Assembly (NCBI GenBank): GCA_017514235.1
Contig: JAFWKK010000042.1
Location: 73,483 to 137,482 of the forward strand
Length of the DNA stretch: 64,000 bases
Direction of reading: 5' to 3'
DNA from: Kiritimatiellia bacterium
GTDB lineage: Bacteria > Verrucomicrobiota > Kiritimatiellia > RFP12 > UBA1067
Numbering within the stretch: position 1 is the first letter of the stretch; every line of letters begins with the position of its first letter. A program made the position numbers and the translations under genes. The notes beneath the pieces were generated by a model. That model had not been told where the DNA came from and made no database searches. It saw nothing but the letters and a program-made list of their open reading frames with translations. Of this stretch, positions 1-64,000 are shown piece after piece.

Positions 1-246
1 ACTATCCGCCGGAGACCGAAACGCACTACCGCAACTTCATACGCGCGGTGCGCGGCGAGACCAAGACCAACAGCCCGTTCTCGGTGGCTGGGCGCATCTC
101 GCAGCTGTTCACTCTCGGCTGCATAGCGCAGCGTGTCAGGCGCGGCTTCGAGTTCGATCCTGCGACGGGACGCGTCAAGGGTGACGAATACGCAGACTAC
201 TTCATCAAGGGGCATCGTCCCCGCAAGGGCTGGGAGGGCTACTACA

Positions 247-1698
247 ATGTCTGACAAGGGCAAGATGTCCAACTTCCGTTGGATGATCTGTTCGTTGCTG
301 TTCTTTGCGACGACGGTGAACTACCTCGACCGCCAGGTGCTGTCGCTGACGTGGAAGGACTTCATCGCGCCGGAGTTCCACTGGACTGACGCCGACTATG
401 GCGTCATCACCGGCTACTTCTCGCTCATCTACGCCTTCTGCAACCTGTTCGCAGGCAAGTTCGTCGACTGGATGGGCACGAAGAAGGGCTACATGTGGGC
501 GATTTTCATCTGGTCTCTTGCGGCGTGCCTTCACGCGGCCTGCGGCTGGGGCACGGTGCTGTTCGTTGACGGCGTGGACTCGGTTGCGGCGATGCGCACG
601 GTAGAGGCCGGCTCGGCCGTGGCGCTCTCTGTGGCGTCCGTCTCCGTCTGGCTCTTCCTCGGCTGCCGCTGCATGCTGGCGCTTGGCGAAGCCGGGAACT
701 TCCCGGCGGCCATCAAGGTGACCGCCGAGTACTTCCCGCCGAAGGACCGTGCGTTCTCGACGTCGATCTTCAACTCCGGCTCGTCCGTCGGTGCGCTTGC
801 CGCTCCTGCGACGATTCCGCTCATCGCCGAGTACTGCGGCTGGGAGATGGCTTTCATCATCATAGGCGCCCTCGGTTTCGTGTGGATGGGCTTCTGGCAG
901 TTCCTTTACAAGAAGCCTGCGGAAAACCCGAGGGTGAATGCGGAGGAGCTGGCGTACATTTCGGCGGGCGAGGCGCGGGCTGCCGGAAAGTCCGAAAGCT
1001 CCGGAACTTCCGAAGACAGGGGCATCGGATATCTGAGGGCGTTCTCGCTGCGCCAGACCTGGTCGCTCGTGCTCGGGCGCCTCCTTACCGACGGCGTGTG
1101 GTGGTTCTTCCTCTTCTGGACGCCGGGCTACCTTTCCGACCAGTTCGGCTACAAGAGCTCTTCCGGCATGGGCATGGCGCTCATAGTCACGCTTTACGCC
1201 ATCGTGACGTTCGCGTCGATCTACCTCTGCAAGCTGCCGACGTGGTTTGTTGACAAGAAGGGCATGAACGCCTACGAAGGCCGCATGGTGGCGATGTTCC
1301 TCTTCGCGTGCCTGCCGCTTCTTGCGCTTGGCGCACAGCCGCTCGGAAAGTTCAGCGCGTGGTGGCCGGCGATCCTGATCGGCTGCGCGTGCGCGGGGCA
1401 CCAGGCGTGGAGCGCGAACATCTACTCGTGCGTGAGCGACATGTTCCCCAAGTCCTGCATTGGCACGCTGACTGGCATCGCGCAGTGCGCGGCGGGCCTC
1501 GGCAGCTTCCTCGTGAACCTCTATGCCGGCAGGCTCTTCACGTATGCGGCGGAGAAGGGCGACGCCTTCGCGTTCCTCGGCTATACCGGCAAGCCCGCGG
1601 GCTACATGATCGTGTTCTGCTACTGCGCCGTCGCCTACATCGTGGGCTGGGCGTGCATGAAGTCGCTCGTGCCGCGCTACAGGAAGGTCGAGCTGTAG
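247..1698 (+). CDS. MFS transporter (anion:cation symporter / hexuronate-type family)
   Basis: ORF 133..1698 in frame; ATG at 247 gives MSDKGKMSNFRWMICSLLFF...; many hydrophobic segments; N-terminal NYLDRQ motif typical of ACS-family MFS. Confidence 0.7.
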   Translation: MSDKGKMSNFRWMICSLLFFATTVNYLDRQVLSLTWKDFIAPEFHWTDADYGVITGYFSLIYAFCNLFAGKFVDWMGTKKGYMWAIFIWSLAACLHAACGWGTVLFVDGVDSVAAMRTVEAGSAVALSVASVSVWLFLGCRCMLALGEAGNFPAAIKVTAEYFPPKDRAFSTSIFNSGSSVGALAAPATIPLIAEYCGWEMAFIIIGALGFVWMGFWQFLYKKPAENPRVNAEELAYISAGEARAAGKSESSGTSEDRGIGYLRAFSLRQTWSLVLGRLLTDGVWWFFLFWTPGYLSDQFGYKSSSGMGMALIVTLYAIVTFASIYLCKLPTWFVDKKGMNAYEGRMVAMFLFACLPLLALGAQPLGKFSAWWPAILIGCACAGHQAWSANIYSCVSDMFPKSCIGTLTGIAQCAAGLGSFLVNLYAGRLFTYAAEKGDAFAFLGYTGKPAGYMIVFCYCAVAYIVGWACMKSLVPRYRKVEL

Positions 1699-1711
1699 GA
1701 CGCGTCGGCCA

Positions 1712-2527
1712 GTGAATGCCAACCGGCAGCCTGCGCTTTCGGTCGTCGTTCCCACGAAGAACGAGGAGGCGAACGTAGGCGCGTGCCTCAAGTCGTTCGC
1801 GCCGTTCTGCGACGAAGTTGAGGTTATCGTGGTCGACAACTCGTCCCCTGACCGTACGCGCGAGATTGCGGTGGCTGCGGGTGCGGCGGTCTTCGTGCAG
1901 GGGCCGGAACGCTGCGCCCAGCGCAACCGGGGGTGGCGCGAGGCGCAAGGCGAATACGTCATGTTCGTCGACGCCGACATGACGTTGCCGGAAGGGACGG
2001 TGCGCGAAATCATCGGAACTTGCCGCGGGGGAGACGCAGACGCTCTCTACATACCTGAGGTCCGCGTCGGCGGAGGGCTGCGCCTGAAGGCGAGGAACTT
2101 CGAGCGTGGCTTTTACGACGGCACATGCATCGACGGGCTGCGCGTCGTCCGCCGCGCCCTGCTGGAGCGCGTCGGCGGCTATGACGAGGCGCTTGTCGCG
2201 TGCGAGGACTGGGATCTCGACCGCCGGCTTCTCGCGGCAGGGGCGCGGACTGCGACGACGCGCGGTTGCCTGTTCCACAATGAGGCGCGCCAGAACCTGC
2301 GGGCGCTTCTGCGGAAGAAGGCCTATTACTCCACGTCCGTGGCGGCCTACCGCGCCAAGTGGGGCGACGACGCGGTCTGCCGCCGCCAGTTCGGGCTTGC
2401 CTACCGGTTCTTCGGCGTGTTCGTCGAACGCGGCAAGTGGCGCAGGCTGATCCGCCATCCGATCCTCGCCGCCGTGATGTACGCCGAGCGCATTGCCGTT
2501 GGCGCAACCTACCTGATGTGCCGATGA
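1712..2527 (+). CDS. family 2 glycosyltransferase
   Basis: N-terminus LSVVVPTKNEE...VIVVDNSSPD...FVDADM matches the GT2 (GT-A fold) signature. Confidence 0.75.
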   Translation: MNANRQPALSVVVPTKNEEANVGACLKSFAPFCDEVEVIVVDNSSPDRTREIAVAAGAAVFVQGPERCAQRNRGWREAQGEYVMFVDADMTLPEGTVREIIGTCRGGDADALYIPEVRVGGGLRLKARNFERGFYDGTCIDGLRVVRRALLERVGGYDEALVACEDWDLDRRLLAAGARTATTRGCLFHNEARQNLRALLRKKAYYSTSVAAYRAKWGDDAVCRRQFGLAYRFFGVFVERGKWRRLIRHPILAAVMYAERIAVGATYLMCR

Positions 2528-3258
2528 ATGCCGACTGCACTGTTCTCGTTACGAGCTGCGACGCCTACCGAGACGTCGAAGGGCCGTTCCTGACGCTGTT
2601 CCGCCGTTACTGGCCGGACTGTCCGTTCGAGCTTGTCGTGAACGGGGAGACTGGCGCGGCGGACGGGTTCGACCGGGCGGTGCTTTCCGGCAGGGGAAAG
2701 ACATGGAGCCAGATGCTGGCGGAGGCTCTGGACGAGGTGGCGACGCCATACGTCCTCATGCTCATGAACGACTATTACCTGGAGTCGCCGGTCGACACCG
2801 CGCTCGTTTTGCGTCGTCTCGCCGAGACGAAGGCCAGGGACGCGCTCAACTACAGGCTGTGTCCGGATCCGCCGAGGGCGGTGAAGAACACTGCCTATGC
2901 GGTGTCCTGCAAGGTCGGGATATGGAACCGCAACTTCCTGCGGGGCCTTGCGTCGCGGACGAAGAGCGCATGGGAGTTCGAGCGGTACGGCAGCTTCATG
3001 TTCGACACGAGCGATCCGCGCCCGATTCTCGTCACGGAACGGCTGGAGTTCCCGTTCCTCGATGTGGTCCACAAGGGCTACTGGGAGCCGTTCGGCGTGG
3101 AACTGCTGCGGCGGGAGGGAATCGCCATGGACTTTGCGAAGCGCACGCTGCCGCCGCTCGGCGTCAGGATCCGTGAGACGGTCAAGAACCGCATCTTTCG
3201 CCTGAGTCCCGAACTGGTCACGCGCGTGCAGAACGTCTTCAACTGGGGGAAGAAGTGA
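2524..3258 (+). CDS. hypothetical protein, possibly glycosyltransferase-like
   Basis: ATG at 2524 in frame of ORF 2359..3258, overlapping (ATGA) the upstream GT2 stop; no motif I can name with confidence. Confidence 0.4.
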   Translation: MNADCTVLVTSCDAYRDVEGPFLTLFRRYWPDCPFELVVNGETGAADGFDRAVLSGRGKTWSQMLAEALDEVATPYVLMLMNDYYLESPVDTALVLRRLAETKARDALNYRLCPDPPRAVKNTAYAVSCKVGIWNRNFLRGLASRTKSAWEFERYGSFMFDTSDPRPILVTERLEFPFLDVVHKGYWEPFGVELLRREGIAMDFAKRTLPPLGVRIRETVKNRIFRLSPELVTRVQNVFNWGKK

Positions 3259-3306
3259 CTTGCCGCGTGCGCAGGGAGCGAGCCGTTCGCCTGTCAGGCC
3301 GTTTTT

Positions 3307-3315
3307 TGATATAAT
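3307..3315 (+). promoter_or_regulatory. extended -10 element TGATATAAT upstream of prs
   Basis: TGnTATAAT motif 25 nt before the prs ATG; the same motif type recurs before many genes in this window. Confidence 0.4.
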
Positions 3316-3339
3316 ACAAGCCCTTGAAAGGAATGTGAA

Positions 3340-4299
3340 ATGAACGATGACTTCATGGTGTTCTCGGGAACGGCGAACCTGCCGCTTGCCGAGGCTGTCG
3401 CCGCCTACCTGGGGCGGCCGCTCAACCGCATAGACATCAAGCACTTTCCGGACGGCGAGACGTTCTGCCAGGTCATAGAGGGTGTTCGCGGCAAGGACGT
3501 TTTCGTAATACAGTCCGGCTCTCCTGCGCCGAACGAGGCGTACATGGAGCTGTTCATCATCATGGACGCACTGAGGCGCGGCTCTGCGGCCCGCATCACC
3601 GCCGTGATCCCTTACTTCGGTTATGCCCGGCAGGACCGCAAGGACCAGCCTCGCGTGCCTATCACGGCGCGGCTCATAGCCAACCTGCTCCAACGGGCCG
3701 GCGCCGACCGCGTGCTGGCGATGGACCTTCATGCTAACCAGATACAGGGCTTCTTCGACATTCCGCTCGACCACCTCAAGGCGGAGCCGATCATACTCAA
3801 GTACATCCGCGAGCAGAACTGGGCGAAGCCAGTCGTCGTCTCGCCCGATACGGGCGGCGCGAAAACGGCCTACGGCTACAGCCGCAAGCTCGGCTGCGGC
3901 CTCGCCATCGTCGCGAAGCAGCGCACCGGCGACTCCACCGTGGACGCGTTCTCCGTCGTCGGCGACGTGAAGGACTGCGACGTCATAATGGTCGACGACA
4001 TGACAGCTACCGGCGGCACGCTCTCGGCCGCTGCGAAGATGTGCCGTGACAACGGCGCCAGGTCGGTGCATGCGTTCGTGTCGCACTTCCCGCTTACCGA
4101 GAAGGGCGTCGACCGCCTCATGCACGAGACTGAGCTGGACGAGCTCGTGGTGACCGATACGATTCCCCTTCGCGCAGGATTCGATCCGGGGCGGCTGCCG
4201 TTCAAGCTGACGCGGCTTTCCGTCGCGCCGCTCATCGGCGAGGCGATCCGCCGCACGCACAACGACGAATCCATCAACGACCTCTTCAACCACGAGTGA
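3340..4299 (+). CDS. prs: ribose-phosphate pyrophosphokinase (PRPP synthetase)
   Basis: FSGTANLPLAEAVA...HFPDGE...VIPYFGYARQDRK...VDDMTATGGTL motifs are diagnostic of Prs. Confidence 0.9.
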   Translation: MNDDFMVFSGTANLPLAEAVAAYLGRPLNRIDIKHFPDGETFCQVIEGVRGKDVFVIQSGSPAPNEAYMELFIIMDALRRGSAARITAVIPYFGYARQDRKDQPRVPITARLIANLLQRAGADRVLAMDLHANQIQGFFDIPLDHLKAEPIILKYIREQNWAKPVVVSPDTGGAKTAYGYSRKLGCGLAIVAKQRTGDSTVDAFSVVGDVKDCDVIMVDDMTATGGTLSAAAKMCRDNGARSVHAFVSHFPLTEKGVDRLMHETELDELVVTDTIPLRAGFDPGRLPFKLTRLSVAPLIGEAIRRTHNDESINDLFNHE

Positions 4300-4321
4300 G
4301 CCCGGAGGGTCCCGTCAGGCC

Positions 4322-6637
4322 ATGACGACTCCGGCCCAGTTCATCGACGACCCGGGCTGGGCCGATTTCCTGCCAGAATCGCACGAGGCGGTGCGAGCGC
4401 GGCACCTTCCCGCGCACGAGGACTGTTCCAGGCTGGACGAGGAATCCGTCGCGGCGCATCTGCGCTGCGGCGGCACGCTGGGCGCCATGCCCGGCTACGA
4501 GGAGCGTCCCGAACAGGTCGACATGGCTCGTTCGGTTGCTCACGCCTTCAACGCCCGCGAGCATCTCATGATCGAGGCCGGCACCGGCGTCGGCAAGTCG
4601 CTCGCCTACCTCGTGCCGTCGGTCCTGTGGGCCTGGACCAACGACACGCCGGTAATCGTCTCTACGGCGACGCGCAACCTGCAGTCGCAGCTCGTCGGCT
4701 CGGACATTCCGCGCGCCCTGCGCGTCCTAGGCGACGATGCGGCGAAGTTCCGCGTCGCGCTGCTTAAGGGCAGGTCCAACTATCTCTGCCTTCGCGCGGT
4801 CGGCGACTTCTTCGCCGCCGGCTACTGGACCATGTCCGCCGAGGAGCAGGCCCTCATGCCGGCGTTCATCGAATGGCTGCGCGCTACGCCCGACGGCGAC
4901 CTCGACACTTACGACGGCCTGCCGCGACAGCTTATCTCCTGCCCCGGAGACGAGTGCAGCGGCAGGCGATGCCCGTTCTATTCGCGCTGCTTCGTTTACC
5001 GCGCGCGCAAGGCTGCCGCTGCCGCGCACCTAGTGATCGCCAACCACGCGCTCGTTCTTGCTGAGGCGTCCGCGCCCGGAAGCGGACTGTTGCCAGCTTA
5101 CGGACGCCTTGTTCTCGACGAGGCTCACAACCTCGAGTCGATAGCGACTGACTACCTTGGCGCAGAGCTGTCGATGCCGGCCCTGACGCGCATACTGAAC
5201 CGCCTGCTGCGGCGCGGCAAGAGCCGCCGCGGACTGCGCCAGGGCGGAGTCCTGCACGCCATCGAGCGCCAGTTCAGCCGGGGGGCGTTCTCCGGCAGCC
5301 CGGTCGGCGGACGGGTAATGAGCGCGGTGGGCGAGGCGGCGAGGCTCGTCATGCGCATAGTCTCTGCCGCAGACGGTCTCTTTTCGGTTGCCGAGCGGCT
5401 GCTGGCCCCGGCGAAGGGCAAGGACGTCTGTCGCTACCGCGTGGACGGGGTGCGCAGCTTCAGCCTGCACGGCCTTTTCAAGCCGTACGGTTCCGAAGAA
5501 TGGGACGAGACGGAGTTTCGAAGGGCGCAGACCGACCTGGAGTCGGAACTCGCGGCGATGGTCAACCTGCTGCATTCTCTCGGCGGGGCGCTGGAGGAGG
5601 CAGTTCCGGAAGGCGAGCTCAACTATCTCGGGGACCTGGCGGCGCAGGTCTCAGGCATCGCAGAGTCGCTGGTCGCTTTTGCAAACGAGGCGAATTTCGT
5701 AATCTCTGGCGAGAAGGACACGCACGCCTACTGGGTGGAGAGGGTGAGAGCAGAGAGGCGCACCTCGTTCCTGCGCCTCGTTGCCGCGCCGCTGTCGGTG
5801 GCAGATGACTTGCGGCGGCTGTTCTACGACGTCCGCGACTCCGTCGTGCTCTGCTCGGCCACGCTTCGCGTCGGCAACGACTTCGGCTACATGGCGCGGC
5901 GGCTTGGCGCAGCTCCGTCGCCGGACTGCGAGAGTCGCTTCCGCTTCCTTGTTGCGACGAGTCCGTTCGACTATTTTCGGCAGGCTCTCGTGCTTGCTCC
6001 GGACTGCCTGCCTGATCCGTCCGCCGACCCTGCGAAGTACGCCGAGGCGCTGGCCTCGCTTACGAAGGACCTCTTTGCCGTCACGCGCGGGCGCGCCCTT
6101 GTGCTTTTCACGAGTTACGAGATGATGAAGGCCGTGGCCGCCGTCGCGCACCCGTTGCTGATGGAGGCGGGCGTTCGCCTGCTGGTGCAGGGCGAGGGAC
6201 TCTCCCGCGAGTCGATGACGCGCATTTTGCGAGAGTCGGCCCCGCAGGATGAGCCTACCGTGCTTTTCGGGGCTCAGAGCTTCTGGGAAGGCGTAGACGT
6301 CGCAGGGGAGGCGCTTTCGTGCGTCGTGATGGCGCGTCTTCCGTTCGCGCAGGTCGGCGATCCCGTGGTAGAGGCGCGCTCCGAGATGATAGACCGCGCC
6401 GGCGGCAGCTCCTTCCGCGACTACGCGCTTCCCGAGGCAGTGATCAAGTTCCGCCAGGGCTTCGGAAGGCTGATCCGCACGAAGTCCGACAGAGGCGTCG
6501 TAATCGTAACAGACCCGCGCCTCGTCACGAAGAGCTACGGGGCGACGTTCCGCAAGTCGATACCGGCGTCCGTCCACACGGTGACGGAGCAGGGCGAGCT
6601 CCTCGCCCGCGTCGGCGCGTTCTTCTCAAGCCTTTAG
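4322..6637 (+). CDS. ATP-dependent DNA helicase, DinG/Rad3-like (DEAD_2 plus helicase C_2)
   Basis: Walker A AGTGVGKSLAYL, DEAH-like VLDEAHNLE, 771 aa, C-terminal helicase motifs QGFGRLIRT. Confidence 0.8.
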   Translation: MTTPAQFIDDPGWADFLPESHEAVRARHLPAHEDCSRLDEESVAAHLRCGGTLGAMPGYEERPEQVDMARSVAHAFNAREHLMIEAGTGVGKSLAYLVPSVLWAWTNDTPVIVSTATRNLQSQLVGSDIPRALRVLGDDAAKFRVALLKGRSNYLCLRAVGDFFAAGYWTMSAEEQALMPAFIEWLRATPDGDLDTYDGLPRQLISCPGDECSGRRCPFYSRCFVYRARKAAAAAHLVIANHALVLAEASAPGSGLLPAYGRLVLDEAHNLESIATDYLGAELSMPALTRILNRLLRRGKSRRGLRQGGVLHAIERQFSRGAFSGSPVGGRVMSAVGEAARLVMRIVSAADGLFSVAERLLAPAKGKDVCRYRVDGVRSFSLHGLFKPYGSEEWDETEFRRAQTDLESELAAMVNLLHSLGGALEEAVPEGELNYLGDLAAQVSGIAESLVAFANEANFVISGEKDTHAYWVERVRAERRTSFLRLVAAPLSVADDLRRLFYDVRDSVVLCSATLRVGNDFGYMARRLGAAPSPDCESRFRFLVATSPFDYFRQALVLAPDCLPDPSADPAKYAEALASLTKDLFAVTRGRALVLFTSYEMMKAVAAVAHPLLMEAGVRLLVQGEGLSRESMTRILRESAPQDEPTVLFGAQSFWEGVDVAGEALSCVVMARLPFAQVGDPVVEARSEMIDRAGGSSFRDYALPEAVIKFRQGFGRLIRTKSDRGVVIVTDPRLVTKSYGATFRKSIPASVHTVTEQGELLARVGAFFSSL

Positions 6638-7561
6638 CGTTTCTGCCGGCGCTAGGGCCGGGCGCAGGGCTAGGCCGGCGAACGCCGTCTGCCGCCTGAC
6701 GCGCATGAGGAGCAGCTTCAACCTGTAAGGACCGGCATGGCGGTCCAGTGATTCCAGAAGGGCTCCGAACGCGAAAGAAATGAATTTAAGCGTCAAGAAG
6801 CGCACTTTCAGGCCGAGCCTGAGCGGCTCGGGCGGCAGGTGCAGTATGTTCCGGCGATAATATGCGAACCAGAACACGTATTGCGGCACGTTGCCGCCGT
6901 AGCCTTTTGCCGTGGCGAAGCGCAATCCCACGCCGGTTAGGTGAAGCACGCACGGGCGCCACCGTCTTGGGGGAATCATCACGTCCCAATCCGGGTCAAT
7001 CATCTTGGCGTCGCCGGCCAGCAGCACGTTCAATGCGTCCTGGTCGGGGTACGGCGGGCAACCGTATGTGCGGAAGAAATCTATCGCACGTGCCGTGAAC
7101 CCGGTTTCGCGCCATTTGCGCAGGTTGATGAGAGCGACGCCGGAGCATGCGTATTCGTGCCCGGGCGGCATGCGCAAGCCGTTTGCGGCGGCCCACCTGT
7201 CGAACTCCATGGCGATTGCGGGGAAGTCTTTCACCCAGCATATCGAGACGGCGTCATCGCGCTCTTTCCACAGTTCCTGCGGATCGCGGAACCACAGCGT
7301 GTCGACGTCCGAGTAGATGATCCAGTCGCAGTCAGGCAGAATCTCCGGCAGGAAGAGCCGCAGGTACGGCAGCTTGGAGCCGTTCCATTCCCGCAGCTGG
7401 AAGCGGTTTGCGAATGGGGCCATGTCGCCGTCGCCGAACTCGTGAAAGACGAGGCGGTTCGGGTCGGCGCAGGCCGACGTCATGCTGTGCCGTGTCGCCA
7501 GCAGCCCGGGACGGTACCGTTCGTTCGCGACGAGCGCGATATGGATTCTGCCGTCGTTCAT
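6626..7561 (-). CDS. glycosyltransferase, GT8-like (LPS-type)
   Basis: minus-strand ORF; N-terminus IHIALVANERY and internal D-x-D-like segment resemble GT8 nucleotide-sugar transferases; C-terminal tail is high-GC, low complexity and may be over-extended. Confidence 0.5.
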   Translation of the reverse strand: MNDGRIHIALVANERYRPGLLATRHSMTSACADPNRLVFHEFGDGDMAPFANRFQLREWNGSKLPYLRLFLPEILPDCDWIIYSDVDTLWFRDPQELWKERDDAVSICWVKDFPAIAMEFDRWAAANGLRMPPGHEYACSGVALINLRKWRETGFTARAIDFFRTYGCPPYPDQDALNVLLAGDAKMIDPDWDVMIPPRRWRPCVLHLTGVGLRFATAKGYGGNVPQYVFWFAYYRRNILHLPPEPLRLGLKVRFLTLKFISFAFGALLESLDRHAGPYRLKLLLMRVRRQTAFAGLALRPALAPAETLKA

Positions 7562-7606
7562 GACAACGCATTATATCATATTTGACACCGCCCTACAGGG
7601 CCGGAA

Positions 7607-7617
7607 TATGGTATAAT
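7607..7617 (+). promoter_or_regulatory. extended -10 promoter TATGGTATAAT
   Basis: -10 ends 12 nt before the ATG at 7630 of the exosortase gene, implying a near-leaderless transcript. Confidence 0.45.
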
Positions 7618-7629
7618 CCTCACTGTTCA

Positions 7630-9123
7630 ATGCGGGTTAAGGAGATACATGTCCGTGCGGCGCTCTTTGCGGCATCGCTTCTGGCGATGCTGTTCGGGTA
7701 TCGTCTGCTCCTTACGGTCCATGCGCCGGTCGTGTTCAACGACGTCATGGAGGACCTTTCATACGGCTGGTACGTGCCGGTCTTCTCGATTTACGTGCTG
7801 TGGCGCGAGCGCCGGGAGCTGGCGGCGTCAGTCGGGGCTCCGTCGTTATGGGGGCTTGTGCTGCTGCTGCCATCCCTCTTCATAGGCTATCTCGGCGCCG
7901 GCGGGTGTCAGATCCGTTTTGAGATTCTAGGTTTCGTGGGCATGCTCATTGCGTTGACCATGGCATTCTTCGGAACGGCCACGGCCCGGCAGGCGCTTTT
8001 CCCTGCGCTCTTTCTCCTGTTCTGCATGCCGTTCCACTCGTTTCTGGACATCATAACCATACATCTGCGAATGCTTGCCGTTTCGGTCGCATACGAGGTG
8101 CTTTCCGGATGCGGTGTGGACATCGTCAGGCAGGGCACGATGCTGACATCTTCGTCGGGGTCGTTCGCCATCGACATTGCCGAGCCTTGCAGCGGCCTCA
8201 GGTCTCTCTTCGCGATGATGGCCCTGACTGCGGGGTATTCGTATTTCACCCAGCCTACGTGGCTCCGTCGCGGCGTCATGTTCGTGCTGTCGGTGCCTAT
8301 AGCGATAGCCGGCAACATCGTGCGCATCTTCTCGATCGTCCTTGTCGCGGCGACGTGTTCTGCGGATTTCGCGACCGGATTCTACCACGATTACTCCGGC
8401 TACGTGGTGTTTCTTGTCGCCGTTGCGCTGATGGTCGCCACTGACGGGCTCGTAACGAAGATAGCCGGCGAGCGGGCTGCTCCGTCCGCATCGCCGTCGG
8501 GTGATCCGGCGCATTGCCCGGCGAGCGGTCTTTCGGGCTTGAGGCTGCTTGTTCCGGCGGTCACGGCGGTGTTTGCGGTCTCTGTCATGGCCTATCAGGC
8601 GCGCACTGTCGAACCTGTCTTGTGCGAAGCGCCGTCGGCGCGTCTCGGCGATATCCAGGGCTTTGCGTCGGAGAAGCTCGAGCCGAGCGAGAGCGAGTTG
8701 CATTCGCTTCCGGAAGACACTGTCATCGACAAGCGCGTCTACCATGCGCAGGACGGCGTCTCGTACTTCGTCACGCTCGTAATCGGCGGGCGCAGCAAGA
8801 GCTCCATCCACAGGCCGGAGCTGTGCCTGCCGTCGCAGGGATTCCAGATGACGAACCCCCGCGGCGTCAGCGTCGGTGGCGTCGACTGGCGCCTCCTCAC
8901 CCTCGAGCGGAGGTTGTCGCCGCCGCTCGGCTTCGCCTACACGTTTTTCAACCAGGACGGCTTCCGCACAGCCTCGCATGTCCGCCGGATATTCTGCGAC
9001 GTGTGCGACAGGAGCCTGCGTCATCGCATCGACCGCTGGGCGATGATGACCGTGAGCGCCTCGACGGCGGACGAGAGGCGAATGGTGGAGTTCCTTTTGC
9101 GGCTTAAGGAGGTTGTCTGGTGA
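7630..9123 (+). CDS. exosortase (Xrt family) fused to an EpsI-like C-terminal domain
   Basis: multi-TM N-terminal domain with conserved CSG...N..R exosortase motifs (AEPCSGLRSL...AGNIVRI); about 200-aa soluble C-terminal extension as in exosortase/EpsI fusions; start taken at the ATG after the promoter. Confidence 0.7.
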   Translation: MRVKEIHVRAALFAASLLAMLFGYRLLLTVHAPVVFNDVMEDLSYGWYVPVFSIYVLWRERRELAASVGAPSLWGLVLLLPSLFIGYLGAGGCQIRFEILGFVGMLIALTMAFFGTATARQALFPALFLLFCMPFHSFLDIITIHLRMLAVSVAYEVLSGCGVDIVRQGTMLTSSSGSFAIDIAEPCSGLRSLFAMMALTAGYSYFTQPTWLRRGVMFVLSVPIAIAGNIVRIFSIVLVAATCSADFATGFYHDYSGYVVFLVAVALMVATDGLVTKIAGERAAPSASPSGDPAHCPASGLSGLRLLVPAVTAVFAVSVMAYQARTVEPVLCEAPSARLGDIQGFASEKLEPSESELHSLPEDTVIDKRVYHAQDGVSYFVTLVIGGRSKSSIHRPELCLPSQGFQMTNPRGVSVGGVDWRLLTLERRLSPPLGFAYTFFNQDGFRTASHVRRIFCDVCDRSLRHRIDRWAMMTVSASTADERRMVEFLLRLKEVVW

Positions 9124-10991
9124 TAGAGGACATATTGCCTTATGCCGTGGCGTGCGTCTCCACGCTGCTCCTGACGCTGTTTCTGACGCCGCTGGTGCGC
9201 GAGACTAACAGGAGGTTCGGCCTTGTGGACCGGCCTGATGCGCGTCGGATAAACAAGGTTCCGATCCCGCGCGGCGGCGGCATCGCCCTTGTGGCTGGAG
9301 TGCTGGTCCCCTACGCGGTATTCCATCTGGTGACCGGGCGCCCGTGGATTCAGGGAATATCCGATGCTACGGCCTACAAGGCCACGGCGCTTGCGGTAGT
9401 CACGGCGCTTGTCGGGTTTGCCGACGACATCGTGTCGCTGCGGTCGCGAGTCAAGCTTGCGTTCCAGCTCGTGATCGCCGCGTTGGTCTGGGCGTGGGCC
9501 GGGCTTGGCTTTCGCGTGCTCTGGCCTGCGCTGCCCGCATGGTTCGACTTCCTGATGACGGTGTTTTGGGTGACAGGAGCCATAAACGCCTTCAACCTGA
9601 TCGACGGGCTGGACGGGCTGGCCACCGGGCTTGCGTTCATCGCCGTCTTTGGCATGGCCGGTTCGCTTTTCCTGGCGAGCAATCCGCAGACCACGCTCTT
9701 CTACTTTGCGATGATGGGCGGGCTTGTCGGCTTCCTGTTCTACAACTACAACCCGGCGTCGGTGTTCCTCGGCGACTCCGGTTCCATGTTCCTTGGCTTC
9801 GTCATCGCCGTGCTGCCGCTCGCCTCCCAGACGCCGGACTCGTTTCTTGTTTCCGTCGGGGTCCCGATGCTCGCGATGGGCGTGCCGGTCTTCGACACGG
9901 CGCTGGCCATCCTGAGGCGTACCATAAGGCGAATGCTTGCCGGCAGCGGGGGCGCCGTAGACCGCGTGATGACGGCCGATACGGACCATCTGCATCACCG
10001 CATACTGCGGGCCGTCGGCCTCAATCAGCGCAAGGCGACATGGATCCTCTACGGGCTGTCTGCCACGGCCGTGATCGTCGGCCTGGTCGCGCTGTCGCTT
10101 AGGTCCCATGCCGCGGGGCTCTGGATGGCTGCGATGGCTGTTGCGGTGTTCATCATATTCCACGACATGTCCATCGAGTTCTTTGACGCCGGGCGGCTTC
10201 TCGGAGACATAGCCCACTCGAGCAACCGCAACGTCCGTCGGAGGCTCGCAGGGTTGACGGTGCCGTTTTACGTGAGCCTTGACCTGCTGGCGCTCGTCAG
10301 CGTCTTTTTCGTCTGCACGTGGGCGATGCGCATGGAAGTCAACCTGCGGACGCTTCGCACCGTGTTGCTTCTGAGGGTCCTGCCGACGTTCGTGGCTCTC
10401 GCCTATTTCAGGGCCTACAGCACCGTCTGGTCTCGGGCGGTCGCGTCGAACTTCGTGCGACTGCTTCTGGCCTGCGCCGTCGGCTCGGTTGCCGGCTCGG
10501 TGGTGATATACTACTGGCCTTCGCTGTCGGGCGAAAGGCTGAAGGCGATGACGCTGGCATATGCGGCCGTGTCGTTCGTCATGCTGGCGTCGGTTCGCGC
10601 CTTTCGCGGCGTCGCGCGCGACATTTTCTATGCGATCGACTGCTCGCGGCTGCGCAACCGGCGGGACGTCTCGCGCATCCTTGTCTACGGAGCGGGCCTG
10701 CGCTACCGCACGTTCCGTCGCGAGCTCGTTCGCAGCGCGTCCGCCAACGACCGCATAATCGTCGGCATCCTCGACGACGACGTCTGCCTTCGCGGAAAGT
10801 ACATAGGCGGAATCAGGATTCTAGGCACGATCAACCAGGCGCCCGAGATCGTCAACAGCGTGAACGCGGACACGGTCGTGATAGCCTGCGAAATCAGTGA
10901 CGACTGGCTGAAGGTCGTGCGCAGGATCCTGGAGCCTACCGGGGTGAAGGTCACGGTCTTCTCGTTCGCCGAGCGGGCGTTGCAGAGCTGA
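9120..10991 (+). CDS. polyprenyl-phosphate HexNAc-1-phosphate transferase (WecA/MraY family) with C-terminal CoA_binding_3-like domain
   Basis: MraY/WecA motifs NAFNLIDGLDGLATG and VFLGDSGSMFLGF; extra TM block; C-terminal ILVYGAGLRYRTF...IVGILDDD...GIRILGT...ADTVVIA resembles the Rossmann-like module of WbaP/WcaJ-type sugar transferases. Confidence 0.7.
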   Translation: MIEDILPYAVACVSTLLLTLFLTPLVRETNRRFGLVDRPDARRINKVPIPRGGGIALVAGVLVPYAVFHLVTGRPWIQGISDATAYKATALAVVTALVGFADDIVSLRSRVKLAFQLVIAALVWAWAGLGFRVLWPALPAWFDFLMTVFWVTGAINAFNLIDGLDGLATGLAFIAVFGMAGSLFLASNPQTTLFYFAMMGGLVGFLFYNYNPASVFLGDSGSMFLGFVIAVLPLASQTPDSFLVSVGVPMLAMGVPVFDTALAILRRTIRRMLAGSGGAVDRVMTADTDHLHHRILRAVGLNQRKATWILYGLSATAVIVGLVALSLRSHAAGLWMAAMAVAVFIIFHDMSIEFFDAGRLLGDIAHSSNRNVRRRLAGLTVPFYVSLDLLALVSVFFVCTWAMRMEVNLRTLRTVLLLRVLPTFVALAYFRAYSTVWSRAVASNFVRLLLACAVGSVAGSVVIYYWPSLSGERLKAMTLAYAAVSFVMLASVRAFRGVARDIFYAIDCSRLRNRRDVSRILVYGAGLRYRTFRRELVRSASANDRIIVGILDDDVCLRGKYIGGIRILGTINQAPEIVNSVNADTVVIACEISDDWLKVVRRILEPTGVKVTVFSFAERALQS

Positions 10992-11042
10992 CCGATGGCT
11001 TGTCAACTGAAAACCAAAACAAGAAAAGGAAGGAGAAAGCAG

Positions 11043-11393
11043 ATGAAGAAACTGATGATTGCGGCGATGCTGGCGGCGATGTCCGGCGGCGCATGGGCCG
11101 CCGAGAAGGCGTCCGCCGATGCGGCGCCGGCCAAGGCAGAGGCCAGGGCGGAAGCGAAGCGTCCGGCGCGTCCGGCGTTCGACCGCGCCAAGTTCGAGGC
11201 GCGCATGAAGCAGCGCCAGGCCGAGAGGCGGGAGAAGGTCGTCGAGATACTCAAGGCCGGCGGCGTGGCGGAAGACAAGGTGCAGGCGCTTGCGGGGGAG
11301 ATAGAAAAGGTCTATTCCGCCCGTCCGCCACGTCAGATGCCGCGTCGCGGGAAGGCTGGCGGCGAAGGGCCGCGTGCTTCCGGCGCGAAGTGA
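11043..11393 (+). CDS. small secreted Ala/Arg/Lys-rich protein
   Basis: ATG at 11043 with upstream GGAAGGAGAAAG; signal-peptide-like MKKLMIAAMLAAMSGGAWA; charged low-complexity remainder. Confidence 0.45.
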   Translation: MKKLMIAAMLAAMSGGAWAAEKASADAAPAKAEARAEAKRPARPAFDRAKFEARMKQRQAERREKVVEILKAGGVAEDKVQALAGEIEKVYSARPPRQMPRRGKAGGEGPRASGAK

Positions 11394-11397
11394 TTTT

Positions 11398-11406
11398 TGG
11401 TATAAT
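11398..11406 (+). promoter_or_regulatory. extended -10 promoter TGGTATAAT upstream of gspE-like gene
   Basis: -10 ends 9 nt before the ATG at 11416, consistent with a leaderless mRNA. Confidence 0.45.
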
Positions 11407-11415
11407 ACCTTGATA

Positions 11416-13107
11416 ATGAACGAGAGCGGTTCCCTGGCGACGATGATCCTGAAGTCGGCCGGCGTCTATTCGGACGAGGCCGTTTCCCGCATATTGTCGT
11501 CGCGCGCCGCCAACGCGGGCATGGGGCTCGCGGAGGCGGCAGTCAAGTTCGGCGGCGTGCGGGAGCGCGAGTTCCTCGCCGCCGTCGGGCGGGTGCTCGG
11601 GATGGACACCGTAGACCTCGAGCGCCAGAGCCCTAGCCCTGAGGCGCTGCAGAAGCTGCCGGCCTCAGCCGTCTACCAGTTCAACGTGCTGCCGTTCAGC
11701 CTCGATGCCGATGCGCTGACCGTCGTGTCGTCCGACCCGTTCGACACTGCGGCGGCGGACGGGCTTCGTCTCGTCGCAGGCTGCCGCGTGCGGACGGCGC
11801 TAGCGCCGAAGGAGGAGGTCGAGAAGGCCGTCAAGAAGTTCTACGGCGTAGGCGCCGAGGCCATCGAGAAGATGCTCGAGGACGACCGCTACGACGTGAG
11901 CGAAGAGTTCGGCGCGATGACGAAGATCGACGTGAACGAGATGGGCGAAGAGGCGTCCATCGTCCGTTTCGTCAACCAGATCATCGCCGAGGCCGACCGC
12001 CAGGGTGCGACCGACATCCACATCGAGCCTCAGGAGACCGAGCTGCGCATACGCTACCGCATCGACGGCATGCTGCACAAGGTGGACGTGCCGCCGCAGC
12101 TGAACCGGCTGAAGTCGGCCATCATCTCGCGCATCAAGGTGATGGCCAACCTCGACATCGCCGAGAAGCGCCTTCCTATGGACGGGCGCATAGGCATACG
12201 CATCGCCGGGCAGGACATCGACATACGCGTTTCCACCATGCCCGCGGCATACGGCGAGTCGATCTCGCTGCGACTCCTTGCGAAGAGCGGCAGCTTCGTG
12301 AAGATGCAGGACCTCGGCTTCAACGCGCGCGACTTCGCCGTGGTCGACAAGATCATACACCGTCCGAACGGGATATTCCTCGTGACGGGGCCGACGGGGT
12401 CGGGCAAGTCGACGTCGCTCTACTCGTTCCTCAGCGAGGTGAACAAGATCGACGTCAGGATCATGACCGCCGAGGACCCGATCGAGTACCACATGGCCGG
12501 CATCAACCAGGTGCAGATGCAGAGCGAGATCGGCATGACGTTCGCCAGGGCGCTGCGCGCGTTCCTGCGCCAGGACCCGGATATCATCATGGTCGGCGAG
12601 ATACGCGACCGCGAGACCGCCGAGATCGCGATCAACGCGTCGCTTACGGGCCACATGGTGTTCTCCACGCTGCACACCAACGATGCGGCCGGCGCGTTCC
12701 CGCGTCTCATCGACATGGGCGTGGAGCCGTTCCTGATCGCGTCAGCCGTCGCCGGCGTAATGGGCCAGCGCCTATGCCGCCGCCTCTGCCCGGAGTGCCG
12801 GCGCGAGGTGCCGCTCGACCGCAAGTACTACAACCTCGACACGCCTCCGGAGAAGGATACCGTGTTCGAGCCCAACGGGTGCGAGAAGTGCTCCAAGACC
12901 GGCTACAGGGGGCGCCGCGCGCTCTTCGAGGTGCTTGAGGTGGATGAGGACATCGAGGGTGCGATCGTCCGCCGCGAGAACGCGACGCAGATCCGCAACC
13001 TGTCGCTCTCTAAGGGAATGAAGACGCTTCGCGAGGACGGCTGGGCGAAGGTCTTTGCTGGCGTCACGTCCGTAAAGGAAATCCTCCGCGTGACGGAGGA
13101 GCAGTGA
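11416..13107 (+). CDS. type II/IV secretion system ATPase (GspE/PilB family)
   Basis: Walker A GPTGSGKSTSLY, Asp box, His box, and CRRLCPEC tetracysteine motif; N-terminal GSPII_E_N-like domain. Confidence 0.85.
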   Translation: MNESGSLATMILKSAGVYSDEAVSRILSSRAANAGMGLAEAAVKFGGVREREFLAAVGRVLGMDTVDLERQSPSPEALQKLPASAVYQFNVLPFSLDADALTVVSSDPFDTAAADGLRLVAGCRVRTALAPKEEVEKAVKKFYGVGAEAIEKMLEDDRYDVSEEFGAMTKIDVNEMGEEASIVRFVNQIIAEADRQGATDIHIEPQETELRIRYRIDGMLHKVDVPPQLNRLKSAIISRIKVMANLDIAEKRLPMDGRIGIRIAGQDIDIRVSTMPAAYGESISLRLLAKSGSFVKMQDLGFNARDFAVVDKIIHRPNGIFLVTGPTGSGKSTSLYSFLSEVNKIDVRIMTAEDPIEYHMAGINQVQMQSEIGMTFARALRAFLRQDPDIIMVGEIRDRETAEIAINASLTGHMVFSTLHTNDAAGAFPRLIDMGVEPFLIASAVAGVMGQRLCRRLCPECRREVPLDRKYYNLDTPPEKDTVFEPNGCEKCSKTGYRGRRALFEVLEVDEDIEGAIVRRENATQIRNLSLSKGMKTLREDGWAKVFAGVTSVKEILRVTEEQ

Positions 13108-13122
13108 TCACGGCACGGGCAC

Positions 13123-13926
13123 ATGGCGCAGGCGCAGCTTTTCGCGGACGAATACAAGGTGAACCTCGACGTCTTCGAGGGTCCCCTTGACCTGCTGCTT
13201 TACCTCATCCGCCGGGAAGAGCTCGACATCTACGACATTCCCATCGAGCACATCACGGCGGAGTACATGCGCTTCCTGGAGGACGCGCGGCGCCTGAACC
13301 TCGACATCGCCGGCGAGTTCATCGTCATGGCGGCGACGCTCATGGTGATCAAGTCGCGCATGCTGCTGCCCGTGAGCCGGCGCGTCGCCGAGTCGGACGA
13401 AGCCGATGAGTGGGTCGATCCGCGCCTGGACCTCGTGCGCCAGCTCGTCGAGTACAAGAAGTTCAAGGACGCCGCAGTGCGCCTTGAGCTCCTCGAGGCC
13501 CGCGCCGCGAACTCGTTCGACTACGGCGGCGGACGGCCCAAGTTCGAGAAAACTGCCGCCGACGCGCTCGGCGCGCTCGCCGGGCTGGACCTCTACGACC
13601 TGCTGACCGCGTTCCAGTCGGTCCTTGCGCGGGCGAACGAGATTCCGCACGAGGAGCTGAAGGGCGTGCGCTACTCTGTGCCGGACAAGATGGACTACGT
13701 CATTGACCGCGTCCGGCGCGAGAGGCAGGTTTCGTTCCTCTCGCTCTTCGACCCCGAACGGTCCCCGAAGGGAGAGATAATCGTCACGTTCCTCGCTTTG
13801 CTGGAGCTGCTGCGGCAGCATCGCGTGATAGTCTACCAGAACGCGGCGTTTCACGAGATTACGATCCTCGTTTCGAAGGAGGATCCGCAGGACAGGCCGC
13901 TGGAGAGGCCCGACGACTATGAGTGA
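13123..13926 (+). CDS. scpA: segregation and condensation protein A
   Basis: N-terminus FEGPLDLLLYLIRREELDIYDIPI is a typical ScpA kleisin. Confidence 0.85.
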   Translation: MAQAQLFADEYKVNLDVFEGPLDLLLYLIRREELDIYDIPIEHITAEYMRFLEDARRLNLDIAGEFIVMAATLMVIKSRMLLPVSRRVAESDEADEWVDPRLDLVRQLVEYKKFKDAAVRLELLEARAANSFDYGGGRPKFEKTAADALGALAGLDLYDLLTAFQSVLARANEIPHEELKGVRYSVPDKMDYVIDRVRRERQVSFLSLFDPERSPKGEIIVTFLALLELLRQHRVIVYQNAAFHEITILVSKEDPQDRPLERPDDYE

Positions 13927-14647
13927 CGAAGTCAAGATGCCCCTGCCGGGCTCCCTGCAGGAGATTGTGGGCGCGCTTCTCTTCGCGAGCGAAACGCCGC
14001 TGACCGCGGCCGAGCTGCGCGAGGCCGTGCGCGCGGTTGACGCCGAGGACGGCGAGAACCGCGAGATCATGGACGTCTACCGCACGTGCACGGCTAAGGA
14101 GATCGACGCCGCGCTGCGCGGGCTCGAGAAGGCGCTTGAAGTGGCAGGCTCGGGCTTCAGGCTCGTCTGCACGGGCGGCGCATACAGGCTCCAGACCGCG
14201 CCCAGCTGCGGCCGCTACGTGCGGGCGCTCCTGCGGCTGGACAGGCCGAACCGCCTCGGGCGCGCGTCGCTTGAGGCGCTGGCCATCATCGCATACCGCC
14301 AGCCGCTCACCAAGAGCGAGATAGAGGACATACGCGGCGTTGACGTGACGGCGAACCTGAAGACGCTGATGGACCTTCAGCTGATCAGGCTGGTCGGGCG
14401 TTCGGAACTGCCGGGACATCCGTTCCTGTACGGAACGACGCCGCTGTTCCTGGACCATTTCGGGCTGTCATCGCTCCAGCAGCTTAACGAAATCGACCCG
14501 ACGCTCCAGCGTTCCAACCCGAGGCTGAAGGCGGAGCAGTACCGCAAGGAGAAGAAAGATGAGAAGGAACCGGAACAGACTACTTCCGCGCCTGCCGGCG
14601 ACGGCGTGGGCGGCGCTGGCAGCCCTGACGGCCCTGACGGCGTGTGA
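13919..14647 (+). CDS. scpB: segregation and condensation protein B
   Basis: ScpB-like winged-helix region (GALLFASETPLTAAEL...LEALAIIAYRQPLTKSEIEDIRGVD); overlaps the scpA stop; low-complexity acidic/Gly C-terminal tail. Confidence 0.75.
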   Translation: MSDEVKMPLPGSLQEIVGALLFASETPLTAAELREAVRAVDAEDGENREIMDVYRTCTAKEIDAALRGLEKALEVAGSGFRLVCTGGAYRLQTAPSCGRYVRALLRLDRPNRLGRASLEALAIIAYRQPLTKSEIEDIRGVDVTANLKTLMDLQLIRLVGRSELPGHPFLYGTTPLFLDHFGLSSLQQLNEIDPTLQRSNPRLKAEQYRKEKKDEKEPEQTTSAPAGDGVGGAGSPDGPDGV

Positions 14648-15518
14648 CCCCGCCGCCACGCGCGACGTGCGCGGCGAAAGGGAAGATCGCCACTATCAGG
14701 CGGCTGTGGAGGACTACAAGGCCGGCCGCGTGGATGCGGCGGCGAAGGGTTTCGAGGCGGCGATACGCGCCGACCCGGCCAATGCCGAAGCCCGTTTCCA
14801 GCTTGGCTGCCTCCTGCACGACGCGAAAAAGGACGCGGCAGGGGCGTTCTGCGCCTACCGCGAGTATCTCATGCAGCGTCCCGACGGCGACAAGGCCGCG
14901 CTCGCCAGGCAGCGGCTGTCCGTATGCGAACGCGAACTCGCAGCGGCTCTGGCGGAACGCCACAAGCTTGTCGCCGATCCGGCCATAGCCGAGGCGCAGG
15001 AGGCGTTGCGCAAGGAGGTCAAGGAGGCTAGGGCGCATGTGGCGCAGCTTGAGAAGGAACTTGCCGCTGCTAAGGCCAGCATGGAGGCGATGGCGGCCGA
15101 GCGCTTCCGCCTTCTCGCTGCCGTCCGCGGCGAAGACGAGCCGGCCGTCGCCTCCGCTGGCCCGGACGTCAAGGAAGTGAAGGACCTGCTGGAGGAGGAG
15201 AACGAGAGCTCGAACCACGTCGCCATCGTTGACGACGCAGCGCTCCTTCGCCGCGAGGGGTCGGCCGAGATCACGACCGGCTCGCTGCTGCTTCCTCCTC
15301 GTGCGACAGGCGATGTCGTAAGGGCGGAGAAAAAGGCGGACGGCAAGGCTGCGGTCCGTCCTCCGACCTACGAGGTCCAGGAAGGCGACACGCTCTACAA
15401 GATCGCAGTCCGCTTCTACGGCAGCATTCGGGCGTGGCGCATGATCCGCGACGCCAACAAGACCCTTATCTCGACGGACGGCCGCGTGCAGGCCGGCGAC
15501 ACTATCCGGCTTCCGTAG
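14559..15518 (+). CDS. lipoprotein with coiled-coil/TPR-like region and C-terminal LysM domain
   Basis: lipobox LTALTAC after a basic N-terminus; C-terminal YEVQEGDTLYKIA...GDTIRLP is a LysM motif. Confidence 0.6.
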   Translation: MRRNRNRLLPRLPATAWAALAALTALTACDPAATRDVRGEREDRHYQAAVEDYKAGRVDAAAKGFEAAIRADPANAEARFQLGCLLHDAKKDAAGAFCAYREYLMQRPDGDKAALARQRLSVCERELAAALAERHKLVADPAIAEAQEALRKEVKEARAHVAQLEKELAAAKASMEAMAAERFRLLAAVRGEDEPAVASAGPDVKEVKDLLEEENESSNHVAIVDDAALLRREGSAEITTGSLLLPPRATGDVVRAEKKADGKAAVRPPTYEVQEGDTLYKIAVRFYGSIRAWRMIRDANKTLISTDGRVQAGDTIRLP

Positions 15519-15801
15519 CATGAGCGCAATCCACACGACAGTCGTCACGGACGCCCACGCCTACACGCGCTCCAACAGCCCGTGGATTCTCGGCGAGCAT
15601 CGCTCGGTGTACGGCAAGCTGATACATTACCTCGCCGGCGGAGGCATGGAGGCGTTCGGGCGGACCGTCCGCCAGGAGGAGGTAAGGCGGTGCCAGATTC
15701 GCTTCCTGACGGCAGCGGCGGCCCTGGCGGTCGCATGGCTGCTGTTCCTGGTTTTCTGAAAACAACGTGAACGTAAAAGCAACTGGAAGGAGAAAAACAA
15801 G

Positions 15802-16329
15802 ATGAACAAGATGGCAGTTGTCTCGGTCTGCATGGCGGCTTGCTCGGTCGCGTTCGCACAGGGCAGGGACGATTTCATGCGCCAGCAGGCGTATGCGGAG
15901 ATGCAGCGCGTCTCGGGGCAGGTGGACGTTCTGCAGTCAAACCTTGGCGAGCTTCAGAACCGTGTCGGACGGCTCGAGGGCGGCGGTGACACACGGGCCC
16001 TCCGCCAGGAGATTGACGCGCTCAAGGCGTCCGTCGCCGAAATCCGTCGCGAAATGAGGAACATGCACGGCGAGATCGTAAAGGAACTTTCCGCGAAGTT
16101 CGCCGTCATGCTCAAAACAGTTACGCCGCCCGCTCCGCCTCCGGCGCCCAGGCAGCCGCCGAAGCCGTCGTACACCGGCCCGTGCAAGGAATACGTCGTC
16201 GAAGGCGGCGACACGCTGTCTGTGATAGCAGAGGCATTTGGCACTACTGTGCCAAAGCTAAGGGAAATGAACAACCTCAAGGGCGACAGGCTGAGCATCG
16301 GGCAGAAGCTGCTCGTGCCGAAGAAGTAA
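15802..16329 (+). CDS. secreted coiled-coil protein with C-terminal LysM domain
   Basis: signal peptide MNKMAVVSVCMAACSVAFAQ; C-terminal YVVEGGDTLSVIA...GQKLLVP is LysM; RBS-like GGAAGGAG upstream. Confidence 0.65.
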   Translation: MNKMAVVSVCMAACSVAFAQGRDDFMRQQAYAEMQRVSGQVDVLQSNLGELQNRVGRLEGGGDTRALRQEIDALKASVAEIRREMRNMHGEIVKELSAKFAVMLKTVTPPAPPPAPRQPPKPSYTGPCKEYVVEGGDTLSVIAEAFGTTVPKLREMNNLKGDRLSIGQKLLVPKK

Positions 16330-16340
16330 GGACAGGACAG

Positions 16341-17642
16341 ATGAAGATACTTGTCGTAGGGTCCGGCGGACGCGAACACGCCATTGCGTGGCGTCTCGCG
16401 CAGGATGAGGAGCGTCACGAGATATGCTGCGCACCAGGCAACGCCGGCACCGCCGCCGTCGCGACAAACGTCGCCATTGGCGCGGAGGACGTTGCGGGCA
16501 TTGTCGCGTGGGCGAGGGACGCGCGGCCAGATCTCGTCGTCGTCGGCCCGGAGGCGCCGCTCGTCGCCGGCCTTGCGGACGCCCTTCAGGCCGAGGGGAT
16601 CGTCGTGTTTGGCCCGACGGCCGCCGGCGCCCGCATGGAAGGGTCGAAGCGCTTTGCCAAGGAAGTGATGGACGCCGCCGGCGTGCCTACCGGCAAGGCA
16701 GAGACGTTCACCGACCCCGTGAAGGCCAAGGCAGCGCTTCCGGCGTTCGGCCTTCCCGTCGTCATCAAGGCGGACGGGCTCGCGGCCGGTAAGGGCGTCG
16801 TCGTTGCCGAGACGGCTGCGCAGGCCGAGGCCGCGATAGACGACATGCTCGTCGGCAACCGCTTCGGCAAGGCCGGCGCGGAAGTCCTCGTCGAGGAGTT
16901 CCTGTATGGCGAGGAGTGTTCGATTCTCGCACTCGTCGACGGCGAGAACGCCGTGCTGCTGCCGAGTTCGCAGGACCACAAGCGCGTCTTCGACGGAGAC
17001 AAGGGGCCGAACACTGGCGGCATGGGAGCGTATTCGCCTGCGCCGGTCGTCACCGCCGACAAGCTGCCTGCAATCAGGGAGAAGATCATCATGCCTGTCG
17101 TCCGCGAGCTGAAGAGGCGCGGCATCACCTACAGGGGCGTTCTCTACGCCGGGCTGATGGTTAACGACGAAAACGCGAATCCGCACGGTCCGCTCGCGAA
17201 GAGCGGCTCGACCGTGAACGTCGTAGAGTTCAACGCCCGCTTCGGCGACCCCGAGACGGAAGCCGTGCTGCCGCGACTTGGCGGCAGCTTCGCGCAGGCG
17301 CTCCTGAATGCCGCGACGGGCCGTTTGAGCGAGTCCGACGTGACGGTTTTGCCTGAGGCCGCGGCGACCGTCATCTGCGCGTCCGGCGGCTATCCCGGAG
17401 CCTACGAGAAGGGCAAGCCGATCTCCGGACTTGCGGACAATCCGGCGCTCGTATTCCATTGCGGCACGAAGGAGTCGGGCGGACAGGTCGTCACCTCGGG
17501 AGGGCGCGTCCTCTCCGTGACCGGGCGCGGTGCGACACTGCGCGAGGCGGTAGACCGCGCCTACGAAGGAGTGGACAGGATTTCCTTTGACGGAATGTTC
17601 TGTCGGCGTGACATCGCCCACCGGGCGTTCGAGCGCGGTTGA
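16341..17642 (+). CDS. purD: phosphoribosylamine--glycine ligase
   Basis: [19 protein letters not shown]... is the canonical PurD N-terminus; ATP-grasp core; start chosen at the ATG after GGACAGGACAG. Confidence 0.9.
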
Positions 17643-17649
17643 CAGGCCG

Positions 17650-18390
17650 ATGCGCATCGTCTCCCTGGCAAGCGGTTCGGCCGGAAACGCCACGGTCGTC
17701 GAACATGACGGATCGGCGATTCTCGTAGACTGCGGCGTTCCGTACTGTATGCTGAAGAACTGCTCCATGGATGCGGTGCTGATTACGCATTCGCACATAG
17801 ATCACGTAAAGGGGCTAAAGACCCTGCTCCGTCGCCGCGACATTCCGGTGTACGCGAACTTCATGACGGCGGAAGCTGTGGCCAGCGCATACGGCGTTCC
17901 CGAGTCGGCGTTCGTATGTTTCGAGAACGGGCAGCCTTTCGACGTCGGCGCGTTTTCCGTCAGGGCGTTTTCGATTCCGCACGACACGAGCGACCCGGTA
18001 GGCTATCTGGTCAGCGCCGGAGGCGTCACCTACTTCCACGGCACCGACATAGGGACTCCGCTAGACTCGATCGGGCTGAAGCTCGCCGAGGCCGACGTGG
18101 CGACGTTGGAGTCCAACCACGATCCGGAGATGCTCCGCACTAGCGGACGGCCCCCATGCCTCATACAGCGCATCGCCGGTCCGCGCGGACATCTGGCGAA
18201 CGAGCAGGCCTGCGACCTTGTGCGCCGTTTCGCTTCTCCTCGCCTTAAGCGCCTTGCGCTCGCCCACCTCTCCGGCGAATGCAATTCGCCGCACCTTGCG
18301 TTCGATGCCATGCGATCGACGCTGCTTGAGATGGGCCGTGGCGACGTTGTCCTCAAGACGCTCAGTCAAGATGGAGCGGTGGAGATATAG
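17650..18390 (+). CDS. MBL-fold metallo-hydrolase
   Basis: ITHSHIDHVKG metal-binding motif; about 246 aa. Confidence 0.7.
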   Translation: MRIVSLASGSAGNATVVEHDGSAILVDCGVPYCMLKNCSMDAVLITHSHIDHVKGLKTLLRRRDIPVYANFMTAEAVASAYGVPESAFVCFENGQPFDVGAFSVRAFSIPHDTSDPVGYLVSAGGVTYFHGTDIGTPLDSIGLKLAEADVATLESNHDPEMLRTSGRPPCLIQRIAGPRGHLANEQACDLVRRFASPRLKRLALAHLSGECNSPHLAFDAMRSTLLEMGRGDVVLKTLSQDGAVEI

Positions 18391-19231
18391 GCAGATTCCG
18401 GCTTTGGCCTGTTGCTTGGCTCTTGCCGGGTGCGGTAACGTTGAGAGCGACCGTGTCGAATGGACGGTGATGGGCACTGTCGCGGCGTTGCAGACTCGTG
18501 GAGTCGGCGATGTCTCGAAGGTTAAGGCGCTGGTCGAGGAGACCAAGTCCATTTTCGGCGAAGTGGAGCGGCGGCTCAACGCCCATTGCCCGACGTCCGA
18601 TGTGAGCCGGCTCGCGGCGCTTCCGCAGGCGGACGTGCCGTTGCGGTGCGCCGCGGCGGACCGCCCGTGCTATGAGGCGGCGTTCAGGCTGATGAAGGCG
18701 TCGGGCGGTGCGTTCAATCCGCGTTGGCGCGGTCCTGGCACCCTTGACCTCGGCGCCATAGCCAAGGGCTTCGCTGCAGACCTCGCGGCGGACGCCGCCG
18801 GCGCAGTCGGCGTCGACGCGCTCGTCGATCTCGGTGGGAACCTCAAGGCTGCGCGAAGTTCGTCCAGGCCATGGCGGACAGGAGTGAAAGATCCCAACGG
18901 AAACGGTTTCGCTGCCGTCGTGGAGCTTCGTGGGGGCGAAGCTCTTGCGACGAGCGCCACGTATTTCCGCGGCAGCCACATCTTTGACGGGCGGACGGGA
19001 AGGGCTGTGACTAACGGTGTCGCGTCGGTGACGGTCCTTTGCGAATCGGCGATGTGGGCAGACGGACTCTCCACAACGCTTTTTGTGCTTGGCCCTGAAG
19101 ATGGACGTGCATTTCTTGTGAATATAATCCGTTCCGGACATGTTCCGGGCGGAGCGCCACCGGCAGCGCTCTGGATTCTTGACGATGGCCGTCAGGTCAA
19201 GCACGATCCAGACCGCCGCTTCCGACATTAA
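18371..19231 (+). CDS. FAD:protein FMN transferase (ApbE family) lipoprotein
   Basis: lipobox LALAGC; early VMGT motif and overall length typical of ApbE; the family call is moderate. Confidence 0.55.
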   Translation: MERWRYRQIPALACCLALAGCGNVESDRVEWTVMGTVAALQTRGVGDVSKVKALVEETKSIFGEVERRLNAHCPTSDVSRLAALPQADVPLRCAAADRPCYEAAFRLMKASGGAFNPRWRGPGTLDLGAIAKGFAADLAADAAGAVGVDALVDLGGNLKAARSSSRPWRTGVKDPNGNGFAAVVELRGGEALATSATYFRGSHIFDGRTGRAVTNGVASVTVLCESAMWADGLSTTLFVLGPEDGRAFLVNIIRSGHVPGGAPPAALWILDDGRQVKHDPDRRFRH

Positions 19232-19283
19232 AAAATTTTTTTAAATTCTTCAAAATTCCCTATTGCAATTCGGTGGGGGAAAG

Positions 19284-19291
19284 TGTATAAT
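19284..19291 (+). promoter_or_regulatory. extended -10 promoter TGTATAAT upstream of mraZ in an AT-rich intergenic region
   Basis: AT-rich 19240-19300 with TGTATAAT; ATG at 19303 lies 11 nt downstream (leaderless). Confidence 0.5.
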
Positions 19292-19302
19292 GGTGTCAGA
19301 AA

Positions 19303-19788
19303 ATGTCAGAGGAAGGCAACAAGGGCGTCGCAAAGTCGACAAGGGTAGGAAAAAGCGGCTTTTCTGGCCGTTTTGACCGTCCTTTGGATGGCAAAAAGCG
19401 CTTCACCATTCCTAGCGAGTGGCGAAACCTTATGGGCGATCCTGAATTCGTCTACGTGATGCCCGACCCGACCGACAGGTGTGTGAACATCATACCAATG
19501 GTGGAGTGGGAAGCCAGAATGGAGAAGCTCAGGGAGAAAGCGCTCTTTGATCCGGCGCTTAAGCCCGTGCTTCAGAAAATCGGCGCCAACTCTGAAATGC
19601 CTGCCCTTGACGTTCAGGGCCGTATCCGCATAAGCGACAAGCTCCTTCAGTTTGCGAACTTGACGACGACTGTCGCTATGCTGGGTGCGGTCCGTATGAT
19701 TCAGCTGTGGGATCCGGCGGTGCTGCCGCCGGTGGACGAGGTCGATCAGGCGGGTCTGGGCGAGGCGCTGGCCATCGCCGGCTTCTGA
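19303..19788 (+). CDS. mraZ: transcriptional regulator MraZ
   Basis: duplicated SpoVT/AbrB-like MraZ fold; GRFDRPLDGKKRFTIP and second-repeat motifs; first gene of the dcw cluster. Confidence 0.8.
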   Translation: MSEEGNKGVAKSTRVGKSGFSGRFDRPLDGKKRFTIPSEWRNLMGDPEFVYVMPDPTDRCVNIIPMVEWEARMEKLREKALFDPALKPVLQKIGANSEMPALDVQGRIRISDKLLQFANLTTTVAMLGAVRMIQLWDPAVLPPVDEVDQAGLGEALAIAGF

Positions 19789-19795
19789 CGGAGGA

Positions 19796-20689
19796 ATGCG
19801 GGCTATGGAAAGTCACGTTCCGGTTCTGTTGGAAGAGACGCTTGAAGTCCTGGCCGTGAAGCCTGGCGGCCGGTATGTGGACGGCACGTTCGGCCGCGGC
19901 GGCCACGCGCGGGAAATCGTCCGAAGAGGCGGGGAAGTCCTGGGCATCGACCGGGACGAGGCGGCCGTAGCGGCTGCGGGCGACATTCGCGTCGTCCATG
20001 GGCGGCACGGCGAAATGAAGGATATTGCAAATGAAAACGGATGGAATGAGGTCGATGGGATATTACTGGACCTTGGTGTGTCGAGTCCTCAGCTGGATGA
20101 CGCCGGACGCGGCTTCAGCTTTCTCCGCGAGGGACCCCTTGACATGCGGATGGACCGCTCGTGCGGAACAAGCGCGGCCGACCTGGTGAACGAGGCAGAC
20201 GAGGCCCGGCTGGAATCCATCTTCCGCGAACTGGGCGAAGAGCCCGGGGCTCGCCGCATTGCGCGGGCGATAGTGCGTCGGCGCGGGTTCAGGACGACGA
20301 CGGAACTGGCGGACTTCGTGGAGCGGACGGTAGGGCGGCATGGCGCACACCATCCGGCGACGCGCGTGTTCCAGGCGCTGCGCATGGCGGTGAACGACGA
20401 GCTGGGGGAGCTGGAGCGGGCTCTTGCCGGCGGCCTGGAGCTGCTGCGGCCGGGCGGGCGCTTTGCCGTCATCGCCTTCGAGAGCTTGAGCGACCGCATC
20501 GTGAAGCGTTTCTTTGCTGCGCACACGGGGCGAATGCAGTCGCTGCAGCAGGGCGGCGAGGAATGGGTTGGAGAGCTGCCGCGCACGCGTACGGTAACGA
20601 GGCGGGCGGTCGTGGCGGGCCGCAGGGAGCAGGAGATTAATCCGCGGTCGCGCAGCGCGCGTCTGCGGGCAATCGAAAGGCTGAAATGA
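19796..20689 (+). CDS. rsmH: 16S rRNA (cytosine1402-N4)-methyltransferase
   Basis: HVPVLLEETLEVLAVKPGGRYVDGTFGRGGHAREI is the diagnostic RsmH N-terminus. Confidence 0.9.
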   Translation: MRAMESHVPVLLEETLEVLAVKPGGRYVDGTFGRGGHAREIVRRGGEVLGIDRDEAAVAAAGDIRVVHGRHGEMKDIANENGWNEVDGILLDLGVSSPQLDDAGRGFSFLREGPLDMRMDRSCGTSAADLVNEADEARLESIFRELGEEPGARRIARAIVRRRGFRTTTELADFVERTVGRHGAHHPATRVFQALRMAVNDELGELERALAGGLELLRPGGRFAVIAFESLSDRIVKRFFAAHTGRMQSLQQGGEEWVGELPRTRTVTRRAVVAGRREQEINPRSRSARLRAIERLK

Positions 20690-21111
20690 GAAAGAACAGG
20701 AAGATTCCGAAGAACCTCTCGGTCGTGGCGGCGAACACGATGCGCTTCGGCGCCATACTGGTGTTCGGGTTCGTGATGGTGATACTGAATCTTCTCGCCT
20801 CGTCGACCTGCAAGCACCTGATGGCGACTAAGGGCAAGATGGAGAAGGAGCTCGCCCGCCTGGAGGATGCGCGGATGCAGGAGTCAACCCGCTGGGAGGA
20901 GATGAAGACTCCTGATCGCATAGAGATCGCGCTTCTCAAGCACGGGCTTTCCATGAAGCTTCCGCGGCCGGACCAGAATGTCCGGATGCGTGCCGACGGC
21001 ACGCCGTACCCGGGGCAGCTTTCGCTGGCTCGCGGGAGACGCCGCGTCGGGAGCGCTTCGGCGGCGCTTTCCAAGCCTGCGGCTCCCGGGGCGCGTCGCC
21101 GGCTGCGCTGA
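20686..21111 (+). CDS. cell-division protein FtsL-like
   Basis: small single-TM protein with a coiled-coil region, positioned between rsmH and ftsI. Confidence 0.5.
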   Translation: MRKNRKIPKNLSVVAANTMRFGAILVFGFVMVILNLLASSTCKHLMATKGKMEKELARLEDARMQESTRWEEMKTPDRIEIALLKHGLSMKLPRPDQNVRMRADGTPYPGQLSLARGRRRVGSASAALSKPAAPGARRRLR

Positions 21112-21128
21112 GGCGGGGTCACTACGCG

Positions 21129-22970
21129 ATGCGCGGCGAGAACAATTGGCGTTTCTGGCTGCCGGTCGCGGCGCTGGCGCTGTTTGCCGTCTATTCGTCT
21201 CAGAAGCTCATCCGCTGCCACGTCGACCCGACGGTCGACGCTCCGGACTATCTCTTCTCGCGCAAGATTCTCGCCCGCCGCGGCTCGATATACTCTTCCT
21301 ACGGCAAGAGCTATCCGTTCGTCAAGTCCGTGCCGTTCTGGGAGTACAGCCTCGACCCGGTTTCGCTGACTAACGCGGTCGTCCGCCGTAAGGGGGAGCC
21401 GCGGCGTCCGAAGAAGGCTATCGTGAAGACGATCGCCGCCGCACTCGGTCTCGATTACCAGCGCGTCTTGGATATGGCAAACGCCGCGCCTCATCGCGGC
21501 TACCGCAATCAGTTCCTCGCCCTCTCGTCCGACCCGGACGCACACCGCACCATTGCCGACTCCACCCTGGTCTCCGGAGTGGCGATACAGGACAAGCAGG
21601 TGAGGCAGTACATCCACGGGCGGCGCCTCGCGCACGTGCTAGGCAGCGTCAACGCCGAGCATGTCGGATCCGCCGGCATCGAGCAGCGGTTCAACCGCGA
21701 CCTGACCGGGACGCCAGGGACCATACAGGGAATGCGCGACGCCTTCCGTCACGAGCTCTACGACCGGCGGAAGGTGTCGATAGACCCGATACCAGGGGCC
21801 GACGTCTACCTGACCATCGACCACAACATACAGTTCGAGGCCGAGGACGCCCTGAAGTGGGGCCTGCAAGAGTTTGGGGCAGGCTCCGGCTGGTGCATCG
21901 TGATGGACTCGCGCACTGGCGCGATCCTGTCGATGGCGTCGCTGCCCGACTTCGAGCCGCTCAGGTTCGGGAGCGCCTCCGACAACGCCAAGATCAACCG
22001 CGCCATAGCCTTCAACTACGAGCCGGGGTCCGTGATGAAGACGTTGACCGTCGCCGCCGCCATCGACTGCGGCTTCGTTCGCCCCGGCACCGTCTACCGC
22101 ACCAACCGCGACGATCCGAACTACTACCGGCTGCCGGGCGACGGGTCGCATGTCTGGGAGCCGACGATGACCATCCGCGACGCGATAGTCCACTCGTCCA
22201 ACATCGTCGTCGGCAAGCTAGGCTACGACATGAAGCCGAAACGCCTCTACTCCTATTTCCGCAAGTTCGGGCTTGGGGAGCTTACCGGCATCGAGCTGCC
22301 GGGCGAGCAGTACGGCATACTGCCTGACCCCAACAAGCGCATGTGGGACATGGCGTCTTGGTCGCGTGCGGCTATCGGCCAGTTCGTCGCCGTTACCGGA
22401 ATACAGCTCATCAGCGCCTATCAGGCTATTGCCAACGACGGGCTGCGAATGCGGCCATACGTCGTTGACAAGGTAGTCGGCTCCGACGGCGCTGAACTTT
22501 ACCGCCATTCGCCTGTTTCGGCCGGTCGCGCCATTTCCGTGCGTACGGCGCACACGATGCGCGACATCATGCTCGACGTCGCCTCGCCGAAGGGCACGGC
22601 CCGCCGCGCCGCGATACGCGGCTACTCCGTCGCGGGAAAGACCGGCACCGCCCAGAAGCACCTGCCAGGCATCAAGGGATATGCGCCCGGGCTTTATCGC
22701 GCGTCGTTCTGCGGCATAGTGCCGGCGTCGGATCCTCGCCTTGTCATTCTAGTCACGCTCGACTTCGACAAGCTCACCAAGTTCCACCAGGGCGGCAATT
22801 CCGCCGGACCGGTCTTTCGGCGCATAGCGACCGCCGCGCTTCGCTATCTCATGATCCATCCGGACCGCCCCGACGAGCTCGCCGAGTTCGATGACGACGA
22901 CGAGTTCGACCGCATCATGGAGGAACGCGCGCGCAAGCGCGCCGGAGTGAGCGCCGGCACCGAGCGGTAG
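21129..22970 (+). CDS. ftsI: peptidoglycan D,D-transpeptidase (penicillin-binding protein FtsI/PBP2 class)
   Basis: N-terminal TM, PBP dimerisation region, then transpeptidase motifs S-x-x-K (SVMK), SSN and KTGT. Confidence 0.85.
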   Translation: MRGENNWRFWLPVAALALFAVYSSQKLIRCHVDPTVDAPDYLFSRKILARRGSIYSSYGKSYPFVKSVPFWEYSLDPVSLTNAVVRRKGEPRRPKKAIVKTIAAALGLDYQRVLDMANAAPHRGYRNQFLALSSDPDAHRTIADSTLVSGVAIQDKQVRQYIHGRRLAHVLGSVNAEHVGSAGIEQRFNRDLTGTPGTIQGMRDAFRHELYDRRKVSIDPIPGADVYLTIDHNIQFEAEDALKWGLQEFGAGSGWCIVMDSRTGAILSMASLPDFEPLRFGSASDNAKINRAIAFNYEPGSVMKTLTVAAAIDCGFVRPGTVYRTNRDDPNYYRLPGDGSHVWEPTMTIRDAIVHSSNIVVGKLGYDMKPKRLYSYFRKFGLGELTGIELPGEQYGILPDPNKRMWDMASWSRAAIGQFVAVTGIQLISAYQAIANDGLRMRPYVVDKVVGSDGAELYRHSPVSAGRAISVRTAHTMRDIMLDVASPKGTARRAAIRGYSVAGKTGTAQKHLPGIKGYAPGLYRASFCGIVPASDPRLVILVTLDFDKLTKFHQGGNSAGPVFRRIATAALRYLMIHPDRPDELAEFDDDDEFDRIMEERARKRAGVSAGTER

Positions 22971-22993
22971 CAGTTGCGGGAACGCGGGGAAAA

Positions 22994-23002
22994 GCGTATA
23001 AT
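22994..23002 (+). promoter_or_regulatory. extended -10 GCGTATAAT upstream of pgi
   Basis: motif 35 nt upstream of the pgi ATG, with AGGAGATGG next to the start. Confidence 0.4.
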
Positions 23003-23037
23003 TCCCGCCCGAAGTCAACGGCAGAACAACACAGGAG

Positions 23038-24666
23038 ATGGCTGAAATGGCAGACAAGTGGGCGAATCTCGACGACGCGATGACGGCATCGAGAAAGAAG
23101 ACGATAGCGGAGCTGTTCGCGGAAGATCCCGACCGGGCCAAGCGCTTCTCGGTCGAGGCGGCAGGGTGGTTTCTCGACTACTCGAAGAACCGCGTGGATC
23201 GGGCGGCGATGAAGTCGCTCGTTAAGCTCGCCGAGGAATCGGGGCTGAAGGACGAGATCGAGCGCATGTTCACGGGCGAGAAGATCAACCGCACCGAGAA
23301 CCGCGCCGTGCTGCACACAGCCCTCAGGAACTGCGATCCCGCGGCGAAAGTGTTCGTGGACGGCAAGGACGTCATGCCGGACGTTCGCGCCACGCTCGCC
23401 CGCATGGGCGATTTCGCTGACCGTGTGAGGACGGGCAAGTGGCGCGGCTACACGGGCAAGCGCATCCGCTACGTGGTTAACATCGGAATCGGCGGCAGCG
23501 ACCTCGGCCCCGTCATGGCGAACCTCGCGCTTACGCCGTACGCGAAGCGCAGCCTCCGTTTCTTCTTCGTCTCCAACGTCGACTCCACCCATCTCGCCGA
23601 GACGCTGCGGGCGGTCAAGCCGGCCGAGACTCTCTTCATAGTCGCGTCGAAGACGTTCACCACGCAGGAGACGATGTCCAATGCCCGCGCCGCGCGCGAG
23701 TGGCTCGTGGGGCGGCTGCCGGGCGTCAACCCGAACGACGTCGTGTCCAGGCACTTCGTGGCGGTGTCCACGAACGCCGATGAGGTCTCGAAGTTCGGCA
23801 TCGACACTGCGAACATGTTCGGCTTCTGGGACTGGGTGGGCGGCCGATATTCGCTGCCGTCGGCGATCGGCCTTTCGCTGATGATCGCCATCGGCCGCGC
23901 CAACTACGCGAAGTTCCTGAAAGGCTACTGGAAGATGGACTGCCACTTCCGCACCGCGAAGTTCGAGAAGAACATGCCGGTCATCATGGCGCTCCTCGGC
24001 ATCCTGTATTCGGACGGCTATGGCGCGGAAACCTACTGCTGCCTGCCGTACGACCAGTATCTCGCGCGCTTCCCCGCGTACCTCCAGCAGATGGACATGG
24101 AATCGAACGGAAAGGGGGTCGACCGCGACGGCAAGCCCGTGTCCCGCGCCACCGGACCTATCGCGTGGGGCGAGCCCGGCACCAACGGGCAGCATTCGTT
24201 CTACCAGCTCATCCACCAGGGGACGCACCTCATCCCGTGCGACTTCATCGGCTGCTGCAAGACGCACAACCCGATCGGCGACCTGCACGACAAGCTGATG
24301 GCTAACCTCTTCGCGCAGACGGAGGCGCTGGCGTTCGGCAAGACGGCCGAGCAGTGCCGCGCCGAGGGCGTGCCGGAGGAGCTTGTGCCGTTCAAGACTT
24401 TCACGGGAAACCGTCCAACGAACACACTGCTCTGCAAGGAGCTTGTTCCCGAGACGCTCGGCGCGCTCATCGCCTTGTACGAGCATAAGGTCTTCACGCA
24501 GGGCGTCATACTGAACATCTACTCGTTCGACCAGTGGGGCGTGCAGCTCGGCAAGGTGCTGGCCAAGGGCGTACTTGCGGACCTTACGGCGGAGAAGCCC
24601 GCCGGCGGCCACGACGGCTCCACGGCGCAGCTCATAGCCCGCTACCGCGCCGCCGTCGGCCGGTGA
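23038..24666 (+). CDS. pgi: glucose-6-phosphate isomerase
   Basis: PGI signature regions [32 protein letters not shown]. Confidence 0.9.
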
Positions 24667-24698
24667 ACCGCAGTGCCGCCTGCGGCGTTGAAGAAGTT

Positions 24699-25061
24699 GT
24701 GAACCTGGCAGATCTATTTCAGAAGGGTGGGCCCGTGATGTGGCCCATCCTGGCGCTGTCGGTGCTGGGCCTGGCGATCCTGGTCTGGAAGGCGCTCGAG
24801 TTTCGCGCCGGGCGCCGCGACGGACGCGGCCTCACCGTCGTCTCGACGATAATCACGGCGGAGCCGATGCTCGGCATCCTGGGCACGGTGATCGGCATCA
24901 TCCGCACGTTCTCGTCGCTTGACGCCGCCGGCGGCGTCACGAATCCGCTGTCCGCGACTGCCGGCATAGGAGAGGCGCTCATCACGACGGCCGGCGGGCT
25001 CATTGCCTCGCTCGTGCTGCTGTTCCCGTACAACATCCTTGCTGGCAGGGCCGAGGAATGA
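24699..25061 (+). CDS. MotA/TolQ/ExbB proton-channel family protein (short form)
   Basis: three hydrophobic helices with the conserved GLLGTV.G and G.A..TT motifs; start uncertain (GTG at 24699 or ATG at 24738). Confidence 0.6.
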   Translation: MNLADLFQKGGPVMWPILALSVLGLAILVWKALEFRAGRRDGRGLTVVSTIITAEPMLGILGTVIGIIRTFSSLDAAGGVTNPLSATAGIGEALITTAGGLIASLVLLFPYNILAGRAEE

Positions 25062-25450
25062 AGCGGAGTCGGAAGGCGAGGCTTGAGCTGACGCCGCTTC
25101 TGGACGTCATGTTCCTTGTGCTTGTCTTCTTCATATACTGCATCTTCGACATGGCGGTCCACCGCGGCGTGAAGGTCGACCTGCCCGACGCCAAGGGCGT
25201 TCCGGAGAACGGCGAGCGCATCGTCATTACTATCGGGGCCGACGACTCGATGCAGCTGAACGGCATCGACACTACGAAGGAGGACGCGCTCGCCCGTGTC
25301 ATGAAGCTGCAGGCGGCGAACGTGAAGCTGCCGGTGCTGATCTCCGGCGACCGAAAGTCGTCCCTCGGCCTTGGTGTCGAGCTGCTGGCGGCGCTGAAGG
25401 AGGCGGGCGTGGAGGCGGCCAGCATCCAGGTGTCGGGGAAGCGGAAGTGA
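25058..25450 (+). CDS. biopolymer transport protein ExbD/TolR
   Basis: LTPLLDVMFLVLVFF TM followed by a periplasmic domain; overlaps the upstream stop. Confidence 0.8.
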   Translation: MKRSRKARLELTPLLDVMFLVLVFFIYCIFDMAVHRGVKVDLPDAKGVPENGERIVITIGADDSMQLNGIDTTKEDALARVMKLQAANVKLPVLISGDRKSSLGLGVELLAALKEAGVEAASIQVSGKRK

Positions 25451-26139
25451 GGAACGCCGTCCTTGCGCTGCTCGCGTCGCTGGCGCTGCACGCCTGCCTG
25501 GCGGCGGCGCTGGCCCTCTGCCTTTCACAGGGCTCCGTGCCGGAGGTCGCGGTTTCGCTAGACCTCGCGCACGTGGAGCTGAGCTTTGCCGAGCAAGAGA
25601 ACCTTGCCGCGCCGGTAGCCGCGCCGGTAGCCGCGCCGGATGCTCCGCCGCCTGCGAAGCCGCCGTCGCCGCGTCCGCCGGCTGACGAGGCTCCGGTCAC
25701 CGGAGACCTGCCGTTGCCCTCGCCCCCGGAGATTGCGTCCGCGCCGCCGCTGGAGCCGGAAGAGCCGCCTGTGGCGATGGAGACTCCGGAACGCCCGTCT
25801 GATGAAGCGCCGTCGGAACAGCATCGGCCGCCTGCGCCGGACTCCGCCGCGCCGCGGCAGGCGAAGCTGACGGCTCCGCCACGGCCGAGAACGAGCATAC
25901 GTCCCGACTATCCGAAGGGAGCGCGGCAGCGCGGCGAACAGGGCGAAGTCGTGCTGGAGATTTCCGTAGGCGCGGACGGGACGGTTGACGGCGTTTCCGT
26001 TGTGTCGTCCAGCGGCTTTTCCGAACTGGACGAGGCTGCCGTGCGGGCGACGCGTCGCGCACGTTTCACGCCGGCGCAGGCGGGCGGCCACGCCGTCTCC
26101 TCAATGGCGCGCCTGACGCTTGCGTTCAGGCTGAAATAG
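25447..26139 (+). CDS. energy transducer TonB
   Basis: N-terminal TM, Pro-rich spacer (PPPAKPPSPRPP...), C-terminal TonB domain. Confidence 0.75.
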   Translation: MRNAVLALLASLALHACLAAALALCLSQGSVPEVAVSLDLAHVELSFAEQENLAAPVAAPVAAPDAPPPAKPPSPRPPADEAPVTGDLPLPSPPEIASAPPLEPEEPPVAMETPERPSDEAPSEQHRPPAPDSAAPRQAKLTAPPRPRTSIRPDYPKGARQRGEQGEVVLEISVGADGTVDGVSVVSSSGFSELDEAAVRATRRARFTPAQAGGHAVSSMARLTLAFRLK

Positions 26140-26247
26140 GTCGGCGTTACTTGATTTTGGCCGCTGACTTTAGTAAACTAGCCTCATTACTCACAGTGGC
26201 TTTTGTCGTTGAGCGGAAATCTGTGTGGAAACAAGAAGACAAAAATC

Positions 26248-28416
26248 ATGAGCGTAAGAAAATCTCTGGTTGCGGTGGCGGCGATGTCAATGTCGCTTGC
26301 GGCGAACGCTTCGGTTTTTAACGTGCTGGAATTCGGCGCGAAGGGCGACGGCGTTGCCAAGGACACCGCTGCCGTGCAAAAGGCGGTCGATGCGGCGAAT
26401 GCGGCGGGCGGCGGCGAGGTGCTGTTGCCGAAGGGCACGTATCTCTGCGGCTCCGTGTTCCTCAAGAGCGGAGTGGATTTCCACCTTGCCGACGGCGCGG
26501 TGCTGAAGGGCAGCCCGGAGCCGGCCGACTACAATGCGGTCGATGTCGCGCCGCAGAACAGCGGACGGCTCGGCGCTGGCGACAACGCCAGCGGCGGACA
26601 TCTCCTTCTTTGCATCGAGCAGAAGGACGTGACGTTGCGCGGCCCCGGCAAGATCGACGGGAACTCTGGCGCGTTCCTGAAGATGCCGGACGGCTCGCAC
26701 CCGAAGAGCAAGCTGGAGATACCGTGGCGTCCCTCGCAGATGGTGTGGTTCGTGGAATCGCAGAACGTCGCGATCCGCGACATCGAGCTTGCTGACGCGC
26801 CGTACTGGAGCTGCTTCGTCTACGGTTGCGAGGACGTGACGGTGGAACGCGCAAACATACACACCGTCCGTAAGCCGCACACTTACAACGGCGACGGGCT
26901 GGACATCGATTCCTCGCGTCGCGTGCGCGTGACGGGCTGCACCATATCCACCGCCGACGACTCCATCACGCTCCGCGCCGACGGCGCACGGCTCAAGCGC
27001 GCCGGCGACTGCGCGGAGGTGACGGTCTCAAACTGCACGTTCTCGTCGGACTGCAACGCAATCCGTCTCGGCGTCGGCAACGGACGCATTCGCGACTGCT
27101 CGTTCGGCGACATCCGGATCGAGAACACGCGCTACGCGGTGAACGCCGTAGGCGCGTGGTCGCGTCCTGAGCATGGCGCGGACATCTCGCGCATCTCGTT
27201 TGAGAACATGGAGATTGACGCGAAGGGATTCTGCAAGTTCTACTACAAGATGGCGACGGAAAGCGTGTTTGACGGCATCACCTTCCGGCACGTGCGCGGC
27301 AAGGTGCGCGAGCCGTCGATTTTCGACGACACTCCGACTCGTCCGTTCCGGAACCTGCGTTTCGAAGACGTCAGGCTTGACGGCGAAACGAGTTCTAGGG
27401 TCAAGGCGCCGTCGACGGCGGAAAGTGTTGCCGTTGCGTTGACCAACGGTACGGCCTTTCTGCTGTCCCGGCAGGCCGAGGACGGGCACTGGAGCGATCC
27501 GCAGATGCCGGCGCTGACGGCGCTGCCGCTGTGGGCACTGACCTGCGCGGGCGCCGCTGACGCCGCCGAGTCGTGCCGCCGCGCCGCCGCGTTCGTGCTT
27601 TCCACCCAGCGTCCCGACGGCGGCTTCTACGTGCCGAAGCCAGGGCGCGGCGGCTCGGGGCTCGGCAACTACAACACGTCCGTCTGCCTCGCAGCGCTTT
27701 TCGACTCGGGACTTGCGCCGAAGTCCGCGATGCTTCGCGCGCGCGCGTACATAGCCTCCTCTCAGCTGACCGGCGACGACACGATGGCAGGAGGCTTCGG
27801 ATACGACAAGGTTTCGCGGCGCCGATACGCCGACCTCTCCAACACCGCCTACGCGATGGACGCGATGGCCAGGACCGCGTCGCTCGAGGAGCTTCGCTCC
27901 GACGGCAGCGCACGCGCCGACCTTGACTGGGAAAAGGCGCTGAAGTTCATCGACGGACTGATGGAGAAGGACGGACCCGATGCCGGCGGCGCGGCATACA
28001 ACGAACGGACGCCTCAGGCCGGCACGTCAACCAACGCGCAGGGACGCGTCCATCTCCGCGCCTACGGGTCAATGACCTACGCCGCCGTCCTTTCGATGTG
28101 CGCGGCGAAGCTCGACAGGGGCGACCCGCGCGTGCGGCAGTCGCTGGAGTACCTGGCGACTAACTGGACCGTTGACGAGAACCCCGGGATGGGAAGCCAG
28201 GGGCTGTACTACTTTTACGACATCATGGCGAGGGCGCTTTCCGCCGCCAAGGTGGACGAGGTAGGCGGCCATGCCTGGCGGAAGGAGCTTGCGGCGAAGG
28301 TCGTCTCGCTTCAGAAGCCGGACGGCAGCTGGAGCAACGACAACAACCGCTTCTGGGAGGCTGATCCTGTTCTTTGCACGTCGTTTGCGATGATCGTGCT
28401 CGCCCTCTGCCGCTGA
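26248..28416 (+). CDS. secreted GH28-like / pectin-lyase-fold beta-helix protein fused to C-terminal alpha/alpha-toroid (prenyltransferase/squalene-cyclase-like repeat) domain
   Basis: signal peptide MSVRKSLVAVAAMSMSLAANA; FNVLEFGAKGDGVAKDTAAVQKAVDAA is the classic GH28/pectate-lyase-superfamily start; C-terminal half has repeated QxxDGGF / DGSWS motifs. Confidence 0.6.
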   Translation: MSVRKSLVAVAAMSMSLAANASVFNVLEFGAKGDGVAKDTAAVQKAVDAANAAGGGEVLLPKGTYLCGSVFLKSGVDFHLADGAVLKGSPEPADYNAVDVAPQNSGRLGAGDNASGGHLLLCIEQKDVTLRGPGKIDGNSGAFLKMPDGSHPKSKLEIPWRPSQMVWFVESQNVAIRDIELADAPYWSCFVYGCEDVTVERANIHTVRKPHTYNGDGLDIDSSRRVRVTGCTISTADDSITLRADGARLKRAGDCAEVTVSNCTFSSDCNAIRLGVGNGRIRDCSFGDIRIENTRYAVNAVGAWSRPEHGADISRISFENMEIDAKGFCKFYYKMATESVFDGITFRHVRGKVREPSIFDDTPTRPFRNLRFEDVRLDGETSSRVKAPSTAESVAVALTNGTAFLLSRQAEDGHWSDPQMPALTALPLWALTCAGAADAAESCRRAAAFVLSTQRPDGGFYVPKPGRGGSGLGNYNTSVCLAALFDSGLAPKSAMLRARAYIASSQLTGDDTMAGGFGYDKVSRRRYADLSNTAYAMDAMARTASLEELRSDGSARADLDWEKALKFIDGLMEKDGPDAGGAAYNERTPQAGTSTNAQGRVHLRAYGSMTYAAVLSMCAAKLDRGDPRVRQSLEYLATNWTVDENPGMGSQGLYYFYDIMARALSAAKVDEVGGHAWRKELAAKVVSLQKPDGSWSNDNNRFWEADPVLCTSFAMIVLALCR

Positions 28417-28599
28417 AGCCTCCGCCACCGCCGTGTCGTTTAGACCTTCGGTCGCGGCAGATGCGGCGCGGCACGAAAGCGGGTCTAAAGCCCGACACGA
28501 AAAATCCCACGTTTCGCCTCCATTTCGCGAGATTTCGTGTACCGCGAAGGCGGTTTTTGTGTCCTGCGTACGGCGCACCCTGAAAGGGGCGGCGGTTGC

Positions 28600-28639
28600 G
28601 GCGCGACTGGCGAGGCGACGCCTCGGGCCAGGTCGCGCC
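28600..28639 (+). other. GC-rich near-perfect hairpin in the intergenic region downstream of the GH28-like gene
   Basis: GGCGCGACTGGCGAGGCG-A-CGCCTCGGGCCAGGTCGCGCC; no T-tract, so not a canonical intrinsic terminator. Confidence 0.3.
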
Positions 28640-28750
28640 GCAATCGCCGTACGTTGCCGCATGGCAACGCGCCGTTCGCAGGCGTTCGTGGTCGCGCGTA
28701 GCGCAATCATTCCACAATCGAGCATCATATTACTTGGAGTGACCTCCCCC

Positions 28751-28780
28751 TTGACTTGATGTAACCAATAGGTTAAAATA
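28751..28780 (+). promoter_or_regulatory. sigma70-like promoter TTGACT-N18-TAAAAT at the island boundary
   Basis: clean -35/-10 pair in an AT-rich stretch, pointing into the first four-helix-bundle element. Confidence 0.45.
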
Positions 28781-28834
28781 CGCGTCAGACGGTTCGGATG
28801 ATAGTCATGTCATCTATGGACAAAATAGCTATTG

Positions 28835-28872
28835 TGAGGTATTCGGCTGCATACCCCACGGGCGCGGAGCGT
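28835..28872 (+). repeat. 38-nt conserved leader motif, copy 1 (identical to 45029-45066)
   Basis: TGAGGTATTCGGCTGCATACCCCACGGGCGCGGAGCGT, exact match to copy 2; contains the small hairpin GGTAT-TCGGCTGC-ATACC. Confidence 0.85.
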
Positions 28873-28874
28873 AT

Positions 28875-28932
28875 GCTTAGTTGGAGGTAGGAGTTGGAGT
28901 TGGAGGTAGGAGTTGGAGGTAGGAGTTGGAGG
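28875..28932 (+). repeat. purine-rich tandem array (unit about TTGGAGGTAGGAG, about 4 copies) upstream of four-helix-bundle gene 1
   Basis: direct repeats read from the sequence; roughly complementary to the array at 29305-29435. Confidence 0.85.
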
Positions 28933-29304
28933 ATGGAGGGGCAGGATTTTCAGTACAGGAATTTGATTGTGTGGCAAAAGGCCATGCGGTTCTCTAAAGC
29001 CGTTTATGCGCTGATCAATCAATTCCCCGTAGCAGAGAAGTATGCGCTTTCTGATCAGGTTCGTCGTGCGGCAGTGAGTGTTCCTAGCAACATTGCGGAA
29101 GGATGTGGACGCGCCTCAAATCGTGACTATGCTCATTTCCTGTCGATCGCACGTGGTTCATTGTATGAAACAATGACACAGCTGGAATTGGCACAATCGC
29201 TTGGATACATTGATGCTATCAAAGATATCGAAGAGTTGGCCTCGGAGATAAGTCGTATGCTAACAACATTGATGAAGAAATACACGCCGCTCTCCAAATC
29301 CTAA
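28933..29304 (+). CDS. four-helix-bundle protein (23S rRNA intervening-sequence protein / Avd-like family), copy 1
   Basis: IVWQKAMRFSKAVYALINQFP..EKYALSDQVRRAAVSVPSNIAEGCGRASNRDYAHFLSIARGSLYE..TQLELA is the hallmark of this family; the ORF track extends the start into the repeat array via TTG, and I prefer the ATG at 28933. Confidence 0.8.
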   Translation: MEGQDFQYRNLIVWQKAMRFSKAVYALINQFPVAEKYALSDQVRRAAVSVPSNIAEGCGRASNRDYAHFLSIARGSLYETMTQLELAQSLGYIDAIKDIEELASEISRMLTTLMKKYTPLSKS

Positions 29305-29435
29305 CTCTACCTCTCCCCTCCAACTCCACCTCTCCCCTCCAACTCCACCTCTCCCCTCCAACTCCACCTCTCCCCTCCAACTCCAACTCTCTCCTCCAAC
29401 TCCAACTCCAACTCTTTTCTCCAACTCATCTCCCC
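29305..29435 (+). repeat. pyrimidine-rich tandem array (unit about CTCCACCTCTCCCCTCCAA, about 4 copies, then CTCCAACTC variants) downstream of four-helix-bundle gene 1
   Basis: direct repeats; reverse-complement related to the upstream array (TTGGAGG versus CCTCCAA). Confidence 0.85.
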
Positions 29436-29687
29436 TTGAACACAATTGACCATATCGGCTCCGCGTTCTTGCGCCGTATCCTCCGCCGCATGAAGGAGAT
29501 GGGCGTGTCGCAGACGGAGCTTGCCAAGCGCATGAAGGTGTCCCGTCCGTATGTCACGAAGGTGCTGCACCGAGACGTGAACTTCTCGTTCAAGACGGCG
29601 GCTCGGCTTGCGGATGCGCTAAAGATGGACTTCTTTCCGGAGCTGCGTCCCAAGGAAGGTTCTTCGGTGCCCGATGAGGGCAAGTAA
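29436..29687 (+). CDS. XRE-family helix-turn-helix transcriptional regulator
   Basis: GVSQTELAKRMKVSRPYVTKVL is an HTH_XRE motif; the true start is probably an internal ATG near 29490, since the track start is TTG. Confidence 0.55.
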   Translation: MNTIDHIGSAFLRRILRRMKEMGVSQTELAKRMKVSRPYVTKVLHRDVNFSFKTAARLADALKMDFFPELRPKEGSSVPDEGK

Positions 29688-29717
29688 TACAAACCAAAAA
29701 AGAAAAGGAGAATAACA

Positions 29718-29945
29718 ATGAAGTCATTCCTGTTCGCCAATGTGCCGCTGAGCGCGGTGCATTTCATCCTGTTCTTGATCTTCAAGGGCAGTTTCCTCGG
29801 ACAGCCAGGCTATGCCGTCGCCAATGCGCTCGGTGCGGCGTCAGGCGGCGTCATCTGGTGGCTGATCATGGTCGTCAACTCCCTCGTCTGGGGTGCCGTC
29901 CTCTCCCTCTTCGTCTTTCCGCTCATCCGCAAGATTCTGAAGTAA
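29718..29945 (+). CDS. small two-TM membrane protein
   Basis: AAAAGGAGAATAACA-ATG ribosome-binding site; two hydrophobic helices; no family recognised. Confidence 0.4.
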   Translation: MKSFLFANVPLSAVHFILFLIFKGSFLGQPGYAVANALGAASGGVIWWLIMVVNSLVWGAVLSLFVFPLIRKILK

Positions 29946-30000
29946 GCCCAGTGGTGTGTGCAGAATTTGCACATGCCACTATTCACGGTGCTGTTATCTG

Positions 30001-30054
30001 AAGAGTGTCCAATATCACCAACTCACTAACTCACCAACTCCCCCACTTCTATCC
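30001..30054 (+). repeat. orphan pyrimidine-rich short repeats (CCAACTCA-type) directly upstream of the wzx-1 start
   Basis: CACCAACTCACTAACTCACCAACTCCCCCACTTCTATCC-ATG; same flavour as the downstream arrays of the four-helix-bundle elements. Confidence 0.5.
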
Positions 30055-31608
30055 ATGTCCCCGAATCGCAGGATATTCCTGAACATCGTTGCCACGTACG
30101 GACGGAGTCTGTACACGCTGGTGGTAGGATTGTTCTGCGGTCGGTGGACGCTGATGGCGCTGGGGGAGGTCGATTACGGACTCATGGGAGTCGTTGGCGG
30201 ACTGATTGCCTTCGTGCAGTATTTCGACAGCATCTTGGCGAGTGCAATCGGAAGGTTCTTCGCCATTGCGGTCGGCGAAGGGAAGGCCGACCGGAAATCA
30301 GGCATTGAATCCGGCCGCAAGTGGTTCACTACAGCGGTGGTGATCCAAACGGCATTGCCGACTTTTCTTCTCATAACGTTCTATCCGGTCGGGGAGTGGG
30401 CCGTCAGGCATTTTCTGACGATTCCGCCGGACAGGGTTCAGGCGTGCGTGTGGGTGTGGAGATTCGTGTGCCTGTCAGGATATTTAGGCATGCTGACGAT
30501 GCCGTTCCGTTCCATGTACATGGCGCATCAATATATTGCGGAGCTTACATTTTATTCTTTTATGACTACTACGTTTAACGCCTGTTTTCTCTATTACATG
30601 GTAACGCATCCCGGCGTTTGGCTGGCCAAGTTCGCGTTCTGGCAATGTCTGCTTTCGATGTTGCCCGAATTGATCATCGCAATTAGGGCATATTTCCTTT
30701 TTCCGGAATGCAGAGTGGTAAGGCGGCACATTAGATGCTGGTGCAACATCAGGGCGATGGCGGGTTTTTCGCTGTGGACGGCAATCGGTACGCTGGGTGT
30801 CATTCTCCGCGGGCAGGGAATATCCATTCTCGTCAACAAGATTTATGGCTCGCGAGTCAATGCCGGCGTAGCGGTCGGTTATTCGCTTTCTAATCATTGC
30901 AACTCATTGACGGATAGCATGTTCAACGTATTTTCCCCTGCCATCTACAACGCCTGGGGTGAGAAAAATTACGACAAGGCGCGCAGCATGGCCTACCAGA
31001 TATGCAGGGTCGGCACGTTGTTTCTTCTTGTTTTCGCGCTTCCGCTTTCACTGGAAGTTGACGAGGTGCTGCGATTGTGGCTTAAGAATCCCCCGCAATA
31101 TGCCGCTGGGATCTTTCTTTTTGTCATGGCGTCAACGGTAATCGACAAGATGGCGGCCGGCCACATGATATGTGTCAGTGCCAGCGGCAAGGTCGCCGGA
31201 TACCAATCGTTTCTTGGCACGACGCTGATTTTGACGTTGCCGCTCGCATGGTTGCTTGTAAAGCTCGGCATGGGCGTATATTCCGTGGGTTGGGCGCTGG
31301 TGGCGACGATGGCGGTTTGTTCTTCGGGGCGGATTTGGTTCGCGAGACGGCTTGTAGGCATGAGCGGACGATACTGGATACGGAGTGTCGTCGTCCCGCT
31401 TTCGGGGGTTGTCGTTCTGTCTCTTTGCGTGGGGTCCTTGCCTCGATTTTTTCTGTCGGCCTCCCTTGCGAGAGTCTGTTTCACGGTGGGGGTCGTCGAA
31501 TTTTTCATGATTCCATTTTCATGGTTCTTCGTCTTGAGCGGCTCCGAGCGCGCTTTTGTGGTGTCGAGGGTTAATGCTGTCGTTTCAAAAATGAGGAGAA
31601 CGTGCTAA
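30055..31608 (+). CDS. polysaccharide biosynthesis protein / Wzx-like flippase (MOP superfamily), paralog 1
   Basis: about 14 predicted TM helices; N-terminal 60 aa nearly identical to the paralog at 35171. Confidence 0.65.
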   Translation: MSPNRRIFLNIVATYGRSLYTLVVGLFCGRWTLMALGEVDYGLMGVVGGLIAFVQYFDSILASAIGRFFAIAVGEGKADRKSGIESGRKWFTTAVVIQTALPTFLLITFYPVGEWAVRHFLTIPPDRVQACVWVWRFVCLSGYLGMLTMPFRSMYMAHQYIAELTFYSFMTTTFNACFLYYMVTHPGVWLAKFAFWQCLLSMLPELIIAIRAYFLFPECRVVRRHIRCWCNIRAMAGFSLWTAIGTLGVILRGQGISILVNKIYGSRVNAGVAVGYSLSNHCNSLTDSMFNVFSPAIYNAWGEKNYDKARSMAYQICRVGTLFLLVFALPLSLEVDEVLRLWLKNPPQYAAGIFLFVMASTVIDKMAAGHMICVSASGKVAGYQSFLGTTLILTLPLAWLLVKLGMGVYSVGWALVATMAVCSSGRIWFARRLVGMSGRYWIRSVVVPLSGVVVLSLCVGSLPRFFLSASLARVCFTVGVVEFFMIPFSWFFVLSGSERAFVVSRVNAVVSKMRRTC

Positions 31609-32615
31609 TGTTCAAGGATTTTTTCAGGGTTGTTTTGCGTCCGTTTCGCATGGCTTGTGGGGCGTTATTGAGATATTTGCACGTTCGGCGGTTGTTCAGG
31701 TATGATCGCTTGCGGTTCATGAAGAATTCGGGCACGTTCGGAACTGGGAAGAAGCGGGAATACGTGCAGAAGGAAAAAATCATCATGGGGTATCATGTGT
31801 TGGAGAAAGGGTTGACAATGCCATCCTGTCGCTTGGGTTTTGGCCGCGAAGCTGTTTTAGATCTCATGCATGCGATTAGCGAATATGAAAATGACTTCGG
31901 GAAATCTGACGGGCAAGTGGATCATGCGTCTAGGTGCGTCAAGGCATATCTTCATCTTCATGAAGATGAACAGTATGACATGGCTGCCGACGCAGGCTTT
32001 TGGAATGCAGTAAAGGATTTTTGCGATGCGAGGAGCGGGGCGCCTGCCCAGATGATGAAATTCGACAGGGATGATTTCTTTGGCCAAGTTAATTCCCCGT
32101 TCGAGGTTTTTGCAAAATCAAGGCATACGGTAAGACACTTTGCGGGGACGGTTTCAGATGAGACCATTGAGAAAGCTGTGGATTTGGCGAGGACATCTCC
32201 TTCGGCGTGCAATAGGCAATACGTTAGAGTCCACTGCTTGCGAGACCACAAGTTGCATGAGAAAATATATAAGTTGCAAAATGGGAATCGGGGATTTGCC
32301 TCGGCAGCGGACAAATTGCTGATAGTGACTTCTGATCTTAATGGGTTGCGGTGGCATGAAGAGCGGAATGATGTCTTCACTAATGCCGGTATCTTCATAA
32401 TGAATCTCATGTATGCATTGCATTATAACCGCTTGGGGTGCTGTGTCTTAAACTGGTCTGTGTCACCAGACTCTGACAAGCGATTGAGAGGCATAATACC
32501 ATTAAAAGAGTCAGAGACCGTTGTCGCCTTGATAGCAGTCGGCCATCTTCCAGACGACTTTCTTGTGGCGGCTTCTCCTAGGAAACCTCTGCAGGAAGTC
32601 CTTGTCTGGCATTAA
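31608..32615 (+). CDS. nitroreductase-family domain protein (N-terminal unknown domain)
   Basis: C-terminal SRHTVRHF...SPSACNRQ nitroreductase motifs; ATG overlaps the wzx-1 stop (TAATG). Confidence 0.55.
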   Translation: MFKDFFRVVLRPFRMACGALLRYLHVRRLFRYDRLRFMKNSGTFGTGKKREYVQKEKIIMGYHVLEKGLTMPSCRLGFGREAVLDLMHAISEYENDFGKSDGQVDHASRCVKAYLHLHEDEQYDMAADAGFWNAVKDFCDARSGAPAQMMKFDRDDFFGQVNSPFEVFAKSRHTVRHFAGTVSDETIEKAVDLARTSPSACNRQYVRVHCLRDHKLHEKIYKLQNGNRGFASAADKLLIVTSDLNGLRWHEERNDVFTNAGIFIMNLMYALHYNRLGCCVLNWSVSPDSDKRLRGIIPLKESETVVALIAVGHLPDDFLVAASPRKPLQEVLVWH

Positions 32616-32642
32616 TCCTGATCCGTCTACATATAGCGGCTG

Positions 32643-33782
32643 ATGAAATCCATAGGCATAGTTACGCTAGGCGACTGCTTTCTGCTAGGCAATTACGGGA
32701 CATTTCTCCAGCACTTGTCGTTAAGGCGATTTGTCGAAGGTCTTGGTTATCGATGTGGGCGCATTCTGCGCAAGAGCGACAGCCCGTCAAGAGCCGTAAC
32801 CGTCTTTCGGATAGTTAAGCGGTTGTTGTCAATTCCTTGGCATGTCTTTCGTATGGGGGCTAGCATTTCAGACGAATTGCGAATCCAAACGTGTTGTGCA
32901 CGGCAGATGGCATTGTTTAGGCGCGATTATGAGAGGTTGCTTGGGGGGGGCGGGCAGGAAGTGTCTGTCGATAGGTGCGATGGGATTATAATAGGGGGTG
33001 ACCAGGTTTGGAATGATGCTGCTGATCTGGTATTTGGGATAGGCCATGGAGAGGGTTGCAAAGTTATCTGCTATGCTGCAAGTGCGGACTGGGTGCAAGC
33101 GTCTGGAGATACAAGGTGGCTGGATAAGGCGCGCAGGGAACTTCCTGGATTTGAAGCCATATCTGTGCGCGAAGATGCTGGTGTCAAGTTCCTTAATGAG
33201 GAAATTGGATTTCATAAAGAAATCGTTCGTGTCTGCGATCCGGTGTTTTTGAACAACAAAGAGTTCTATTTCAATTTGGTGTCAAATGAAAAGATTCTAA
33301 AAAAGCCAACATTGCTGTGCTATCTCTTGAACATACGGGAGTCAAGGGATTTCTCCATGGAATTTTATAAAAGCGTCGCCGATAGTCTTGGCGTCGACTT
33401 GAAGATTGTATGCATACAGGGAGCAGAGCGATATTTGAAACTGCGATACCAAACTATACCTTCTCCATGTGATTACATAAGAATGTTTAGGGATGCGGAA
33501 TATGTAATCACAAATTCATTCCATGGCGTGTGTGTTTCGTTACTGTTCGGGCGGCAGTTCGTTTGTCTTAAGCAAAGGGAAATCTCCAATTCAAGTCAGA
33601 ACATTCGAAGTATGGAGTTGCTTGGGCGTCTTCATCTTGAGAGTAGGATTTGCGATATCGGTAGTCAAAAGGAATCTTTGTTTGCTTTGCTGAAGACTCA
33701 AATTGATTTTAAATGTATTGATGTTGCGTTGGACGAAGAAAGAAAGTTCTCGGCAGAATGGCTAAGGCAGGCATTGCAATGA
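32643..33782 (+). CDS. polysaccharide pyruvyl transferase family protein
   Basis: N-terminus KSIGIVTLGDCFLLGNYGTFLQ matches the PS_pyruv_trans start (compare the paralog at 40758). Confidence 0.65.
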   Translation: MKSIGIVTLGDCFLLGNYGTFLQHLSLRRFVEGLGYRCGRILRKSDSPSRAVTVFRIVKRLLSIPWHVFRMGASISDELRIQTCCARQMALFRRDYERLLGGGGQEVSVDRCDGIIIGGDQVWNDAADLVFGIGHGEGCKVICYAASADWVQASGDTRWLDKARRELPGFEAISVREDAGVKFLNEEIGFHKEIVRVCDPVFLNNKEFYFNLVSNEKILKKPTLLCYLLNIRESRDFSMEFYKSVADSLGVDLKIVCIQGAERYLKLRYQTIPSPCDYIRMFRDAEYVITNSFHGVCVSLLFGRQFVCLKQREISNSSQNIRSMELLGRLHLESRICDIGSQKESLFALLKTQIDFKCIDVALDEERKFSAEWLRQALQ

Positions 33783-34798
33783 CACCGTTCTTCTCCATCG
33801 TCATTCCGGTCTACAACGTAGCGCCGTATCTGCGCGAGTGTCTTGATTCCGTCTTGGCGCAGACGTTCGCGGACTGGGAGGCGCTCTGCGTTGATGACGG
33901 TTCGACTGACGGTTCCGGGGCAATCCTCGACGAGTATGCGGCCAAAGATTCGCGAATCAAGGTGCTTCACACTGGGAATCGCGGAGTAAGCGCGGCAAGA
34001 AACTCCGGCATTGACGCGGCAAGCGGGGAGTACGTGACCTTTCTCGATGGAGACGATGCATATGAACGTTTTTGGCTCGAGAGCTTTTATGGGCTGATCA
34101 AGGAAACAGGGGCGGAACTTGTCCGGCTGCGAGTGAAGTTCTGGAATGGCGGGGCGCATGAAAGCGGTCTGGCGGTGGACCGTCCGCATCGAGCCTGCTT
34201 CGTCGGGGATGAAGTCGTGAGTTGGGGGTGCCCGACCTACTCGCTGGAGGGGTGGTCGTGGTTGAATGCCATAAGGAGATCGTGCTTGAACGGTGCGGTA
34301 CGGGTAAGGTTCCCGGTCGGCATGAAGTTCATGGAGGACAATGTTTTCATGATGAATGCGTTGCCTCATGTTCATGCGGCTTGCCAAGGCGAGGTCTCCG
34401 GTTATCTTTACAGGCAGCGGGCGACGTCCGTTTGCCTGGCAAGGAAAAGCGCCCAGGTGGTTGTTCGCCTCTTCGATGAAACTGTCCCGCTGTTCGCTGC
34501 GATGTCTGCGGCGAACCGGAAGTGTCTTTCGGGAATGCTCGGACGGTCGGTCCTTTATTGGTGTGAACGCAGGGACAGGGACGAAATCGGCGGCGCTGCA
34601 ATCGTCCGTGCCCGTATCGTGGCCGCCATGAAAGATTCGATGTTCCATGTTTCGGACATGCCGGTGAGGTGGCGGCTTGGGTTCGTGGCGATGTTGCATT
34701 TGCATTCGCTTCTTGTCATGGATTTGCTGTTGTTCCTGCAGCGTACCTGGGGTTGTGCAAGACGATTGCGGAAAGGTATAATACGCGGCAAACGTTAA
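33779..34798 (+). CDS. family 2 glycosyltransferase (conserved 5' module)
   Basis: FSIVIPVYNVAPYLRECLDSVLAQTFADWEALCVDDGSTDGS; 5' about 130 nt nearly identical to the GT2 genes at 41875 and 45498 and to the pseudogene at 43126. Confidence 0.8.
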   Translation: MTPFFSIVIPVYNVAPYLRECLDSVLAQTFADWEALCVDDGSTDGSGAILDEYAAKDSRIKVLHTGNRGVSAARNSGIDAASGEYVTFLDGDDAYERFWLESFYGLIKETGAELVRLRVKFWNGGAHESGLAVDRPHRACFVGDEVVSWGCPTYSLEGWSWLNAIRRSCLNGAVRVRFPVGMKFMEDNVFMMNALPHVHAACQGEVSGYLYRQRATSVCLARKSAQVVVRLFDETVPLFAAMSAANRKCLSGMLGRSVLYWCERRDRDEIGGAAIVRARIVAAMKDSMFHVSDMPVRWRLGFVAMLHLHSLLVMDLLLFLQRTWGCARRLRKGIIRGKR

Positions 34799-34868
34799 GG
34801 AGGGGCCTTGGAATGTGGTATGCTTTGTTGGCTTAGGGTGACGATGGCGGCATGGAGAATGGTATAAT
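34775..34868 (+). promoter_or_regulatory. two extended -10 boxes (GGTATAAT at 34775-34782; TGGTATAAT at 34860-34868)
   Basis: same promoter flavour as the core genes; positioned before the 80-aa ORF and wzx-2. Confidence 0.4.
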
Positions 34869-34886
34869 AAATATGAGCAGTAACGT

Positions 34887-35129
34887 ATGAGCAGTAACGA
34901 TTTTTCTGAGAATCTCTTCTGGGATGCCGACCTGTCCGATCTTGATCTAGCCCGGAACAGGCGGTATGTCGTACAGCGAGTCATGGAGCGCGGAACCGTC
35001 ATCGACCTTTGTAAGATTTTTCATCTCTATGGCATGACTGGCGTTGTCGAAACGGCGAAAACGCTTCGTGCGCATGACCAGAGGGCCTTGTCTTTTGTCG
35101 CCTGTCGCGAATTTGTAAAGGGCATATAG
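34887..35129 (+). CDS. hypothetical 80-aa protein
   Basis: ORF placed between the two polysaccharide modules and preceded by promoter motifs; no family recognised. Confidence 0.35.
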   Translation: MSSNDFSENLFWDADLSDLDLARNRRYVVQRVMERGTVIDLCKIFHLYGMTGVVETAKTLRAHDQRALSFVACREFVKGI

Positions 35130-35130
35130 A

Positions 35131-35170
35131 ACTCACCCTCTCCCAACTCATAACTCACAACTTCCTCTCC
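35131..35170 (+). repeat. orphan pyrimidine-rich repeats (AACTCA-type) directly upstream of the wzx-2 start
   Basis: GAACTCACCCTCTCCCAACTCATAACTCACAACTTCCTCTCC-ATG. Confidence 0.45.
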
Positions 35171-36733
35171 ATGTCCCCTAACCGTCGAATCTTCTTGAAC
35201 ATTGTTGCCACGTACGGGCGGAGTTTGTATGCGTTGGTCGTTGGCTTGGTCACTGCAAGGTGGACATTACAGGCTTTGGGAGTTGTTGACTATGGACTTA
35301 TGGGAGTTGTAGGTGGTCTTACTGGGTTTATTTCTTTCTTTAACGGAATCTTGGCGGCTGCTGTCGGTCGGTTTTATGCAATATCGGTTGGCAAGGCGAG
35401 TGTAAAAGGACACGAACTTGAGGGACTGGATGAGTGCCATAAATGGTTTTCCACTGCTGTATTTTTGCACATGCTTGTGCCGACGATTTTAATTGTTGTT
35501 GGCTATCCTGTTGGCGTATGGGCTGTTAGAAACTTTCTAACCATTCCACCTGATCGTGTCTCTGATTGTGTTTGGGTATTTCGCTTTATGTGTGTGTCGT
35601 GTTATATATCAATGTTGACAGTTCCCGTAAATGCGATGTATACGGCCAAACAGTATATTGCCGAATTGACGATTTATTCTGTTGTTACAACGACGCTAAA
35701 TGCACTTTTCTTATATTATATGGTCTCGCATCCAGGCGTATGGCTGGCCAAGTTTATGTTTTGGACTTCGCTTCTGTCCATCGCACCAAATGTGATTATT
35801 TTCTTGCGTGGAGTTTTTCTGTTTAAGGAATGCAGGTTAATTCCCAGGTATCTGTTATCGTGGGCGCGAATCAAGCAGTTGGTATATTTTGTGGGAATGT
35901 GGACCTGCGGTGGTACAGCATGGCTGTTGAGAGTTCAGGGAATCAACATTCTCATTAACAAGTATTTTGGGGCAAAAGTGAATGCGGCTATGGCTATTGC
36001 GAATAGTGTAAATGCGCACACTAGAAGTTTGTCAGGATCCATGCTCGGTGCTTTATATCCTGCCATAACATCTGCCTATGGCGCAGGAGACCTTGAGCGC
36101 ATGCGAGCGTTGGCGTATCGTGCATCCAAACTTTCAGTGCTTTTTGTTTTGATTTTCATGTTGCCCATTGCGTTGGAGTTGGAGGAAGTTCTACGCGTTT
36201 GGCTGATAAACCCGCCTGAATATGTTTATGGGCTGTGTCTTTTGGTCTTTGCGGTAACTATTACTGATCAGATTACTATTGGCCAAATGATGGCAATAAA
36301 TACCAGAGGCAAGATACTTTGGCCCACTGTTTTCCAAAGTGGAAGTCTTCTTATGGGATTCCCACTTGCATGGTTGTTTTGCTGGGTAGGATTTGGGGTG
36401 TATTCTGTGGCGGTCGCATTGTTGATTTCGATGTTCAGCTGTTCGGCCTGGAGGATATGGTTTGCGCGTGGTTTGGTCTCCATGTCTTCTTGGTACTGGA
36501 TAAAGAGAATATTGATACCAGTAGTCCTTTGCGCATTGATTAGCGCGGTAATCGGATGGATGCCTCGTCTGTTCATGCCGCCATCACTTTATCGGATTGT
36601 TGTTGCGGGACTTGTCAGCGACGTGATTCTTCTTGCGTTAGCTTGGCTTGTTTTGCTTGATGGAGACGAACGAGAATTCCTAAGAGGGCGGTTTAGCCTA
36701 TTGTACAGAAACTTAAAGGCGAGAATGAAGTAA
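35171..36733 (+). CDS. polysaccharide biosynthesis protein / Wzx-like flippase, paralog 2
   Basis: MSPNRRIFLNIVATYGRSLY... same N-terminus as the 30055 gene; multi-TM. Confidence 0.65.
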   Translation: MSPNRRIFLNIVATYGRSLYALVVGLVTARWTLQALGVVDYGLMGVVGGLTGFISFFNGILAAAVGRFYAISVGKASVKGHELEGLDECHKWFSTAVFLHMLVPTILIVVGYPVGVWAVRNFLTIPPDRVSDCVWVFRFMCVSCYISMLTVPVNAMYTAKQYIAELTIYSVVTTTLNALFLYYMVSHPGVWLAKFMFWTSLLSIAPNVIIFLRGVFLFKECRLIPRYLLSWARIKQLVYFVGMWTCGGTAWLLRVQGINILINKYFGAKVNAAMAIANSVNAHTRSLSGSMLGALYPAITSAYGAGDLERMRALAYRASKLSVLFVLIFMLPIALELEEVLRVWLINPPEYVYGLCLLVFAVTITDQITIGQMMAINTRGKILWPTVFQSGSLLMGFPLAWLFCWVGFGVYSVAVALLISMFSCSAWRIWFARGLVSMSSWYWIKRILIPVVLCALISAVIGWMPRLFMPPSLYRIVVAGLVSDVILLALAWLVLLDGDEREFLRGRFSLLYRNLKARMK

Positions 36734-38119
36734 ATGCTTCGGGCCCGTCGTGTATCTCATATGAAACGAATTGAACTTTATAGAATGGTCGTAGAGGGTG
36801 ATAGAATCCTTTACGAAATAGTGCAGGATGCTGGCGTAGGGTTGTTGAAACAGGACCGCGTGAAGTTGTTCGTTCGCTTTCACAATTTAGAAAGCGTACA
36901 TGTTGACTTGAACAAGATTCCACAATCAATCCTCGCAGTTCCAATTTCGCTGTACTTGTTGCCACTTACATATTTCTACAAAATAGAGCTAGTCTTGCCG
37001 ACGATTGACAAGATGCTCTATGGGCGGTTGCCTGATATATATGCCGCATACTCAAATGTCTATGGACCTTTCAAAGAAGAGTGGCGTGGCAAATTGACCG
37101 TTAAAACCATTGCTGACACCCCAGCAAAAGACGATGAGGCGTATGATAAAGTCGTCTTCTTTTCAGGAGGGGTTGATGCATGTAGCGCAGGAATCAACAA
37201 TCCAGGACGTAAGACGCTTTTGGTAAGTATTCCCGATATAGAGATACTTGCAAAGAACGAAGGACCTCTGCGAGAAGAGAAATTCTCGCTGATAAGGGCA
37301 TTCTCAAGTGTCATTAATAGTGATTGGGTCTTGATATCGAATAACTTCAATGCTGCGCTTTTTAATGATCATGAGATAAAAAAGGAGTTGCGCACACAAA
37401 AGGGACTTTGTAGTCCCGCGTTTGAATTTGATGGTTGGTTGGGAATGAAATTTCTTGCCAATATGTGTTGCGTTGCTCCGCTTGCGTATGCTTTGGGGGT
37501 TAAAGATCTTATTATGGGGTCGGGTTTTTCACAGATAGAAGACAGATACAATCTTAATGACGATGGAGCACATCCATCGCTTTCAAATTCTATTGCATTC
37601 TCAGGAGTAAGATTTGGTGATCAGGATGGATTATATACACGCCGAACAATGAAGGTGAGTAATATAATCAAATGGTGTAACTCACATGGTAAGAGAGTAA
37701 AACTGTGGACTTGTTTTTGCGATAAGTCGTCACAATGTGGGGTCTGTCATAAGTGTGTTCGTACCCAACTTAATATCCTTTGTGCTGGTGAGAATCCAAA
37801 AAACTGGGGCTTTGAAAATTTTGATGAAAAGAAATTCTCACACTTCATGTATTGGTATAGATATTACGAAAAGAACCCTTGCTTTCTCTGGGATGTAGTT
37901 GATGCGATAGACACAAAACGTGGTTATGTGTGTTGCAATCACATGTTGCATTGGCTTAAGCGCATTGGCTACAAGGAGTATATGAAGAGAGCCAGGTCAC
38001 GTATAGTGTGGCTTAATCGGTTTAGACGAATTATAAGGATTTTCTATGTTCACAAGTATCCCCATTATATGAAGCGGATATGTGAACGACTTGTTAAGTG
38101 CTTGAAGTCAGAGCGATAA
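36734..38119 (+). CDS. hypothetical protein with PP-loop-like SGGxD motif and C-terminal Cys cluster
   Basis: VVFFSGGVDACSAG resembles the adenine-nucleotide alpha-hydrolase PP-loop; CFCDKSSQCGVCHKC cluster; possibly N-acetyl-sugar amidotransferase-like, family uncertain. Confidence 0.4.
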   Translation: MLRARRVSHMKRIELYRMVVEGDRILYEIVQDAGVGLLKQDRVKLFVRFHNLESVHVDLNKIPQSILAVPISLYLLPLTYFYKIELVLPTIDKMLYGRLPDIYAAYSNVYGPFKEEWRGKLTVKTIADTPAKDDEAYDKVVFFSGGVDACSAGINNPGRKTLLVSIPDIEILAKNEGPLREEKFSLIRAFSSVINSDWVLISNNFNAALFNDHEIKKELRTQKGLCSPAFEFDGWLGMKFLANMCCVAPLAYALGVKDLIMGSGFSQIEDRYNLNDDGAHPSLSNSIAFSGVRFGDQDGLYTRRTMKVSNIIKWCNSHGKRVKLWTCFCDKSSQCGVCHKCVRTQLNILCAGENPKNWGFENFDEKKFSHFMYWYRYYEKNPCFLWDVVDAIDTKRGYVCCNHMLHWLKRIGYKEYMKRARSRIVWLNRFRRIIRIFYVHKYPHYMKRICERLVKCLKSER

Positions 38120-38148
38120 TCGAAGTCAGAGGTATAAGGAGAGATGGC

Positions 38149-39927
38149 ATGAGCAAACATTATTACACTGATGAGAAAAATGCGCAGATTGTGATTGCGT
38201 TATTGAAGGCGCATGGAATACGGGACATGGTAATAAGTCCAGGCGCAACGAATGACGTATTTGTCTTGAGTGTACAGGGCGATCCTGATTTCAACTTGTA
38301 TTCTGCCGTCGACGAACGTCATGCGGGATATCTTGCGTGTGGCATTGCACAGGAGAGCGGGAAGCCTGTTGTAATAAACTGCACAGGAGCGACTGCAAGT
38401 CGGAATTACATGTCGGCGCTAACGGAGGCGTACTACCGCAAACTCCCGATTCTTGCAATTACCTGCTCTCAGCATTCATCGCACATCGGTAATATGTACC
38501 CGCAGATGACGGACAGAATCCATCTGCCATCAGATATCGTGAACCTTTCCGTCCAGTGCCCCATACCTCATACGTACGAGGAGGTTCGCGACTGCGAATT
38601 GAAGGTCAATCGTGCAATTTTGGAACTTACGCATCGTGGCGGTGGCCCGGTTCACATAAACCTTGAAACGTCATTCAACGGGAATTACTCAGTCGAAACA
38701 CTGCCAAAAGTGCGGAAGATTGGCAGGGTGATGGCGACGGATGCCGAATGGCCTTCAATTGATGTGGGGGCGAAGGTTCTTGTTTGGATAGGTTCGCACA
38801 AACCTTTCACGGAAAAAGGAATGGCGGCTTTGACATCTTTTGTGAAATCCAACAATGCCGTCGTCATAGGTGACATCACAAGCAATTATGACGGATCGAT
38901 TCGTGCGTCTGAGCTGTGTTATCAGTATGGTTCAAAGAACAATCCGGATTTCGCCAAGCTTAAGCCGAATCTCATCATACATATTGGTGAAATCTCCGGT
39001 GATTATGCTACGTTCGGATGGCTCAAAAACACCGCTCCTGTATGGCGTGTCAGTGAAGACGGGCAATTGCGAGATTTTCTTTGTGGTCTTGCAATGGTCT
39101 TCGAAATGCCGGAAGAAACGTTTTTCTCTCATTATTCATATGAAAAATCCACAGTAGGAGACTATGCTGACTGTTGGAAGTCTAATACTGCTGAAGTCGC
39201 TGCGGTGAAGACGGATTTGTTTTTTTCTGCATTGTGGATTGCCCAAACACTTTCTCCCAAAATCCCAGAAGGAAGCAATTTGCATCTTGGGATTCTCAAT
39301 CCGTTGCGTTGCTGGAACATGACTGGCGTAAATGTAACGCATGGTTTCTCTACTGTCGGAGGATTTGGAATTGACGGGGGAACGTCAGCCATGATCGGTA
39401 CATCATTGGTTAACCCTTGTCGTCTTAATTTTGGCGTGTTTGGAGATTTGTCGTTCTTTTACGATTTGAACTCCATTGGCAATCGCTATGTTGGAAGAAA
39501 TCTTCGAATACTTGTCATCAATAATGGTGAAGGTGGCGAATTTCTTGTGCCTGGAAATGTTTATGAAAATGCGAATTGTGGGGAGAGGGTTCATGACTTT
39601 ATTTCTGCAAGGGGGCATTTTGGCGCGAAGTCAACCACTTTGTTGAAACATTTTGCGGAAGACCTCAGATTTAAGTATCTGTCAGCAGCGTCCAAGGAAG
39701 AGTTCTTGTCTGTATGTGAAGACTTTGTGAAACCAGAAATAGACAGGTCAATAATCTTTGAATGTTTTACTTCCGCAGAGGAAGACAGAAAAGCTCTTAA
39801 TGCTGTGCGACACAAGGCCGTGTATGTACATGGAGATAACGGCGTTGTTTCGGGGTTGAAGTCCGTCGCAAGAGCGGTGTTGCCGACAGGAGTAAAAAAT
39901 ATGTTGAAAGCTGCCATAAAGGGATGA
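38149..39927 (+). CDS. thiamine-pyrophosphate-dependent enzyme (acetolactate-synthase-like three-domain architecture)
   Basis: N-terminal TPP_enzyme_N motifs (ISPGATN, GYLACGIAQESGKP, CTGATASRN); length about 590 aa; C-terminal TPP-binding GDLSFFYDLNS..N. Confidence 0.7.
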   Translation: MSKHYYTDEKNAQIVIALLKAHGIRDMVISPGATNDVFVLSVQGDPDFNLYSAVDERHAGYLACGIAQESGKPVVINCTGATASRNYMSALTEAYYRKLPILAITCSQHSSHIGNMYPQMTDRIHLPSDIVNLSVQCPIPHTYEEVRDCELKVNRAILELTHRGGGPVHINLETSFNGNYSVETLPKVRKIGRVMATDAEWPSIDVGAKVLVWIGSHKPFTEKGMAALTSFVKSNNAVVIGDITSNYDGSIRASELCYQYGSKNNPDFAKLKPNLIIHIGEISGDYATFGWLKNTAPVWRVSEDGQLRDFLCGLAMVFEMPEETFFSHYSYEKSTVGDYADCWKSNTAEVAAVKTDLFFSALWIAQTLSPKIPEGSNLHLGILNPLRCWNMTGVNVTHGFSTVGGFGIDGGTSAMIGTSLVNPCRLNFGVFGDLSFFYDLNSIGNRYVGRNLRILVINNGEGGEFLVPGNVYENANCGERVHDFISARGHFGAKSTTLLKHFAEDLRFKYLSAASKEEFLSVCEDFVKPEIDRSIIFECFTSAEEDRKALNAVRHKAVYVHGDNGVVSGLKSVARAVLPTGVKNMLKAAIKG

Positions 39928-39931
39928 TGTT

Positions 39932-40756
39932 ATGATGGATTTCTTAAAACGAATTGTCAAAGGCATAACAGGAACTGTCAGAAATGCTCCTGCGCGGATT
40001 CCTGTATATGTCCCTGTGTTGCAAAGCGAACTTTTGAAGGGGCGTGCAGCATTGATTACTGGTGGCAGTTGTGGGATTGGTTATGCAATTGCAGAAGCAT
40101 TTCTACAGGCGGGCGCCAAGGTGATAATCTCAGGACGAAATGAAGAAAAGTTAAAAGAGGCGGTTTCCAAATTGTCTTGTAAGGGATATGCTTCATGTAT
40201 ACAAATGGACAATACGAAGCCGGCTTCGTTTGCAGGGATTTTGTCAGATGTGGATGCTTTTGATATCCTTGTAAACAATGCTGGATATGTTGGTGGTGGT
40301 GTTTTCGGCAGCACTTCAGAATCAGAATATGACGCAGTACTTGATACGAATCTTAAGGGAGCCTACTTTCTTGCACAAGAAGTGGCATCTATTTGGAAAA
40401 GCAAAGGAGTGCGGGGTAATATCCTTAATATATGTTCTGCCTCCAGCCTTCGCCCAGGAACCTCGCCATACATTATTTCTAAATGGGGAATGCGGTCGCT
40501 CACGGTTGGGATGGCGAAGCAATTGATAAAACATGGCATTGTCGTGAATGGCCTTGCGCCAGGAGTCACTAATACGGAGCATTTTACTCATGGTGAAAAA
40601 AACATCGGGAAGCCAAGCAATCCGTCTGGACGTATGGTGACAAAAGAAGAAATTGCAAACATGTCTGTAATACTTGTCAGCCCACTCTGTCGGATGGTGG
40701 TGGGCGACATACTTTATATGACTGGTGGTGGTGCTATTATAACATTGGACGATTGA
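39932..40756 (+). CDS. SDR-family oxidoreductase
   Basis: ALITGGSCGIGYAIA Rossmann motif and a YxxxK-type region. Confidence 0.8.
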   Translation: MMDFLKRIVKGITGTVRNAPARIPVYVPVLQSELLKGRAALITGGSCGIGYAIAEAFLQAGAKVIISGRNEEKLKEAVSKLSCKGYASCIQMDNTKPASFAGILSDVDAFDILVNNAGYVGGGVFGSTSESEYDAVLDTNLKGAYFLAQEVASIWKSKGVRGNILNICSASSLRPGTSPYIISKWGMRSLTVGMAKQLIKHGIVVNGLAPGVTNTEHFTHGEKNIGKPSNPSGRMVTKEEIANMSVILVSPLCRMVVGDILYMTGGGAIITLDD

Positions 40757-40757
40757 T

Positions 40758-41873
40758 GTGAGAATTGCAATTTTAACTTTTCACCGCGCTTATAACTGTG
40801 GTGCCATGCTTCAGGCATGGGCACTCAAGACAGTGTTGGAGCGCATGGGTCACGTTGTAGAGTTTCCAATATGCAATCATGTAGGTGAGACGAGGCGTTG
40901 GTTGTATGATTGGGTGAACAAAGAAAAGCATGGCATTCAACTCATAAGATCATTGCTGGGGCGGACGTTTGTTAATGGTATGTCCATCCCGGCAGAAGAT
41001 ATATTGCGCTGGAGATATAGGAGATTCCGCAAGGCCAATTTTAATGAACGGATTTGTTTCCCCGAAGATTTGGGTAAGCATTATGACCTTGTTGTCGTAG
41101 GAAGCGATCAGGTGTGGAGCGAAAGACATTCGGACGGAGATGCTCCTGTGTTTTTTGCAGAGAACATTTTAGGCGATGTCCGCAAGATTGTATATGCGGC
41201 AAGCTATGGCGATAAACCATTGGATGATGCGTTGGTTAGCCGTGTTGTGGCTGCGGTGGAAAGATTCTCTGCCGTGTCTGTCAGAGAGCCAATGGCAAAA
41301 CAGCAATTGGGGCAATACACGCGAAAGCAAATTGATACGACACTTGATCCGACGCTGCTATTGGATGGTAAGGATTACGAGGCAATAGCAACGAGCCCAA
41401 GATTTGTGCGTAAACCATATTTATTCATGTACACGCTTTCCACCGCTCCGTTTTTTGTCAATACGGCAAAAACATTGTCGGATAGACTGGGGGTAAGATG
41501 CATAATAACGCCATGTTACCAATATACGAGGTATGCAGCGCCAAAAGGGTTGACATATAGCATCTCACCTGATAGGCTTGTGGGATTGGCACGCGAAGCC
41601 AAATATGTCTTAGCAGGCTCTTTTCATGGAACGGTTATGGGGGTTATATTTAAAAAGCCATTTTTGTCGTTACGGGCATGCTGTGATAATTATGAGTCAA
41701 GACCTGCTGCGTTGTTGAATGTGATGGGTTGTAGTAATCGGCTTGTTAACCCAGAAACTTCGATAGATGCGATGGAAGCGTTGCTGAGGACAAATTTACC
41801 ATCTACGGCATACGATAAACTATATGCGAAGCGCACGGAGTCTTTAGAATGGTTAAGAAGGGCAATCGGATAG
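40758..41873 (+). CDS. polysaccharide pyruvyl transferase
   Basis: MRIAILTFHRAYNCGAMLQAWAL is the canonical PS_pyruv_trans N-terminus. Confidence 0.8.
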   Translation: MRIAILTFHRAYNCGAMLQAWALKTVLERMGHVVEFPICNHVGETRRWLYDWVNKEKHGIQLIRSLLGRTFVNGMSIPAEDILRWRYRRFRKANFNERICFPEDLGKHYDLVVVGSDQVWSERHSDGDAPVFFAENILGDVRKIVYAASYGDKPLDDALVSRVVAAVERFSAVSVREPMAKQQLGQYTRKQIDTTLDPTLLLDGKDYEAIATSPRFVRKPYLFMYTLSTAPFFVNTAKTLSDRLGVRCIITPCYQYTRYAAPKGLTYSISPDRLVGLAREAKYVLAGSFHGTVMGVIFKKPFLSLRACCDNYESRPAALLNVMGCSNRLVNPETSIDAMEALLRTNLPSTAYDKLYAKRTESLEWLRRAIG

Positions 41874-41874
41874 T

Positions 41875-42879
41875 ATGATAGCCTTTTCAATTGTAATTCC
41901 AATATATAATGTTGTGCCCTATCTGCGCGAGTGCTTGGATTCTGTCTTGGCGCAGACGTTCACCGATTGGGAAGCGATTTGCGTTGACGACGGTTCTACC
42001 GATGGTTCAGGCTCGATTCTCGATGAGTATGCTGTTTGTGATCGGCGCTTCCGCGTTATACACCAGACCAACGCTGGTGTCAGCGTGGCCCGAAATGTCG
42101 GCATGTTAAATGCGGTTGGCGGATACATTACATTTCTGGACGGAGATGATGTGTATGACAAGAATTGGTTGACTGAGGCGGCCAACATAATTGCAAAGAC
42201 AGGTGCCGACGTTGTTCGCATGCGGTTTGTTAAGTTCCATGACAAATTGCCGACGGGAACATTGAGCAGTGGCTGTAAGATATATGATGGAGTCGAAGAG
42301 GTTAGGAAATGGGGGATTCGTGAATTTGCAGAGGGTGGTTATTCTTGTCTGGTTTTCATGAAGCGAGACAAGTTGTCTATGGCTGCTGGGTATGAGTTCC
42401 CTGATGAAGTGGATTTTATGGAGGACAATGTTTTCATGCTTCGCAACCTTCCTTCTTTTAGTAAGGCAGTGCAAAGTGAGTTCGCTGGATATTATTATCG
42501 CGTTAGATCAAATTCGGCTTCTCGTGGTTTGCTGACGGTTGAGTCTGTCGATAGGTTAATGAAAGAGTTTGCAGGGTTGTATGATAGATTCGGGTCTGAC
42601 ATTGCATCGGGCATTGCCAATATGCTACAGACTGTAGCTTTTTCATGGCGAGAGCGGGGCGAGAGAAAGCGCAGGGGCGCAGATAGAAGCGTGGCGATTA
42701 TGTTTCAGCGGATGTTCGACGGCGGCTGTTTTGACACGAACCGTATCCCTTTTCGATGGCGACTTGGATTCGAAGCGATAATTCGCTTCCACAGCTTTTG
42801 CCTCATGGATGTCCTTTATGGGCTTCACCGGTTGTGGGGACGAGTCAGGATGGGCAAACAGCTCCCTTCGTGGGCATGA
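41875..42879 (+). CDS. family 2 glycosyltransferase (conserved 5' module)
   Basis: FSIVIPIYNVVPYLRECLDSVLAQTFTDWEAICVDDGSTDGS. Confidence 0.8.
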   Translation: MIAFSIVIPIYNVVPYLRECLDSVLAQTFTDWEAICVDDGSTDGSGSILDEYAVCDRRFRVIHQTNAGVSVARNVGMLNAVGGYITFLDGDDVYDKNWLTEAANIIAKTGADVVRMRFVKFHDKLPTGTLSSGCKIYDGVEEVRKWGIREFAEGGYSCLVFMKRDKLSMAAGYEFPDEVDFMEDNVFMLRNLPSFSKAVQSEFAGYYYRVRSNSASRGLLTVESVDRLMKEFAGLYDRFGSDIASGIANMLQTVAFSWRERGERKRRGADRSVAIMFQRMFDGGCFDTNRIPFRWRLGFEAIIRFHSFCLMDVLYGLHRLWGRVRMGKQLPSWA

Positions 42880-42957
42880 TGTTTTGTTGTTATGCGCGGA
42901 CATCCGCTGATTGAGAGTTTGGTGTAAGAAGTTTGTAAGTTGGGGAGTGGGGAGTTT

Positions 42958-42974
42958 GAACCACGAAATACACT
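42958..42974 (+). repeat. 17-bp direct repeat TGAACCACGAAATACAC (copy 1; copy 2 at 43422-43438)
   Basis: exact duplicate flanking the GT2 pseudogene fragment. Confidence 0.7.
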
Positions 42975-43125
42975 AAATACACGAAAGAGAAAATCAACCC
43001 CTAGGATTATGTTGCACGGACATAATGTTTTTCGGCATAATATTCGATTCAAAGGCAGAAACGAAGATTAAACACCATTAAATTAATGGCGGTTAAATAA
43101 TGAGGTTTTTGAGTATTGCCGTTTT

Positions 43126-43412
43126 TTTCCATAATCATCCCGGTCTATAACGTCGCGCCCTATCTGCGCGAGTGCCTGAATTCCGTCTTGTCGCAGACGT
43201 TCGCCGATTGGGAGGCGATCTGCGTTGACGATGGTTCGACCAACGGGTTCTGGCTCGATTCTTGATGAATATGCTACATGTGACTGGTGATTCCGTGTCA
43301 TCCACCAGCTCAACGCCGGTGTTAGCGCGGACAGAAATGCCGGCATGTTAAATGCGGTTGGCGAATACATTACATTTCTGGACGGAGATGATGTGTATGA
43401 TCCGGGCGTCAG
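43126..43412 (+). pseudogene. GT2 glycosyltransferase remnant (5' module only, frameshifted, no start codon)
   Basis: nucleotide-level match to the GT2 5' module (PFFSIIIPVYNVAPYLRECLNSVLSQTFADWEAICVDDGST) then frameshift and stop; truncated at the second TGAACCACGAAATACAC repeat. Confidence 0.7.
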
Positions 43413-43421
43413 GGGTCGGTC

Positions 43422-43438
43422 TGAACCACGAAATACAC
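43422..43438 (+). repeat. 17-bp direct repeat TGAACCACGAAATACAC (copy 2)
   Basis: see copy 1. Confidence 0.7.
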
Positions 43439-43519
43439 GAAAAGGGGAAGATCGAGAGTTAGATAATGGCGTAAAATCAGCGATTGACAAGTCGGATTTC
43501 GTTGTGATATAACTCTTGT

Positions 43520-43590
43520 GCAATGAAAAATTGAGTGAGGTAATGAGTTAGTGGGGAAGGGAGGATTTGAGTGGTGGGGACTTCAAGTGG
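43520..43590 (+). repeat. orphan purine-rich repeat patch (TGAGTGAGGTAATGAGTTAGTGGGGAAGGGAGG...)
   Basis: reverse complement resembles the CT-rich repeats upstream of wzx-1. Confidence 0.35.
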
Positions 43591-43602
43591 GTTGCCAAGG
43601 CG

Positions 43603-43666
43603 GCGGATTTTACGGCGGAAGTGGAAAAACGGCGGCGTTTTTTACGGTTGCGCCGTAAAATCCGCC
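43603..43666 (+). promoter_or_regulatory. perfect 16-bp inverted repeat GGCGGATTTTACGGCG ... CGCCGTAAAATCCGCC (plus a partial third copy) upstream of the ATPase gene promoter
   Basis: seen directly; possible operator or terminator hairpin. Confidence 0.5.
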
Positions 43667-43687
43667 GTTGCGTTAGGGCGGCTGATA

Positions 43688-43696
43688 TAGTATAAT
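43688..43696 (+). promoter_or_regulatory. extended -10 TAGTATAAT, 8 nt upstream of the ATG at 43704 (leaderless)
   Basis: motif recurs elsewhere in the window. Confidence 0.45.
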
Positions 43697-43703
43697 ACGC
43701 ACC

Positions 43704-44864
43704 ATGGGCATAAAAAGAAAGTTGAAAGATGCCGAAGGCAGTTATTTCTTATTCGGTCCGCGTGGAACGGGCAAGACGACCTGGCTCGATGAAAATCTAT
43801 CAGATGCCATTCGGATATCGCTGCTTGACGCTGCAACTAAGCGGGAGCTTCGATCTTATCCCGAACGACTGGAGAATTATATAGGCGGAGCAAAAGACAA
43901 GACGGTTGTTATTGACGAGGTGCAGCGCGCGCCTGAACTGTTGAGTGTCGTTCATCGCCTCATGGATGAAAAACGCGGGTTGAGGTTTGTGATGACTGGA
44001 TCCAGTGCCCGCAAGCTCAAGCGAAACGCTTCTGCCGATTTGCTTGCCGGACGGGCTATAAAGAGGATGTGCCACCCGTTTCTGGCATCGGAGATGGGCG
44101 AAGCATTCCGGCTGGAGGAGGCTTTGCGACTTGGCATGATACCCTTGGTTCGCTATCCTGAAAGTGGTACAAGCGAAGATGTGCTCAAGACGTATCTCGA
44201 TTTGTATCTTGAAGAGGAAATCACGACAGAGGGTGTGATTCGAAACCTTGACTCGTTCTCGAGGTTCTTGCAAGTGGCAAGCTTCTCGCACGGAAGCGTT
44301 CTGTCGGCAAGTTCCATTGCTCGTGAATCCGGCATAAAACGTTCCACGATCGACTCGTATTTTGACGTCTTGGAGGAAATGCTTGTCGCGTCCAGACTGC
44401 CGGTGTTCAACAAAAGAGCCAAGCGTCAGTTGATAGGGCACGACAAATTCTATTTTTTCGATACTGGAGTGTTTAGGTCGCTTCGTCCCAAAGGGCCACT
44501 GGACAATCCAAATGAGATTGACGGCGTGAGTCTTGAAGGCTTGGTTTATCAGCAGCTGAAAGCATGGAACGATTACCTTGTCGAGCCTAATTCACTGTAT
44601 TTCTGGCGAACGAAGAACGGCGTCGAGGTTGATTTTGTCGTTTACGGCGAGAACACGTTTTTTGCGCTGGAAGTGAAGAACTCCTGCTATGCGGAGCGCA
44701 AAGATGCGCAGTCGCTCGAATCGTTCGTTTCCGATTATCCGGAAGCACAAGCATTGCTCCTCTACCGAGGGGGGCAGGTTCAGCAAGTTTCGCCGCATGT
44801 TAAGGTGATGCCCGTTGAAGAGTTCCTGCTGGGACTTGATCCTTCAAAACCTTTGCACTTTTGA
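43704..44864 (+). CDS. ATP-binding protein (AAA domain plus DUF4143-type C-terminus)
   Basis: Walker A FGPRGTGKTT, Walker B VVIDEVQ; architecture of the common AAA_14/DUF4143 proteins. Confidence 0.65.
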   Translation: MGIKRKLKDAEGSYFLFGPRGTGKTTWLDENLSDAIRISLLDAATKRELRSYPERLENYIGGAKDKTVVIDEVQRAPELLSVVHRLMDEKRGLRFVMTGSSARKLKRNASADLLAGRAIKRMCHPFLASEMGEAFRLEEALRLGMIPLVRYPESGTSEDVLKTYLDLYLEEEITTEGVIRNLDSFSRFLQVASFSHGSVLSASSIARESGIKRSTIDSYFDVLEEMLVASRLPVFNKRAKRQLIGHDKFYFFDTGVFRSLRPKGPLDNPNEIDGVSLEGLVYQQLKAWNDYLVEPNSLYFWRTKNGVEVDFVVYGENTFFALEVKNSCYAERKDAQSLESFVSDYPEAQALLLYRGGQVQQVSPHVKVMPVEEFLLGLDPSKPLHF

Positions 44865-44972
44865 GTGGAAGAGTGGGGGATTTTGAGCCGTGACGGGGAA
44901 ATCTGCGCCGCGATTCCGTGCGTCGCTTCCGCCCGGTGGTTCGAGAATTGATTCACATGGCGCGGGAAAAAA

Positions 44973-44981
44973 TGGTATAAT
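44973..44981 (+). promoter_or_regulatory. extended -10 TGGTATAAT upstream of four-helix-bundle element 2
   Basis: about 45 nt upstream of the conserved 38-nt leader. Confidence 0.45.
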
Positions 44982-45028
44982 ACACAACAAGCGATGGACT
45001 TGCGAAAGGACGTGTTCGGGTCGTCGTA

Positions 45029-45066
45029 TGAGGTATTCGGCTGCATACCCCACGGGCGCGGAGCGT
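45029..45066 (+). repeat. 38-nt conserved leader motif, copy 2
   Basis: exact match to 28835-28872. Confidence 0.85.
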
Positions 45067-45104
45067 CTTGTCAGTAGTCGGGGGTCAGGGGCCAGAGGAT
45101 AGAG
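45067..45104 (+). repeat. purine-rich short array (GGGGGTCAGGGGCCAGAGGATAGAGG) upstream of four-helix-bundle gene 2
   Basis: complementary in character to CCTGACTCC repeats downstream. Confidence 0.55.
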
Positions 45105-45461
45105 GTGGTTAAGACTTATAAAGAGTTAGTGGCTTGGCAAAAGGGGATGTCGCTTGTGAAAGCCGTCTATGCTTTAGTGAAACGGTTCCCAAAAGTTGAG
45201 CAATATCGACTTGTTGACCAGTTGACGCGTGCTGCAGTCAGTGTGCCATCTAACATTGCAGAGGGATTCGGTAGGGCTACCAACAAAGATTTCGCACACT
45301 TCCTGTCGCAGGCTCGAGGCTCGCTGTTTGAAGTAGAGACGCAGTTGTTGATAGCAAAGGATCTTGGATTTGTTGGTGATGTAACGTCAGAGCTTGAACT
45401 ATCTTCCGAACTTGGGAAGATCCTAAATGGTCTCATACGTAAACTACTCCCTGTCCCCTAA
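45105..45461 (+). CDS. four-helix-bundle protein (23S rRNA IVS protein / Avd-like family), copy 2
   Basis: LVAWQKGMSLVKAVYALVKRFPKVEQYRLVDQLTRAAVSVPSNIAEGFGRATNKDFAHFLSQARGSLFEVETQL; GTG start. Confidence 0.8.
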   Translation: MVKTYKELVAWQKGMSLVKAVYALVKRFPKVEQYRLVDQLTRAAVSVPSNIAEGFGRATNKDFAHFLSQARGSLFEVETQLLIAKDLGFVGDVTSELELSSELGKILNGLIRKLLPVP

Positions 45462-45497
45462 CTCCTGACTCCTGTCTCCTGACTCCTGCCCCCTAAA
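45462..45497 (+). repeat. pyrimidine-rich short array (CTCCTGACTCCTGTCTCCTGACTCCTGCCCC) downstream of four-helix-bundle gene 2 and directly before the GT2 start
   Basis: seen directly. Confidence 0.6.
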
Positions 45498-46535
45498 ATG
45501 CCTTTCTTCTCCATCATCATCCCGGTCTACAATGTCGCGCCCTATCTGCGCGAGTGCTTGGACTCTGTCTTGGCGCAGTCATTTGCAGATTGGGAAGCGA
45601 TCTGTGTCGATGACGGTTCGACTGATGATTCAGGCGCGATTCTAGATGAATATGCGGCGAAGGATCCGCGCTTTCATGTTATCCATCAGCAAAATGCAGG
45701 TGTCAGCGCCGCAAGAAACAAGGCGCTTGAAGTCGTTGCAGGGAAATGGTTTCTTTTTCTGGATGGTGATGATTTACTTTATAGCGATGCTCTGGAAGTT
45801 TTTATTCCATATATAAGATATGATGATGTTGATGGGATTCTTGTGCATCCATATACTTCTTCTTGGGATGGGAATGGTGTCCCACAACGAAATTGTGTTG
45901 TCGATGTTCTTGTGAAAGATGCTTCAAAGGAAGATTTATTCATAGGACCGTATGCGGCAAATGGTTTTTCATTTTCGCGTATTTATTCCACAAGAATATT
46001 TAGGCACTTACGTTTTAGGGAAGACATGTCCATGTCGGAAGATGTTTGTTTTTGGTTTGATGCTTTAAGCGTTACTGCGCGGTGGATGATATTGCGTGCG
46101 GAATATTATCTTTATCGTCAACGGGGCGATTCTGTGTGTGGGGAAAACGATCCACATAAATGCGGACAGATTCTGGAATCCGTTTTACATGCGCTTAATG
46201 TAATTGACAAACGGCTTGATGTTTCTAAATCTGCTGGAGCTAGATATTTGAGGCGTTTCCCGTCGTCTCCAAGATATTATATTGGTCTTGCCGTATGCAG
46301 ATATAAAGAACTTACTGATGAGGAATGGGATGATTTGTCGAATAAAGTAAAAGCCATTGATGCTATATGTGGGCGATGGTCATTGGGTGTTTTTGTCAAT
46401 TTATTAATGGCGTTTGCGGTAAATAGACGATTGCGTTTCGTGCTGCCAATATTGCTAAGAATGAGTAATTGCTATGATTGTCTGAGAATTCAAGTTGGTG
46501 GATTGTCACGAAAATTAGGTTTTATAAGAAGATGA
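45498..46535 (+). CDS. family 2 glycosyltransferase (conserved 5' module)
   Basis: FSIIIPVYNVAPYLRECLDSVLAQSFADWEAICVDDGSTDDS. Confidence 0.8.
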   Translation: MPFFSIIIPVYNVAPYLRECLDSVLAQSFADWEAICVDDGSTDDSGAILDEYAAKDPRFHVIHQQNAGVSAARNKALEVVAGKWFLFLDGDDLLYSDALEVFIPYIRYDDVDGILVHPYTSSWDGNGVPQRNCVVDVLVKDASKEDLFIGPYAANGFSFSRIYSTRIFRHLRFREDMSMSEDVCFWFDALSVTARWMILRAEYYLYRQRGDSVCGENDPHKCGQILESVLHALNVIDKRLDVSKSAGARYLRRFPSSPRYYIGLAVCRYKELTDEEWDDLSNKVKAIDAICGRWSLGVFVNLLMAFAVNRRLRFVLPILLRMSNCYDCLRIQVGGLSRKLGFIRR

Positions 46536-47239
46536 CAATTGCAATTATAATTGCAGGGGGAGTAGGTTCGCGCATGGGTGCGGATGTGCCGAAGCAGTTT
46601 GTGCAGGTGAACGGAAAACCGGTATTGTTCTATACATTGGAGGCATTTGAGCGACATCCGATGGTTGATGCAATTGAACTCGTATGCATTGATGGTTGGC
46701 AAGACACGGTGTGGGCGTATGCTCGAGAGTATGACATTTCGAAGTTAAAATGGATTGTAAAGGGTGGAGCGAGTGGTCAGGAGTCTATACGGAACGGTGT
46801 GTTTGGTCTTGAGGGCAAATGTGCTTCAGATGACATCGTGATTGTTCATGATGGGATTCGTCCTTTGGTTGATTCGGCGGTTCTCGATGATGTGATTCGG
46901 AAAGCAAGGCAGTTTGGGAATGGCGTTACATCAATGCCATACAATGAGCAGATATTCCTTGTGGATGCGGAGCGGCCTGATACGACGGTGAAGTACATAC
47001 CACGAGAGACATTACGTCGTGTTGCCACTCCGCAGGCCTTTCGGTTTGGATTGCTGGATGAAAAATACCATGAGGCATTCGAGAAGAAGATTGGAATATA
47101 CGGCTCGTCCTATACGAACACGATGATGGCGGAACTGGGGGTGCGATTGTATTTCGCGGCGGGTTCGGATCGAAATATTAAACTGACAACGCCAGGAGAC
47201 ATTGAGATATTCAAGGCGATGATTCAAGGGAACGGTTGA
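46532..47239 (+). CDS. IspD/TarI-family cytidylyltransferase (likely CDP-ribitol/alditol-phosphate cytidylyltransferase)
   Basis: IIAGGVGSRMGADVPKQF nucleotidyltransferase motif; ATGA overlap with the upstream stop. Confidence 0.7.
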   Translation: MTIAIIIAGGVGSRMGADVPKQFVQVNGKPVLFYTLEAFERHPMVDAIELVCIDGWQDTVWAYAREYDISKLKWIVKGGASGQESIRNGVFGLEGKCASDDIVIVHDGIRPLVDSAVLDDVIRKARQFGNGVTSMPYNEQIFLVDAERPDTTVKYIPRETLRRVATPQAFRFGLLDEKYHEAFEKKIGIYGSSYTNTMMAELGVRLYFAAGSDRNIKLTTPGDIEIFKAMIQGNG

Positions 47240-47275
47240 GCAATTGAATTATACTGAGCATACGGAAGCGAAAAC

Positions 47276-48343
47276 ATGAAGAGACTGTTGGAGATATCTG
47301 AATATGTTGAGGATGTGAAGCGTGTCGCATCTTTCGATTTGCCGTGGGAGAAACTACGTGATAAGACAATTCTCATAACGGGTGGCACGGGTCTTATCGG
47401 AAGCTTTTTGGTCGATGTGTTAAATGCTGCAAGACTTGATTGCAAGGTATTGTTATTTGGTCGGTCAGAAGAAAGGGCGAAAACTCGTTTCGCTGAATAC
47501 TGGGATAAGGGGTGGATTCATTTTGTGAAGTGGGATTCGAGTGAGGGGTTTGAGAGGTTTGACGAGTTTGAAGAGTTTGAGAAGTTCGATTATATGTTGC
47601 ACCTTGCCAGCAATACACATCCAGTGGCGTACGCAACGGATCCGATTGGCACGATAACGACGAATGTTATTGCGCTCAATAATCTGCTGGCGTTGGCGGC
47701 GGAGAAGTGTGCGACGAGGTTCTTGTTCGCATCTTCAAATGAAATTTACGGAGAGAATCGGGGGGATGTGGAGCTGTTTGATGAGAAGTACTGTGGTTAC
47801 ATAGATTGCAACACGTTGCGGGCAGGGTATCCAGAGTCAAAGCGTTGTGGCGAAGCATTATGTCAGGCGTACATAAGGCAAAAGAACTTGGATTGCGTCA
47901 TTGCGCGTTTGACTCGCACTTATGGACCAACGATTCTGTCGACTGACACCAAGGCCATTAGCCAGTTCTTCAACAACGCACTCAAAGACGAAGACATTGT
48001 CTTGAAGAGCGAAGGGAAGCAATATTATTCTTATCAATATGTTGTAGATTCGGTGTCGGGCCTCATGACTGTGTTGCTTAAGGGTGACTGCGGTGCTGCG
48101 TACAATATCGCCGATGAATCCAGCGACATTACGCTTCGCGATCTTGCCGCGTTGATCGCCAAGCAAGCTGGGCGCAAGGTTGTGTTTGATCTGCCTGATG
48201 CGGTTGAAGCTGCAGGTTTCAGCAAGGCTACAAAGGCTAGGCTGGATGGTGCTCGGTTGCGTGCGCTTGGCTGGTTGCCATCATATGACATTAAAAGCGG
48301 TGTGATGCGAAATTATTGTGTGCTTAAGAAATCTCGGGCATGA
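47276..48343 (+). CDS. NAD-dependent epimerase/dehydratase (extended SDR)
   Basis: ILITGGTGLIGSFLV Rossmann motif and a YxxxK region; about 355 aa. Confidence 0.75.
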   Translation: MKRLLEISEYVEDVKRVASFDLPWEKLRDKTILITGGTGLIGSFLVDVLNAARLDCKVLLFGRSEERAKTRFAEYWDKGWIHFVKWDSSEGFERFDEFEEFEKFDYMLHLASNTHPVAYATDPIGTITTNVIALNNLLALAAEKCATRFLFASSNEIYGENRGDVELFDEKYCGYIDCNTLRAGYPESKRCGEALCQAYIRQKNLDCVIARLTRTYGPTILSTDTKAISQFFNNALKDEDIVLKSEGKQYYSYQYVVDSVSGLMTVLLKGDCGAAYNIADESSDITLRDLAALIAKQAGRKVVFDLPDAVEAAGFSKATKARLDGARLRALGWLPSYDIKSGVMRNYCVLKKSRA

Positions 48344-49071
48344 AAGAGTATAATTTGCGACCGCTCTGGGACGAATTGTTGAAGGTCTACAAGGTCTTTG
48401 CTGCCATATGCGACAAGCATCATTTGCGGTATTATGCTTGTGGCGGCACTGCGCTGGGGGCGGTGCGGCACAAGGGGTTTATCCCATGGGACGATGATGT
48501 CGACATGTTTATGCCGCGTTGTGACTATGCAAGGTTTGTTGAGATTGTGCAGGCGGAATTGCCGGAAGGTTTTTCTTGGCAGTCGATTGAGAATGATCCA
48601 GACTACAAGTTGCCATTTGGAAAGGTTTGGAATAACGATAAGATTATGGTGAATGAAGTCCGACGGGAATCCAATCTATTGCTTGAGCAAGGTGTTTATA
48701 TTGATATTCTTCCTTTGGATGGGATTCCAAAGGATCGCTTCCGTCTTTTTTTATGGCTTGCATGGCGCTCAATTTGGCGCCATCTGCCTCGTTTCTTAAC
48801 TGACAATCAAGGAGCGAGACTCAGACATCAGCGTTTTCGGTCAGCCATTGACTTTGATAGCGCGGAGCGGGTAGAAGACTCCAAGGAGAGTGCAGAAAGG
48901 TTAAAGAGAACCGCATGGACGGCCAAGACATTTGGCGAGCCGGTCTGGATGGAATTTGATTCTGTCAAGGTGCCTTTGCCACACGACTGGGATGAATACC
49001 TGCGCGGTATGATAGGTTCAGACTACATGACGCCGCCGCCGCCGGAAAAGCGCGTGCCAGGGCATCGGTAG
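48340..49071 (+). CDS. LicD-family phosphotransferase (phosphocholine/ribitol-phosphate transferase type)
   Basis: YYACGGTALGAVRHKGFIPWDDDVDMFMPR contains the LicD DxD signature. Confidence 0.75.
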   Translation: MKEYNLRPLWDELLKVYKVFAAICDKHHLRYYACGGTALGAVRHKGFIPWDDDVDMFMPRCDYARFVEIVQAELPEGFSWQSIENDPDYKLPFGKVWNNDKIMVNEVRRESNLLLEQGVYIDILPLDGIPKDRFRLFLWLAWRSIWRHLPRFLTDNQGARLRHQRFRSAIDFDSAERVEDSKESAERLKRTAWTAKTFGEPVWMEFDSVKVPLPHDWDEYLRGMIGSDYMTPPPPEKRVPGHR

Positions 49072-49093
49072 ATTGTTGTAAGGATGGTTATAA

Positions 49094-50218
49094 ATGAAGC
49101 GATTTGAGTGCCAGATTTTGGTGACCCGACCATATCTTCCGCCGCTTGACGAGTTTAAGAATGGGCTGGAGGAGGTCTGGTCGAATCAATGGCTTACGAA
49201 TAATGGGCCGATGTTGCAAAGGTTCCAGAAGGAATTGTCGCGGTATCTTGGCGTTCCGGAGACGAATATTGCGTTATTCAACAACGGAACGCTTGCGTTG
49301 GAATTAGGATATTACGTGATGGGTCTTGCTGGCGGTGAAGTCATCACTACGCCGTTTACCTTTGTCGCGACGAGCCATGCGCTTATGCGGATTGGCGCGA
49401 GGCCGGTATTTGCCGATATTGATCCTGAAACGATGTGCCTTGATCCTGCGAAGGCCGAAAAGCTGATAACGCCGCGCACCAAGGCGATTGTGCCCGTGCA
49501 TGTGTACGGGAACGTTTGCGACGTTGAGGGGTTTGAGCGATTGGGAGAGAAGTACGGCGTGAAGATCATTTATGATGCCGCGCATGCGTTTGGGGTGTTT
49601 AGCCGTGTAGAACGTGTAGATCGTGTAGAAAAGAAGAGCATAGGGTTTTGTGGGGACATGAGCATGTTCAGCTTTCATCCCACGAAGTTGTTTCATTCGT
49701 GCGAGGGCGGGTTGTTGGTATTCAAGGACGCGGCGGTTCGGGAAAAGCTTTATGAGCTTCGCAACTTTGCGATTCGAAGTGAAACAGAATGTGTTGACGT
49801 AGGAACGAATGCCAAGATGAATGAGCTTCAGGCGTTGATGGGCATTTGTTGCCTTAGAAAGATGCCTGAATTGCTTGAGTATCGTCAGAAGATTTACGAG
49901 GCATATGAAGAGGTGTTCGCGGATTGCGAAGATGTGAAGCTTGTGCCGCACTCGCAGAACAAGGCGTATGTTCCTGTTTTGTTTAAGAGTTTTGCAATTC
50001 GTGAGCGGGTGTATGCTGAGTTGAAGACGTGCAACGTGTTCTCGCGGCGGTATTTCTATCCGCTCTTGACTGATTTTGCGCCGTATGCGTATGGAAATGG
50101 GAGTTGCCCTATCGCTGAAGACTTGGCTTCCCGAGTGCTGACATTGCCGACATACTACGGATTGCCGCTGGATGATGTGAAGGCGATAGCGGAGAATGTA
50201 AAGGAGATGGTGAAATGA
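49094..50218 (+). CDS. DegT/DnrJ/EryC1/StrS-family sugar aminotransferase (PLP-dependent)
   Basis: full-length match in character; FSFHPTKLF lysine region. Confidence 0.8.
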   Translation: MKRFECQILVTRPYLPPLDEFKNGLEEVWSNQWLTNNGPMLQRFQKELSRYLGVPETNIALFNNGTLALELGYYVMGLAGGEVITTPFTFVATSHALMRIGARPVFADIDPETMCLDPAKAEKLITPRTKAIVPVHVYGNVCDVEGFERLGEKYGVKIIYDAAHAFGVFSRVERVDRVEKKSIGFCGDMSMFSFHPTKLFHSCEGGLLVFKDAAVREKLYELRNFAIRSETECVDVGTNAKMNELQALMGICCLRKMPELLEYRQKIYEAYEEVFADCEDVKLVPHSQNKAYVPVLFKSFAIRERVYAELKTCNVFSRRYFYPLLTDFAPYAYGNGSCPIAEDLASRVLTLPTYYGLPLDDVKAIAENVKEMVK

Positions 50219-51219
50219 ATGTTCTCCTTTCAGCTGTGGGGCGTCGTGCCTACCTCGTTGAGTATTTTAAGGATGTGGTACGGCCTTTGGGCGGGAGAGT
50301 TTATGCGACTAATACGACGCCAGATGCTACGGGTTTCTTGGCGGCGGACGAGTCAAGGATTGTTCCCCCGAGTGCCACGAAAGAGTATGTGGATGTAATG
50401 GTCGCATTGTGTAAAGAGTGGGATGTGCGATTATTGTTTTCGCTTCATGATTGGGATGCGCCTGTGCTTGCAAGGGCTAAAGATCGATTTCTTGCCGTGG
50501 GCACAATTCCTGTGATGGGGTCTCCTGAACTTTTGTCCATATGTCTTGACAAATATATGACTGTTAAGTCAATGGAGAATATAGGCGTTAGATGTCCCAA
50601 GACTGTTCTTTCAATGGAAGCCGCATTGGCGCAGATTCCATTCCCTATGATTGTAAAGCCCCGTTGGGGGCAGGGGTCGCTTGGTCTTTTTAAAGTAGAC
50701 GACCACGATGAATTGGAGTCGGCAGTGATGCTTGCAGAGAAAAGCGCAAGGAATTTCGCGGCAGTGTGTCCGGAAATCGATGTTGCGCAACCTCAGATCG
50801 TGATACAGGAACATGTTTCGGCATCGGAATATGGATGCGACATAGTAAACGATCTTGCGGGTAGATTTCACAACGCATTTATCAAGCGCAAGTTTGCGAT
50901 GCGTTCTGGCGAAACAGACGCGGCAGAGAGTGTGGAATGTCCAGCTATACAAAAAGCAGCCAGACGAATTGCCGAATGGTCGTGCCACCTTGGATGCATG
51001 GATTCGGATTGGTTTGTTCCAAAAGACGGCGATCCGATTTTAATTGAACTTAATCCACGTTTTGGCGGCGGGTATCCTTTTTCACATTGTGCGGGTGTAG
51101 ATGTCCCGTTGGCGTGCATCAACTGGGCTATGGGAAAAGATAATGAGGACTGGTGCAAGAACTTTAGAGTTGGCGTGCGGGCATTCAAAGACATTTCGAT
51201 GTTTGTTAAAACGGATTGA
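50215..51219 (+). CDS. ATP-grasp domain protein
   Basis: pre-ATP-grasp plus ATP-grasp fold indications (MIVKPRWGQGS...ELNPRFGGG). Confidence 0.55.
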   Translation: MNVLLSAVGRRAYLVEYFKDVVRPLGGRVYATNTTPDATGFLAADESRIVPPSATKEYVDVMVALCKEWDVRLLFSLHDWDAPVLARAKDRFLAVGTIPVMGSPELLSICLDKYMTVKSMENIGVRCPKTVLSMEAALAQIPFPMIVKPRWGQGSLGLFKVDDHDELESAVMLAEKSARNFAAVCPEIDVAQPQIVIQEHVSASEYGCDIVNDLAGRFHNAFIKRKFAMRSGETDAAESVECPAIQKAARRIAEWSCHLGCMDSDWFVPKDGDPILIELNPRFGGGYPFSHCAGVDVPLACINWAMGKDNEDWCKNFRVGVRAFKDISMFVKTD

Positions 51220-51268
51220 CATCGTTGTTCATGGGCGGTAGTTAGTTGTCAAGTGAAAAGGAATTATT

Positions 51269-52477
51269 ATGGATAATCCAAAGACTCCGTATTTCTTGGT
51301 GGATGAGGCACGAATAGTTGTCTCAATTCAGAGTATTAGATCTTCTTTGGACAGGTATTGGCCGAATAATGCAATATCGTATAGTGTGAAAACCAATAGC
51401 ATTCCTTGTGTGTTAAAAGTTATTTCTAAATTGGATGTATGGGCAGAAGTCGTATCAGATGCAGAGTATGTATTAGCGCAGGAATGTGGATTTAGTGCCA
51501 GACAATCAATTTGCAATGGTCCGATCAAATCAGATAGCTTTCTCAAAAGTGCGATAGAGAGTGGGGCTCTGATAAATGTTGATTCCGTTGCAGAGGTGAT
51601 AAGGGTAATGCAAATAGCTGCAGGACAGTATGTTAAGTTAGGAGTGAGGTTAAATGCCAATGATGCAATCGATTCTAGTGATATGATGTGTGGAGATGGA
51701 GGTAGTCGGTTCGGTGTGTCGGAAAGAGATGGCGAATTGCGCTGTTTGTTGGATTTGGTGGCTGAGAATAAGAACATTAGTGTTTCAGGCATTCATCTTC
51801 ATTGCAATACTAAGGGACGACGAAAGGAAAATTATGCGCGCTTGGTAGAATACTTCTCCAAGATTGTTCATCAATATGACATTAAAAGTATAGATGTCTT
51901 CGATATCGGTGGCAGTTTCGGTCACGATTTTGACAAGCAAGGCAATATGTTTGGATTATGGCCATCTTGGGATGACTATTTCTCCACAATAGCGAATGAA
52001 CTTTCTAAAAATGGCTTTTCCTCTCGTGCTCTCAAGCTTATTATCGAGCCAGGATCGTCATTGATATCTGATGCTATGGATTATTATACGACTTGCTTGT
52101 CTAGAAAAACTATATTTGGGAAGACGTGGATGCAGATAGATGGGTCAAGAATACATATTGATCCTCATTTTACCCGTAAATCATTTTTAGGCACCATAGA
52201 GTGCATTGCGAATTTGCCTGTGCAAAAAGAAAGAAGTCAGTATTTCTGTTCTGTTCTGTCGGGGAATACATGCCTTGAGAAGGATAGAATTTATGTAGAT
52301 GGCCATCCATTGGAATGCTCTCCTGGAGACAAATTAAGGTTCAAAAGAGTTGGCGCGTATACTTACGGTCTTTCACCTTGCATGTTTATCACTCCGCCGC
52401 CAGAAATATGGTTTATGGCGAAGGTTGGTGAAATGACGAGAGAGAGGATGCCGCAATGGATAGGTAAAATGCATTGA
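51269..52477 (+). CDS. PLP-dependent decarboxylase, fold-type III (Orn/DAP/Arg decarboxylase family)
   Basis: YSVKTNS lysine motif region; two-domain length about 400 aa. Confidence 0.65.
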   Translation: MDNPKTPYFLVDEARIVVSIQSIRSSLDRYWPNNAISYSVKTNSIPCVLKVISKLDVWAEVVSDAEYVLAQECGFSARQSICNGPIKSDSFLKSAIESGALINVDSVAEVIRVMQIAAGQYVKLGVRLNANDAIDSSDMMCGDGGSRFGVSERDGELRCLLDLVAENKNISVSGIHLHCNTKGRRKENYARLVEYFSKIVHQYDIKSIDVFDIGGSFGHDFDKQGNMFGLWPSWDDYFSTIANELSKNGFSSRALKLIIEPGSSLISDAMDYYTTCLSRKTIFGKTWMQIDGSRIHIDPHFTRKSFLGTIECIANLPVQKERSQYFCSVLSGNTCLEKDRIYVDGHPLECSPGDKLRFKRVGAYTYGLSPCMFITPPPEIWFMAKVGEMTRERMPQWIGKMH

Positions 52478-53748
52478 ATAGGAGGACATCTGCACAGTTT
52501 GTGAGTTTGCAGTGCTTCTTGCTCTTTGGTTATGGCGACCATTTTGGAGCGGAGATTTGCGGTATGACGCTTAAAGAAGAGTTTGCTGTTTTACGCGGTA
52601 GTTCCATAGAATCAATTTATTGTGATTCAATTGATATTCCATGCATTGAGACATCGGATGTCGAGAGACTTTGCAAACATCCAGTTGTCTCGGTCCATAT
52701 GATCACCTATAATCATGAGCCATACATCAGGCAGGCGATAGAAGGGGTTATGATGCAGAAGACGGACTTTGAGTTTGAACTTGTCATTGGAGAAGATGCA
52801 TCACAAGATAAGACTCGTGAGATTTGCTTTGAGTATCAGCGCCGATACTCAGGACGGATTCGTGTTCTGTGGTCCGAGGAGAATGTTTTTGCCATAGCCG
52901 GGAATGAAACTCGTGTCACAGCTGCGTGCAGAGGCGAGTATATCGCTTTTTGCGAGGGCGATGATTATTGGACAGATCCTTACAAATTGCAAAAACAAGT
53001 TGCTGTCATGCGAAAGCACCCCAATGTGGGTCTTTGTTTCTGTAATGCTGATGTGAAAAATGAGAAGACCGGAGTTTTTTATCCTTGGAGTTGCGGACTT
53101 GTCTTCCCGCATGGTGAGATTAGCGGATTGAAATTTGCCTTAATGCATATCTTTGGGTCAAATCCTTTGACGGCTGGTAATGATTGTAATACTTTGATGA
53201 CTGCTTCGGTTCTTTTGCGTCGGGAGTTGCTTTTGGAGGCAAAGCGGCGGTTTGAGGTGTTTACATGGAATCTTTTGCTTTCTGATACGACTACATGGTT
53301 GGGCCTTGCATTTCTCTCTGATGTATATTTCCTGCAAGACAAAGTCTCTGTCTATCGTCGAAACGAAGGTGGTCTTACTTGGCATTCGATAGGGCCTGTA
53401 TGTCGTGATGCGATGCTCGTGCGGACTTTCTTTGTCCTAAAGGGGTTGAACCTATCGTTGCGCGATGTCAGTGCAAGTTTTTGCGACAACATCATTCGCA
53501 CCTACTATGCGCAGCAGATTGGGAAATCGAGGAAGGAGTGCCGCCGGAATCTTGATGTGTTGATGTCGTCGGAACATTTTGCGTTTGTTTTCAAGAGGCG
53601 GAGGAGTTTCCCGATTGTTTTTGCGCTAAGGCGGGGATGGGTTTCGGCCGGATGGCTAAATTTCTTTGGACGTCTTTATAATCGTGTTTTCAAAAGTTTT
53701 TCAATTCCCAAGAAGCTGCAAGAAATATGTGAGGGTACCCATGCATGA
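52474..53748 (+). CDS. family 2 glycosyltransferase
   Basis: VSVHMITYNHEPYIRQAIEGVMMQ...GEDASQD GT2 signature; the true start may be downstream of the ORF-track start. Confidence 0.7.
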   Translation: MNRRTSAQFVSLQCFLLFGYGDHFGAEICGMTLKEEFAVLRGSSIESIYCDSIDIPCIETSDVERLCKHPVVSVHMITYNHEPYIRQAIEGVMMQKTDFEFELVIGEDASQDKTREICFEYQRRYSGRIRVLWSEENVFAIAGNETRVTAACRGEYIAFCEGDDYWTDPYKLQKQVAVMRKHPNVGLCFCNADVKNEKTGVFYPWSCGLVFPHGEISGLKFALMHIFGSNPLTAGNDCNTLMTASVLLRRELLLEAKRRFEVFTWNLLLSDTTTWLGLAFLSDVYFLQDKVSVYRRNEGGLTWHSIGPVCRDAMLVRTFFVLKGLNLSLRDVSASFCDNIIRTYYAQQIGKSRKECRRNLDVLMSSEHFAFVFKRRRSFPIVFALRRGWVSAGWLNFFGRLYNRVFKSFSIPKKLQEICEGTHA

Positions 53749-54683
53749 ACGTTGGTAAAGATATTTCTACCAAGTTCGCCAACATGGGGTTTGTGTGCGT
53801 CTGTCTTGTCGTGCTCATGCATGTGCATTGTCCATGGGAAGGCGGCGGAATCAATCAGTTGGCGGTTCCGTTCTTCTTCGCCATGTCAGGCTATTTCCTT
53901 GCCACGCATGTTGATGAAAGGGGATGGTATGCGCGGGCGTTGTCGAAGAGAGTCCGCACATTGCTTGTTCCACTCTTTGCATGGTGTGTGATTTGGATGT
54001 TATTTACAATCCCTATTGCGCTGATACTTAACGTTCGTGCAGGTCGTGACTTGTCTGTCAATATTCTGACTGGATGGGGAATGCTTAGGTATCTGGCATT
54101 GGATGTTACGAGGACTCCTGCGTTGGGTCCTCTTTGGTATGTTCGGTGTCTGCTTTTCTTTGTTATTGTTTCGCCGGCGATTGTTTGGCTGATACGGAGA
54201 AGTGGATTTTTCGTATTGATGGTGCTTGGTTGCGTGTATTATGCCTATTCTGCAATGGGGACGAATTTCTCGTTCTTGTCTTATGGCTTTTCTTTGGAAG
54301 GCGTTTTCTGTTTCTCGGCGGGGTTGTTTCTTAGAATGAAGCAAGTGTCGTTGAATCTCAATCCGATTGTTGGAGTCCCTTTATTTGGTGCAGGCCTTCT
54401 TGCATATTACATAGGATGGACGGAGTTGTCGATTGTACTGATGATTGTAGGACTGTGGGGTTTGATGCCAGCGAGAAGGTTCCCAATGTTTCTTGTCGCC
54501 AATACATTTCCGATTTACCTGATGCATATGTTTGTTTTACTCCTTTTCGGAAATGGGAAAATAGCTTCGCCGTTGTTGGCAATAGGAGTTGGCATAATCG
54601 TAGTAATCGTATCGGTTGTCATGGCGGAGGCAATTCGCAGACTTGCTCCAGGTTTCTCTGTGATTCTATGGGGGGGGCGATAA
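53745..54683 (+). CDS. acyltransferase family 3 membrane O-acyltransferase
   Basis: multi-TM protein with an early conserved His (VLMHVHCP) typical of acyltransferase_3. Confidence 0.6.
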   Translation: MNVGKDISTKFANMGFVCVCLVVLMHVHCPWEGGGINQLAVPFFFAMSGYFLATHVDERGWYARALSKRVRTLLVPLFAWCVIWMLFTIPIALILNVRAGRDLSVNILTGWGMLRYLALDVTRTPALGPLWYVRCLLFFVIVSPAIVWLIRRSGFFVLMVLGCVYYAYSAMGTNFSFLSYGFSLEGVFCFSAGLFLRMKQVSLNLNPIVGVPLFGAGLLAYYIGWTELSIVLMIVGLWGLMPARRFPMFLVANTFPIYLMHMFVLLLFGNGKIASPLLAIGVGIIVVIVSVVMAEAIRRLAPGFSVILWGGR

Positions 54684-54686
54684 ACG

Positions 54687-55148
54687 ATGGAAAAGGGCGA
54701 AAGTTCTATGAAGAAGTTATTCTCACGACAATTTCAGAAGACGAAGGCGATTGCCGACAGTCTGTCGGTCAATGTGCCGAAATTTCGAGGTCTTCGTCAT
54801 CTTGTTTCTACACTTCGGTATTCGATAGATGGTTTCTGCGCTTGTTTTAGAAATGAAATAGCTTTTAGGCAGGAACTTTTGCTTGGAGCATTTACGCTTG
54901 TTGCTGTTATTGTTTTGCCAATTCCGATTCTTGTGCGAATGTACCTGACGGCAATTTGGGTTGTTCTTGTATGCGTTGAATTGATCAATACTGCGATCGA
55001 AGCTATTGTTGATATGATTTCTCCTGATTGGAACGCCACTGCAAAACTCGCAAAAGACCTTGGCAGTGCGGCAGTCTTTAGCATATTGACGCTTTTCATA
55101 GGAAGTTGGGTAGTGGTTGTTATTCAGTTGTTTAGGGAATTGATTTAG
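54687..55148 (+). CDS. dgkA: diacylglycerol kinase (prokaryotic DgkA family)
   Basis: RNE..FRQE...E..NTAIEA..D motifs with three TM helices. Confidence 0.6.
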   Translation: MEKGESSMKKLFSRQFQKTKAIADSLSVNVPKFRGLRHLVSTLRYSIDGFCACFRNEIAFRQELLLGAFTLVAVIVLPIPILVRMYLTAIWVVLVCVELINTAIEAIVDMISPDWNATAKLAKDLGSAAVFSILTLFIGSWVVVVIQLFRELI

Positions 55149-55156
55149 GAATCAAA

Positions 55157-56764
55157 ATGATGAAGCGGATCCCATCTTTCTCCCTTTTTGCTCTTTCGAT
55201 TGTCATCTTCGTGTTGATGACGGCTGATGTGTATTCCCGCTTTGGTGGGATTTCTGCTTTGGGTTGGAAGCAATGTGTCGTTTGGTGGGCGTTCCTTTTA
55301 GCGCCGGCATTTGTCCTTGGGCGCTTCTCGCGGTTTTTCTATGTCCTTGTCCTCTTCTACATTTTTCTTGTCACTGCGGTCAGTATGTACATTAGATGTG
55401 TGTTCTCGATGTCAATTGGTGGCGATTGGCTGTTAATTGTGATGAATTCGAACAAATCGGAAATACTGAATTTCTTGAGTGGGATGATGTGCGTTAGATC
55501 GTTTCTTGTACTAACAGCGGTTCTTTGCTTGCTGCTGGGTGTATGTCTGCTTGCATGGAAGACGCGATATCCGCGTTGTTCTAAATTGTCCTCATCAATT
55601 GCCATTGCACTAATTGTACCTGTCGTTCTATTGGATGTTATCCATGTGCAATGGCGGAATGGCCTTTTTTATATGAATTTTACGAACGTCATTAGACAGA
55701 CTAAGCGCAGTCATGACTCGTTTGCCGGGTTAATACGGGCTGTCAACCATCCAAACCTGCCTGATCAATTGCCGCTGTCGCTAAACGGCGATAATCCACC
55801 GCTTGGGGTGATAATTATAGGCGAATCAGCTACGCGGAATCACTGGAGCCTTTATGGCTATAAAGCACGAGATACGACGCCGTGTTTGAACTCCATCTCA
55901 AACGAGATTTATGTGTTTAAGGATGTAGTTGGGTGTTGGTCTGCAACCGCAGATGCCTGTAGGTATCTTCTGACCGATACGCTAATTGAGGATGAGCGCT
56001 TGGCAAGTTGCACGCTGCCAGATGTTTATCGCCGTGCTGGATATGATTGCGTATTCTACACGATGTCGCCAGAACCTGGAACAGGATATTATGATGTGCT
56101 GGATGCGTTGTTTCGCACCTGCAGCACGAATGTTTATCTGAACACGCGTGATATCTTGCATCCTGTACTAGACGATGCTTTGCTTCAGCATTTTAAACTG
56201 GAGGTAGAGTCGCGGCGCGATGAATCGCATCCGTCCATTCTTTTCTTTCAGCTTGGCGGATGCCATTATCCATATGATCGTTGGTATCCTGCGGACGAGA
56301 ATGTCTTTGGCGCCGGGCCGTCTGACAGTGTGATCCACTATGACAACGCTGTTCGCTTCGACGACAGGATAATCGGAGAAATGATGCAGATTATAAGGCG
56401 TGAGAACCGACCGGTTTTCGTGTTTTATATTTCTGATCATGGAGAGACTCCAGATTCTTTGCATTGGCGTAATTTCCCTGATCGTGATCTTTGGGAGCTT
56501 CCAATGTTTATTTGGTATTCACCGCAGTATGCAAAATGTTATCCGGATATTGTAGCGCAAACGGCGGCGGCGGTGAATCTTCCGTTGCAAAGCGACCAAC
56601 TCTTCTTCGGCCTTGTATCGATGGCACGGGTCGCAAGCACTGACATACCAAGTTATGCGAAAAGCAAAGACTTTCTTTCGCGCGAGTTTAAGATACGTGA
56701 AAAGCGCCTGGTCCTTAAGAAGAAATATGTCTATCGGAAAGATGGAGGAAGAGAGTTAAAATGA
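55157..56764 (+). CDS. phosphoethanolamine transferase (sulfatase superfamily, EptA/EptB-like)
   Basis: N-terminal five-TM region followed by a sulfatase domain (IIGESATRNHWSLYGY, HYDNAVRFDD). Confidence 0.7.
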   Translation: MMKRIPSFSLFALSIVIFVLMTADVYSRFGGISALGWKQCVVWWAFLLAPAFVLGRFSRFFYVLVLFYIFLVTAVSMYIRCVFSMSIGGDWLLIVMNSNKSEILNFLSGMMCVRSFLVLTAVLCLLLGVCLLAWKTRYPRCSKLSSSIAIALIVPVVLLDVIHVQWRNGLFYMNFTNVIRQTKRSHDSFAGLIRAVNHPNLPDQLPLSLNGDNPPLGVIIIGESATRNHWSLYGYKARDTTPCLNSISNEIYVFKDVVGCWSATADACRYLLTDTLIEDERLASCTLPDVYRRAGYDCVFYTMSPEPGTGYYDVLDALFRTCSTNVYLNTRDILHPVLDDALLQHFKLEVESRRDESHPSILFFQLGGCHYPYDRWYPADENVFGAGPSDSVIHYDNAVRFDDRIIGEMMQIIRRENRPVFVFYISDHGETPDSLHWRNFPDRDLWELPMFIWYSPQYAKCYPDIVAQTAAAVNLPLQSDQLFFGLVSMARVASTDIPSYAKSKDFLSREFKIREKRLVLKKKYVYRKDGGRELK

Positions 56765-57786
56765 CTGCCTTGCAGCCGATGGACGAGACTTTTCACATTG
56801 CCGTTTCCTGTAACGAGTGTTATGTCCCCGGTGCGCTGGTAGCGCTGGCAGGCGTGGCGGTCAATGCCAGGCCGGAAATGTTCCTTGCCTTTCATGTTTT
56901 TACTGAAAGTGTAAAGGCTGAATCGATTGATTTTATGAGTAGCACATTGAAGCGGCTGCATGCGAACAGCGAGTTTTGTCAGCATGTTTGTGGCGAGGAT
57001 TTGCTTGCCGGCCTTCCTTATTGGGCAGGATCCCGCATGGCGGCGGTGCGATGCCACTACGCAACTTTAATGCCAGATGTTGATTGGTGCCTTTACCTTG
57101 ACTGCGATGTGCTTTATCTTGCCAGCGTGGAGGAGCATTTCTCATATCGCGACGAGAGCGTATATGCGTGTGTCGTCCAGGAAGAATCTGCAAGGACGAG
57201 GAGATCGGAGCGCTTGTGGATTCGCGACAATTGTGGCGTAGAGATACCAGATGACAGGTATTTTAATTCGGGCGTGGTGCTTTTCAACTTCAAGAAGATG
57301 CGCGAGGACGAAGTCCCTGAAAGGCTGATGCGGTTTTTCAAAGACCATCCTAAAGTGCCAAGTCCGGACCAAGACGCTTTGAATGCGACGTTCGGAGGGA
57401 AGGTAAGGATGATACCTCCGAAATTTGATCGGTTGCAAGTGTTCTTAAATGACGACAAGATGAACGAGAGGCCCGTTGTTCACTACGTATGCGGGAATCC
57501 GTGGTTGCCGAAGTCTGGAGTTGTGGCAAACAATCGGTTTCGGATGTGGCATCGCTTTGCAGACAAATATGTATGGATGAGAAAAGGGGAAAGTTGTCGA
57601 CAATGTTTCTCAAAGAAATTGCTTGTGCTAAAATTTGCCTTTTACTGGGTTCTTAAAACACCAATAGTCGGTAGATTGCTTGCGCTTATTATGCAGTTGA
57701 TAGGGAAGACAAGCAGTGCAAGATCATGGCAATCCAATCAAGTGGGATGTGATTTGTCATCGAGAGTTGTGCTGAGGACGATATGA
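56761..57786 (+). CDS. family 8 glycosyltransferase (LPS glycosyltransferase type)
   Basis: FHIAVSCNECY, DCDVLYL (DxD), NSGVVLFN motifs. Confidence 0.75.
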   Translation: MTALQPMDETFHIAVSCNECYVPGALVALAGVAVNARPEMFLAFHVFTESVKAESIDFMSSTLKRLHANSEFCQHVCGEDLLAGLPYWAGSRMAAVRCHYATLMPDVDWCLYLDCDVLYLASVEEHFSYRDESVYACVVQEESARTRRSERLWIRDNCGVEIPDDRYFNSGVVLFNFKKMREDEVPERLMRFFKDHPKVPSPDQDALNATFGGKVRMIPPKFDRLQVFLNDDKMNERPVVHYVCGNPWLPKSGVVANNRFRMWHRFADKYVWMRKGESCRQCFSKKLLVLKFAFYWVLKTPIVGRLLALIMQLIGKTSSARSWQSNQVGCDLSSRVVLRTI

Positions 57787-58481
57787 ATGTTTATGTCATA
57801 AACATGGATAGGGATCGCGACCGAATGCAGGCCATCGGTCAGCAGTTAGAAAGACTTCAGGTTCCGTATAATAGGTTCAGGGCTGTTGATGCCAAGAGGC
57901 TTGATAAATCAGAATTAAAGGGAGCAGTTAATGGTTTTCGCTGGTGGTGTGCGCTTGGTCGCCCCATTCGCATTGGCGAGATAGGTTGCGCCATGAGTCA
58001 TTATGCAATATACAGACAGATGGAGACCCCGGTTTGCATTTTGGAGGATGATGTGATTCTGGCTGATGATTTTTCTTCTGTACTTGAGCGCGTTGAGGAA
58101 TGGTTAGATTGTTCTCGCCCGCAAGTCGTATTGCTCAGCAATCACTCGTCGAAAGTGAATCAAAACGCCGGCATTTTCCCAGCAGTATCTGACATGTATG
58201 CGGAGGGGTACGTTATTACGCCATTGGCTGCGCGCAGGTTGGTCGGTGTAAACTGGCCTATGCAACGGCCATGCGATCATTGGGGGGCGTGGGCAAGAAG
58301 GGGACTCATAGAGCTTTATCATTCTTTCCCCACCGTATGTTCGCAGGATCAGTCTCGGTATGCGAGCGGCACGGTGGATAAAGGTTGCTTCAAGGTGTCG
58401 GAACTGAGCAAGGTCCGCTGGCTGTTGCACAAGGGCTTGCGCCTTGTCGGAAAAACTCTTGATAAAATATTGCCGCTATGA
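57783..58481 (+). CDS. family 25 glycosyltransferase (LPS biosynthesis Lic2B/LgtB type)
   Basis: VYVINMDRDRDR N-terminus typical of GT25. Confidence 0.65.
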   Translation: MNVYVINMDRDRDRMQAIGQQLERLQVPYNRFRAVDAKRLDKSELKGAVNGFRWWCALGRPIRIGEIGCAMSHYAIYRQMETPVCILEDDVILADDFSSVLERVEEWLDCSRPQVVLLSNHSSKVNQNAGIFPAVSDMYAEGYVITPLAARRLVGVNWPMQRPCDHWGAWARRGLIELYHSFPTVCSQDQSRYASGTVDKGCFKVSELSKVRWLLHKGLRLVGKTLDKILPL

Positions 58482-59572
58482 TTTGCTTTACGTGGTGGGG
58501 GCTGACGCAGTACGCTGCGCGGGTGATCGAGGCTTTTAATAAGGTCTCGAAGGAGCCTGTCTGCGTGGTTGCAACTCGTCCGCATAGTTCCCCCGTAGAG
58601 GGCATGGAGCAGATTCTCACATGCCCGCTTGTATGGGTTAAAGAGGGCGATGTTGAGTTCGCGACAAGGCTGCCAGAGGTCCCGCGAGTTTTATTCGTAT
58701 CAAATTGGAATCTTCCGTGTTGGAAGTATCTTGAGCTCGTTGTGAAAAACAATGGCGGCAAGACGGTTGCCATGATTGATACTAATTATAGATGCTTTGG
58801 CGTTGGGAACGGGCGGCTTAAAGCTTTCTTGAAGCAGTATGCTTGGATTCTTCGCTTTAGACTATTTGTCAGTCATCGGTTTAACAGTTTCTTTGTGGTT
58901 GGTACGAGTGGACGAAAACTCATGCGCCATTGCGGGGTGCCAGAGAATCGTGTGTTCCACGGTCTTTATGGTGCGGATAGCTCGCTATTTTACGATGGCG
59001 CATCGTTGTCGCAACGTCCGAAGCGTATAATATATGTTGGACAGTTCATCAACCGCAAGAATGTACGGCGTATGATATTGGCGTTCCTTCAAGCGAAAAA
59101 GGTGGCTGGAGATGTGGCAAATGAGTGGCACCTTGATTTGTATGGTGCTGGAGCATTTGCTGATGAGTTGTCTCGAATGATTTCGCAAGCCGGAGATTGC
59201 TCGGTAGCGATGCATCCTTTTTGCCAGCCAGAACGCCTTGCCGTTGAATACAGGCGTTCTCGTGTGTTTTGCCTGCCGAGTCTTGAAGAGCATTGGGGGG
59301 TTGTCGTGCATGAGGCGGCACTCTCTGGGTGTGCCTTGCTTTTGGCAAAAGGCGTCGGCGCCGGTGAAGATTTTCTCGGGAAGGATAATGGGATATTGTT
59401 TGATCCTTTTTCTGTCGATGCGATGTCGCAGGCCATGTTGCAGATTATGCGATGGAGTGATGAGCAGTGGTGTCATGCCCATGAAGAGTCAGTTCGCTTG
59501 GCGTCCAGTTTTGGATTGGAGCGATTTGTTCGGTCGGCCATCAAGATTTGTGCCGATGCTACAGTGCCTTGA
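58478..59572 (+). CDS. family 4 glycosyltransferase (glycos_transf_1)
   Basis: C-terminal FCLPSLEEHWGVVVHEAALSGCALLL GT4 EX7E-region. Confidence 0.75.
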   Translation: MICFTWWGLTQYAARVIEAFNKVSKEPVCVVATRPHSSPVEGMEQILTCPLVWVKEGDVEFATRLPEVPRVLFVSNWNLPCWKYLELVVKNNGGKTVAMIDTNYRCFGVGNGRLKAFLKQYAWILRFRLFVSHRFNSFFVVGTSGRKLMRHCGVPENRVFHGLYGADSSLFYDGASLSQRPKRIIYVGQFINRKNVRRMILAFLQAKKVAGDVANEWHLDLYGAGAFADELSRMISQAGDCSVAMHPFCQPERLAVEYRRSRVFCLPSLEEHWGVVVHEAALSGCALLLAKGVGAGEDFLGKDNGILFDPFSVDAMSQAMLQIMRWSDEQWCHAHEESVRLASSFGLERFVRSAIKICADATVP

Positions 59573-59574
59573 GT

Positions 59575-60867
59575 ATGTTTCGTAGGGTAATTTATCAGGC
59601 AAAGTGGCGCTTGCATCATCCGACGGCGTTCGCACGGTTTGCCGATATTATGGCGAATCTCGAGAAGTCGTCTGGCCAGCTTGCTGCCGAACAGGAAGTG
59701 GCACGGCAGAGAATAGTTCGCCATGCGATGGCCCATACTGTTTTTTACAGGGAGAAATATACGGACGCGGGCTTTGGGTTGTCCGACATCGGCAGACAGG
59801 GGTGGTTCGAGAAGTTGCCGATAGTGACTAAGAATGACCTTCGCGAACGCTTCGCCGATTTCGTCGATACAGATCGGCGGCAGTTCTTGGCTGTCTCGAC
59901 TACCGGCGGTTCTACGGGTGTGCCCACCAAGACAGGCTACGACAGGCGCATTCCCGAAGAAGTTTATTCATGGCGGCTCCAGTCGTGCTACGGCGTCCAT
60001 CCTTGGGACGACCATGCATACGTGTGGCGGGATACGCGGCGTTCGAAGTGGGCGAAGTTGAAGAATGCCGCCGCATGGTGGCCGACGCGCCACCTGAAAC
60101 TCGATGCCACGTTGCTGAGCGACGCTGCGATGGATGAATTTATTGAGAAGTTCAATCGTCTGAAGCCTTGCCTGCTGCAGGGATATGTGGGCGCAGTTTC
60201 GCAGCTTGCGGAATATATGCTCAAGTCAGGCAAGGCCATTGCCTTGTCACCGAAAGTCGTATGGACCACCTCGGCCCCTCTGTCGGAAGTTCAGAGACGC
60301 CTGATTGAGACGGCTTTTGGCGCTCCGGTGTGCGATGAGTACGGTAGCTGCGAGTGCCGCTGGATAGCCTTTCAGCGGCCTGGGCATGAAGGATTGCGCG
60401 TCAATACGGAGCATGTGCATATAGAGTTTTTGCCAGACCAGGGCGGAGATGGGCATGGATATGGTCGGACGCTTTTGACCAATCTTGAAGATACGGTTTT
60501 TCCATTGATCCGCTACGAGAACGGCGACCGTGGCCGTTGGCTTGACTATCCCTACATTGATTCGGTAAAGGGACGGGAAGTGGAGTCGTTTGTCCTCACG
60601 TCGGGGAAAGTGGTCAACGGCGAATACCTCACAACGATCTTCGACGAGTCGCCGGATTTGGTGTATGGCTTTAGGGCCGTACAGCATGCGGATCTTAGCA
60701 TAACGATCGAGTACATTCCGGCGAAGGATGAGGGCAAGGTGCTGGAAGTCCTGCAGAAATTCGCGGACAAGATCGAAGGCGACGCCGTCGTTGACTTCAA
60801 ACGCGTCGACCAAATCTCGCATGACAGAGGCAAGCTTCGCTTTGTAGTGCGGGAAGTGAAAGGTTGA
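59575..60867 (+). CDS. CapK-like adenylate-forming enzyme (phenylacetate-CoA ligase / F390 synthetase family)
   Basis: length and motif pattern (STTGGSTGVPT adenylation motif, C-terminal region) of PaaK/CapK-like proteins in capsule loci. Confidence 0.6.
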   Translation: MFRRVIYQAKWRLHHPTAFARFADIMANLEKSSGQLAAEQEVARQRIVRHAMAHTVFYREKYTDAGFGLSDIGRQGWFEKLPIVTKNDLRERFADFVDTDRRQFLAVSTTGGSTGVPTKTGYDRRIPEEVYSWRLQSCYGVHPWDDHAYVWRDTRRSKWAKLKNAAAWWPTRHLKLDATLLSDAAMDEFIEKFNRLKPCLLQGYVGAVSQLAEYMLKSGKAIALSPKVVWTTSAPLSEVQRRLIETAFGAPVCDEYGSCECRWIAFQRPGHEGLRVNTEHVHIEFLPDQGGDGHGYGRTLLTNLEDTVFPLIRYENGDRGRWLDYPYIDSVKGREVESFVLTSGKVVNGEYLTTIFDESPDLVYGFRAVQHADLSITIEYIPAKDEGKVLEVLQKFADKIEGDAVVDFKRVDQISHDRGKLRFVVREVKG

Positions 60868-60931
60868 GAGGTTCGAGAGGTTTGGGCGGTTTGAGAAGTT
60901 CGAAAGTTCGAGAGTTTGAAAGTTTGAGAGT
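60868..60931 (+). repeat. purine-rich tandem array (GTTYGAGAG units) upstream of four-helix-bundle gene 3
   Basis: GTTGAGAGGTTCGAGAGGTTTGGGCGGTTTGAGAAGTTCGAAAGTTCGAGAGTTTGAAAGTTTGAGAGT; begins at the stop codon of the CapK-like gene. Confidence 0.8.
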
Positions 60932-61321
60932 ATGGCAACAATAAAACGATTCACCGATATCGTTGCGTGGCAAAAGAGCCGCGAGATGGTAAAGCGGATT
61001 TACGAGTTGACTCGGCGTGAGCCATTCTCCAGAGATTGGGGATTGAAGGATCAGATACAGCGAGCTTCAGTAAGCATATGCAGCAACATCGCTGAAGGAT
61101 TTGAACGGAGCGGGGACAAGGAGTTCGTGAATTTTCTCTGGATTGCAAAAGGATCAGTAGGGGAAGTAGCCTCCCAATTGTACAATGCAAAGGATTGCGG
61201 GTACGTTGATGAAGAAGACTTCATTTCGTTGCAAGAAGATCTGAAGTTGTTGAGTGCAATGCTTTATAGCTTAATTCGGTCAATGAAAACTTCATCCTTG
61301 AAAGGTGAGCGATATAAGTAA
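60932..61321 (+). CDS. four-helix-bundle protein (23S rRNA IVS protein / Avd-like family), copy 3
   Basis: IVAWQKSREMVKRIYELT...DQIQRASVSICSNIAEGFERSGDKEFVNFLWIAKGSVGEVASQL. Confidence 0.8.
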   Translation: MATIKRFTDIVAWQKSREMVKRIYELTRREPFSRDWGLKDQIQRASVSICSNIAEGFERSGDKEFVNFLWIAKGSVGEVASQLYNAKDCGYVDEEDFISLQEDLKLLSAMLYSLIRSMKTSSLKGERYK

Positions 61322-61457
61322 CCTTCAAACTTTCAAACTTTCAAACCTTCAAACTTTCAAACTTTCAAACCTTCAAACTCTCAAACTTTCAAACCTTCAA
61401 ACTCTCAAACTTTCAAACCTTTCGAACCTTCAAACCTCCCAAACTTTCCACCCTCCC
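61322..61457 (+). repeat. pyrimidine-rich tandem array (CTTTCAAAC/CTCTCAAAC units, about 14 copies) downstream of four-helix-bundle gene 3
   Basis: reverse-complement relationship to the upstream GTTTGAGAG array. Confidence 0.85.
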
Positions 61458-62921
61458 ATGTTCTCACACCTTTACGATCGCAAGTATCTTTTTAAATGCC
61501 TTTTGTCTATGGCGTTTCTTTTTGGCCTTATGAAGGCGACGGGCGGGTCGGGCTTTGTAATCGTTATCCCAATGGTTTTTTATGGATTGCTGTCCCGCAA
61601 GACGGAGTCGCTTTTCTTCTGGCTTCTGATGTCAGTATGTGCAATTATAGCTAATGGTTATGTGATCCCTAAAAATGCGGTGTTTGCCTGGTCGCAGCGT
61701 GGTCTGATGTTGAGTTTAGGTGTTTGTATGGCCTTGAATGTAATGGCATACCCTAAGCATGCCGTCATGAAACCATATCTTGGAATTATATTCTATATTG
61801 TATTTATGTTTTTCTCTTCTGCACAGGGGTGGTGCCCGCCTATTTCCTTCTTGAAGTTGATTTTGTTCACCGTTATTTATTTCTCTTATTTTGGGGTGGC
61901 GAATCAGGTTGGCATTAATCCAACTGTTTCGAGCAAACATGTGCGCAGTGTAATGCTAGCGGTCTCTCTCCTTTTTGTGGTAGGATCGATCTTGCTTGTT
62001 CCGTTCCCAGGCTTGTCGCAGATGAAGCATGACGACTTTGTTGACAGTCCTCTTGCAACAAGCCTTTTTATGGGAATGACCAACCATTCTCAGTGCCTTG
62101 GGCCGGTTGTATCGTCGATCTCAATTGTGGTCTTTGCTGATCTTCTATTTTCTGTTAGGAAATGGGATCCCCTTTATCTTTTCATCTTGTTTTGTTGCCC
62201 CTATCTTATCTACAAGACATCGAGTCGAACGGGCATGGGTGCCTATGTGCTTGGCATGATGTTTGTGGCGTATATTTTCATGCGTGCGCGGGGTGTAGGG
62301 TCGCGATGGAAATCGCGAGCCTTGACGACGGTAATGATATTTTCATGTGGATTGATTCTTGTTTTAGCATGTTTGCCAAGGGTCCAGAAATCGGCACTGC
62401 GATTTCTGTTGAAGACGACCAGCGAAAGCCCGTCTGCCGTAACAGCAGAAGCGGTGATGAGTACGCGGCAGGCACTTATCGACAGGTCACTTTACTATTT
62501 CCGAAAGAAACCTCTCTTGGGGAATGGTTTTCAAGTGTCGGAAGAGATGTCTAGCCTGAAGTTAAAGGGCGTTGCTTCTGTTTTGTCAGCTCCGATTGAG
62601 AAAGGCGTATGGGTTTCAGCAGTGTTGGAGGAAGGAGGCATCATAGGATGGTTGCTTTTTGTTTGGTTTCTTGTGGTCTGTATCATCACGTCAATCAAGC
62701 GACGAGCCTATATTGGAGCGTCATGCCTTTTTCTGAGCATGCTTACAAATCTTGGAGAATTCACGTTCTTCTCTATGTCATACACTGGTGGTTTCACATG
62801 GGCGATGGTTTTTGTAGGCCTTGCGCTTGACATTAGGAAAATGAAGGATGAGAATGCGGCCATCCAGCGTGAAATGATGATGCGTGAGATGCGAATGCAG
62901 CAAGGAGGGGTCGGCAGGTGA
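61458..62921 (+). CDS. O-antigen polymerase/ligase-like (Wzy/WaaL-type) membrane protein
   Basis: about 10-12 TM helices and a large periplasmic loop; start taken at the ATG after the repeat array, since the ORF track begins inside the repeats. Confidence 0.55.
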   Translation: MFSHLYDRKYLFKCLLSMAFLFGLMKATGGSGFVIVIPMVFYGLLSRKTESLFFWLLMSVCAIIANGYVIPKNAVFAWSQRGLMLSLGVCMALNVMAYPKHAVMKPYLGIIFYIVFMFFSSAQGWCPPISFLKLILFTVIYFSYFGVANQVGINPTVSSKHVRSVMLAVSLLFVVGSILLVPFPGLSQMKHDDFVDSPLATSLFMGMTNHSQCLGPVVSSISIVVFADLLFSVRKWDPLYLFILFCCPYLIYKTSSRTGMGAYVLGMMFVAYIFMRARGVGSRWKSRALTTVMIFSCGLILVLACLPRVQKSALRFLLKTTSESPSAVTAEAVMSTRQALIDRSLYYFRKKPLLGNGFQVSEEMSSLKLKGVASVLSAPIEKGVWVSAVLEEGGIIGWLLFVWFLVVCIITSIKRRAYIGASCLFLSMLTNLGEFTFFSMSYTGGFTWAMVFVGLALDIRKMKDENAAIQREMMMREMRMQQGGVGR

Positions 62922-64000
62922 AGGTCCTGCACGTCATCTCATCTATTCATCGTTCGTCCGGCGGGCCGTCAAGGTCGGTTCAGGGACTGGCGGCCGCAGA
63001 GTGCCGCGCAGGCGTAGATGCCGGAATCTTCACGTTCCGGCATGGCGACAAGCCGTGGGTGGACGGCATTTCGTTCGTTCATTCAGGGGTGGAGATAGAT
63101 TCTGAACTGCTGGAGTTCAAGCCAGACATTGTGCATCTGCACGGACTGTGGAATCGCAGGCTTCATCGTGCTGCGGTCGCTTGCCGAAAGTTGGGGGTTC
63201 CGTATGTCATTGCGCCGCGAGGGATGCTTGAGCCGTGGAGCCTGAAGCAGAAGTGGCTCAAGAAACGGATTGCTCGATTCCTTTACCAGGATAGGGATCT
63301 GCGGTGCGCCGCAGCGCTCCATGCCACGGCAGAGAGCGAAGCGGAGCAGTTTAGGCGCATGGGGTTCAAGAATCCAGTAATCATCAGCCCCAATGGCGTC
63401 AATCCTCCCAACCTCCCACCCACTCTCCCACTCCAACTCAAACCTCCAACTCAAAATCTCCAACTCCAACTAAAAACTCCAACTAACACTAACCTCCAAC
63501 TCCCACTCAAAACTCCAACTCAAACCCTCCAACTCCAACTCAAGACTCCAACTAATACTAAAAGAACCTTGTTCGTGAGCCGGATGCATCCGAAGAAGGG
63601 TGTGATGGAGCTGGTCGAGGCCTGGGGAAGTTTAGTGGCTAGTGCTGAGTGGTTGGTGCGGAACGGTTGGAAGTGTGAGTTGGTGTATACGGTTAGCGGG
63701 GAACTTGAGAAGGGGTATGAGGCGAAGGTAAAGGCGAGGGTTAAGGAGCTGGGGCTGGAGGATAAGTTCATATTTACCGGCGCGCTGAATGACGACGAGA
63801 AGTGGGAGGCGTATGCGAGAGCGGACCTGTTCGTGCTGCCGACCTACAGCGAGAACTTTGGAATAGTGGTTGCCGAGGCGCTTTATGCCGGCGTGCCGGT
63901 AATCACCACAAAGGGCACTCCCTGGCAGGAACTGGAGACCGAGAGTTGCGGTTGGTGGATTGACGTTGGAGAGGATGCGTTGGCTGATGCTTTGACAAAG
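62918..64000 (+). CDS. family 4 glycosyltransferase, 3'-partial, with in-frame repeat insertion
   Basis: GTG start overlapping the upstream stop (GTGA); KVLHVISSIHRSSGGPSRSV...; C-terminal GT4 motifs EXFG (YSENFGIVVAEALYAGVPVI); runs off the window end, so it is absent from the ORF track. Confidence 0.75.
   Translation, partial: MKVLHVISSIHRSSGGPSRSVQGLAAAECRAGVDAGIFTFRHGDKPWVDGISFVHSGVEIDSELLEFKPDIVHLHGLWNRRLHRAAVACRKLGVPYVIAPRGMLEPWSLKQKWLKKRIARFLYQDRDLRCAAALHATAESEAEQFRRMGFKNPVIISPNGVNPPNLPPTLPLQLKPPTQNLQLQLKTPTNTNLQLPLKTPTQTLQLQLKTPTNTKRTLFVSRMHPKKGVMELVEAWGSLVASAEWLVRNGWKCELVYTVSGELEKGYEAKVKARVKELGLEDKFIFTGALNDDEKWEAYARADLFVLPTYSENFGIVVAEALYAGVPVITTKGTPWQELETESCGWWIDVGEDALADALTK
63404..63575 (+). 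repeat. pyrimidine-rich CTCCAACTC-type tandem array embedded in-frame in the GT4 gene
   Basis: translates in the GT4 frame as NLPPTLPLQLKPPTQNLQLQLKTPTNTNLQLPLKTPTQTLQLQLKTPTNTK without stops, between the ISPNGVN and KRTLFVSRMHPKKG domain-boundary motifs. Confidence 0.8.

Follow-up and report, generated by a model that had tools for sequence, protein, structure and literature searches.

What does a small gene of the 23S_rRNA_IVP family do between two complementary tandem arrays in a polysaccharide locus? The question is raised by a 64,000-nt stretch of DNA from a Kiritimatiellia bacterium, which was analysed as a whole and is referred to below as the window. A preliminary description had proposed an array-ORF-array element resembling the intervening sequences (IVSs) of rRNA. 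This observation is confirmed; the locus is named element 1.

The gene belongs to the four-helix-bundle family to which it had been assigned. Profile HMM searches gave E values of 8.9e-40 against PF05635 (135.6 bits, cutoff 33.8) and 1.5e-39 against TIGR02436 (134.6 bits, cutoff 24). The AlphaFold model agrees, with four helices and a pLDDT of 88.6. Its best structural match in Foldseek is XCC0516 (PDB 2GSC; TM 0.86-0.90, 43% identity), which is also matched by sequence (E 2.7e-23), and BT_0352 (2RLD) aligns with a TM of about 0.77. The start codon at 28933 gives a protein identical to that called on five metagenome contigs. Residues R45, S49, N53 and E56, forming the RxxxSxxxNxxE motif noted as conserved in the IVP family (PMC3936711), are invariant in alignment A1. 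Comparison of the element 1 IVP with close homologues yields dN/dS values of 0.06-0.09 at dS values of 0.85-2.2; the array type is nonetheless kept over this distance. Because purifying selection acts on the protein, the IVP does something, and to our knowledge it contains no known catalytic motif. None of the three IVP proteins of the window matched a PADLOC model, and an anti-phage defence role was dropped.

The earlier label joined Avd and 23S-IVS proteins, and only its second half applies. Avd from Bordetella phage BPP-1 (PDB 4DWL, 8UBE) has the same four-helix-bundle fold as the IVP (TM 0.72-0.80), but the two sequences are only about 12% identical. The IVP matches the profiles of bAvd, the NCBIfam Avd model and the PHROG Avd family weakly; the NCBIfam equivalog NF033474 scores 26 bits for a cutoff of 80, so that the protein is not a true Avd. 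Moreover, no reverse transcriptase, template repeat or variable repeat was found among the annotated neighbouring genes. A diversity-generating retroelement (DGR) was therefore rejected, the Avd model being under its cutoff and a reverse transcriptase lacking.

The arrays on both sides of the gene are highly asymmetric in composition. The 5' arm contains 37 G and a single C in 73 nt. Tandem Repeats Finder (TRF) delineates there, at 28879-28939, 13- and 19-nt units with 100% matches, including GGAGTTGGAGGTA. The likely Shine-Dalgarno (SD) sequence (GGAG, 7 nt 5' of the ATG) and the IVP start codon both lie inside this arm. The 3' arm begins inside the final codons and stop codon of the ORF and has 67 C and no G in 119 nt; it is made of AACTCCACCTCTCCCCTCC 19-mers followed by CTCCAA units (TRF array 29290-29414, 5.6 copies of the 19-nt unit, 96% matches). 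In total, GGAGG occurs five times upstream and CCTCC five times downstream. The proposal that the downstream array approximates the reverse complement of the upstream one, and that both could pair with the ORF in the loop, is supported by RNA folding. The arm-versus-arm duplex reaches -103.3 kcal/mol with 63 pairs. Against 500 dinucleotide shuffles of each arm, the null model used for all arm duplexes, this corresponds to z = -7.0, with no shuffle reaching the observed energy (mean -74.3, sd 4.1, best -90.5). In the minimum free energy fold of the whole element, the arrays pair and the ORF occupies the loop (z = -4.5).

The array is also the main difference between strains that are otherwise 1-2 bases apart over 10.7-20.4 kb: the 19-mer of the 3' arm is present, as assembled, in two copies in L003, three in L001 and four in the window.

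Upstream of the cassette, a consensus scan detected a sigma-70-like box which, judged from its sequence, would make element 1 part of the 5' leader of the polysaccharide transcript. The element had been described as spanning 28835-29440. The ORF and both arrays were recovered there, but the first 40 nt (28836-28872) are a separate, promoter-proximal leader motif with two exact copies in the sequence search versus none expected. In L088, the same motif follows a promoter-like box without any IVP gene; its inclusion in the cassette was therefore rejected.

Table 1. Features of the three cassettes and of the element 1 upstream region (window positions).
Feature	Position	Strand	Description and basis
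Sigma-70-like promoter box	28751-28779	+	TTGACT-17-TAAAAT; consensus scan, 10/12 matches; outside cassette
37-nt leader motif	28836-28872	+	GAGGTATTCGGCTGCATACCCCACGGGCGCGGAGCGT; outside cassette; exact repeat at 45030-45066
Element 1 5' arm	28878-28950	+	G-rich tandem array; TRF, duplex mapping, composition
Element 1 IVP gene	28933-29304	+	123 aa; 23S_rRNA_IVP / TIGR02436 four-helix-bundle family
Element 1 3' arm	29296-29414	+	C-rich, G-free tandem array; TRF, duplex
Element 2 5' arm	45060-45111	+	GGGGTCAGGGGCCAGAGG type; duplex
Element 2 IVP paralogue	45105-45461	+	118 aa; 56% identical to element 1 (tblastn)
Element 2 3' arm	45441-45493	+	CCTGACT heptamer array 45457-45488; TRF, duplex
Element 3 5' arm	60850-60935	+	GGTTTGAGA / AGTTCGAAAG array 60861-60931; TRF, duplex, fold
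Element 3 IVP paralogue	60932-61321	+	129 aa; 35% identical to element 1 (tblastn); HMM 4.8e-43
Element 3 3' arm	61320-61450	+	AACTTTCA/AACCTTCA array, about 16 units; TRF, duplex, composition

The ORF-in-loop arrangement extends to two further cassettes of the window, at 45060-45493 and 60850-61450, whose genes are paralogous to that of element 1 and match a family HMM made for this analysis at 4.8e-43 to 6.4e-48. Their array sequences are unlike those of element 1 and unlike each other, with each pair being complementary. In element 2, the arm duplex (-56.3 kcal/mol, z -3.5) is reached by none of 500 shuffles, though the fold of the whole element is no better than shuffled sequences (z = -0.96). 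Family membership of its IVP is supported by the family HMM match and by a PF05635 assignment precomputed on L087. This cassette is preceded by a promoter-like box (44952-44981) similar to that of element 1 and followed by a GT2 gene starting at 45498. In element 3, the arm duplex is stronger (-93.4 kcal/mol, z -8.3, 0 of 500 shuffles). Its 5' arm includes the preceding gene's stop codon (60865-60867) as well as the IVP ATG, its 3' arm has one G in 131 nt, and a Wzy-like gene (Pfam) begins at 61458. In the polysaccharide operon, elements 1 and 2 would lie in 5' leaders, and element 3 lies in an intergenic spacer.

The likeness to rRNA IVSs, invoked in the preliminary description for a protein-coding locus, is borne out by an actual IVS. 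On plasmid AZO_p2 of Azospirillum lipoferum 4B (L216), an insertion in 23S helix 45 has an IVP ORF with purine-rich heptamer repeats on one side and their complement on the other (CAGAGGA/CGGATGA... against ...TCCGTCC/TCTGTCT), with the same anatomy and polarity as the window elements. IVSs of 23S rRNA with an S23p/IVP ORF are known in Leptospira, Coxiella burnetii, Brucella and Xanthomonas. They have in common with the window elements the protein family, a sense-oriented ORF in the loop of a stem formed by complementary flanks, short tandem repeats in these flanks, a purine- and G-rich 5' arm and a copy number that varies between strains. In Coxiella, several heptamer repeats of variable copy number (GACAGAT, 2-3 copies) lie 5' of the S23p ORF, and RNase III cleaves the IVS stem at the first of them (PMC4990558). 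On the other hand, Coxiella S23p is argued to decay and not to be produced (PMC4990558), in contrast to the purifying selection on the window IVP. The arms in the window are also longer (63-73 pairs versus about 35 in rRNA IVSs) and unequal in length, and they lie in leader or intergenic RNA of a protein-coding operon instead of 23S rRNA. RNase III cleavage is demonstrated for rRNA IVSs only, with PMC4990558 documenting it in Coxiella and others, the window stem being a predicted double-stranded RNA. At element 1, a stem of complementary flanks surrounds a sense IVP ORF, but the insertion is not in 23S helix 25 or 45: the flanking genes are protein-coding and Rfam detects no rRNA in the window. 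No Rfam family was found at gathering threshold in the whole window, and none at E <= 1 in 28700-29500. Because of its protein-coding neighbours and the absence of an Rfam match, element 1 is IVS-like and not an rRNA IVS.

To see these cassettes at the family level, we used IVP genes from many phyla, namely the best 80 of the first 600 pattern matches, which are not a random sample. Inverted matching flanks, defined as at least 5 inverted 8-mer positions between 150-nt flanks, were found for 50 of these best 80 genes and for 5 of 131 control ORFs (p = 2e-16); the 30 homologues without clear flank signal include an old, widely conserved Bacteroidota locus. Tandem arrays are enriched 15-fold in IVP flanks, with a predominant period of 7. 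A typical arm measures ~34 nt and the 3' arm starts at a median of 5 nt past the stop codon. As called by a longest-frame heuristic, the IVP gene is co-directional with its neighbours in 52 cases and opposed in 4 (both neighbours pointing the same way; p = 1e-11). In the 5' arm, G exceeds C in 39 cases and is exceeded by it in 6 (p = 5e-7). The orientation bias and the arm G/C bias are strand-specific properties. Cassettes occur in the polysaccharide operon, in housekeeping operons, in cas operons and in 23S rRNA helix 45. The suggested resemblance of the arrays to SD and anti-SD motifs holds for element 1, with its GGAGG and CCTCC runs, but is incidental at the family level, since other cassettes use unrelated units (GGTTTGAGA, TTAGTCA, CAGTGAT); the general feature is a G-rich 5' arm only.

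Orthologous cassettes show compensatory unit changes. Thus, GGTTCAGAG/CTCTGAACC in one corresponds to GGTTCTGAG/CTCAGAACC in the other, and in a second pair GGGACGA/TCGTCCC corresponds to GGGACTA/TAGTCCC. In 47 of 58 comparisons, which are not mutually independent, a 5' arm pairs better with its own 3' arm than with that of a relative.

On balance, and with some reserve, we favour element 1 being one copy of a widespread IVS-type cassette that resides in mRNA, with a stem that is probably processed by RNase III. Action at the RNA level is inferred. A long stem would hold the IVP gene in its loop; its arms, a G-rich array upstream and a complementary C-rich array downstream, would close tightly round the ORF. 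The cassette shows no obvious promoter of its own; within host transcripts it lies in sense orientation. Once transcribed, the 3' array would pair with the 5' array, and RNase III would cut the double-stranded RNA so formed (35 to about 70 bp), by analogy with rRNA IVSs. Such cleavage would release the loop with the ORF and part the RNA upstream of it from that downstream. With the start codon in the stem, IVP translation would compete with stem formation. Because arms made of tandem units can pair in many registers, the stem would survive gains and losses of units by slippage. The two arms co-evolve, a unit change in one being matched in the other. The cassette behaves like a self-contained and probably selfish module, tolerating or exploiting places in which cutting the RNA does no harm.

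These data have to be weighed against a DNA-level element, in which the arrays would serve a mobile DNA cassette as terminal inverted repeats or as substrates for recombination, or would form single-stranded DNA hairpins, the RNA stem being a functionless by-product. This we regard as unlikely, despite several observations that fit it. Aligned arms are 89% Watson-Crick paired, and transversion mismatches are as frequent as transitions. Two tests for an RNA signature were neutral: G·U-type mismatches are not in excess over A·C-type ones (34 versus 29, p = 0.6), and the duplex energy of the sense strand is not significantly different from that of the antisense strand (p = 0.15). DNA-level copying could therefore uphold complementarity instead of selection for RNA pairing. 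The unstable copy number between strains, the presence of cassettes on contigs of viruses or prophages (matching flanks in 19 of 31) and the recurrence of similar IVP genes with similar array types in differing genomic contexts (L022/L046/L065, L027/L080) go in the same direction. However, each copy has a different repeat unit, even within one genome, so that no single transposase could recognise common ends, and Pfam annotation of the neighbouring genes revealed no transposase or integrase beside the cassettes. Symmetric DNA ends would need neither the orientation bias nor the arm polarity, and the same architecture in rRNA is a known RNase III substrate (PMC4990558). A look-up of empty sites with exact neighbour proteins returned only contigs near-identical over the compared stretches, all with the cassette. 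Arrays as recombination breakpoints were set aside, the L092/L094 breakpoint being ~90 nt past the array, within a wzx gene fragment. Since a single ancestral locus may be the source of all three TTGGAG-lineage contexts and the breakpoint is off the array, this lineage gives no firm evidence for mobility.

Less likely still is a host cis-regulatory leader, the arrays being a switch for the polysaccharide operon and the IVP gene a passenger; for example, Rho could load at the G-free, C-rich 3' array, which the 5' array would mask, or the SD/anti-SD-like repeats could gate translation. The composition of the 3' array, the GGAGG and CCTCC runs, the IVP start codon within the stem, and the promoter-like boxes and shared leader motif ahead of elements 1 and 2 are all compatible with such a switch. 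Against it stand element 3, which is not in a leader, the leader motif occurring without cassette, the strong purifying selection on the IVP gene, and the same architecture with non-SD units between housekeeping genes, between cas genes and in 23S rRNA. We consider it very improbable that the arrays are mainly binding sites, RNA or DNA, of a pentameric IVP, for autoregulation or a ribonucleoprotein, their complementarity being secondary. Avd is reportedly pentameric in the structure of the DGR reverse-transcriptase ribonucleoprotein. This distant homologue is a component of that particle (PDB 8UBE), and the closer homologue XCC0516 is a homopentamer (PMC4990558). In addition, the window IVPs are mildly basic (pI 8.5-9.5) and the repeat type follows the IVP lineage, close relatives having TTGGAG arrays in common. 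Yet the orthologues L051 and L062 are 78% identical and differ in their repeat units, and putative binding sites would need neither a reverse-complement partner across the gene nor tight closure round the ORF. Finally, it is scarcely credible that low-complexity microsatellites came to lie beside an unrelated small gene by chance. Perfect (TTGGAG)x4 arrays are indeed common in metagenomes: among 120 such loci, none had an IVP ORF and 98 had the array in a long open frame coding for a PT/SN linker, so that the hexamer array alone is not diagnostic. But chance is already refuted by the shuffle controls on each of the three elements, the flank statistic, the array enrichment beside IVP genes and the compensatory changes between orthologues. 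Within the window, two arrays that lie in frame (47542-47586 and 63400-63560) probably code for ordinary linkers as well and would not be cassette remnants.

Other repeat systems deserve comparison. REP/BIME sequences are intergenic, co-transcribed, structure-forming repeats of proteobacterial operons, and RAYT is a small gene located between inverted REP copies. RAYT can be recognised as a tyrosine transposase, and its REPs are palindromes common to the whole genome; in contrast, each IVP cassette has its own tandem-array sequence. The cyanobacterial STRR, the GGGAATC-type repeats of Xanthomonas and Nostoc (PMC4692102) and the TAACTGA repeats of Beggiatoaceae (PMC4679880) were also compared. 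Like cassette arrays, they have mostly 7-nt tandem units, are mostly intergenic, are oriented with respect to the downstream gene and vary in copy number. IVP genes of cyanobacterial plasmids (L217, L218) are flanked by heptamers of that kind. These two papers describe lone direct-repeat arrays, with no mention of IVP genes or paired inverted arrays, and the link is a lead, not a result. In a bolder and, in our view, improbable version, IVP cassettes would be distinct, very widespread selfish intervening elements, colonising cleavage-tolerant transcribed spacers with stems of self-renewing heptamers. These spacers may include rRNA helices, operon spacers and phage genomes; the intergenic heptamer arrays of cyanobacteria, Xanthomonas and Beggiatoaceae would have been produced by this process or be left over from it, and the Avd-like IVP might have the RNA or DNA of the repeats as its target, for instance guiding its copying or protecting it.

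In the searchable full-text literature, subscription journals apart, no description of this layout outside rRNA was found. Where rRNA IVSs and the S23p/IVP protein come from, and what they are for, has been asked since the early 1990s, and only a few rRNA cases have been studied. Should the module prove common in ordinary operons of many phyla, thousands of natural variants could be compared, and the processing of operon mRNAs by RNase III at such modules would become a direct, testable prediction. A first functional context would also be gained for the very abundant 'four helix bundle protein' annotation, and perhaps for the heptamer tandem repeats present in many bacterial genomes. In practice, the arrays can serve as hypervariable strain markers. 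They also break short-read assemblies, and most close homologues are on contigs of 500-1000 bp.

The preliminary description placed the element 1 cassette in a protein-coding polysaccharide locus, and everything downstream of element 1 is indeed a plus-strand polysaccharide locus, with genes for GT2, GT4, GT8 and GT25 glycosyltransferases, a Wzy-like protein, pyruvyl transferases, DegT, LicD and an acyltransferase. The element 1 ORF had been assigned to the four-helix-bundle family of 23S rRNA intervening sequences (IVSs) and Avd, the accessory protein of diversity-generating retroelements (DGRs). Profile searches uphold the IVS part, with matches to Pfam 23S_rRNA_IVP (E = 8.9e-40) and TIGR02436 (E = 1.5e-39), the family hereafter named IVP. 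In addition, the protein matches XCC0516 (PDB 2GSC) in sequence (E = 2.7e-23), and its AlphaFold model (pLDDT 88.6) has four helices and superposes on 2GSC (TM 0.86-0.90) as well as on BT_0352 (2RLD). Avd is a more distant structural match (TM 0.72-0.80) and, as a candidate DGR Avd equivalog, the ORF was rejected with 26 bits against a cutoff of 80.

The ORF is embedded in its arrays: its start codon is part of the 5' arm, and its last codons overlap the beginning of the 3' arm. The long stem proposed for these complementary arrays is recovered by folding. In the minimum free energy structure of the whole element (-211.5 kcal/mol, z = -4.5), the arrays pair with each other. The arms alone give a duplex with 63 pairs and -103.3 kcal/mol, compared to -74.3 ± 4.1 for dinucleotide shuffles of each arm (z = -7.0), none of 500 reaching the observed energy. 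Therefore, the array-ORF-array layout of element 1 is real and not a composition effect. The 19-nt unit of the downstream array is present in 2, 3 or 4 copies among contigs that are 1-2 bases off the window in 10.7-20.4 kb, a variation that short-read collapse might still explain.

A tblastn search with the element 1 ORF identified two paralogues in the window, elements 2 and 3. In element 2, the ORF is preceded by GGGGTCAGGGG-type repeats and followed by CCTGACT repeats, while element 3 has GGTTTGAGA/AGTTCGAAAG upstream and 16 copies of AACTTTCA downstream. Their arms are also complementary when duplexes are compared to shuffles: element 2 reaches -56.3 kcal/mol (z = -3.5) and element 3 -93.4 kcal/mol (z = -8.3). 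The repeat units of the three cassettes are unrelated and pairing is maintained in all three. Element 3 exactly fills an intergenic spacer, the stop codon of the upstream gene being inside its 5' arm and the Wzy-like gene starting 8 nt past its 3' arm.

Features of the three IVP cassettes in the window
Feature	Position	Strand	Remark
Sigma-70-like promoter box before element 1	28751-28779		
Element 1 upstream G-rich tandem array	28879-28939		directly 5' of ORF
Element 1 IVP ORF, 123 aa	28933-29304	+	Pfam and TIGR02436 profile matches
Element 1 downstream C-rich, G-free tandem array	29290-29414		directly 3' of ORF
Sigma-70-like promoter box before element 2	44952-44981		
Element 2 IVP paralogue	45105-45461		56% identity to element 1 (tblastn)
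Element 3 IVP paralogue	60932-61321		35% identity to element 1 (tblastn)

IVP homologues with 42-55% identity were collected from species-representative genomes in one scan, at 80 loci spread over Verrucomicrobia, Acidobacteriota, Planctomycetes, Bacteroidota, Clostridia, Proteobacteria and other groups. Flanks were analyzed for 80 IVP genes, 77 from these loci and three from the window, and counted as inverted when at least 5 positions in the 150-nt upstream flank had an 8-mer reverse-complemented in the 150-nt downstream flank. The preliminary description had advocated a genome-wide search for the layout; across this set, it occurs in 50 of the 80 IVP genes, compared to 5 of 131 other ORFs taken from these loci (Mann-Whitney p = 2e-16). 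For mismatched flanks, the mean is 0.6 inverted 8-mer positions per pair. In the other 30 homologues, the flank signal is weak or missing. The density of tandem arrays is 15-fold higher in the flank zones than in the rest of the loci (2.67 vs 0.17 per kb), with a period of 7 in 47 of 71 flank arrays and mostly 14 or 21 in the rest. The unit varies by locus (GGTGCAG, GGGAAGA, TTAGTCA, CAGTGAT, AAGCCTTA, GTGACAA and others), and each has its complement on the other side of the IVP gene. Typical arms are ~34 nt long; the median distance from the 5' arm to the start codon is 42 nt, and that from the stop codon to the 3' arm is 5 nt. The layout was also observed in 19 of 31 IVP genes from viral or prophage contigs.

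In five Flavobacterium loci (L070, L078, L040, L044 and L061), a conserved AT-rich spacer between the 5' array and the start codon shows, by eye only, a promoter-like pattern of the Bacteroidetes type (TTTG … TAttTTTG); a promoter of their own may be present in the loop of some cassettes. Contigs of no more than 500-1000 bp carry most of the closest homologues (75-90% identity), as though short-read assemblies were regularly broken by the flanking arrays, and several homologue gene calls extend into the array, giving …SNSNS C-termini.

A genuine IVS is built in the same way, as had been claimed. A plasmid search revealed an IVP match in a part of Azospirillum lipoferum 4B plasmid AZO_p2 that has no annotation. 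Rfam identifies this part as a complete rRNA operon whose 23S gene contains the IVP ORF. The insertion site (...ACCGAAGCTGCGGATTC / GAGTGGTAGCGGAGCG...) corresponds to helix 45. Purine-rich heptamers upstream (CAGAGGA CGGATGA CAGAGGA CGGAGGA CAGAAAG) face their complement downstream (TCCGTCC TCTGTCT TCTGTCA TCCGTCT TCTGA), with a duplex energy of -79.8 kcal/mol; architecture and polarity are identical to those of the window cassettes. In a study on the Coxiella IVS, two or three tandem GACAGAT heptamers, strain-variable in copy number, lie just 5' of the S23p ORF, and RNase III cleaves at the first repeat (PMC4990558). A crude exact-match search for seven conserved 23S motifs had no hit in the 80 genome loci, pointing to the non-rRNA setting as apparently the common one for the family. 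IVP genes of cyanobacterial plasmids have heptamer arrays on their flanks, and one of them, in Anabaena sp. 90, is located between cas6 and cas4, in agreement with an earlier remark that cas operons have IVP genes interspersed in them (PMC3936711).

A number of the 80 loci are orthologues with shared flanking genes, and their arms change together. A Flavobacterium group has GGTTCAGAG...CTCTGAACC in three species and GGTTCTGAG...CTCAGAACC in the fourth, and two Planctomycetes orthologues (78% protein identity) have GGGACGA...TCGTCCC and GGGACTA...TAGTCCC. Among related cassettes, the 3' arm of the same cassette is a better partner for a 5' arm than that of a relative in 47 of 58 comparisons (Wilcoxon p = 2e-6; comparisons not independent), with mean energies of -53.8 vs -45.6 kcal/mol. 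Within the element 1 lineage, homology among four contexts begins inside the upstream array and stops inside the downstream array. The IVP protein is under purifying selection (dN/dS 0.06-0.09), and the TTGGAG/CTCCAA array type is retained with silent sites near saturation (dS 0.85-2.2). In four homologue loci (L092-L095), a truncated 5' fragment of a flippase-like gene (MTPNRRIFLNIVATYGRSLY…; compare window 29956-31608) lies ~20-110 nt past the IVP stop codon and the contigs diverge beyond it; this has the look of scars left by recombination in a mosaic locus.

The cassette is most likely an IVS-type element in mRNA. It would be transcribed within host RNA, its arms would then pair as a long double-stranded stem and, by analogy with rRNA, RNase III would probably cut this stem, thereby excising the ORF-bearing loop and severing the flanking RNA. 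Stems of tandem units can pair in many registers, so that slippage is tolerated. The cassette may affect the polysaccharide genes and may be mobile. A general class of intervening cassettes is plausible but unproven.

Arm complementarity could also be maintained on DNA. A test able to reveal selection on RNA pairing was neutral: arm mismatches are as often G·U-type as A·C-type (34 vs 29, p = 0.6) and sense and antisense duplex energies are equal, so DNA-level homogenizing, e.g. template switching between arms, could keep the arms complementary. The RNA reading is also weakened by the 30 IVP homologues with a weak or missing flank signal. The missing G·U excess favors a DNA-level mobile cassette, which we nevertheless consider unlikely: where both neighbors are co-directional (longest-frame heuristic), the IVP gene follows their direction in 52 cases against 4 (p = 1e-11), and the 5' arm has G>C in 39 cassettes and G<C in 6 (p = 5e-7). 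Symmetric DNA ends need neither bias, and both fit a unit read within a host transcript. Somewhat less probable still is a host regulatory leader acting via Rho or SD masking, and arrays serving as protein-binding iterons are improbable. Chance is refuted by the controls and has a negligible likelihood.

Rfam gave no match for the window and PADLOC none for the three IVP proteins, and the annotated neighboring genes of the cassettes include no reverse transcriptase, transposase or integrase. No empty site was seen among the contigs returned by neighboring-protein look-ups, all near-identical and cassette-carrying. Full-text searches, with most subscription journals outside their coverage, retrieved papers on rRNA IVSs, on lone heptamer repeats and on IVP genes in the vicinity of cas genes and DGRs. 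None of these papers reports an array-ORF-array module outside rRNA or connects heptamer arrays with IVP genes.

Close to element 1 (about 28500-30000), G+C falls from ~64% to ~47%, and the polysaccharide locus resembles an island, either acquired or highly mosaic, that starts at this cassette. A strong positive GC skew also begins there, with the sharp G+C drop. Just upstream of the island, an unusual 737-aa fusion (26203-28416) joins squalene-hopene-cyclase-type repeats to a GH28/pectate-lyase-like beta-helix; a terminator-like hairpin (28541-28554) comes after it. An identical 37-nt leader motif, GAGGTATTCGGCTGCATACCCCACGGGCGCGGAGCGT, precedes elements 1 and 2 (28836-28872, 45030-45066), ~50 nt 3' of the promoter-like boxes. 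It also occurs in the related contig L088 (798-822, 2499-2523), including behind such a box before a gene without IVP cassette, and is thus a separate feature. The motif has no Rfam match. Accessory or polysaccharide transcription units may use it in their 5'-UTR, perhaps as a signal of the antitermination type. A small XRE-family HTH gene (29436-29687) lies directly 3' of the element 1 cassette, as in two related contexts (L088, 1329-1559, and the NCBI contig carrying the protein P0052), which suggests that the IVP-HTH pairing recurs at the head of these loci. Just before the element 2 promoter-like box, an AAA_14/DUF4143 ATPase gene (43704-44864) within the locus looks foreign to the polysaccharide pathway.

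Two further arrays are in frame within genes. A CTCCAA-type array (63400-63560), using the hexamer of the element 1 3' array, encodes a ~50-aa low-complexity linker (…PTQNLQLQLKTPTNTNLQLPLKTPTQ…) between the two Rossmann-like halves of the GT4 whose gene starts at 62921. A 9-nt periodic repeat of GAGGTTTGA type (47542-47586) in an epimerase gene (47276-48343) resembles the element 3 5' array and encodes EGFERFDEFEEFEKFD, probably as a coincidental coding sequence. In a metagenome scan for (TTGGAG)x4, the hexamer usually coded for a PT/SN linker with no IVP gene nearby; hence, both in-frame arrays are probably unrelated to the cassettes.

Follow-up and report, generated by a model that had tools for sequence, protein, structure and literature searches.

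The 38-nt sequence TGAGGTATTCGGCTGCATACCCCACGGGCGCGGAGCGT, which occurs twice in the 64-kb stretch of DNA analyzed here (the window), is probably an element of the ops/opsX type at which, in gut and rumen Kiritimatiellae, RNA polymerase pauses and a NusG paralog resembling UpxY is recruited. What was observed directly, in the DNA of the window, of relatives and of metagenomes, is how the motif is conserved, placed, oriented and built, which genes surround it, and that it is genetically linked to a NusG paralog.

In the 64-kb window, exactly two copies of the 38-mer were found, at 28835–28872 and 45029–45066, both on the + strand and with 0 mismatches, as the original prediction had described. 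No third copy within 3 mismatches was present in the window, and 0 were expected on the basis of 100 shuffles. When the window was scanned with a covariance model made from the motif family, the same two copies alone were recovered, each at 69.1 bits. The original prediction had also considered that the pair might merely reflect a longer ordinary duplication or a low-information sequence. Neither was the case: the upstream flanks of the two copies displayed no alignable similarity and the 3' flanks a weaker similarity for 9 nt more (47 nt at 91%).

Each copy lies downstream of a strong promoter of the sigma-70 type. Promoter 1 (TTGACT-17-TAAAAT, 28751–28779, + strand) is a 10/12 match and the first promoter of a low-GC polysaccharide island, and promoter 2 (TTCACA-18-TGgTATAAT, 44952–44981, + strand) is an 11/12 match with an extended −10 box, i.e. 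with a TG upstream. The distance from the −10 box to the start of the motif is 55 nt for copy 1 and 47 nt for copy 2, in agreement with the 40–55 nt noticed earlier, and every detail of the earlier description that was checked proved right. The proposed recruitment element would thereby correspond to approximately +49 to +86 of the transcript in copy 1 and to approximately +41 to +78 in copy 2. The first part of copy 1, TGaGGTAT-TCGGCTGC-ATACCcCA (28835–28858, + strand), encodes a hairpin and is a candidate for both an RNA pause hairpin and a region of upstream-duplex recognition. It is followed by CGCGGAGCG (28863–28871, + strand), which matches YGCGNAGCR exactly and carries the same GCG..AGC stem as ops in E. 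coli. The corresponding parts of copy 2, which is identical to copy 1, are located at 45029–45052 and 45057–45065 on the + strand.

The two copies stand at the head of a polysaccharide island of 45–50% GC within a core of 64% GC. Bases 1–28.7 kb are core genome with 62–67% GC and contain mraZ/mraW/PBP, PGI, ExbB-ExbD-TonB and a GH28 protein, the PGI being 96–99% identical to proteins of Kiritimatiellae MAGs, which assigns the window to a Kiritimatiellae bacterium of the gut or rumen. An intrinsic-terminator-like site is found at 28541–28554, before the island. From 28.7 kb to the end of the window the GC content falls to 43–52%, and all real genes are on the + strand and have polysaccharide functions. 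The co-directional polysaccharide genes behind copy 1 (29956–42879, + strand) include a nitroreductase-like gene, two pyruvyl transferases, two GT2 genes, a MatE-like flippase, a TPP enzyme and an SDR, and those behind copy 2 (45498–62921, + strand) a GT2 gene, an IspD-like cytidylyltransferase, an epimerase, LicD, a DegT aminotransferase and others. Segments of GT2 genes are repeated within the window.

A survey of copy number and context in relatives, the check that accompanied the original prediction, showed that the motif recurs. Two scans were performed. The 3' 19-mer, searched against one genome per species, gave 42 loci with 32 full motifs, which came from Kiritimatiellae, from MAGs labelled Verrucomicrobia or Lentisphaerae, and from a few apparently mis-assigned bins. 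The central 18-mer was searched against metagenomes, and once 45 chance matches had been removed, at least 128 copies in at least 126 distinct contexts were left. The latter were 19-mer or 18-mer matches in unrelated GC-rich genomes, mostly in ferredoxin genes, where GCATGCCCCACGGGCGCG encodes ‘ACPTGA’, and the hairpin half was absent from them. With the diverged copies included, the family comprises at least 141 copies in at least 100 loci (507 kb of DNA from Kiritimatiellae MAGs and rumen/gut metagenomes), and at least 79 of the at least 141 copies are identical 38-mers. Thus, the motif is a dispersed conserved family and not a local duplication.

Each of the positions 1–38 is at least 87% conserved, a figure that for positions 15–32 is partly an ascertainment effect, as these positions were set by the search patterns for most copies. 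The flanks are degenerate on both sides (at least 126 contexts), and the boundaries of the 38-mer seen in the window are exactly those of the family-wide conserved block. A 5'-anchored search inside the loci showed that positions 25–32 do vary (CAGGCGTGG, CGCGCGCGG, CGGGGCGKG and others); in the same search, ATACCCCA and AGCGT were unchanging. G33, A34 and G35 were invariant across 47 distinct variants. The strongest conservation within the motif is that of the ops-like core.

The hairpin GGTAT/ATACC, which had been noticed earlier, is present and extends to TG-a-GGTAT [loop] ATACC-c-CA in positions 1–24, with a stem of 7–8 bp and a loop of 4–8 nt. The usual loop is TCGGCTGC, and CGTGC, CGCGC, GTGC, CTGC, TCTGC, CCCGC and CTTCGTGC also occur. 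Among the 47 distinct variants, 94% of the stem cells were paired, and there were six G-U substitutions and compensatory double changes at two pairs (U6-A19 to C-G and G4-C21 to A-U). The loci with compensatory stem changes were L019, L120, L166 and L170. The last two carry a diverged type, GTCGC-TAT-TCGGCTGC-ATA-c-GCGAC, in which both G2-C23 and G4-C21 are flipped to C-G and the stem of which is recovered by RNAfold. The compensatory changes, together with the stem flips in a type with an RNAfold-recovered stem, show that the hairpin is real.

The fold of the motif is, on the other hand, no more stable than that of shuffled sequence (z = +1.35 for the motif alone; range +1.35 to −0.95 over the motif and its leaders), and covariation is confined to one short stem and limited, since the element hardly varies. 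Because the fold does not exceed the shuffled controls and the covariation is not extensive, the motif does not resemble a structured, riboswitch-like cis-regulatory RNA. When the whole window was compared with 4227 Rfam models, no family passed the gathering thresholds, and in 28700–28960 even a limit of E 10 brought up no match; JUMPstart, if it is among these 4227 families, gave no match at any threshold tried. The primary sequence is the dominant conserved signal.

The tail behind the hairpin, CGGGCGCGGAGCGT, is asymmetric, 14 nt long and conserved as well as the repeat. Its part at positions 29–37, CGCGGAGCG, is an exact match to YGCGNAGCR. This pattern has a frequency of approximately 2.3e-4 per position in the window, so that its chance occurrence in a given 38-mer is, by a rough estimate, below 1%; moreover, both the place of CGCGGAGCG, at the 3' end and behind the hairpin, and the length of the whole element are as expected. 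The diverged copies retain GCG-N(1–2)-AGC as GCGGGAGC, GCGTGAGC, GCGAGAGC, GCGAAGC or GCGAAAGC, all of these but GCGAAGC being forms with a 2-nt loop. T38 is followed by T or A, while the consensus pause of E. coli prefers G at +1.

The motif keeps its position relative to the promoter: nearly all copies have a strong −10 box (TATAAT, TAAAAT, TAAACT or TACACT) that ends 57–78 nt before motif position 15, and a TTGACA −35 box at 17-nt spacing is frequent. Among the matches listed, every copy was in a promoter-proximal leader and in the sense orientation, and in 29/29 of the loci with two to five copies all of these shared a strand, their median distance from one another being 2.2 kb. The ORFs behind the motifs point in the same direction as the motif. 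Up to 5 promoters with the motif were packed in 9 kb, and in some islands a copy occurred every 1–2 genes.

Several genomes contain the motif within a unit of approximately 130 nt, which starts abruptly about 10 nt before the −35 box, ends 5 nt past the motif and recurs as promoter, leader and motif in front of unrelated genes. The earlier suggestion that the motif could be the end of a larger repeated unit does not apply inside the window and is correct elsewhere, where the motif forms the 3' end of this cassette. A closely related strain with a PGI 97% identical to that of the window (L173) displays the same sharp 5' boundary: promoter 1 is conserved, and homology sets in approximately 10 nt before its −35 box. 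About 10 substitutions separate the two 85-nt leaders, whereas the motif is identical in 38/38 positions and the cargo is different. The strain represented by L171 has neither the island nor the motif.

Two other possibilities were rejected in the course of the analysis. A mobile repeat of the MITE or REP type does not account for the motif, as the aligned cassettes showed no terminal repeats and every copy was in the sense orientation behind a promoter. Nor does the motif encode a leader peptide: loop indels of 1, 3 and 4 nt break the frame, one of the frames begins with TGA, the majority of substitutions would change the amino acid in both open frames, and the upstream ATGs are in differing frames.

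The genes behind the motif outside the window, as read from their sequences, include rfbB-like, rfbD-like and UDP-glucose dehydrogenase-like genes, the first two being dTDP-glucose dehydratase-like and dTDP-rhamnose reductase-like. LicD, a TPP decarboxylase, acyltransferase_3 and a GNAT-methyltransferase were also found, as were defence-like genes (AAA_15/AAA_21 ATPases, a DUF4062-HATPase_c_4 protein, an N6 DNA methylase (N6_Mtase) and a zeta toxin) and large secreted proteins without a Pfam family. This variety of cargo indicates that the motif marks the promoters of variable surface-polysaccharide and defence-like islands and no single pathway.

To find candidate factors, all ORFs of the motif-bearing DNA were searched by phmmer with E. 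coli NusG and RfaH as queries. The search revealed a 163-aa NusG paralog with the PF02357 domain. Its best NCBIfam match was UpxY (NF033644), with 81.9 and 83.7 bits, which is below the family cutoff of 100 bits, followed by RfaH (59 bits), LoaP (44 bits) and NusG (42 bits); its PDB matches to RfaH and NusG were distant. The paralog family has 859 members at E <= 1e-10, and one homolog is named ‘UpxY family transcription antiterminator [Kiritimatiellae bacterium]’ at NCBI.

In four related loci (L026, L005, L166 and L170), the gene for this paralog immediately precedes a promoter with the motif. The distance from the end of the gene to the motif was 222 nt in L026 and 180 nt in L005. L166 and L170 were fetched as protein homologs; in both, the paralog gene is followed directly by a promoter and a diverged motif, and L170 has a PF05635 gene as well. 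In L003, the paralog gene lies 7 kb downstream of a motif. Altogether, three paralog genes were present in the 507 kb of motif-selected DNA, as compared with approximately 0.15 expected by a rough estimate for an unlinked single-copy gene in an assumed genome of 3–4 Mb. Among the eight protein-fetched loci, a motif was near the paralog in two (L166 and L170), in both cases of the diverged type; five (L163–L165, L167 and L168) had no motif, and the contig of L169 ends 150 nt past the gene. No motif was found upstream of the paralog gene itself, and no NusG paralog gene within the 64-kb window.

The architecture of the motif is closest to a system described in Bacteroides. In B. fragilis, the UpxY proteins, which are NusG paralogs, are recruited at a multipartite opsX element of approximately 40 bp in the leaders of capsule operons (Saba et al. 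2024, PMC11685472). The upstream region of opsX encodes an RNA pause hairpin, and class-1 opsX contains a non-template-DNA hairpin, 5'-YGCGNAGCR, with a GCG..AGC stem like that of the E. coli ops hairpin GCGGTAGC (PMC11685472). The hairpin-encoding region is, in addition, read as duplex DNA by the NGN domain (PMC11685472); a reading of this kind would account for the conservation of the stem, and even of the loop, at the level of sequence and not of structure alone in the present motif. Like class-1 opsX, the motif is about 40 bp long, is located in the transcribed leader of polysaccharide operons and consists of an RNA-hairpin region, with a pause role that is presumed here, followed by YGCGNAGCR, and the associated Kiritimatiellae factor scores best against UpxY. 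Unlike the Bacteroides loci, each of which has its own opsX and upxY-upxZ as its first two genes, the Kiritimatiellae use one near-invariant sequence at many promoters and in many species. Instead of UpxY/UpxZ, the motif is followed first by a PF05635, biosynthetic or defence ORF, and the paralog gene lies outside the operons, without a motif of its own. Inspection of its surroundings showed no UpxZ-like partner beside it. The phylum, Kiritimatiellota, and the inclusion of defence-like genes in the cargo also differ from opsX.

The motif can also be compared with the RfaH/ops system of E. coli, including the JUMPstart region ahead of polysaccharide clusters. There, as is proposed here for the Kiritimatiellae, one factor serves many operons, and the signal is placed in the leaders of long polysaccharide or accessory operons that were acquired horizontally. 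The regulon logic of one near-invariant element for many promoters would thus resemble that of RfaH. Both elements have a GCG..AGC non-template hairpin, a predicted one in the present motif, followed by GT, and the diverged Kiritimatiellae copies have the 2-nt loop GCG-NN-AGC. The differences are that E. coli ops12, GGCGGTAGCGTG, is a self-sufficient 12-mer and the present element a bipartite one of 38 nt; that the loop has G, or alternatively GG/TG/AG/A/AA, where ops has GT, and lacks the flipped-out T6 specifically recognised by RfaH; and that the motif occurs every 1–2 genes in some islands, much denser than in any known ops regulon, whereas ops occurs about once per operon. The LoaP leader element of Bacillus and Thermoanaerobacter is similar in combining a specialised NusG paralog with a small 5'-leader hairpin and secondary-metabolite or polysaccharide operons. 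For LoaP, however, the KOW domain has been proposed as the reader of the nascent RNA hairpin; in the present case the tail of the motif fits the DNA-hairpin consensus and the paralog is nearer to UpxY and RfaH than to LoaP.

By analogy with these systems, we infer pausing, non-template-strand folding, factor binding and antitermination as follows. RNA polymerase would start at the adjacent sigma-70-type promoter and transcribe approximately 40–55 nt, then the hairpin half (positions 1–24) and then the tail CGGGCGCGGAGCGT. The nascent hairpin and the G-rich tail would pause the polymerase, and in the open bubble the non-template strand could fold into a small GCG-G-AGC hairpin (positions 30–36). 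The NusG paralog would recognise this hairpin, and probably also the upstream duplex encoding the RNA hairpin, through its NGN domain. The bound factor would ride with the polymerase and make it resistant to pausing and to Rho-dependent and intrinsic termination, so that the long, low-GC, foreign-looking clusters downstream would be expressed in full.

The possibility exists that the motif acts at the RNA level, i.e. that a protein binds the nascent hairpin and its single-stranded tail and the non-template DNA is not read. Such a protein might be a LoaP-type NusG paralog, acting through its KOW domain, a factor of the NusA/NusB type (with a nut/boxA-like site) or some other protein that binds RNA. 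In favour of this reading, every copy is transcribed and in the sense orientation, the changes in the stem are G-U compatible or compensatory, and nascent-hairpin recruitment is what has been proposed for LoaP (PMC11685472), which the paralog matches weakly (44 bits). We nevertheless consider this explanation unlikely: the fold is no steadier than that of shuffled sequence (z = +1.35 to −0.7), the primary sequence is conserved even at stem bases that would be free to co-vary, the tail is an exact match to the DNA-hairpin consensus YGCGNAGCR, and no Rfam family matched even at E up to 10. A double-stranded operator, on which a dimeric repressor or roadblock binds GGTAT-N8-ATACC downstream of the promoter, would agree with the inverted repeat, the strong conservation of primary sequence and the proximity of the promoter. 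It was rejected as very improbable since 4 to 8 nt separate the half-sites in copies that are conserved in all other respects, a variation that a dimer would not tolerate; the compensatory stem flips in the diverged type, the equal conservation of the asymmetric 14-nt tail and the strict strand specificity also speak against it.

It is also conceivable that the motif is a DNA recombination site or cassette boundary, the 38-bp identity of which drives homologous or site-specific exchange, deletion or duplication, including that of the 16-kb segment between the window copies. We regard this as an unlikely main function, and none of the observations speaks for deletion or duplication of the 16-kb segment as the cause of the motif's conservation. 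The units of approximately 130 nt do have sharp 5' and 3' boundaries ahead of unrelated genes, dense co-directional copies occur in hypervariable islands where the cargo behind the same cassette differs between strains, and the repeated GT2 segments of the window would fit as well; however, there is no consistently adjacent recombinase, no terminal inverted repeat and no target-site duplication, and a pure recombination site would need neither a fixed distance behind a promoter nor a sense orientation. In view of the sharp boundaries and the strain differences in cargo, cassette exchange may still be a secondary function.

The last alternative concerns the four-helix-bundle elements. As originally described, each window copy leads into the purine-rich array of such an element, and the ORFs behind both copies belong to PF05635 (23S rRNA IVS protein/four-helix bundle; E 1e-39 and 2e-35). 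Element 1 (28879–29430, + strand) consists of a purine-rich array at 28879–28931, the PF05635 ORF at 28933–29304 and a complementary C-rich array at approximately 29284–29430, and element 2 (45073–45497, + strand) of a purine-rich stretch, the PF05635 ORF at 45105–45461 and a C-rich array at approximately 45448–45497. The motif could accordingly be part of this array-flanked element or its target, as a processing or binding site. Copies in L003, L045, L120, L170 and L173 also lead into a PF05635 element, and 5/6 PF05635 ORFs found by phmmer, in the sample before L170 and L173 were added, were directly behind a motif, a figure that is biased because the loci were chosen by the motif. Against this, among the matches listed a PF05635 ORF was behind the motif in 4/124 copies with enough downstream sequence, and the third four-helix-bundle element of the window (60.9 kb) had no motif by the covariance model. 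It is thus extremely unlikely that the motif belongs to these elements. The four-helix-bundle element is the first cargo after the window motifs and lies outside the motif family, and the link is not general; the idea of a conserved 5'-UTR or protein-binding element has held up for the leader element as such, and its assignment to the four-helix-bundle elements has not.

To our knowledge, experimentally defined recruitment sites of specialised NusG paralogs are limited to a few Proteobacteria (RfaH/ops), to Bacillota (LoaP) and, since 2024, to Bacteroides (UpxY/opsX). Our literature search found no report linking Kiritimatiellae with NusG paralogs or UpxY, or dealing with the motif, and what appears to be new in relation to the literature searched is an opsX-like architecture in an RfaH-like, one-signal regulon in a phylum without a described example. 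If the ops/opsX-type reading is correct, the GCG..AGC non-template-hairpin logic extends to the PVC superphylum (Kiritimatiellota), which would suggest that it is ancient or has been reinvented repeatedly. The Kiritimatiellae element would then represent a natural intermediate between the systems of Bacteroides and E. coli, the best studied of their kind, in which an architecture of the Bacteroides type, approximately 40 bp long, is used in the manner of RfaH for many promoters, including those of defence genes. In practice, the motif provides a precise sequence tag by which the beginnings of surface-polysaccharide and accessory operons can be located in uncultured Kiritimatiellae from rumen and gut, and the paralog and the motif form a directly testable candidate factor–site pair.

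A more speculative extension, which we put forward only tentatively and hold to be rather unlikely, is that the unit of promoter, leader and ops-like motif, approximately 130 nt in length, is a portable plug-in expression cassette with which almost all gene cassettes begin in the hypervariable islands of gut Kiritimatiellae, both those for polysaccharides and those for defence. Such a unit might give low-GC foreign genes a protection from Rho or silencing that depends on the specialised NusG paralog (NusG_SP), and its invariant 38-bp core might also serve as a homology anchor for shuffling between loci, strains and species, in an integron-like logic founded on an antitermination signal. Among viral contigs, a single match to the motif was observed, on a contig of 199 kb.

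The 38-nt ops-like motif, which in several genomes forms the 3′ end of a promoter-leader-motif cassette of ~130 nt, was found to recur at intervals of 0.5–3 kb in the compared loci L070, L037, L015, L113, and L115, where all the cassettes are co-directional; L070 contains five motif copies in 9.3 kb and L037 three copies in 1.8 kb. Because the cassettes are so closely spaced, nearly each gene or gene pair in these dense islands has a motif copy of its own, whereas the signals of the known ops regulons are far sparser. Between successive cassettes, another conserved hairpin (CACATATTGCGATATGTGACGTACC) is found repeatedly, situated just 3′ of the motif (L012, L018, L032, L074, and L136) or ~100 nt 5′ of the following cassette (L001 and L008). 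One motif copy of L022 (7391–7444) has its ops-like tail tandemly duplicated: GGGCGCGGAGCGTTGC GGGCGCGGAGCGTTGC.

When the sequence 3′ of the motif was analyzed, a C-poor stretch (≤2 C per 40 nt) was present within 140 nt in 34 of the 114 copies, the background at random positions of the same loci being 4%. These stretches, typically arrays of the TAGTGG/TAGTTG type, are present in L003, L010, L039, L061, L087, L111, L145, and further loci, as well as in the window (28873–28931). Such arrays also lie 5′ of ORFs that do not encode four-helix-bundle proteins, e.g. a zeta-toxin gene in L039.

The window contains three PF05635 (23S rRNA IVS protein/four-helix-bundle) elements (28879–29430, 45073–45497, and 60864–61464), in each of which the ORF is located between two arrays: a purine-rich tandem array on the 5′ side and a complementary C-rich, G-poor array on the 3′ side. 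As in rRNA intervening sequences, the two arms could pair into a long stem once transcribed, and we infer that the C-rich arm, when unpaired, would resemble a Rho loading site. Among the loci fetched by the motif, L003, L045, and L120 have a motif copy immediately 5′ of a PF05635-type ORF, and the same arrangement is found in L170 and L173.

At the start of the polysaccharide island (window ~28.7 kb), the GC content drops abruptly from ~64% to 45–52%, and the island varies among strains. In L173 (PGI 97% identical), the promoter, the motif, and the start of the four-helix-bundle element are as in the window and the cargo differs; L171 (PGI 96% identical) lacks both GH28 and the island. Within the window, a 5′ segment (135–280 nt) of a GT2 glycosyltransferase gene occurs four times with 60–86% identity (33785–34065, 41878–42158, 43119–43400, and 45501–45781). 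The copy at 43119–43400 contains no plus-strand ORF of ≥90 aa and thus resembles a gene fragment, with GTTTGAACCACGAAATACAC repeats on either side (42954–42977 and 43419–43442). Together, the repeated GT2 segments and these flanking repeats suggest that modules have recombined in the past. An AAA_14/DUF4143 ATPase gene (43704–44864), preceded closely by an inverted repeat with 29-nt arms and a 9-nt loop (43601–43667), stands between the first gene block and promoter 2.

Motif-bearing contigs were also found in MAGs assigned to other phyla, namely L039 (labelled Bacteroidaceae), L030 (Ruminococcus), and L002 (Eggerthellaceae). Since L030 is nearly identical to the Kiritimatiellae-type contig L008, mis-binning is likely. 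In L039, a GGGATAT variant is present in at least five copies. In the viral contig collection, the motif tail was matched exactly only once, at 1605–1627 of L175 (an IMG/VR UViG contig of 199 kb), which could be a bacterial contig that bears a prophage or was misclassified.

Follow-up and report, generated by a model that had tools for sequence, protein, structure and literature searches.

Each of the two putative flippase genes, wzx-1 and wzx-2, in the polysaccharide locus of the analysed stretch of DNA (64,000 nt; hereafter the window) is led by a short tract that carries no G on the sense strand and runs directly into the ATG. The feature is real and non-random. With slightly better than even confidence, we propose that both tracts are solo downstream arms of PF05635 hairpin cassettes, either footprints of former cassettes or ectopic copies of arm sequence, which would now act as open leaders devoid of a Shine-Dalgarno (SD) motif. 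The preliminary description of this DNA had quoted one leader sequence for each gene, and both were found in place, with each run terminating in the ATG of its gene. The two tracts and a small hairpin next to the first of them are located as follows.

30008–30054, + strand: wzx-1 leader, an orphan G-free array of the downstream-arm type that makes up the whole leader; ATG at 30055.
35130–35170, + strand: wzx-2 leader, an orphan G-free array that makes up the whole leader, directly after the DUF6922 stop codon; ATG at 35171.
29950–29980, + strand: 13-bp hairpin between the stop codon of TM75 (a 75-aa membrane-protein gene) and the wzx-1 array.

The products of wzx-1 and wzx-2 are paralogous membrane proteins of 517 and 520 aa with 50% identity. 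The label Wzx, under which both genes had been described, is plausible in view of weak MatE/MOP matches and of the JGI name for some of the homologues ('O-antigen/teichoic acid export membrane protein'). As to membership of a MOP/Polysacc_synt family, one homologue barely passed the MatE cut-off and no NCBIfam model matched.

The G-free run of the wzx-1 tract spans positions 30008–30056 (49 nt) and contains CACCAACTCACTAACTCACCAACTCCCCC at 30017–30045, and that of the wzx-2 tract spans positions 35130–35172 (43 nt), with GAACTCACCCTCTCCCAACTCATAACTCACAACTTCC at 35129–35165. Periodicity is weak in both leaders according to Tandem Repeats Finder (period 8 at 30015–30040 and period 7 at 35140–35162). 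In 200 dinucleotide-preserving shuffles of positions 28001–64000, which served as the null for homogeneous runs, 0.015 G-free runs of at least 40 nt were expected, versus five observed (148, 145, 105, 49 and 43 nt), and the longest G-free run in any of the shuffles was 44 nt. The coding strand is G-rich, with a GC skew of +0.12 to +0.29, and the G-free runs stand out further against it. The paired motif AACTC-N2-4-AACTC was observed four times versus 0.31 expected, with three of the four inside the wzx-1 and wzx-2 leaders.

RNA folding predicted both leaders to be single-stranded with no local partner, which rules out an upstream-arm partner close to either of them. Formation of H-DNA or a triplex was also ruled out, since the tracts are G-free but contain about 30% A and hence are not homopyrimidine, and so was recent gene conversion between the two leaders, given that the synonymous sites of the adjacent codons have diverged. 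No Rfam family was found in the window, rRNA included, at gathering thresholds, and none at permissive E-values over the leader, the arms and the 37-nt motif described below. The 13-bp hairpin at 29950–29980 has two G-U pairs and no U-tail, and lies 27 nt before the wzx-1 leader array.

Three ORFs in the window (28933–29304, 45105–45461 and 60932–61321) encode four-helix-bundle proteins of the PF05635/TIGR02436 family ('23S rRNA intervening sequence protein', here IVP), which show weak similarity to Avd. Each ORF is tightly bracketed by a G-rich tandem-repeat arm upstream and a complementary C-rich, G-free tandem-repeat arm downstream, and the three cassettes are referred to as elements 1–3.

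28877–28941, + strand: element 1 upstream arm of GGAGTTGGAGGTA repeats; no other part of the window pairs better with the wzx-1 leader as RNA.
28933–29304, + strand: element 1 PF05635/TIGR02436 gene (Pfam E = 9e-40; NCBIfam match).
29290–29435, + strand: element 1 downstream arm of AACTCCACCTCTCCCCTCC repeats, G-free; ends at the HTH start codon, 29436.
45067–45493, + strand: element 2, with upstream arm, PF05635 gene (45105–45461) and downstream arm of CCTGACT repeats.
60861–61457, + strand: element 3, with upstream arm, PF05635 gene (60932–61321) and downstream arm of AACTTTCA repeats up to the Wzy-like ATG, 61458.

In the predicted RNA structures the arms pair around the ORF, with z values of −4.7, −1.0 and −7.3 for elements 1, 2 and 3, respectively, and the duplex between the upstream arm of element 1 and its own downstream arm reaches −72 kcal/mol. 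The arm sequence is not the same among the three elements. In elements 1 and 3, the upstream arm reaches only about half the length of its downstream counterpart. All three downstream arms reach to within 0–4 nt of the start codon of the next gene, that of element 2 stopping 4 nt before the GT2 ATG at 45498. The G-rich upstream arms also provide an SD-like GGAG/GAGG just before each IVP start codon (28933, 45105 and 60932), and the C-rich downstream arms contain a CCUCC-like sequence resembling an anti-SD, so that the IVP start region would be sequestered in the folded hairpin.

The orphan tracts share a repeat unit with the arms of element 1 and resemble the downstream arms of all three cassettes in polarity and position. 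The heptamer CCAACTC occurs in 32 copies in the window versus 7.75 expected, and 23 of these lie in the arms of element 1, the wzx-1 leader (two copies), the wzx-2 leader (one copy) and an array inside a GT4 glycosyltransferase gene. In a duplex scan of the window, no segment paired better with the wzx-1 leader than the upstream arm of element 1 (z = −5.9). The tracts share their repeat unit with an intact cassette of the same locus and, as in elements 1–3, are G-depleted on the sense strand and abut a start codon, with the reservation that likeness among low-complexity arrays may be convergent. Beside the wzx-1 and wzx-2 tracts, no IVP coding remnant was found by tblastn with 83 IVP proteins, which matched only the three intact genes; a tblastn cluster at 56546–56653 lies inside a sulfatase/EptA-like ORF and was dismissed as coincidental. 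Since the leaders are predicted to be single-stranded locally and have no IVP remnant adjacent to them, they are, judged by their sequence, true orphans of the downstream-arm type. Three purine-rich patches are orphans of the upstream-arm type. These patches are listed here together with two arrays that lie within genes.

63399–63543, + strand: downstream-arm-type G-free array of the CCAACTC family, 145 nt, in frame inside the GT4 glycosyltransferase gene.
47539–47590, + strand: upstream-arm-type purine-rich tandem array, in frame inside an epimerase/dehydratase gene.
43522–43580, + strand: purine-rich patch of the solo upstream-arm type, C-free; upstream of an AAA_14/DUF4143 ATPase cassette.
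42908–42960, + strand: second solo purine-rich patch, C-free, 53 nt; 29 nt past the GT2 stop codon and followed by the junction repeat GAACCACGAAATACAC.
44859–44887, + strand: third purine-rich patch, C-free, 29 nt; overlaps the ATPase stop codon.

C-free runs of at least 50 nt were expected 0.055 times in the same shuffles of 28001–64000 and were observed three times (65, 59 and 53 nt). The purine-rich patch that had been noted at 43520–43590 as a counterpart of the leaders was confirmed as a C-free run of 59 nt (43522–43580), and it is complementary to the wzx-2 leader (−39.4 kcal/mol, z = −4.9), being among the best partners of that leader; its complementarity to the wzx-2 leader and to the GT4 array alike has a z of about −5. 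The third patch repeats, in direct orientation (TTTGAGTGG...GGGGA), the last part of the patch at 43522–43590. The region 42880–45100 is a rearranged junction, in which the break of a GT2 pseudogene fragment (~43120–43420) coincides with a sequence similar to the element 2 upstream arm, and in which the 16-mer GAACCACGAAATACAC occurs at 42958 and 43423, both copies just past a G-rich stretch. The AAA_14/DUF4143 ATPase cassette has its own TATAAT box right at the ATG and direct purine-rich repeats on either side (43563–43590 and 44856–44887).

The preliminary description held that in every case in the locus such an array abuts the start codon of the next gene. This is true of five arrays (start codons at 29436, 30055, 35171, 45498 and 61458); a sixth, the array at 63399–63543, breaks the rule by lying in frame within the GT4 gene. 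It encodes PPNLPPTLPLQLKPPTQNLQLQLKTPTNTNLQLPLKTPTQTLQLQLKTPTNTK at an inter-domain linker, and its predicted duplex with the upstream arm of element 1 amounts to −66.5 kcal/mol. The array in the epimerase/dehydratase gene encodes SSEGFERFDEFEEFEKFD and contains a 15-mer, GTTTGAGAAGTTCGA, that recurs 13 kb away in the upstream arm of element 3. These two in-frame arrays point to a process of spreading or slippage for which no cassette has to decay, and this counts against decay as the source of solo arms. Because they sit where cassette decay is unlikely, we do not claim a pure footprint origin for the wzx leaders.

All arrays in the first part of the locus lie downstream of a conserved promoter and leader motif, copies of which recur in the window and in other loci.

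28751–28872, + strand: conserved locus promoter TTGACT-17-TAAAAT (28751–28779) and 37-nt leader motif (28836–28872), upstream of all arrays in that part of the locus.
L009:451, L018:461, L045:4394, L059:672, L078:893, L081:554 and L082:78: copies of the promoter/37-nt motif in other fetched loci; a diverged copy lies at L165:55–95.

The σ70-like promoter at 28751–28779 was the best match of a consensus scan in the region. The near-invariant 37-nt motif, GAGGTATTCGGCTGCATACCCCACGGGCGCGGAGCGT, contains a small hairpin, is not in Rfam, and was found in nine copies, namely two in the window (28751–28872 and 44973–45066) and seven in the other fetched loci. The layout of these leaders is a TTGACT-17-TAAAAT promoter or an extended −10 (TGgTATAAT), then 50–95 nt, then the 37-nt motif. 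What lies downstream of the motif varies, being an IVP cassette, an ORF-less hairpin or the first gene directly. In L078 the HTH gene comes straight after the motif, so that element 1 of the window is an insertion into that leader. The motif could be an antitermination element or one that recruits a NusG paralogue. Immediately upstream of either orphan tract, the scan found no consensus promoter, the only candidate nearby being an extended −10 before the DUF6922 gene; the tracts are therefore most likely internal to the operon transcript.

How general is the architecture of elements 1–3? A search with the three window IVPs against one genome per GTDB species yielded 80 PF05635 loci, which span Bacteroidota, Verrucomicrobiota/Kiritimatiellae, Acidobacteriota, Planctomycetota, Proteobacteria, Clostridia, Chloroflexi and CPR. 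Whole-flank RNAduplex energies for these loci were dominated by GC content and uninformative, and were replaced by local complementarity relative to a mismatched-pair null. On this measure, flank complementarity exceeds the 99th percentile of the null in 42 of the 80 loci and the null maximum in 14. Clear arms are present in 45 loci, where the upstream arms average 36% G and 12% C and the downstream arms 36% C and 12% G. The G-rich-upstream/C-rich-downstream polarity is common to 36–38 of these 45 elements, and the median distance from the end of the downstream arm to the next start codon is 5.5 nt. That the arms are oriented in this way with respect to transcription speaks for selection acting on the RNA. 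In four loci, an ORF-less hairpin or a solo arm has the same repeat unit as a neighbouring intact cassette that is no more than 2.5 kb away.

L085:4164–4304, L133:89–220, L134:907–1597 and L084:4947–4972: ORF-less hairpins or solo arms near an intact PF05635 cassette (Verrucomicrobiota, Planctomycetota, Ignavibacteria).

In L104, pyrimidine arrays lie on both sides of the IVP gene. A description of this polar-arm architecture outside rRNA was not found in the literature searched.

The main rival to the solo-arm reading, to which we give a low but not negligible probability, is that the short pyrimidine tracts usual just 5′ of start codons in these loci expanded on the spot by slippage. The orphan tracts would then be unoccupied or ancestral leaders, next to which PF05635 cassettes land and evolve a matching upstream arm. 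Short pyrimidine tracts do precede homologous starts that have no array, as with 'ccctttcccctGTG' before the HTH gene of L078, 'ctttcctccatactttgtttATG' in L164 and the many wzx starts of the form '...cttcccATG'; the arms are tandem repeats of near-identical units, indicating recent expansion; their sequence is cassette-specific, as expected if each matches its own site; and the two-sided arrays of L104 fit as well. The empty site in L078, however, holds only 11 nt of pyrimidines versus the 146-nt arm in the window. Local slippage alone also does not predict that the units of the orphans match the arms of element 1 and the GT4 array of the same locus, or that one unit recurs at separate sites in other genomes.

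The surroundings of wzx homologues were compared in 80 loci from a metagenome scan and in 13 further contigs, which comprise the four closest relatives of wzx-1 and nine further contexts. A G-poor array directly before the ATG is present in only about 8–10 of these more than 90 loci. The array-led genes are scattered on a neighbour-joining tree and their nearest neighbours have no arrays. No such array precedes any of the four closest wzx-1 relatives (70–79% identity; from a collection of 5.8 billion proteins), and the nine further contexts have no leader array either. The preliminary description had pointed to relatives as the place where intact elements might be found at these positions; no intact cassette lies directly upstream of a wzx homologue in the 80 metagenome loci and 13 contigs, nor do the flanks examined contain an intact IVP gene. 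In L051, an ORF-less purine/pyrimidine hairpin fills an HTH–wzx gap homologous to that of the window, with its downstream arm abutting the wzx ATG. The loop of this hairpin translates to REALEDRTARYAVEVP, which gives a weak, short match (E about 5) to the IVP motif ALSDQxRRAAVSVP; it matches this motif, weakly, at one and the same position in many IVPs. Further ORF-less hairpins occur in L007 and L081.

Given this scatter and the lack of arrays in the closest relatives, the tracts are not a conserved 5′-UTR or regulatory leader of wzx. The related proposal of a selected wzx-specific 5′-UTR, a binding site for a protein or an sRNA that is inherited with the flippase gene, is accordingly one that we regard as improbable. 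It has in its favour that both paralogues carry an array, that the wzx-2 leader has an exact 19-mer, CAACTCATAACTCACAACT, in common with the leader in L008 that fronts a truncated wzx 5′ end, and that a CCCACTTC motif recurs near the ATG in wzx-1 of the window and in L010, L020 and L061. Apart from the sporadic distribution, what speaks against a wzx-specific element is that similar arrays precede the HTH, GT2 and Wzy genes and even lie inside the GT4 ORF, and that no Rfam family matches.

The 19-mer marks the leader/wzx junction as a recombination-prone site. In four loci, a second, complete wzx is preceded by a leader array and a truncated copy of the wzx 5′ end.

L008:445–545, L061:1570–1862, L060:1800–1820 and L016:571: remnants of the wzx 5′ end (MSPNRR...), of which some have a G-free leader.

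This arrangement suggests that the junction of leader and wzx 5′ end is a recombination breakpoint for cassette exchange. A different module, ...GGTAGGGGCGGCAGTCCCYTGCCGCCCGCACGGRWTYCGGCCGTGTAGA..., occurs in tandem copies 100–300 nt upstream of wzx in higher-GC contigs (L016, L019, L022, L024, L025, L048 and L057), and poly-C/TACCCC arrays are found near these modules.

The preliminary description had offered two alternatives for the arrays, namely 5′-UTR elements of the downstream gene, or footprints of IVS-like elements that lost the ORF and the upstream half. The second is the better supported of the two, owing to the common CCAACTC unit, the polarity, the abutment on start codons and the ORF-less hairpins in relatives; what weakens it is that no intact cassette precedes wzx in more than 90 loci and that the in-frame arrays show that arms can also arise without decay on site. 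The first survives in a weak sense only, in that the arrays lie downstream of the locus promoter and form the whole SD-less start region; as an element belonging to wzx it is contradicted by the scatter over the tree and the absence at 70–79% identity.

SD-like motifs precede about half of the window genes and are absent at all five array-led starts. These five are also the five most accessible of the 34 starts in the locus, with a predicted unpaired probability of 0.87 versus 0.50 (p = 3.6e-6), largely because of their G-free composition. Many database calls for wzx homologues (P0002, P0003, P0012 and others) are 482–485 aa long and begin at the equivalent of Met-34, thereby missing the conserved N-terminus MSPNRRIFLN, probably because the true start has no SD motif.

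The same composition raises the question of Rho. The tracts may be Rho-loading (rut-like) sites, which would make downstream expression dependent on prompt translation initiation or on antitermination recruited at the 37-nt motif. Zero G, many YC dimers and an unpaired state are rut-like, the arrays occupy intergenic junctions in a polysaccharide operon that is very long and co-directional, long operons of this kind commonly need antitermination by a NusG paralogue, and nine copies of a near-invariant leader motif are known, each behind a promoter. The orphan tracts are, however, marginal in length (43–49 nt versus ~70–80 nt for a typical rut site), and every functional step here would be inferred, so that we doubt this reading strongly; it is in any case compatible with a solo-arm origin and does not replace it. 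Long-range RNA pairing of the orphan arrays with distant G-rich arms (the upstream arm of element 1 or the purine-rich patches at 42908, 43522 and 44859), which would couple the processing or expression of distant parts of the operon, is highly improbable: the element 1 upstream arm and the patch at 43521–43580 are among the best duplex partners (z = −4.9 to −5.9), but the downstream arm of element 1 is a far better and much closer partner of its upstream arm, the candidate partners lie 1–35 kb apart, coding segments score alike (34201–34260), and complementarity of G-rich and C-rich low-complexity tracts is to be expected.

Under the preferred solo-arm reading, the course of events can be pictured as follows. 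An intact cassette consists of a G-rich arm, a gene for a PF05635 four-helix-bundle protein and a complementary C-rich, G-free arm that extends up to the next start codon. By analogy with the intervening sequences (IVSs) of 23S rRNA, its long stem is probably cut by RNase III, after which the gene downstream would be headed by a G-free leader. The two wzx genes have the C-rich half alone, which would be due either to deletion of the upstream arm and ORF or to the copying in of arm sequence. Transcription of both tracts would proceed, as part of the operon, from the conserved promoter and leader upstream. With neither a G nor a local partner, the tracts presumably do not fold and would form constitutively open, SD-less initiation regions. 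The tracts are sporadic and lineage-specific.

The orphan tracts are best filed as the solo half of an IVS-like hairpin cassette that resides in mRNA instead of rRNA. In Coxiella, the 23S rRNA IVS forms a 28-bp stem around an S23p ORF and is cut by RNase III (PMC4990558). The intact cassettes resemble the IVSs with an S23p/PF05635 ORF in the 23S rRNA of Leptospira and Coxiella in having terminal complementary sequences and a long stem around a PF05635 gene. They differ in lying in mRNA leaders or intergenic gaps of a polysaccharide operon rather than in rRNA helix 45, and in having as arms tandem repeats of up to 146 nt that are polar, with G enriched on the 5′ side and C on the 3′ side. The orphan tracts are the 3′ half only, with no ORF and no stem; of the hallmarks of the IVS type, they have neither an insertion in a 23S rRNA helix (9, 25 or 45) nor a terminal stem nor a PF05635 ORF in the loop, and the long terminal stem is a feature of the intact elements 1–3 alone.

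Three other kinds of known element invite comparison. Neisseria Correia elements, which are hairpin MITEs cut by RNase III, and the similar ERIC/REP elements of enterobacteria are short, ORF-less, intergenic inverted-repeat elements that are co-transcribed with flanking genes. The ORF-less hairpins in L007, L051, L081, L085 and L133 are like them in this respect. Correia and ERIC/REP elements, however, have a conserved consensus and terminal inverted repeats recognised by a transposase, whereas the arms described here vary between copies, are built of tandem repeats and are strongly strand-polar. SD-independent, unstructured leaders are known from the CA-rich enhancers of E. coli and from the SD-less initiation in Bacteroidota. 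The G-free C/A/U leaders of the window agree with them in lacking an SD motif and in their maximal predicted start-codon accessibility; unlike in such systems, initiation without an SD motif is no general rule in the window, where SD-like motifs precede about half of the remaining genes. With Rho utilisation sites, finally, the tracts have in common a C-rich, G-poor and predicted unstructured RNA in untranslated gaps of a long operon, the length being the point of difference.

If the leaders are indeed solo arms of IVS-like cassettes, an element class known from fragmented 23S rRNA would also reside in protein-coding operons of many phyla, and the half-sites that it leaves behind would become the translation-start regions of neighbouring genes. 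This would give surface-polysaccharide loci a concrete source of SD-less leaders and of sensitivity to RNase III or Rho, would explain gene-caller errors such as the annotation of many wzx homologues from Met-34, and would give a handle on the function of the very common PF05635/four-helix-bundle proteins. The orphan tracts alone are a modest finding, and more is to be gained from the polar architecture in general and from the conserved leader motif. A more far-reaching proposal, for which our expectation is small, is that PF05635 (Avd-like) cassettes are a widespread operon-invading class whose polar arms are functional RNA modules, generated and kept complementary by active copying and able to move on their own, with the ORF left behind, even into reading frames of other genes. 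C-rich arms standing alone would then be portable SD-less initiation regions or Rho-loading sites that rewire polysaccharide operons under the 37-nt motif.

The polysaccharide locus itself contrasts with its surroundings. The window is part of a metagenome scaffold. Positions 1–28000 have 64% GC, and from ~28.9 kb a co-directional polysaccharide locus follows with 45–52% GC, so that GC content drops sharply between 1–28000 and 28000–64000, and the locus has a strong positive GC skew. Drop and skew are consistent with horizontal acquisition of the whole polysaccharide locus. The nearest relatives of the window IVPs are found in Verrucomicrobiota/Kiritimatiellae MAGs from rumen.
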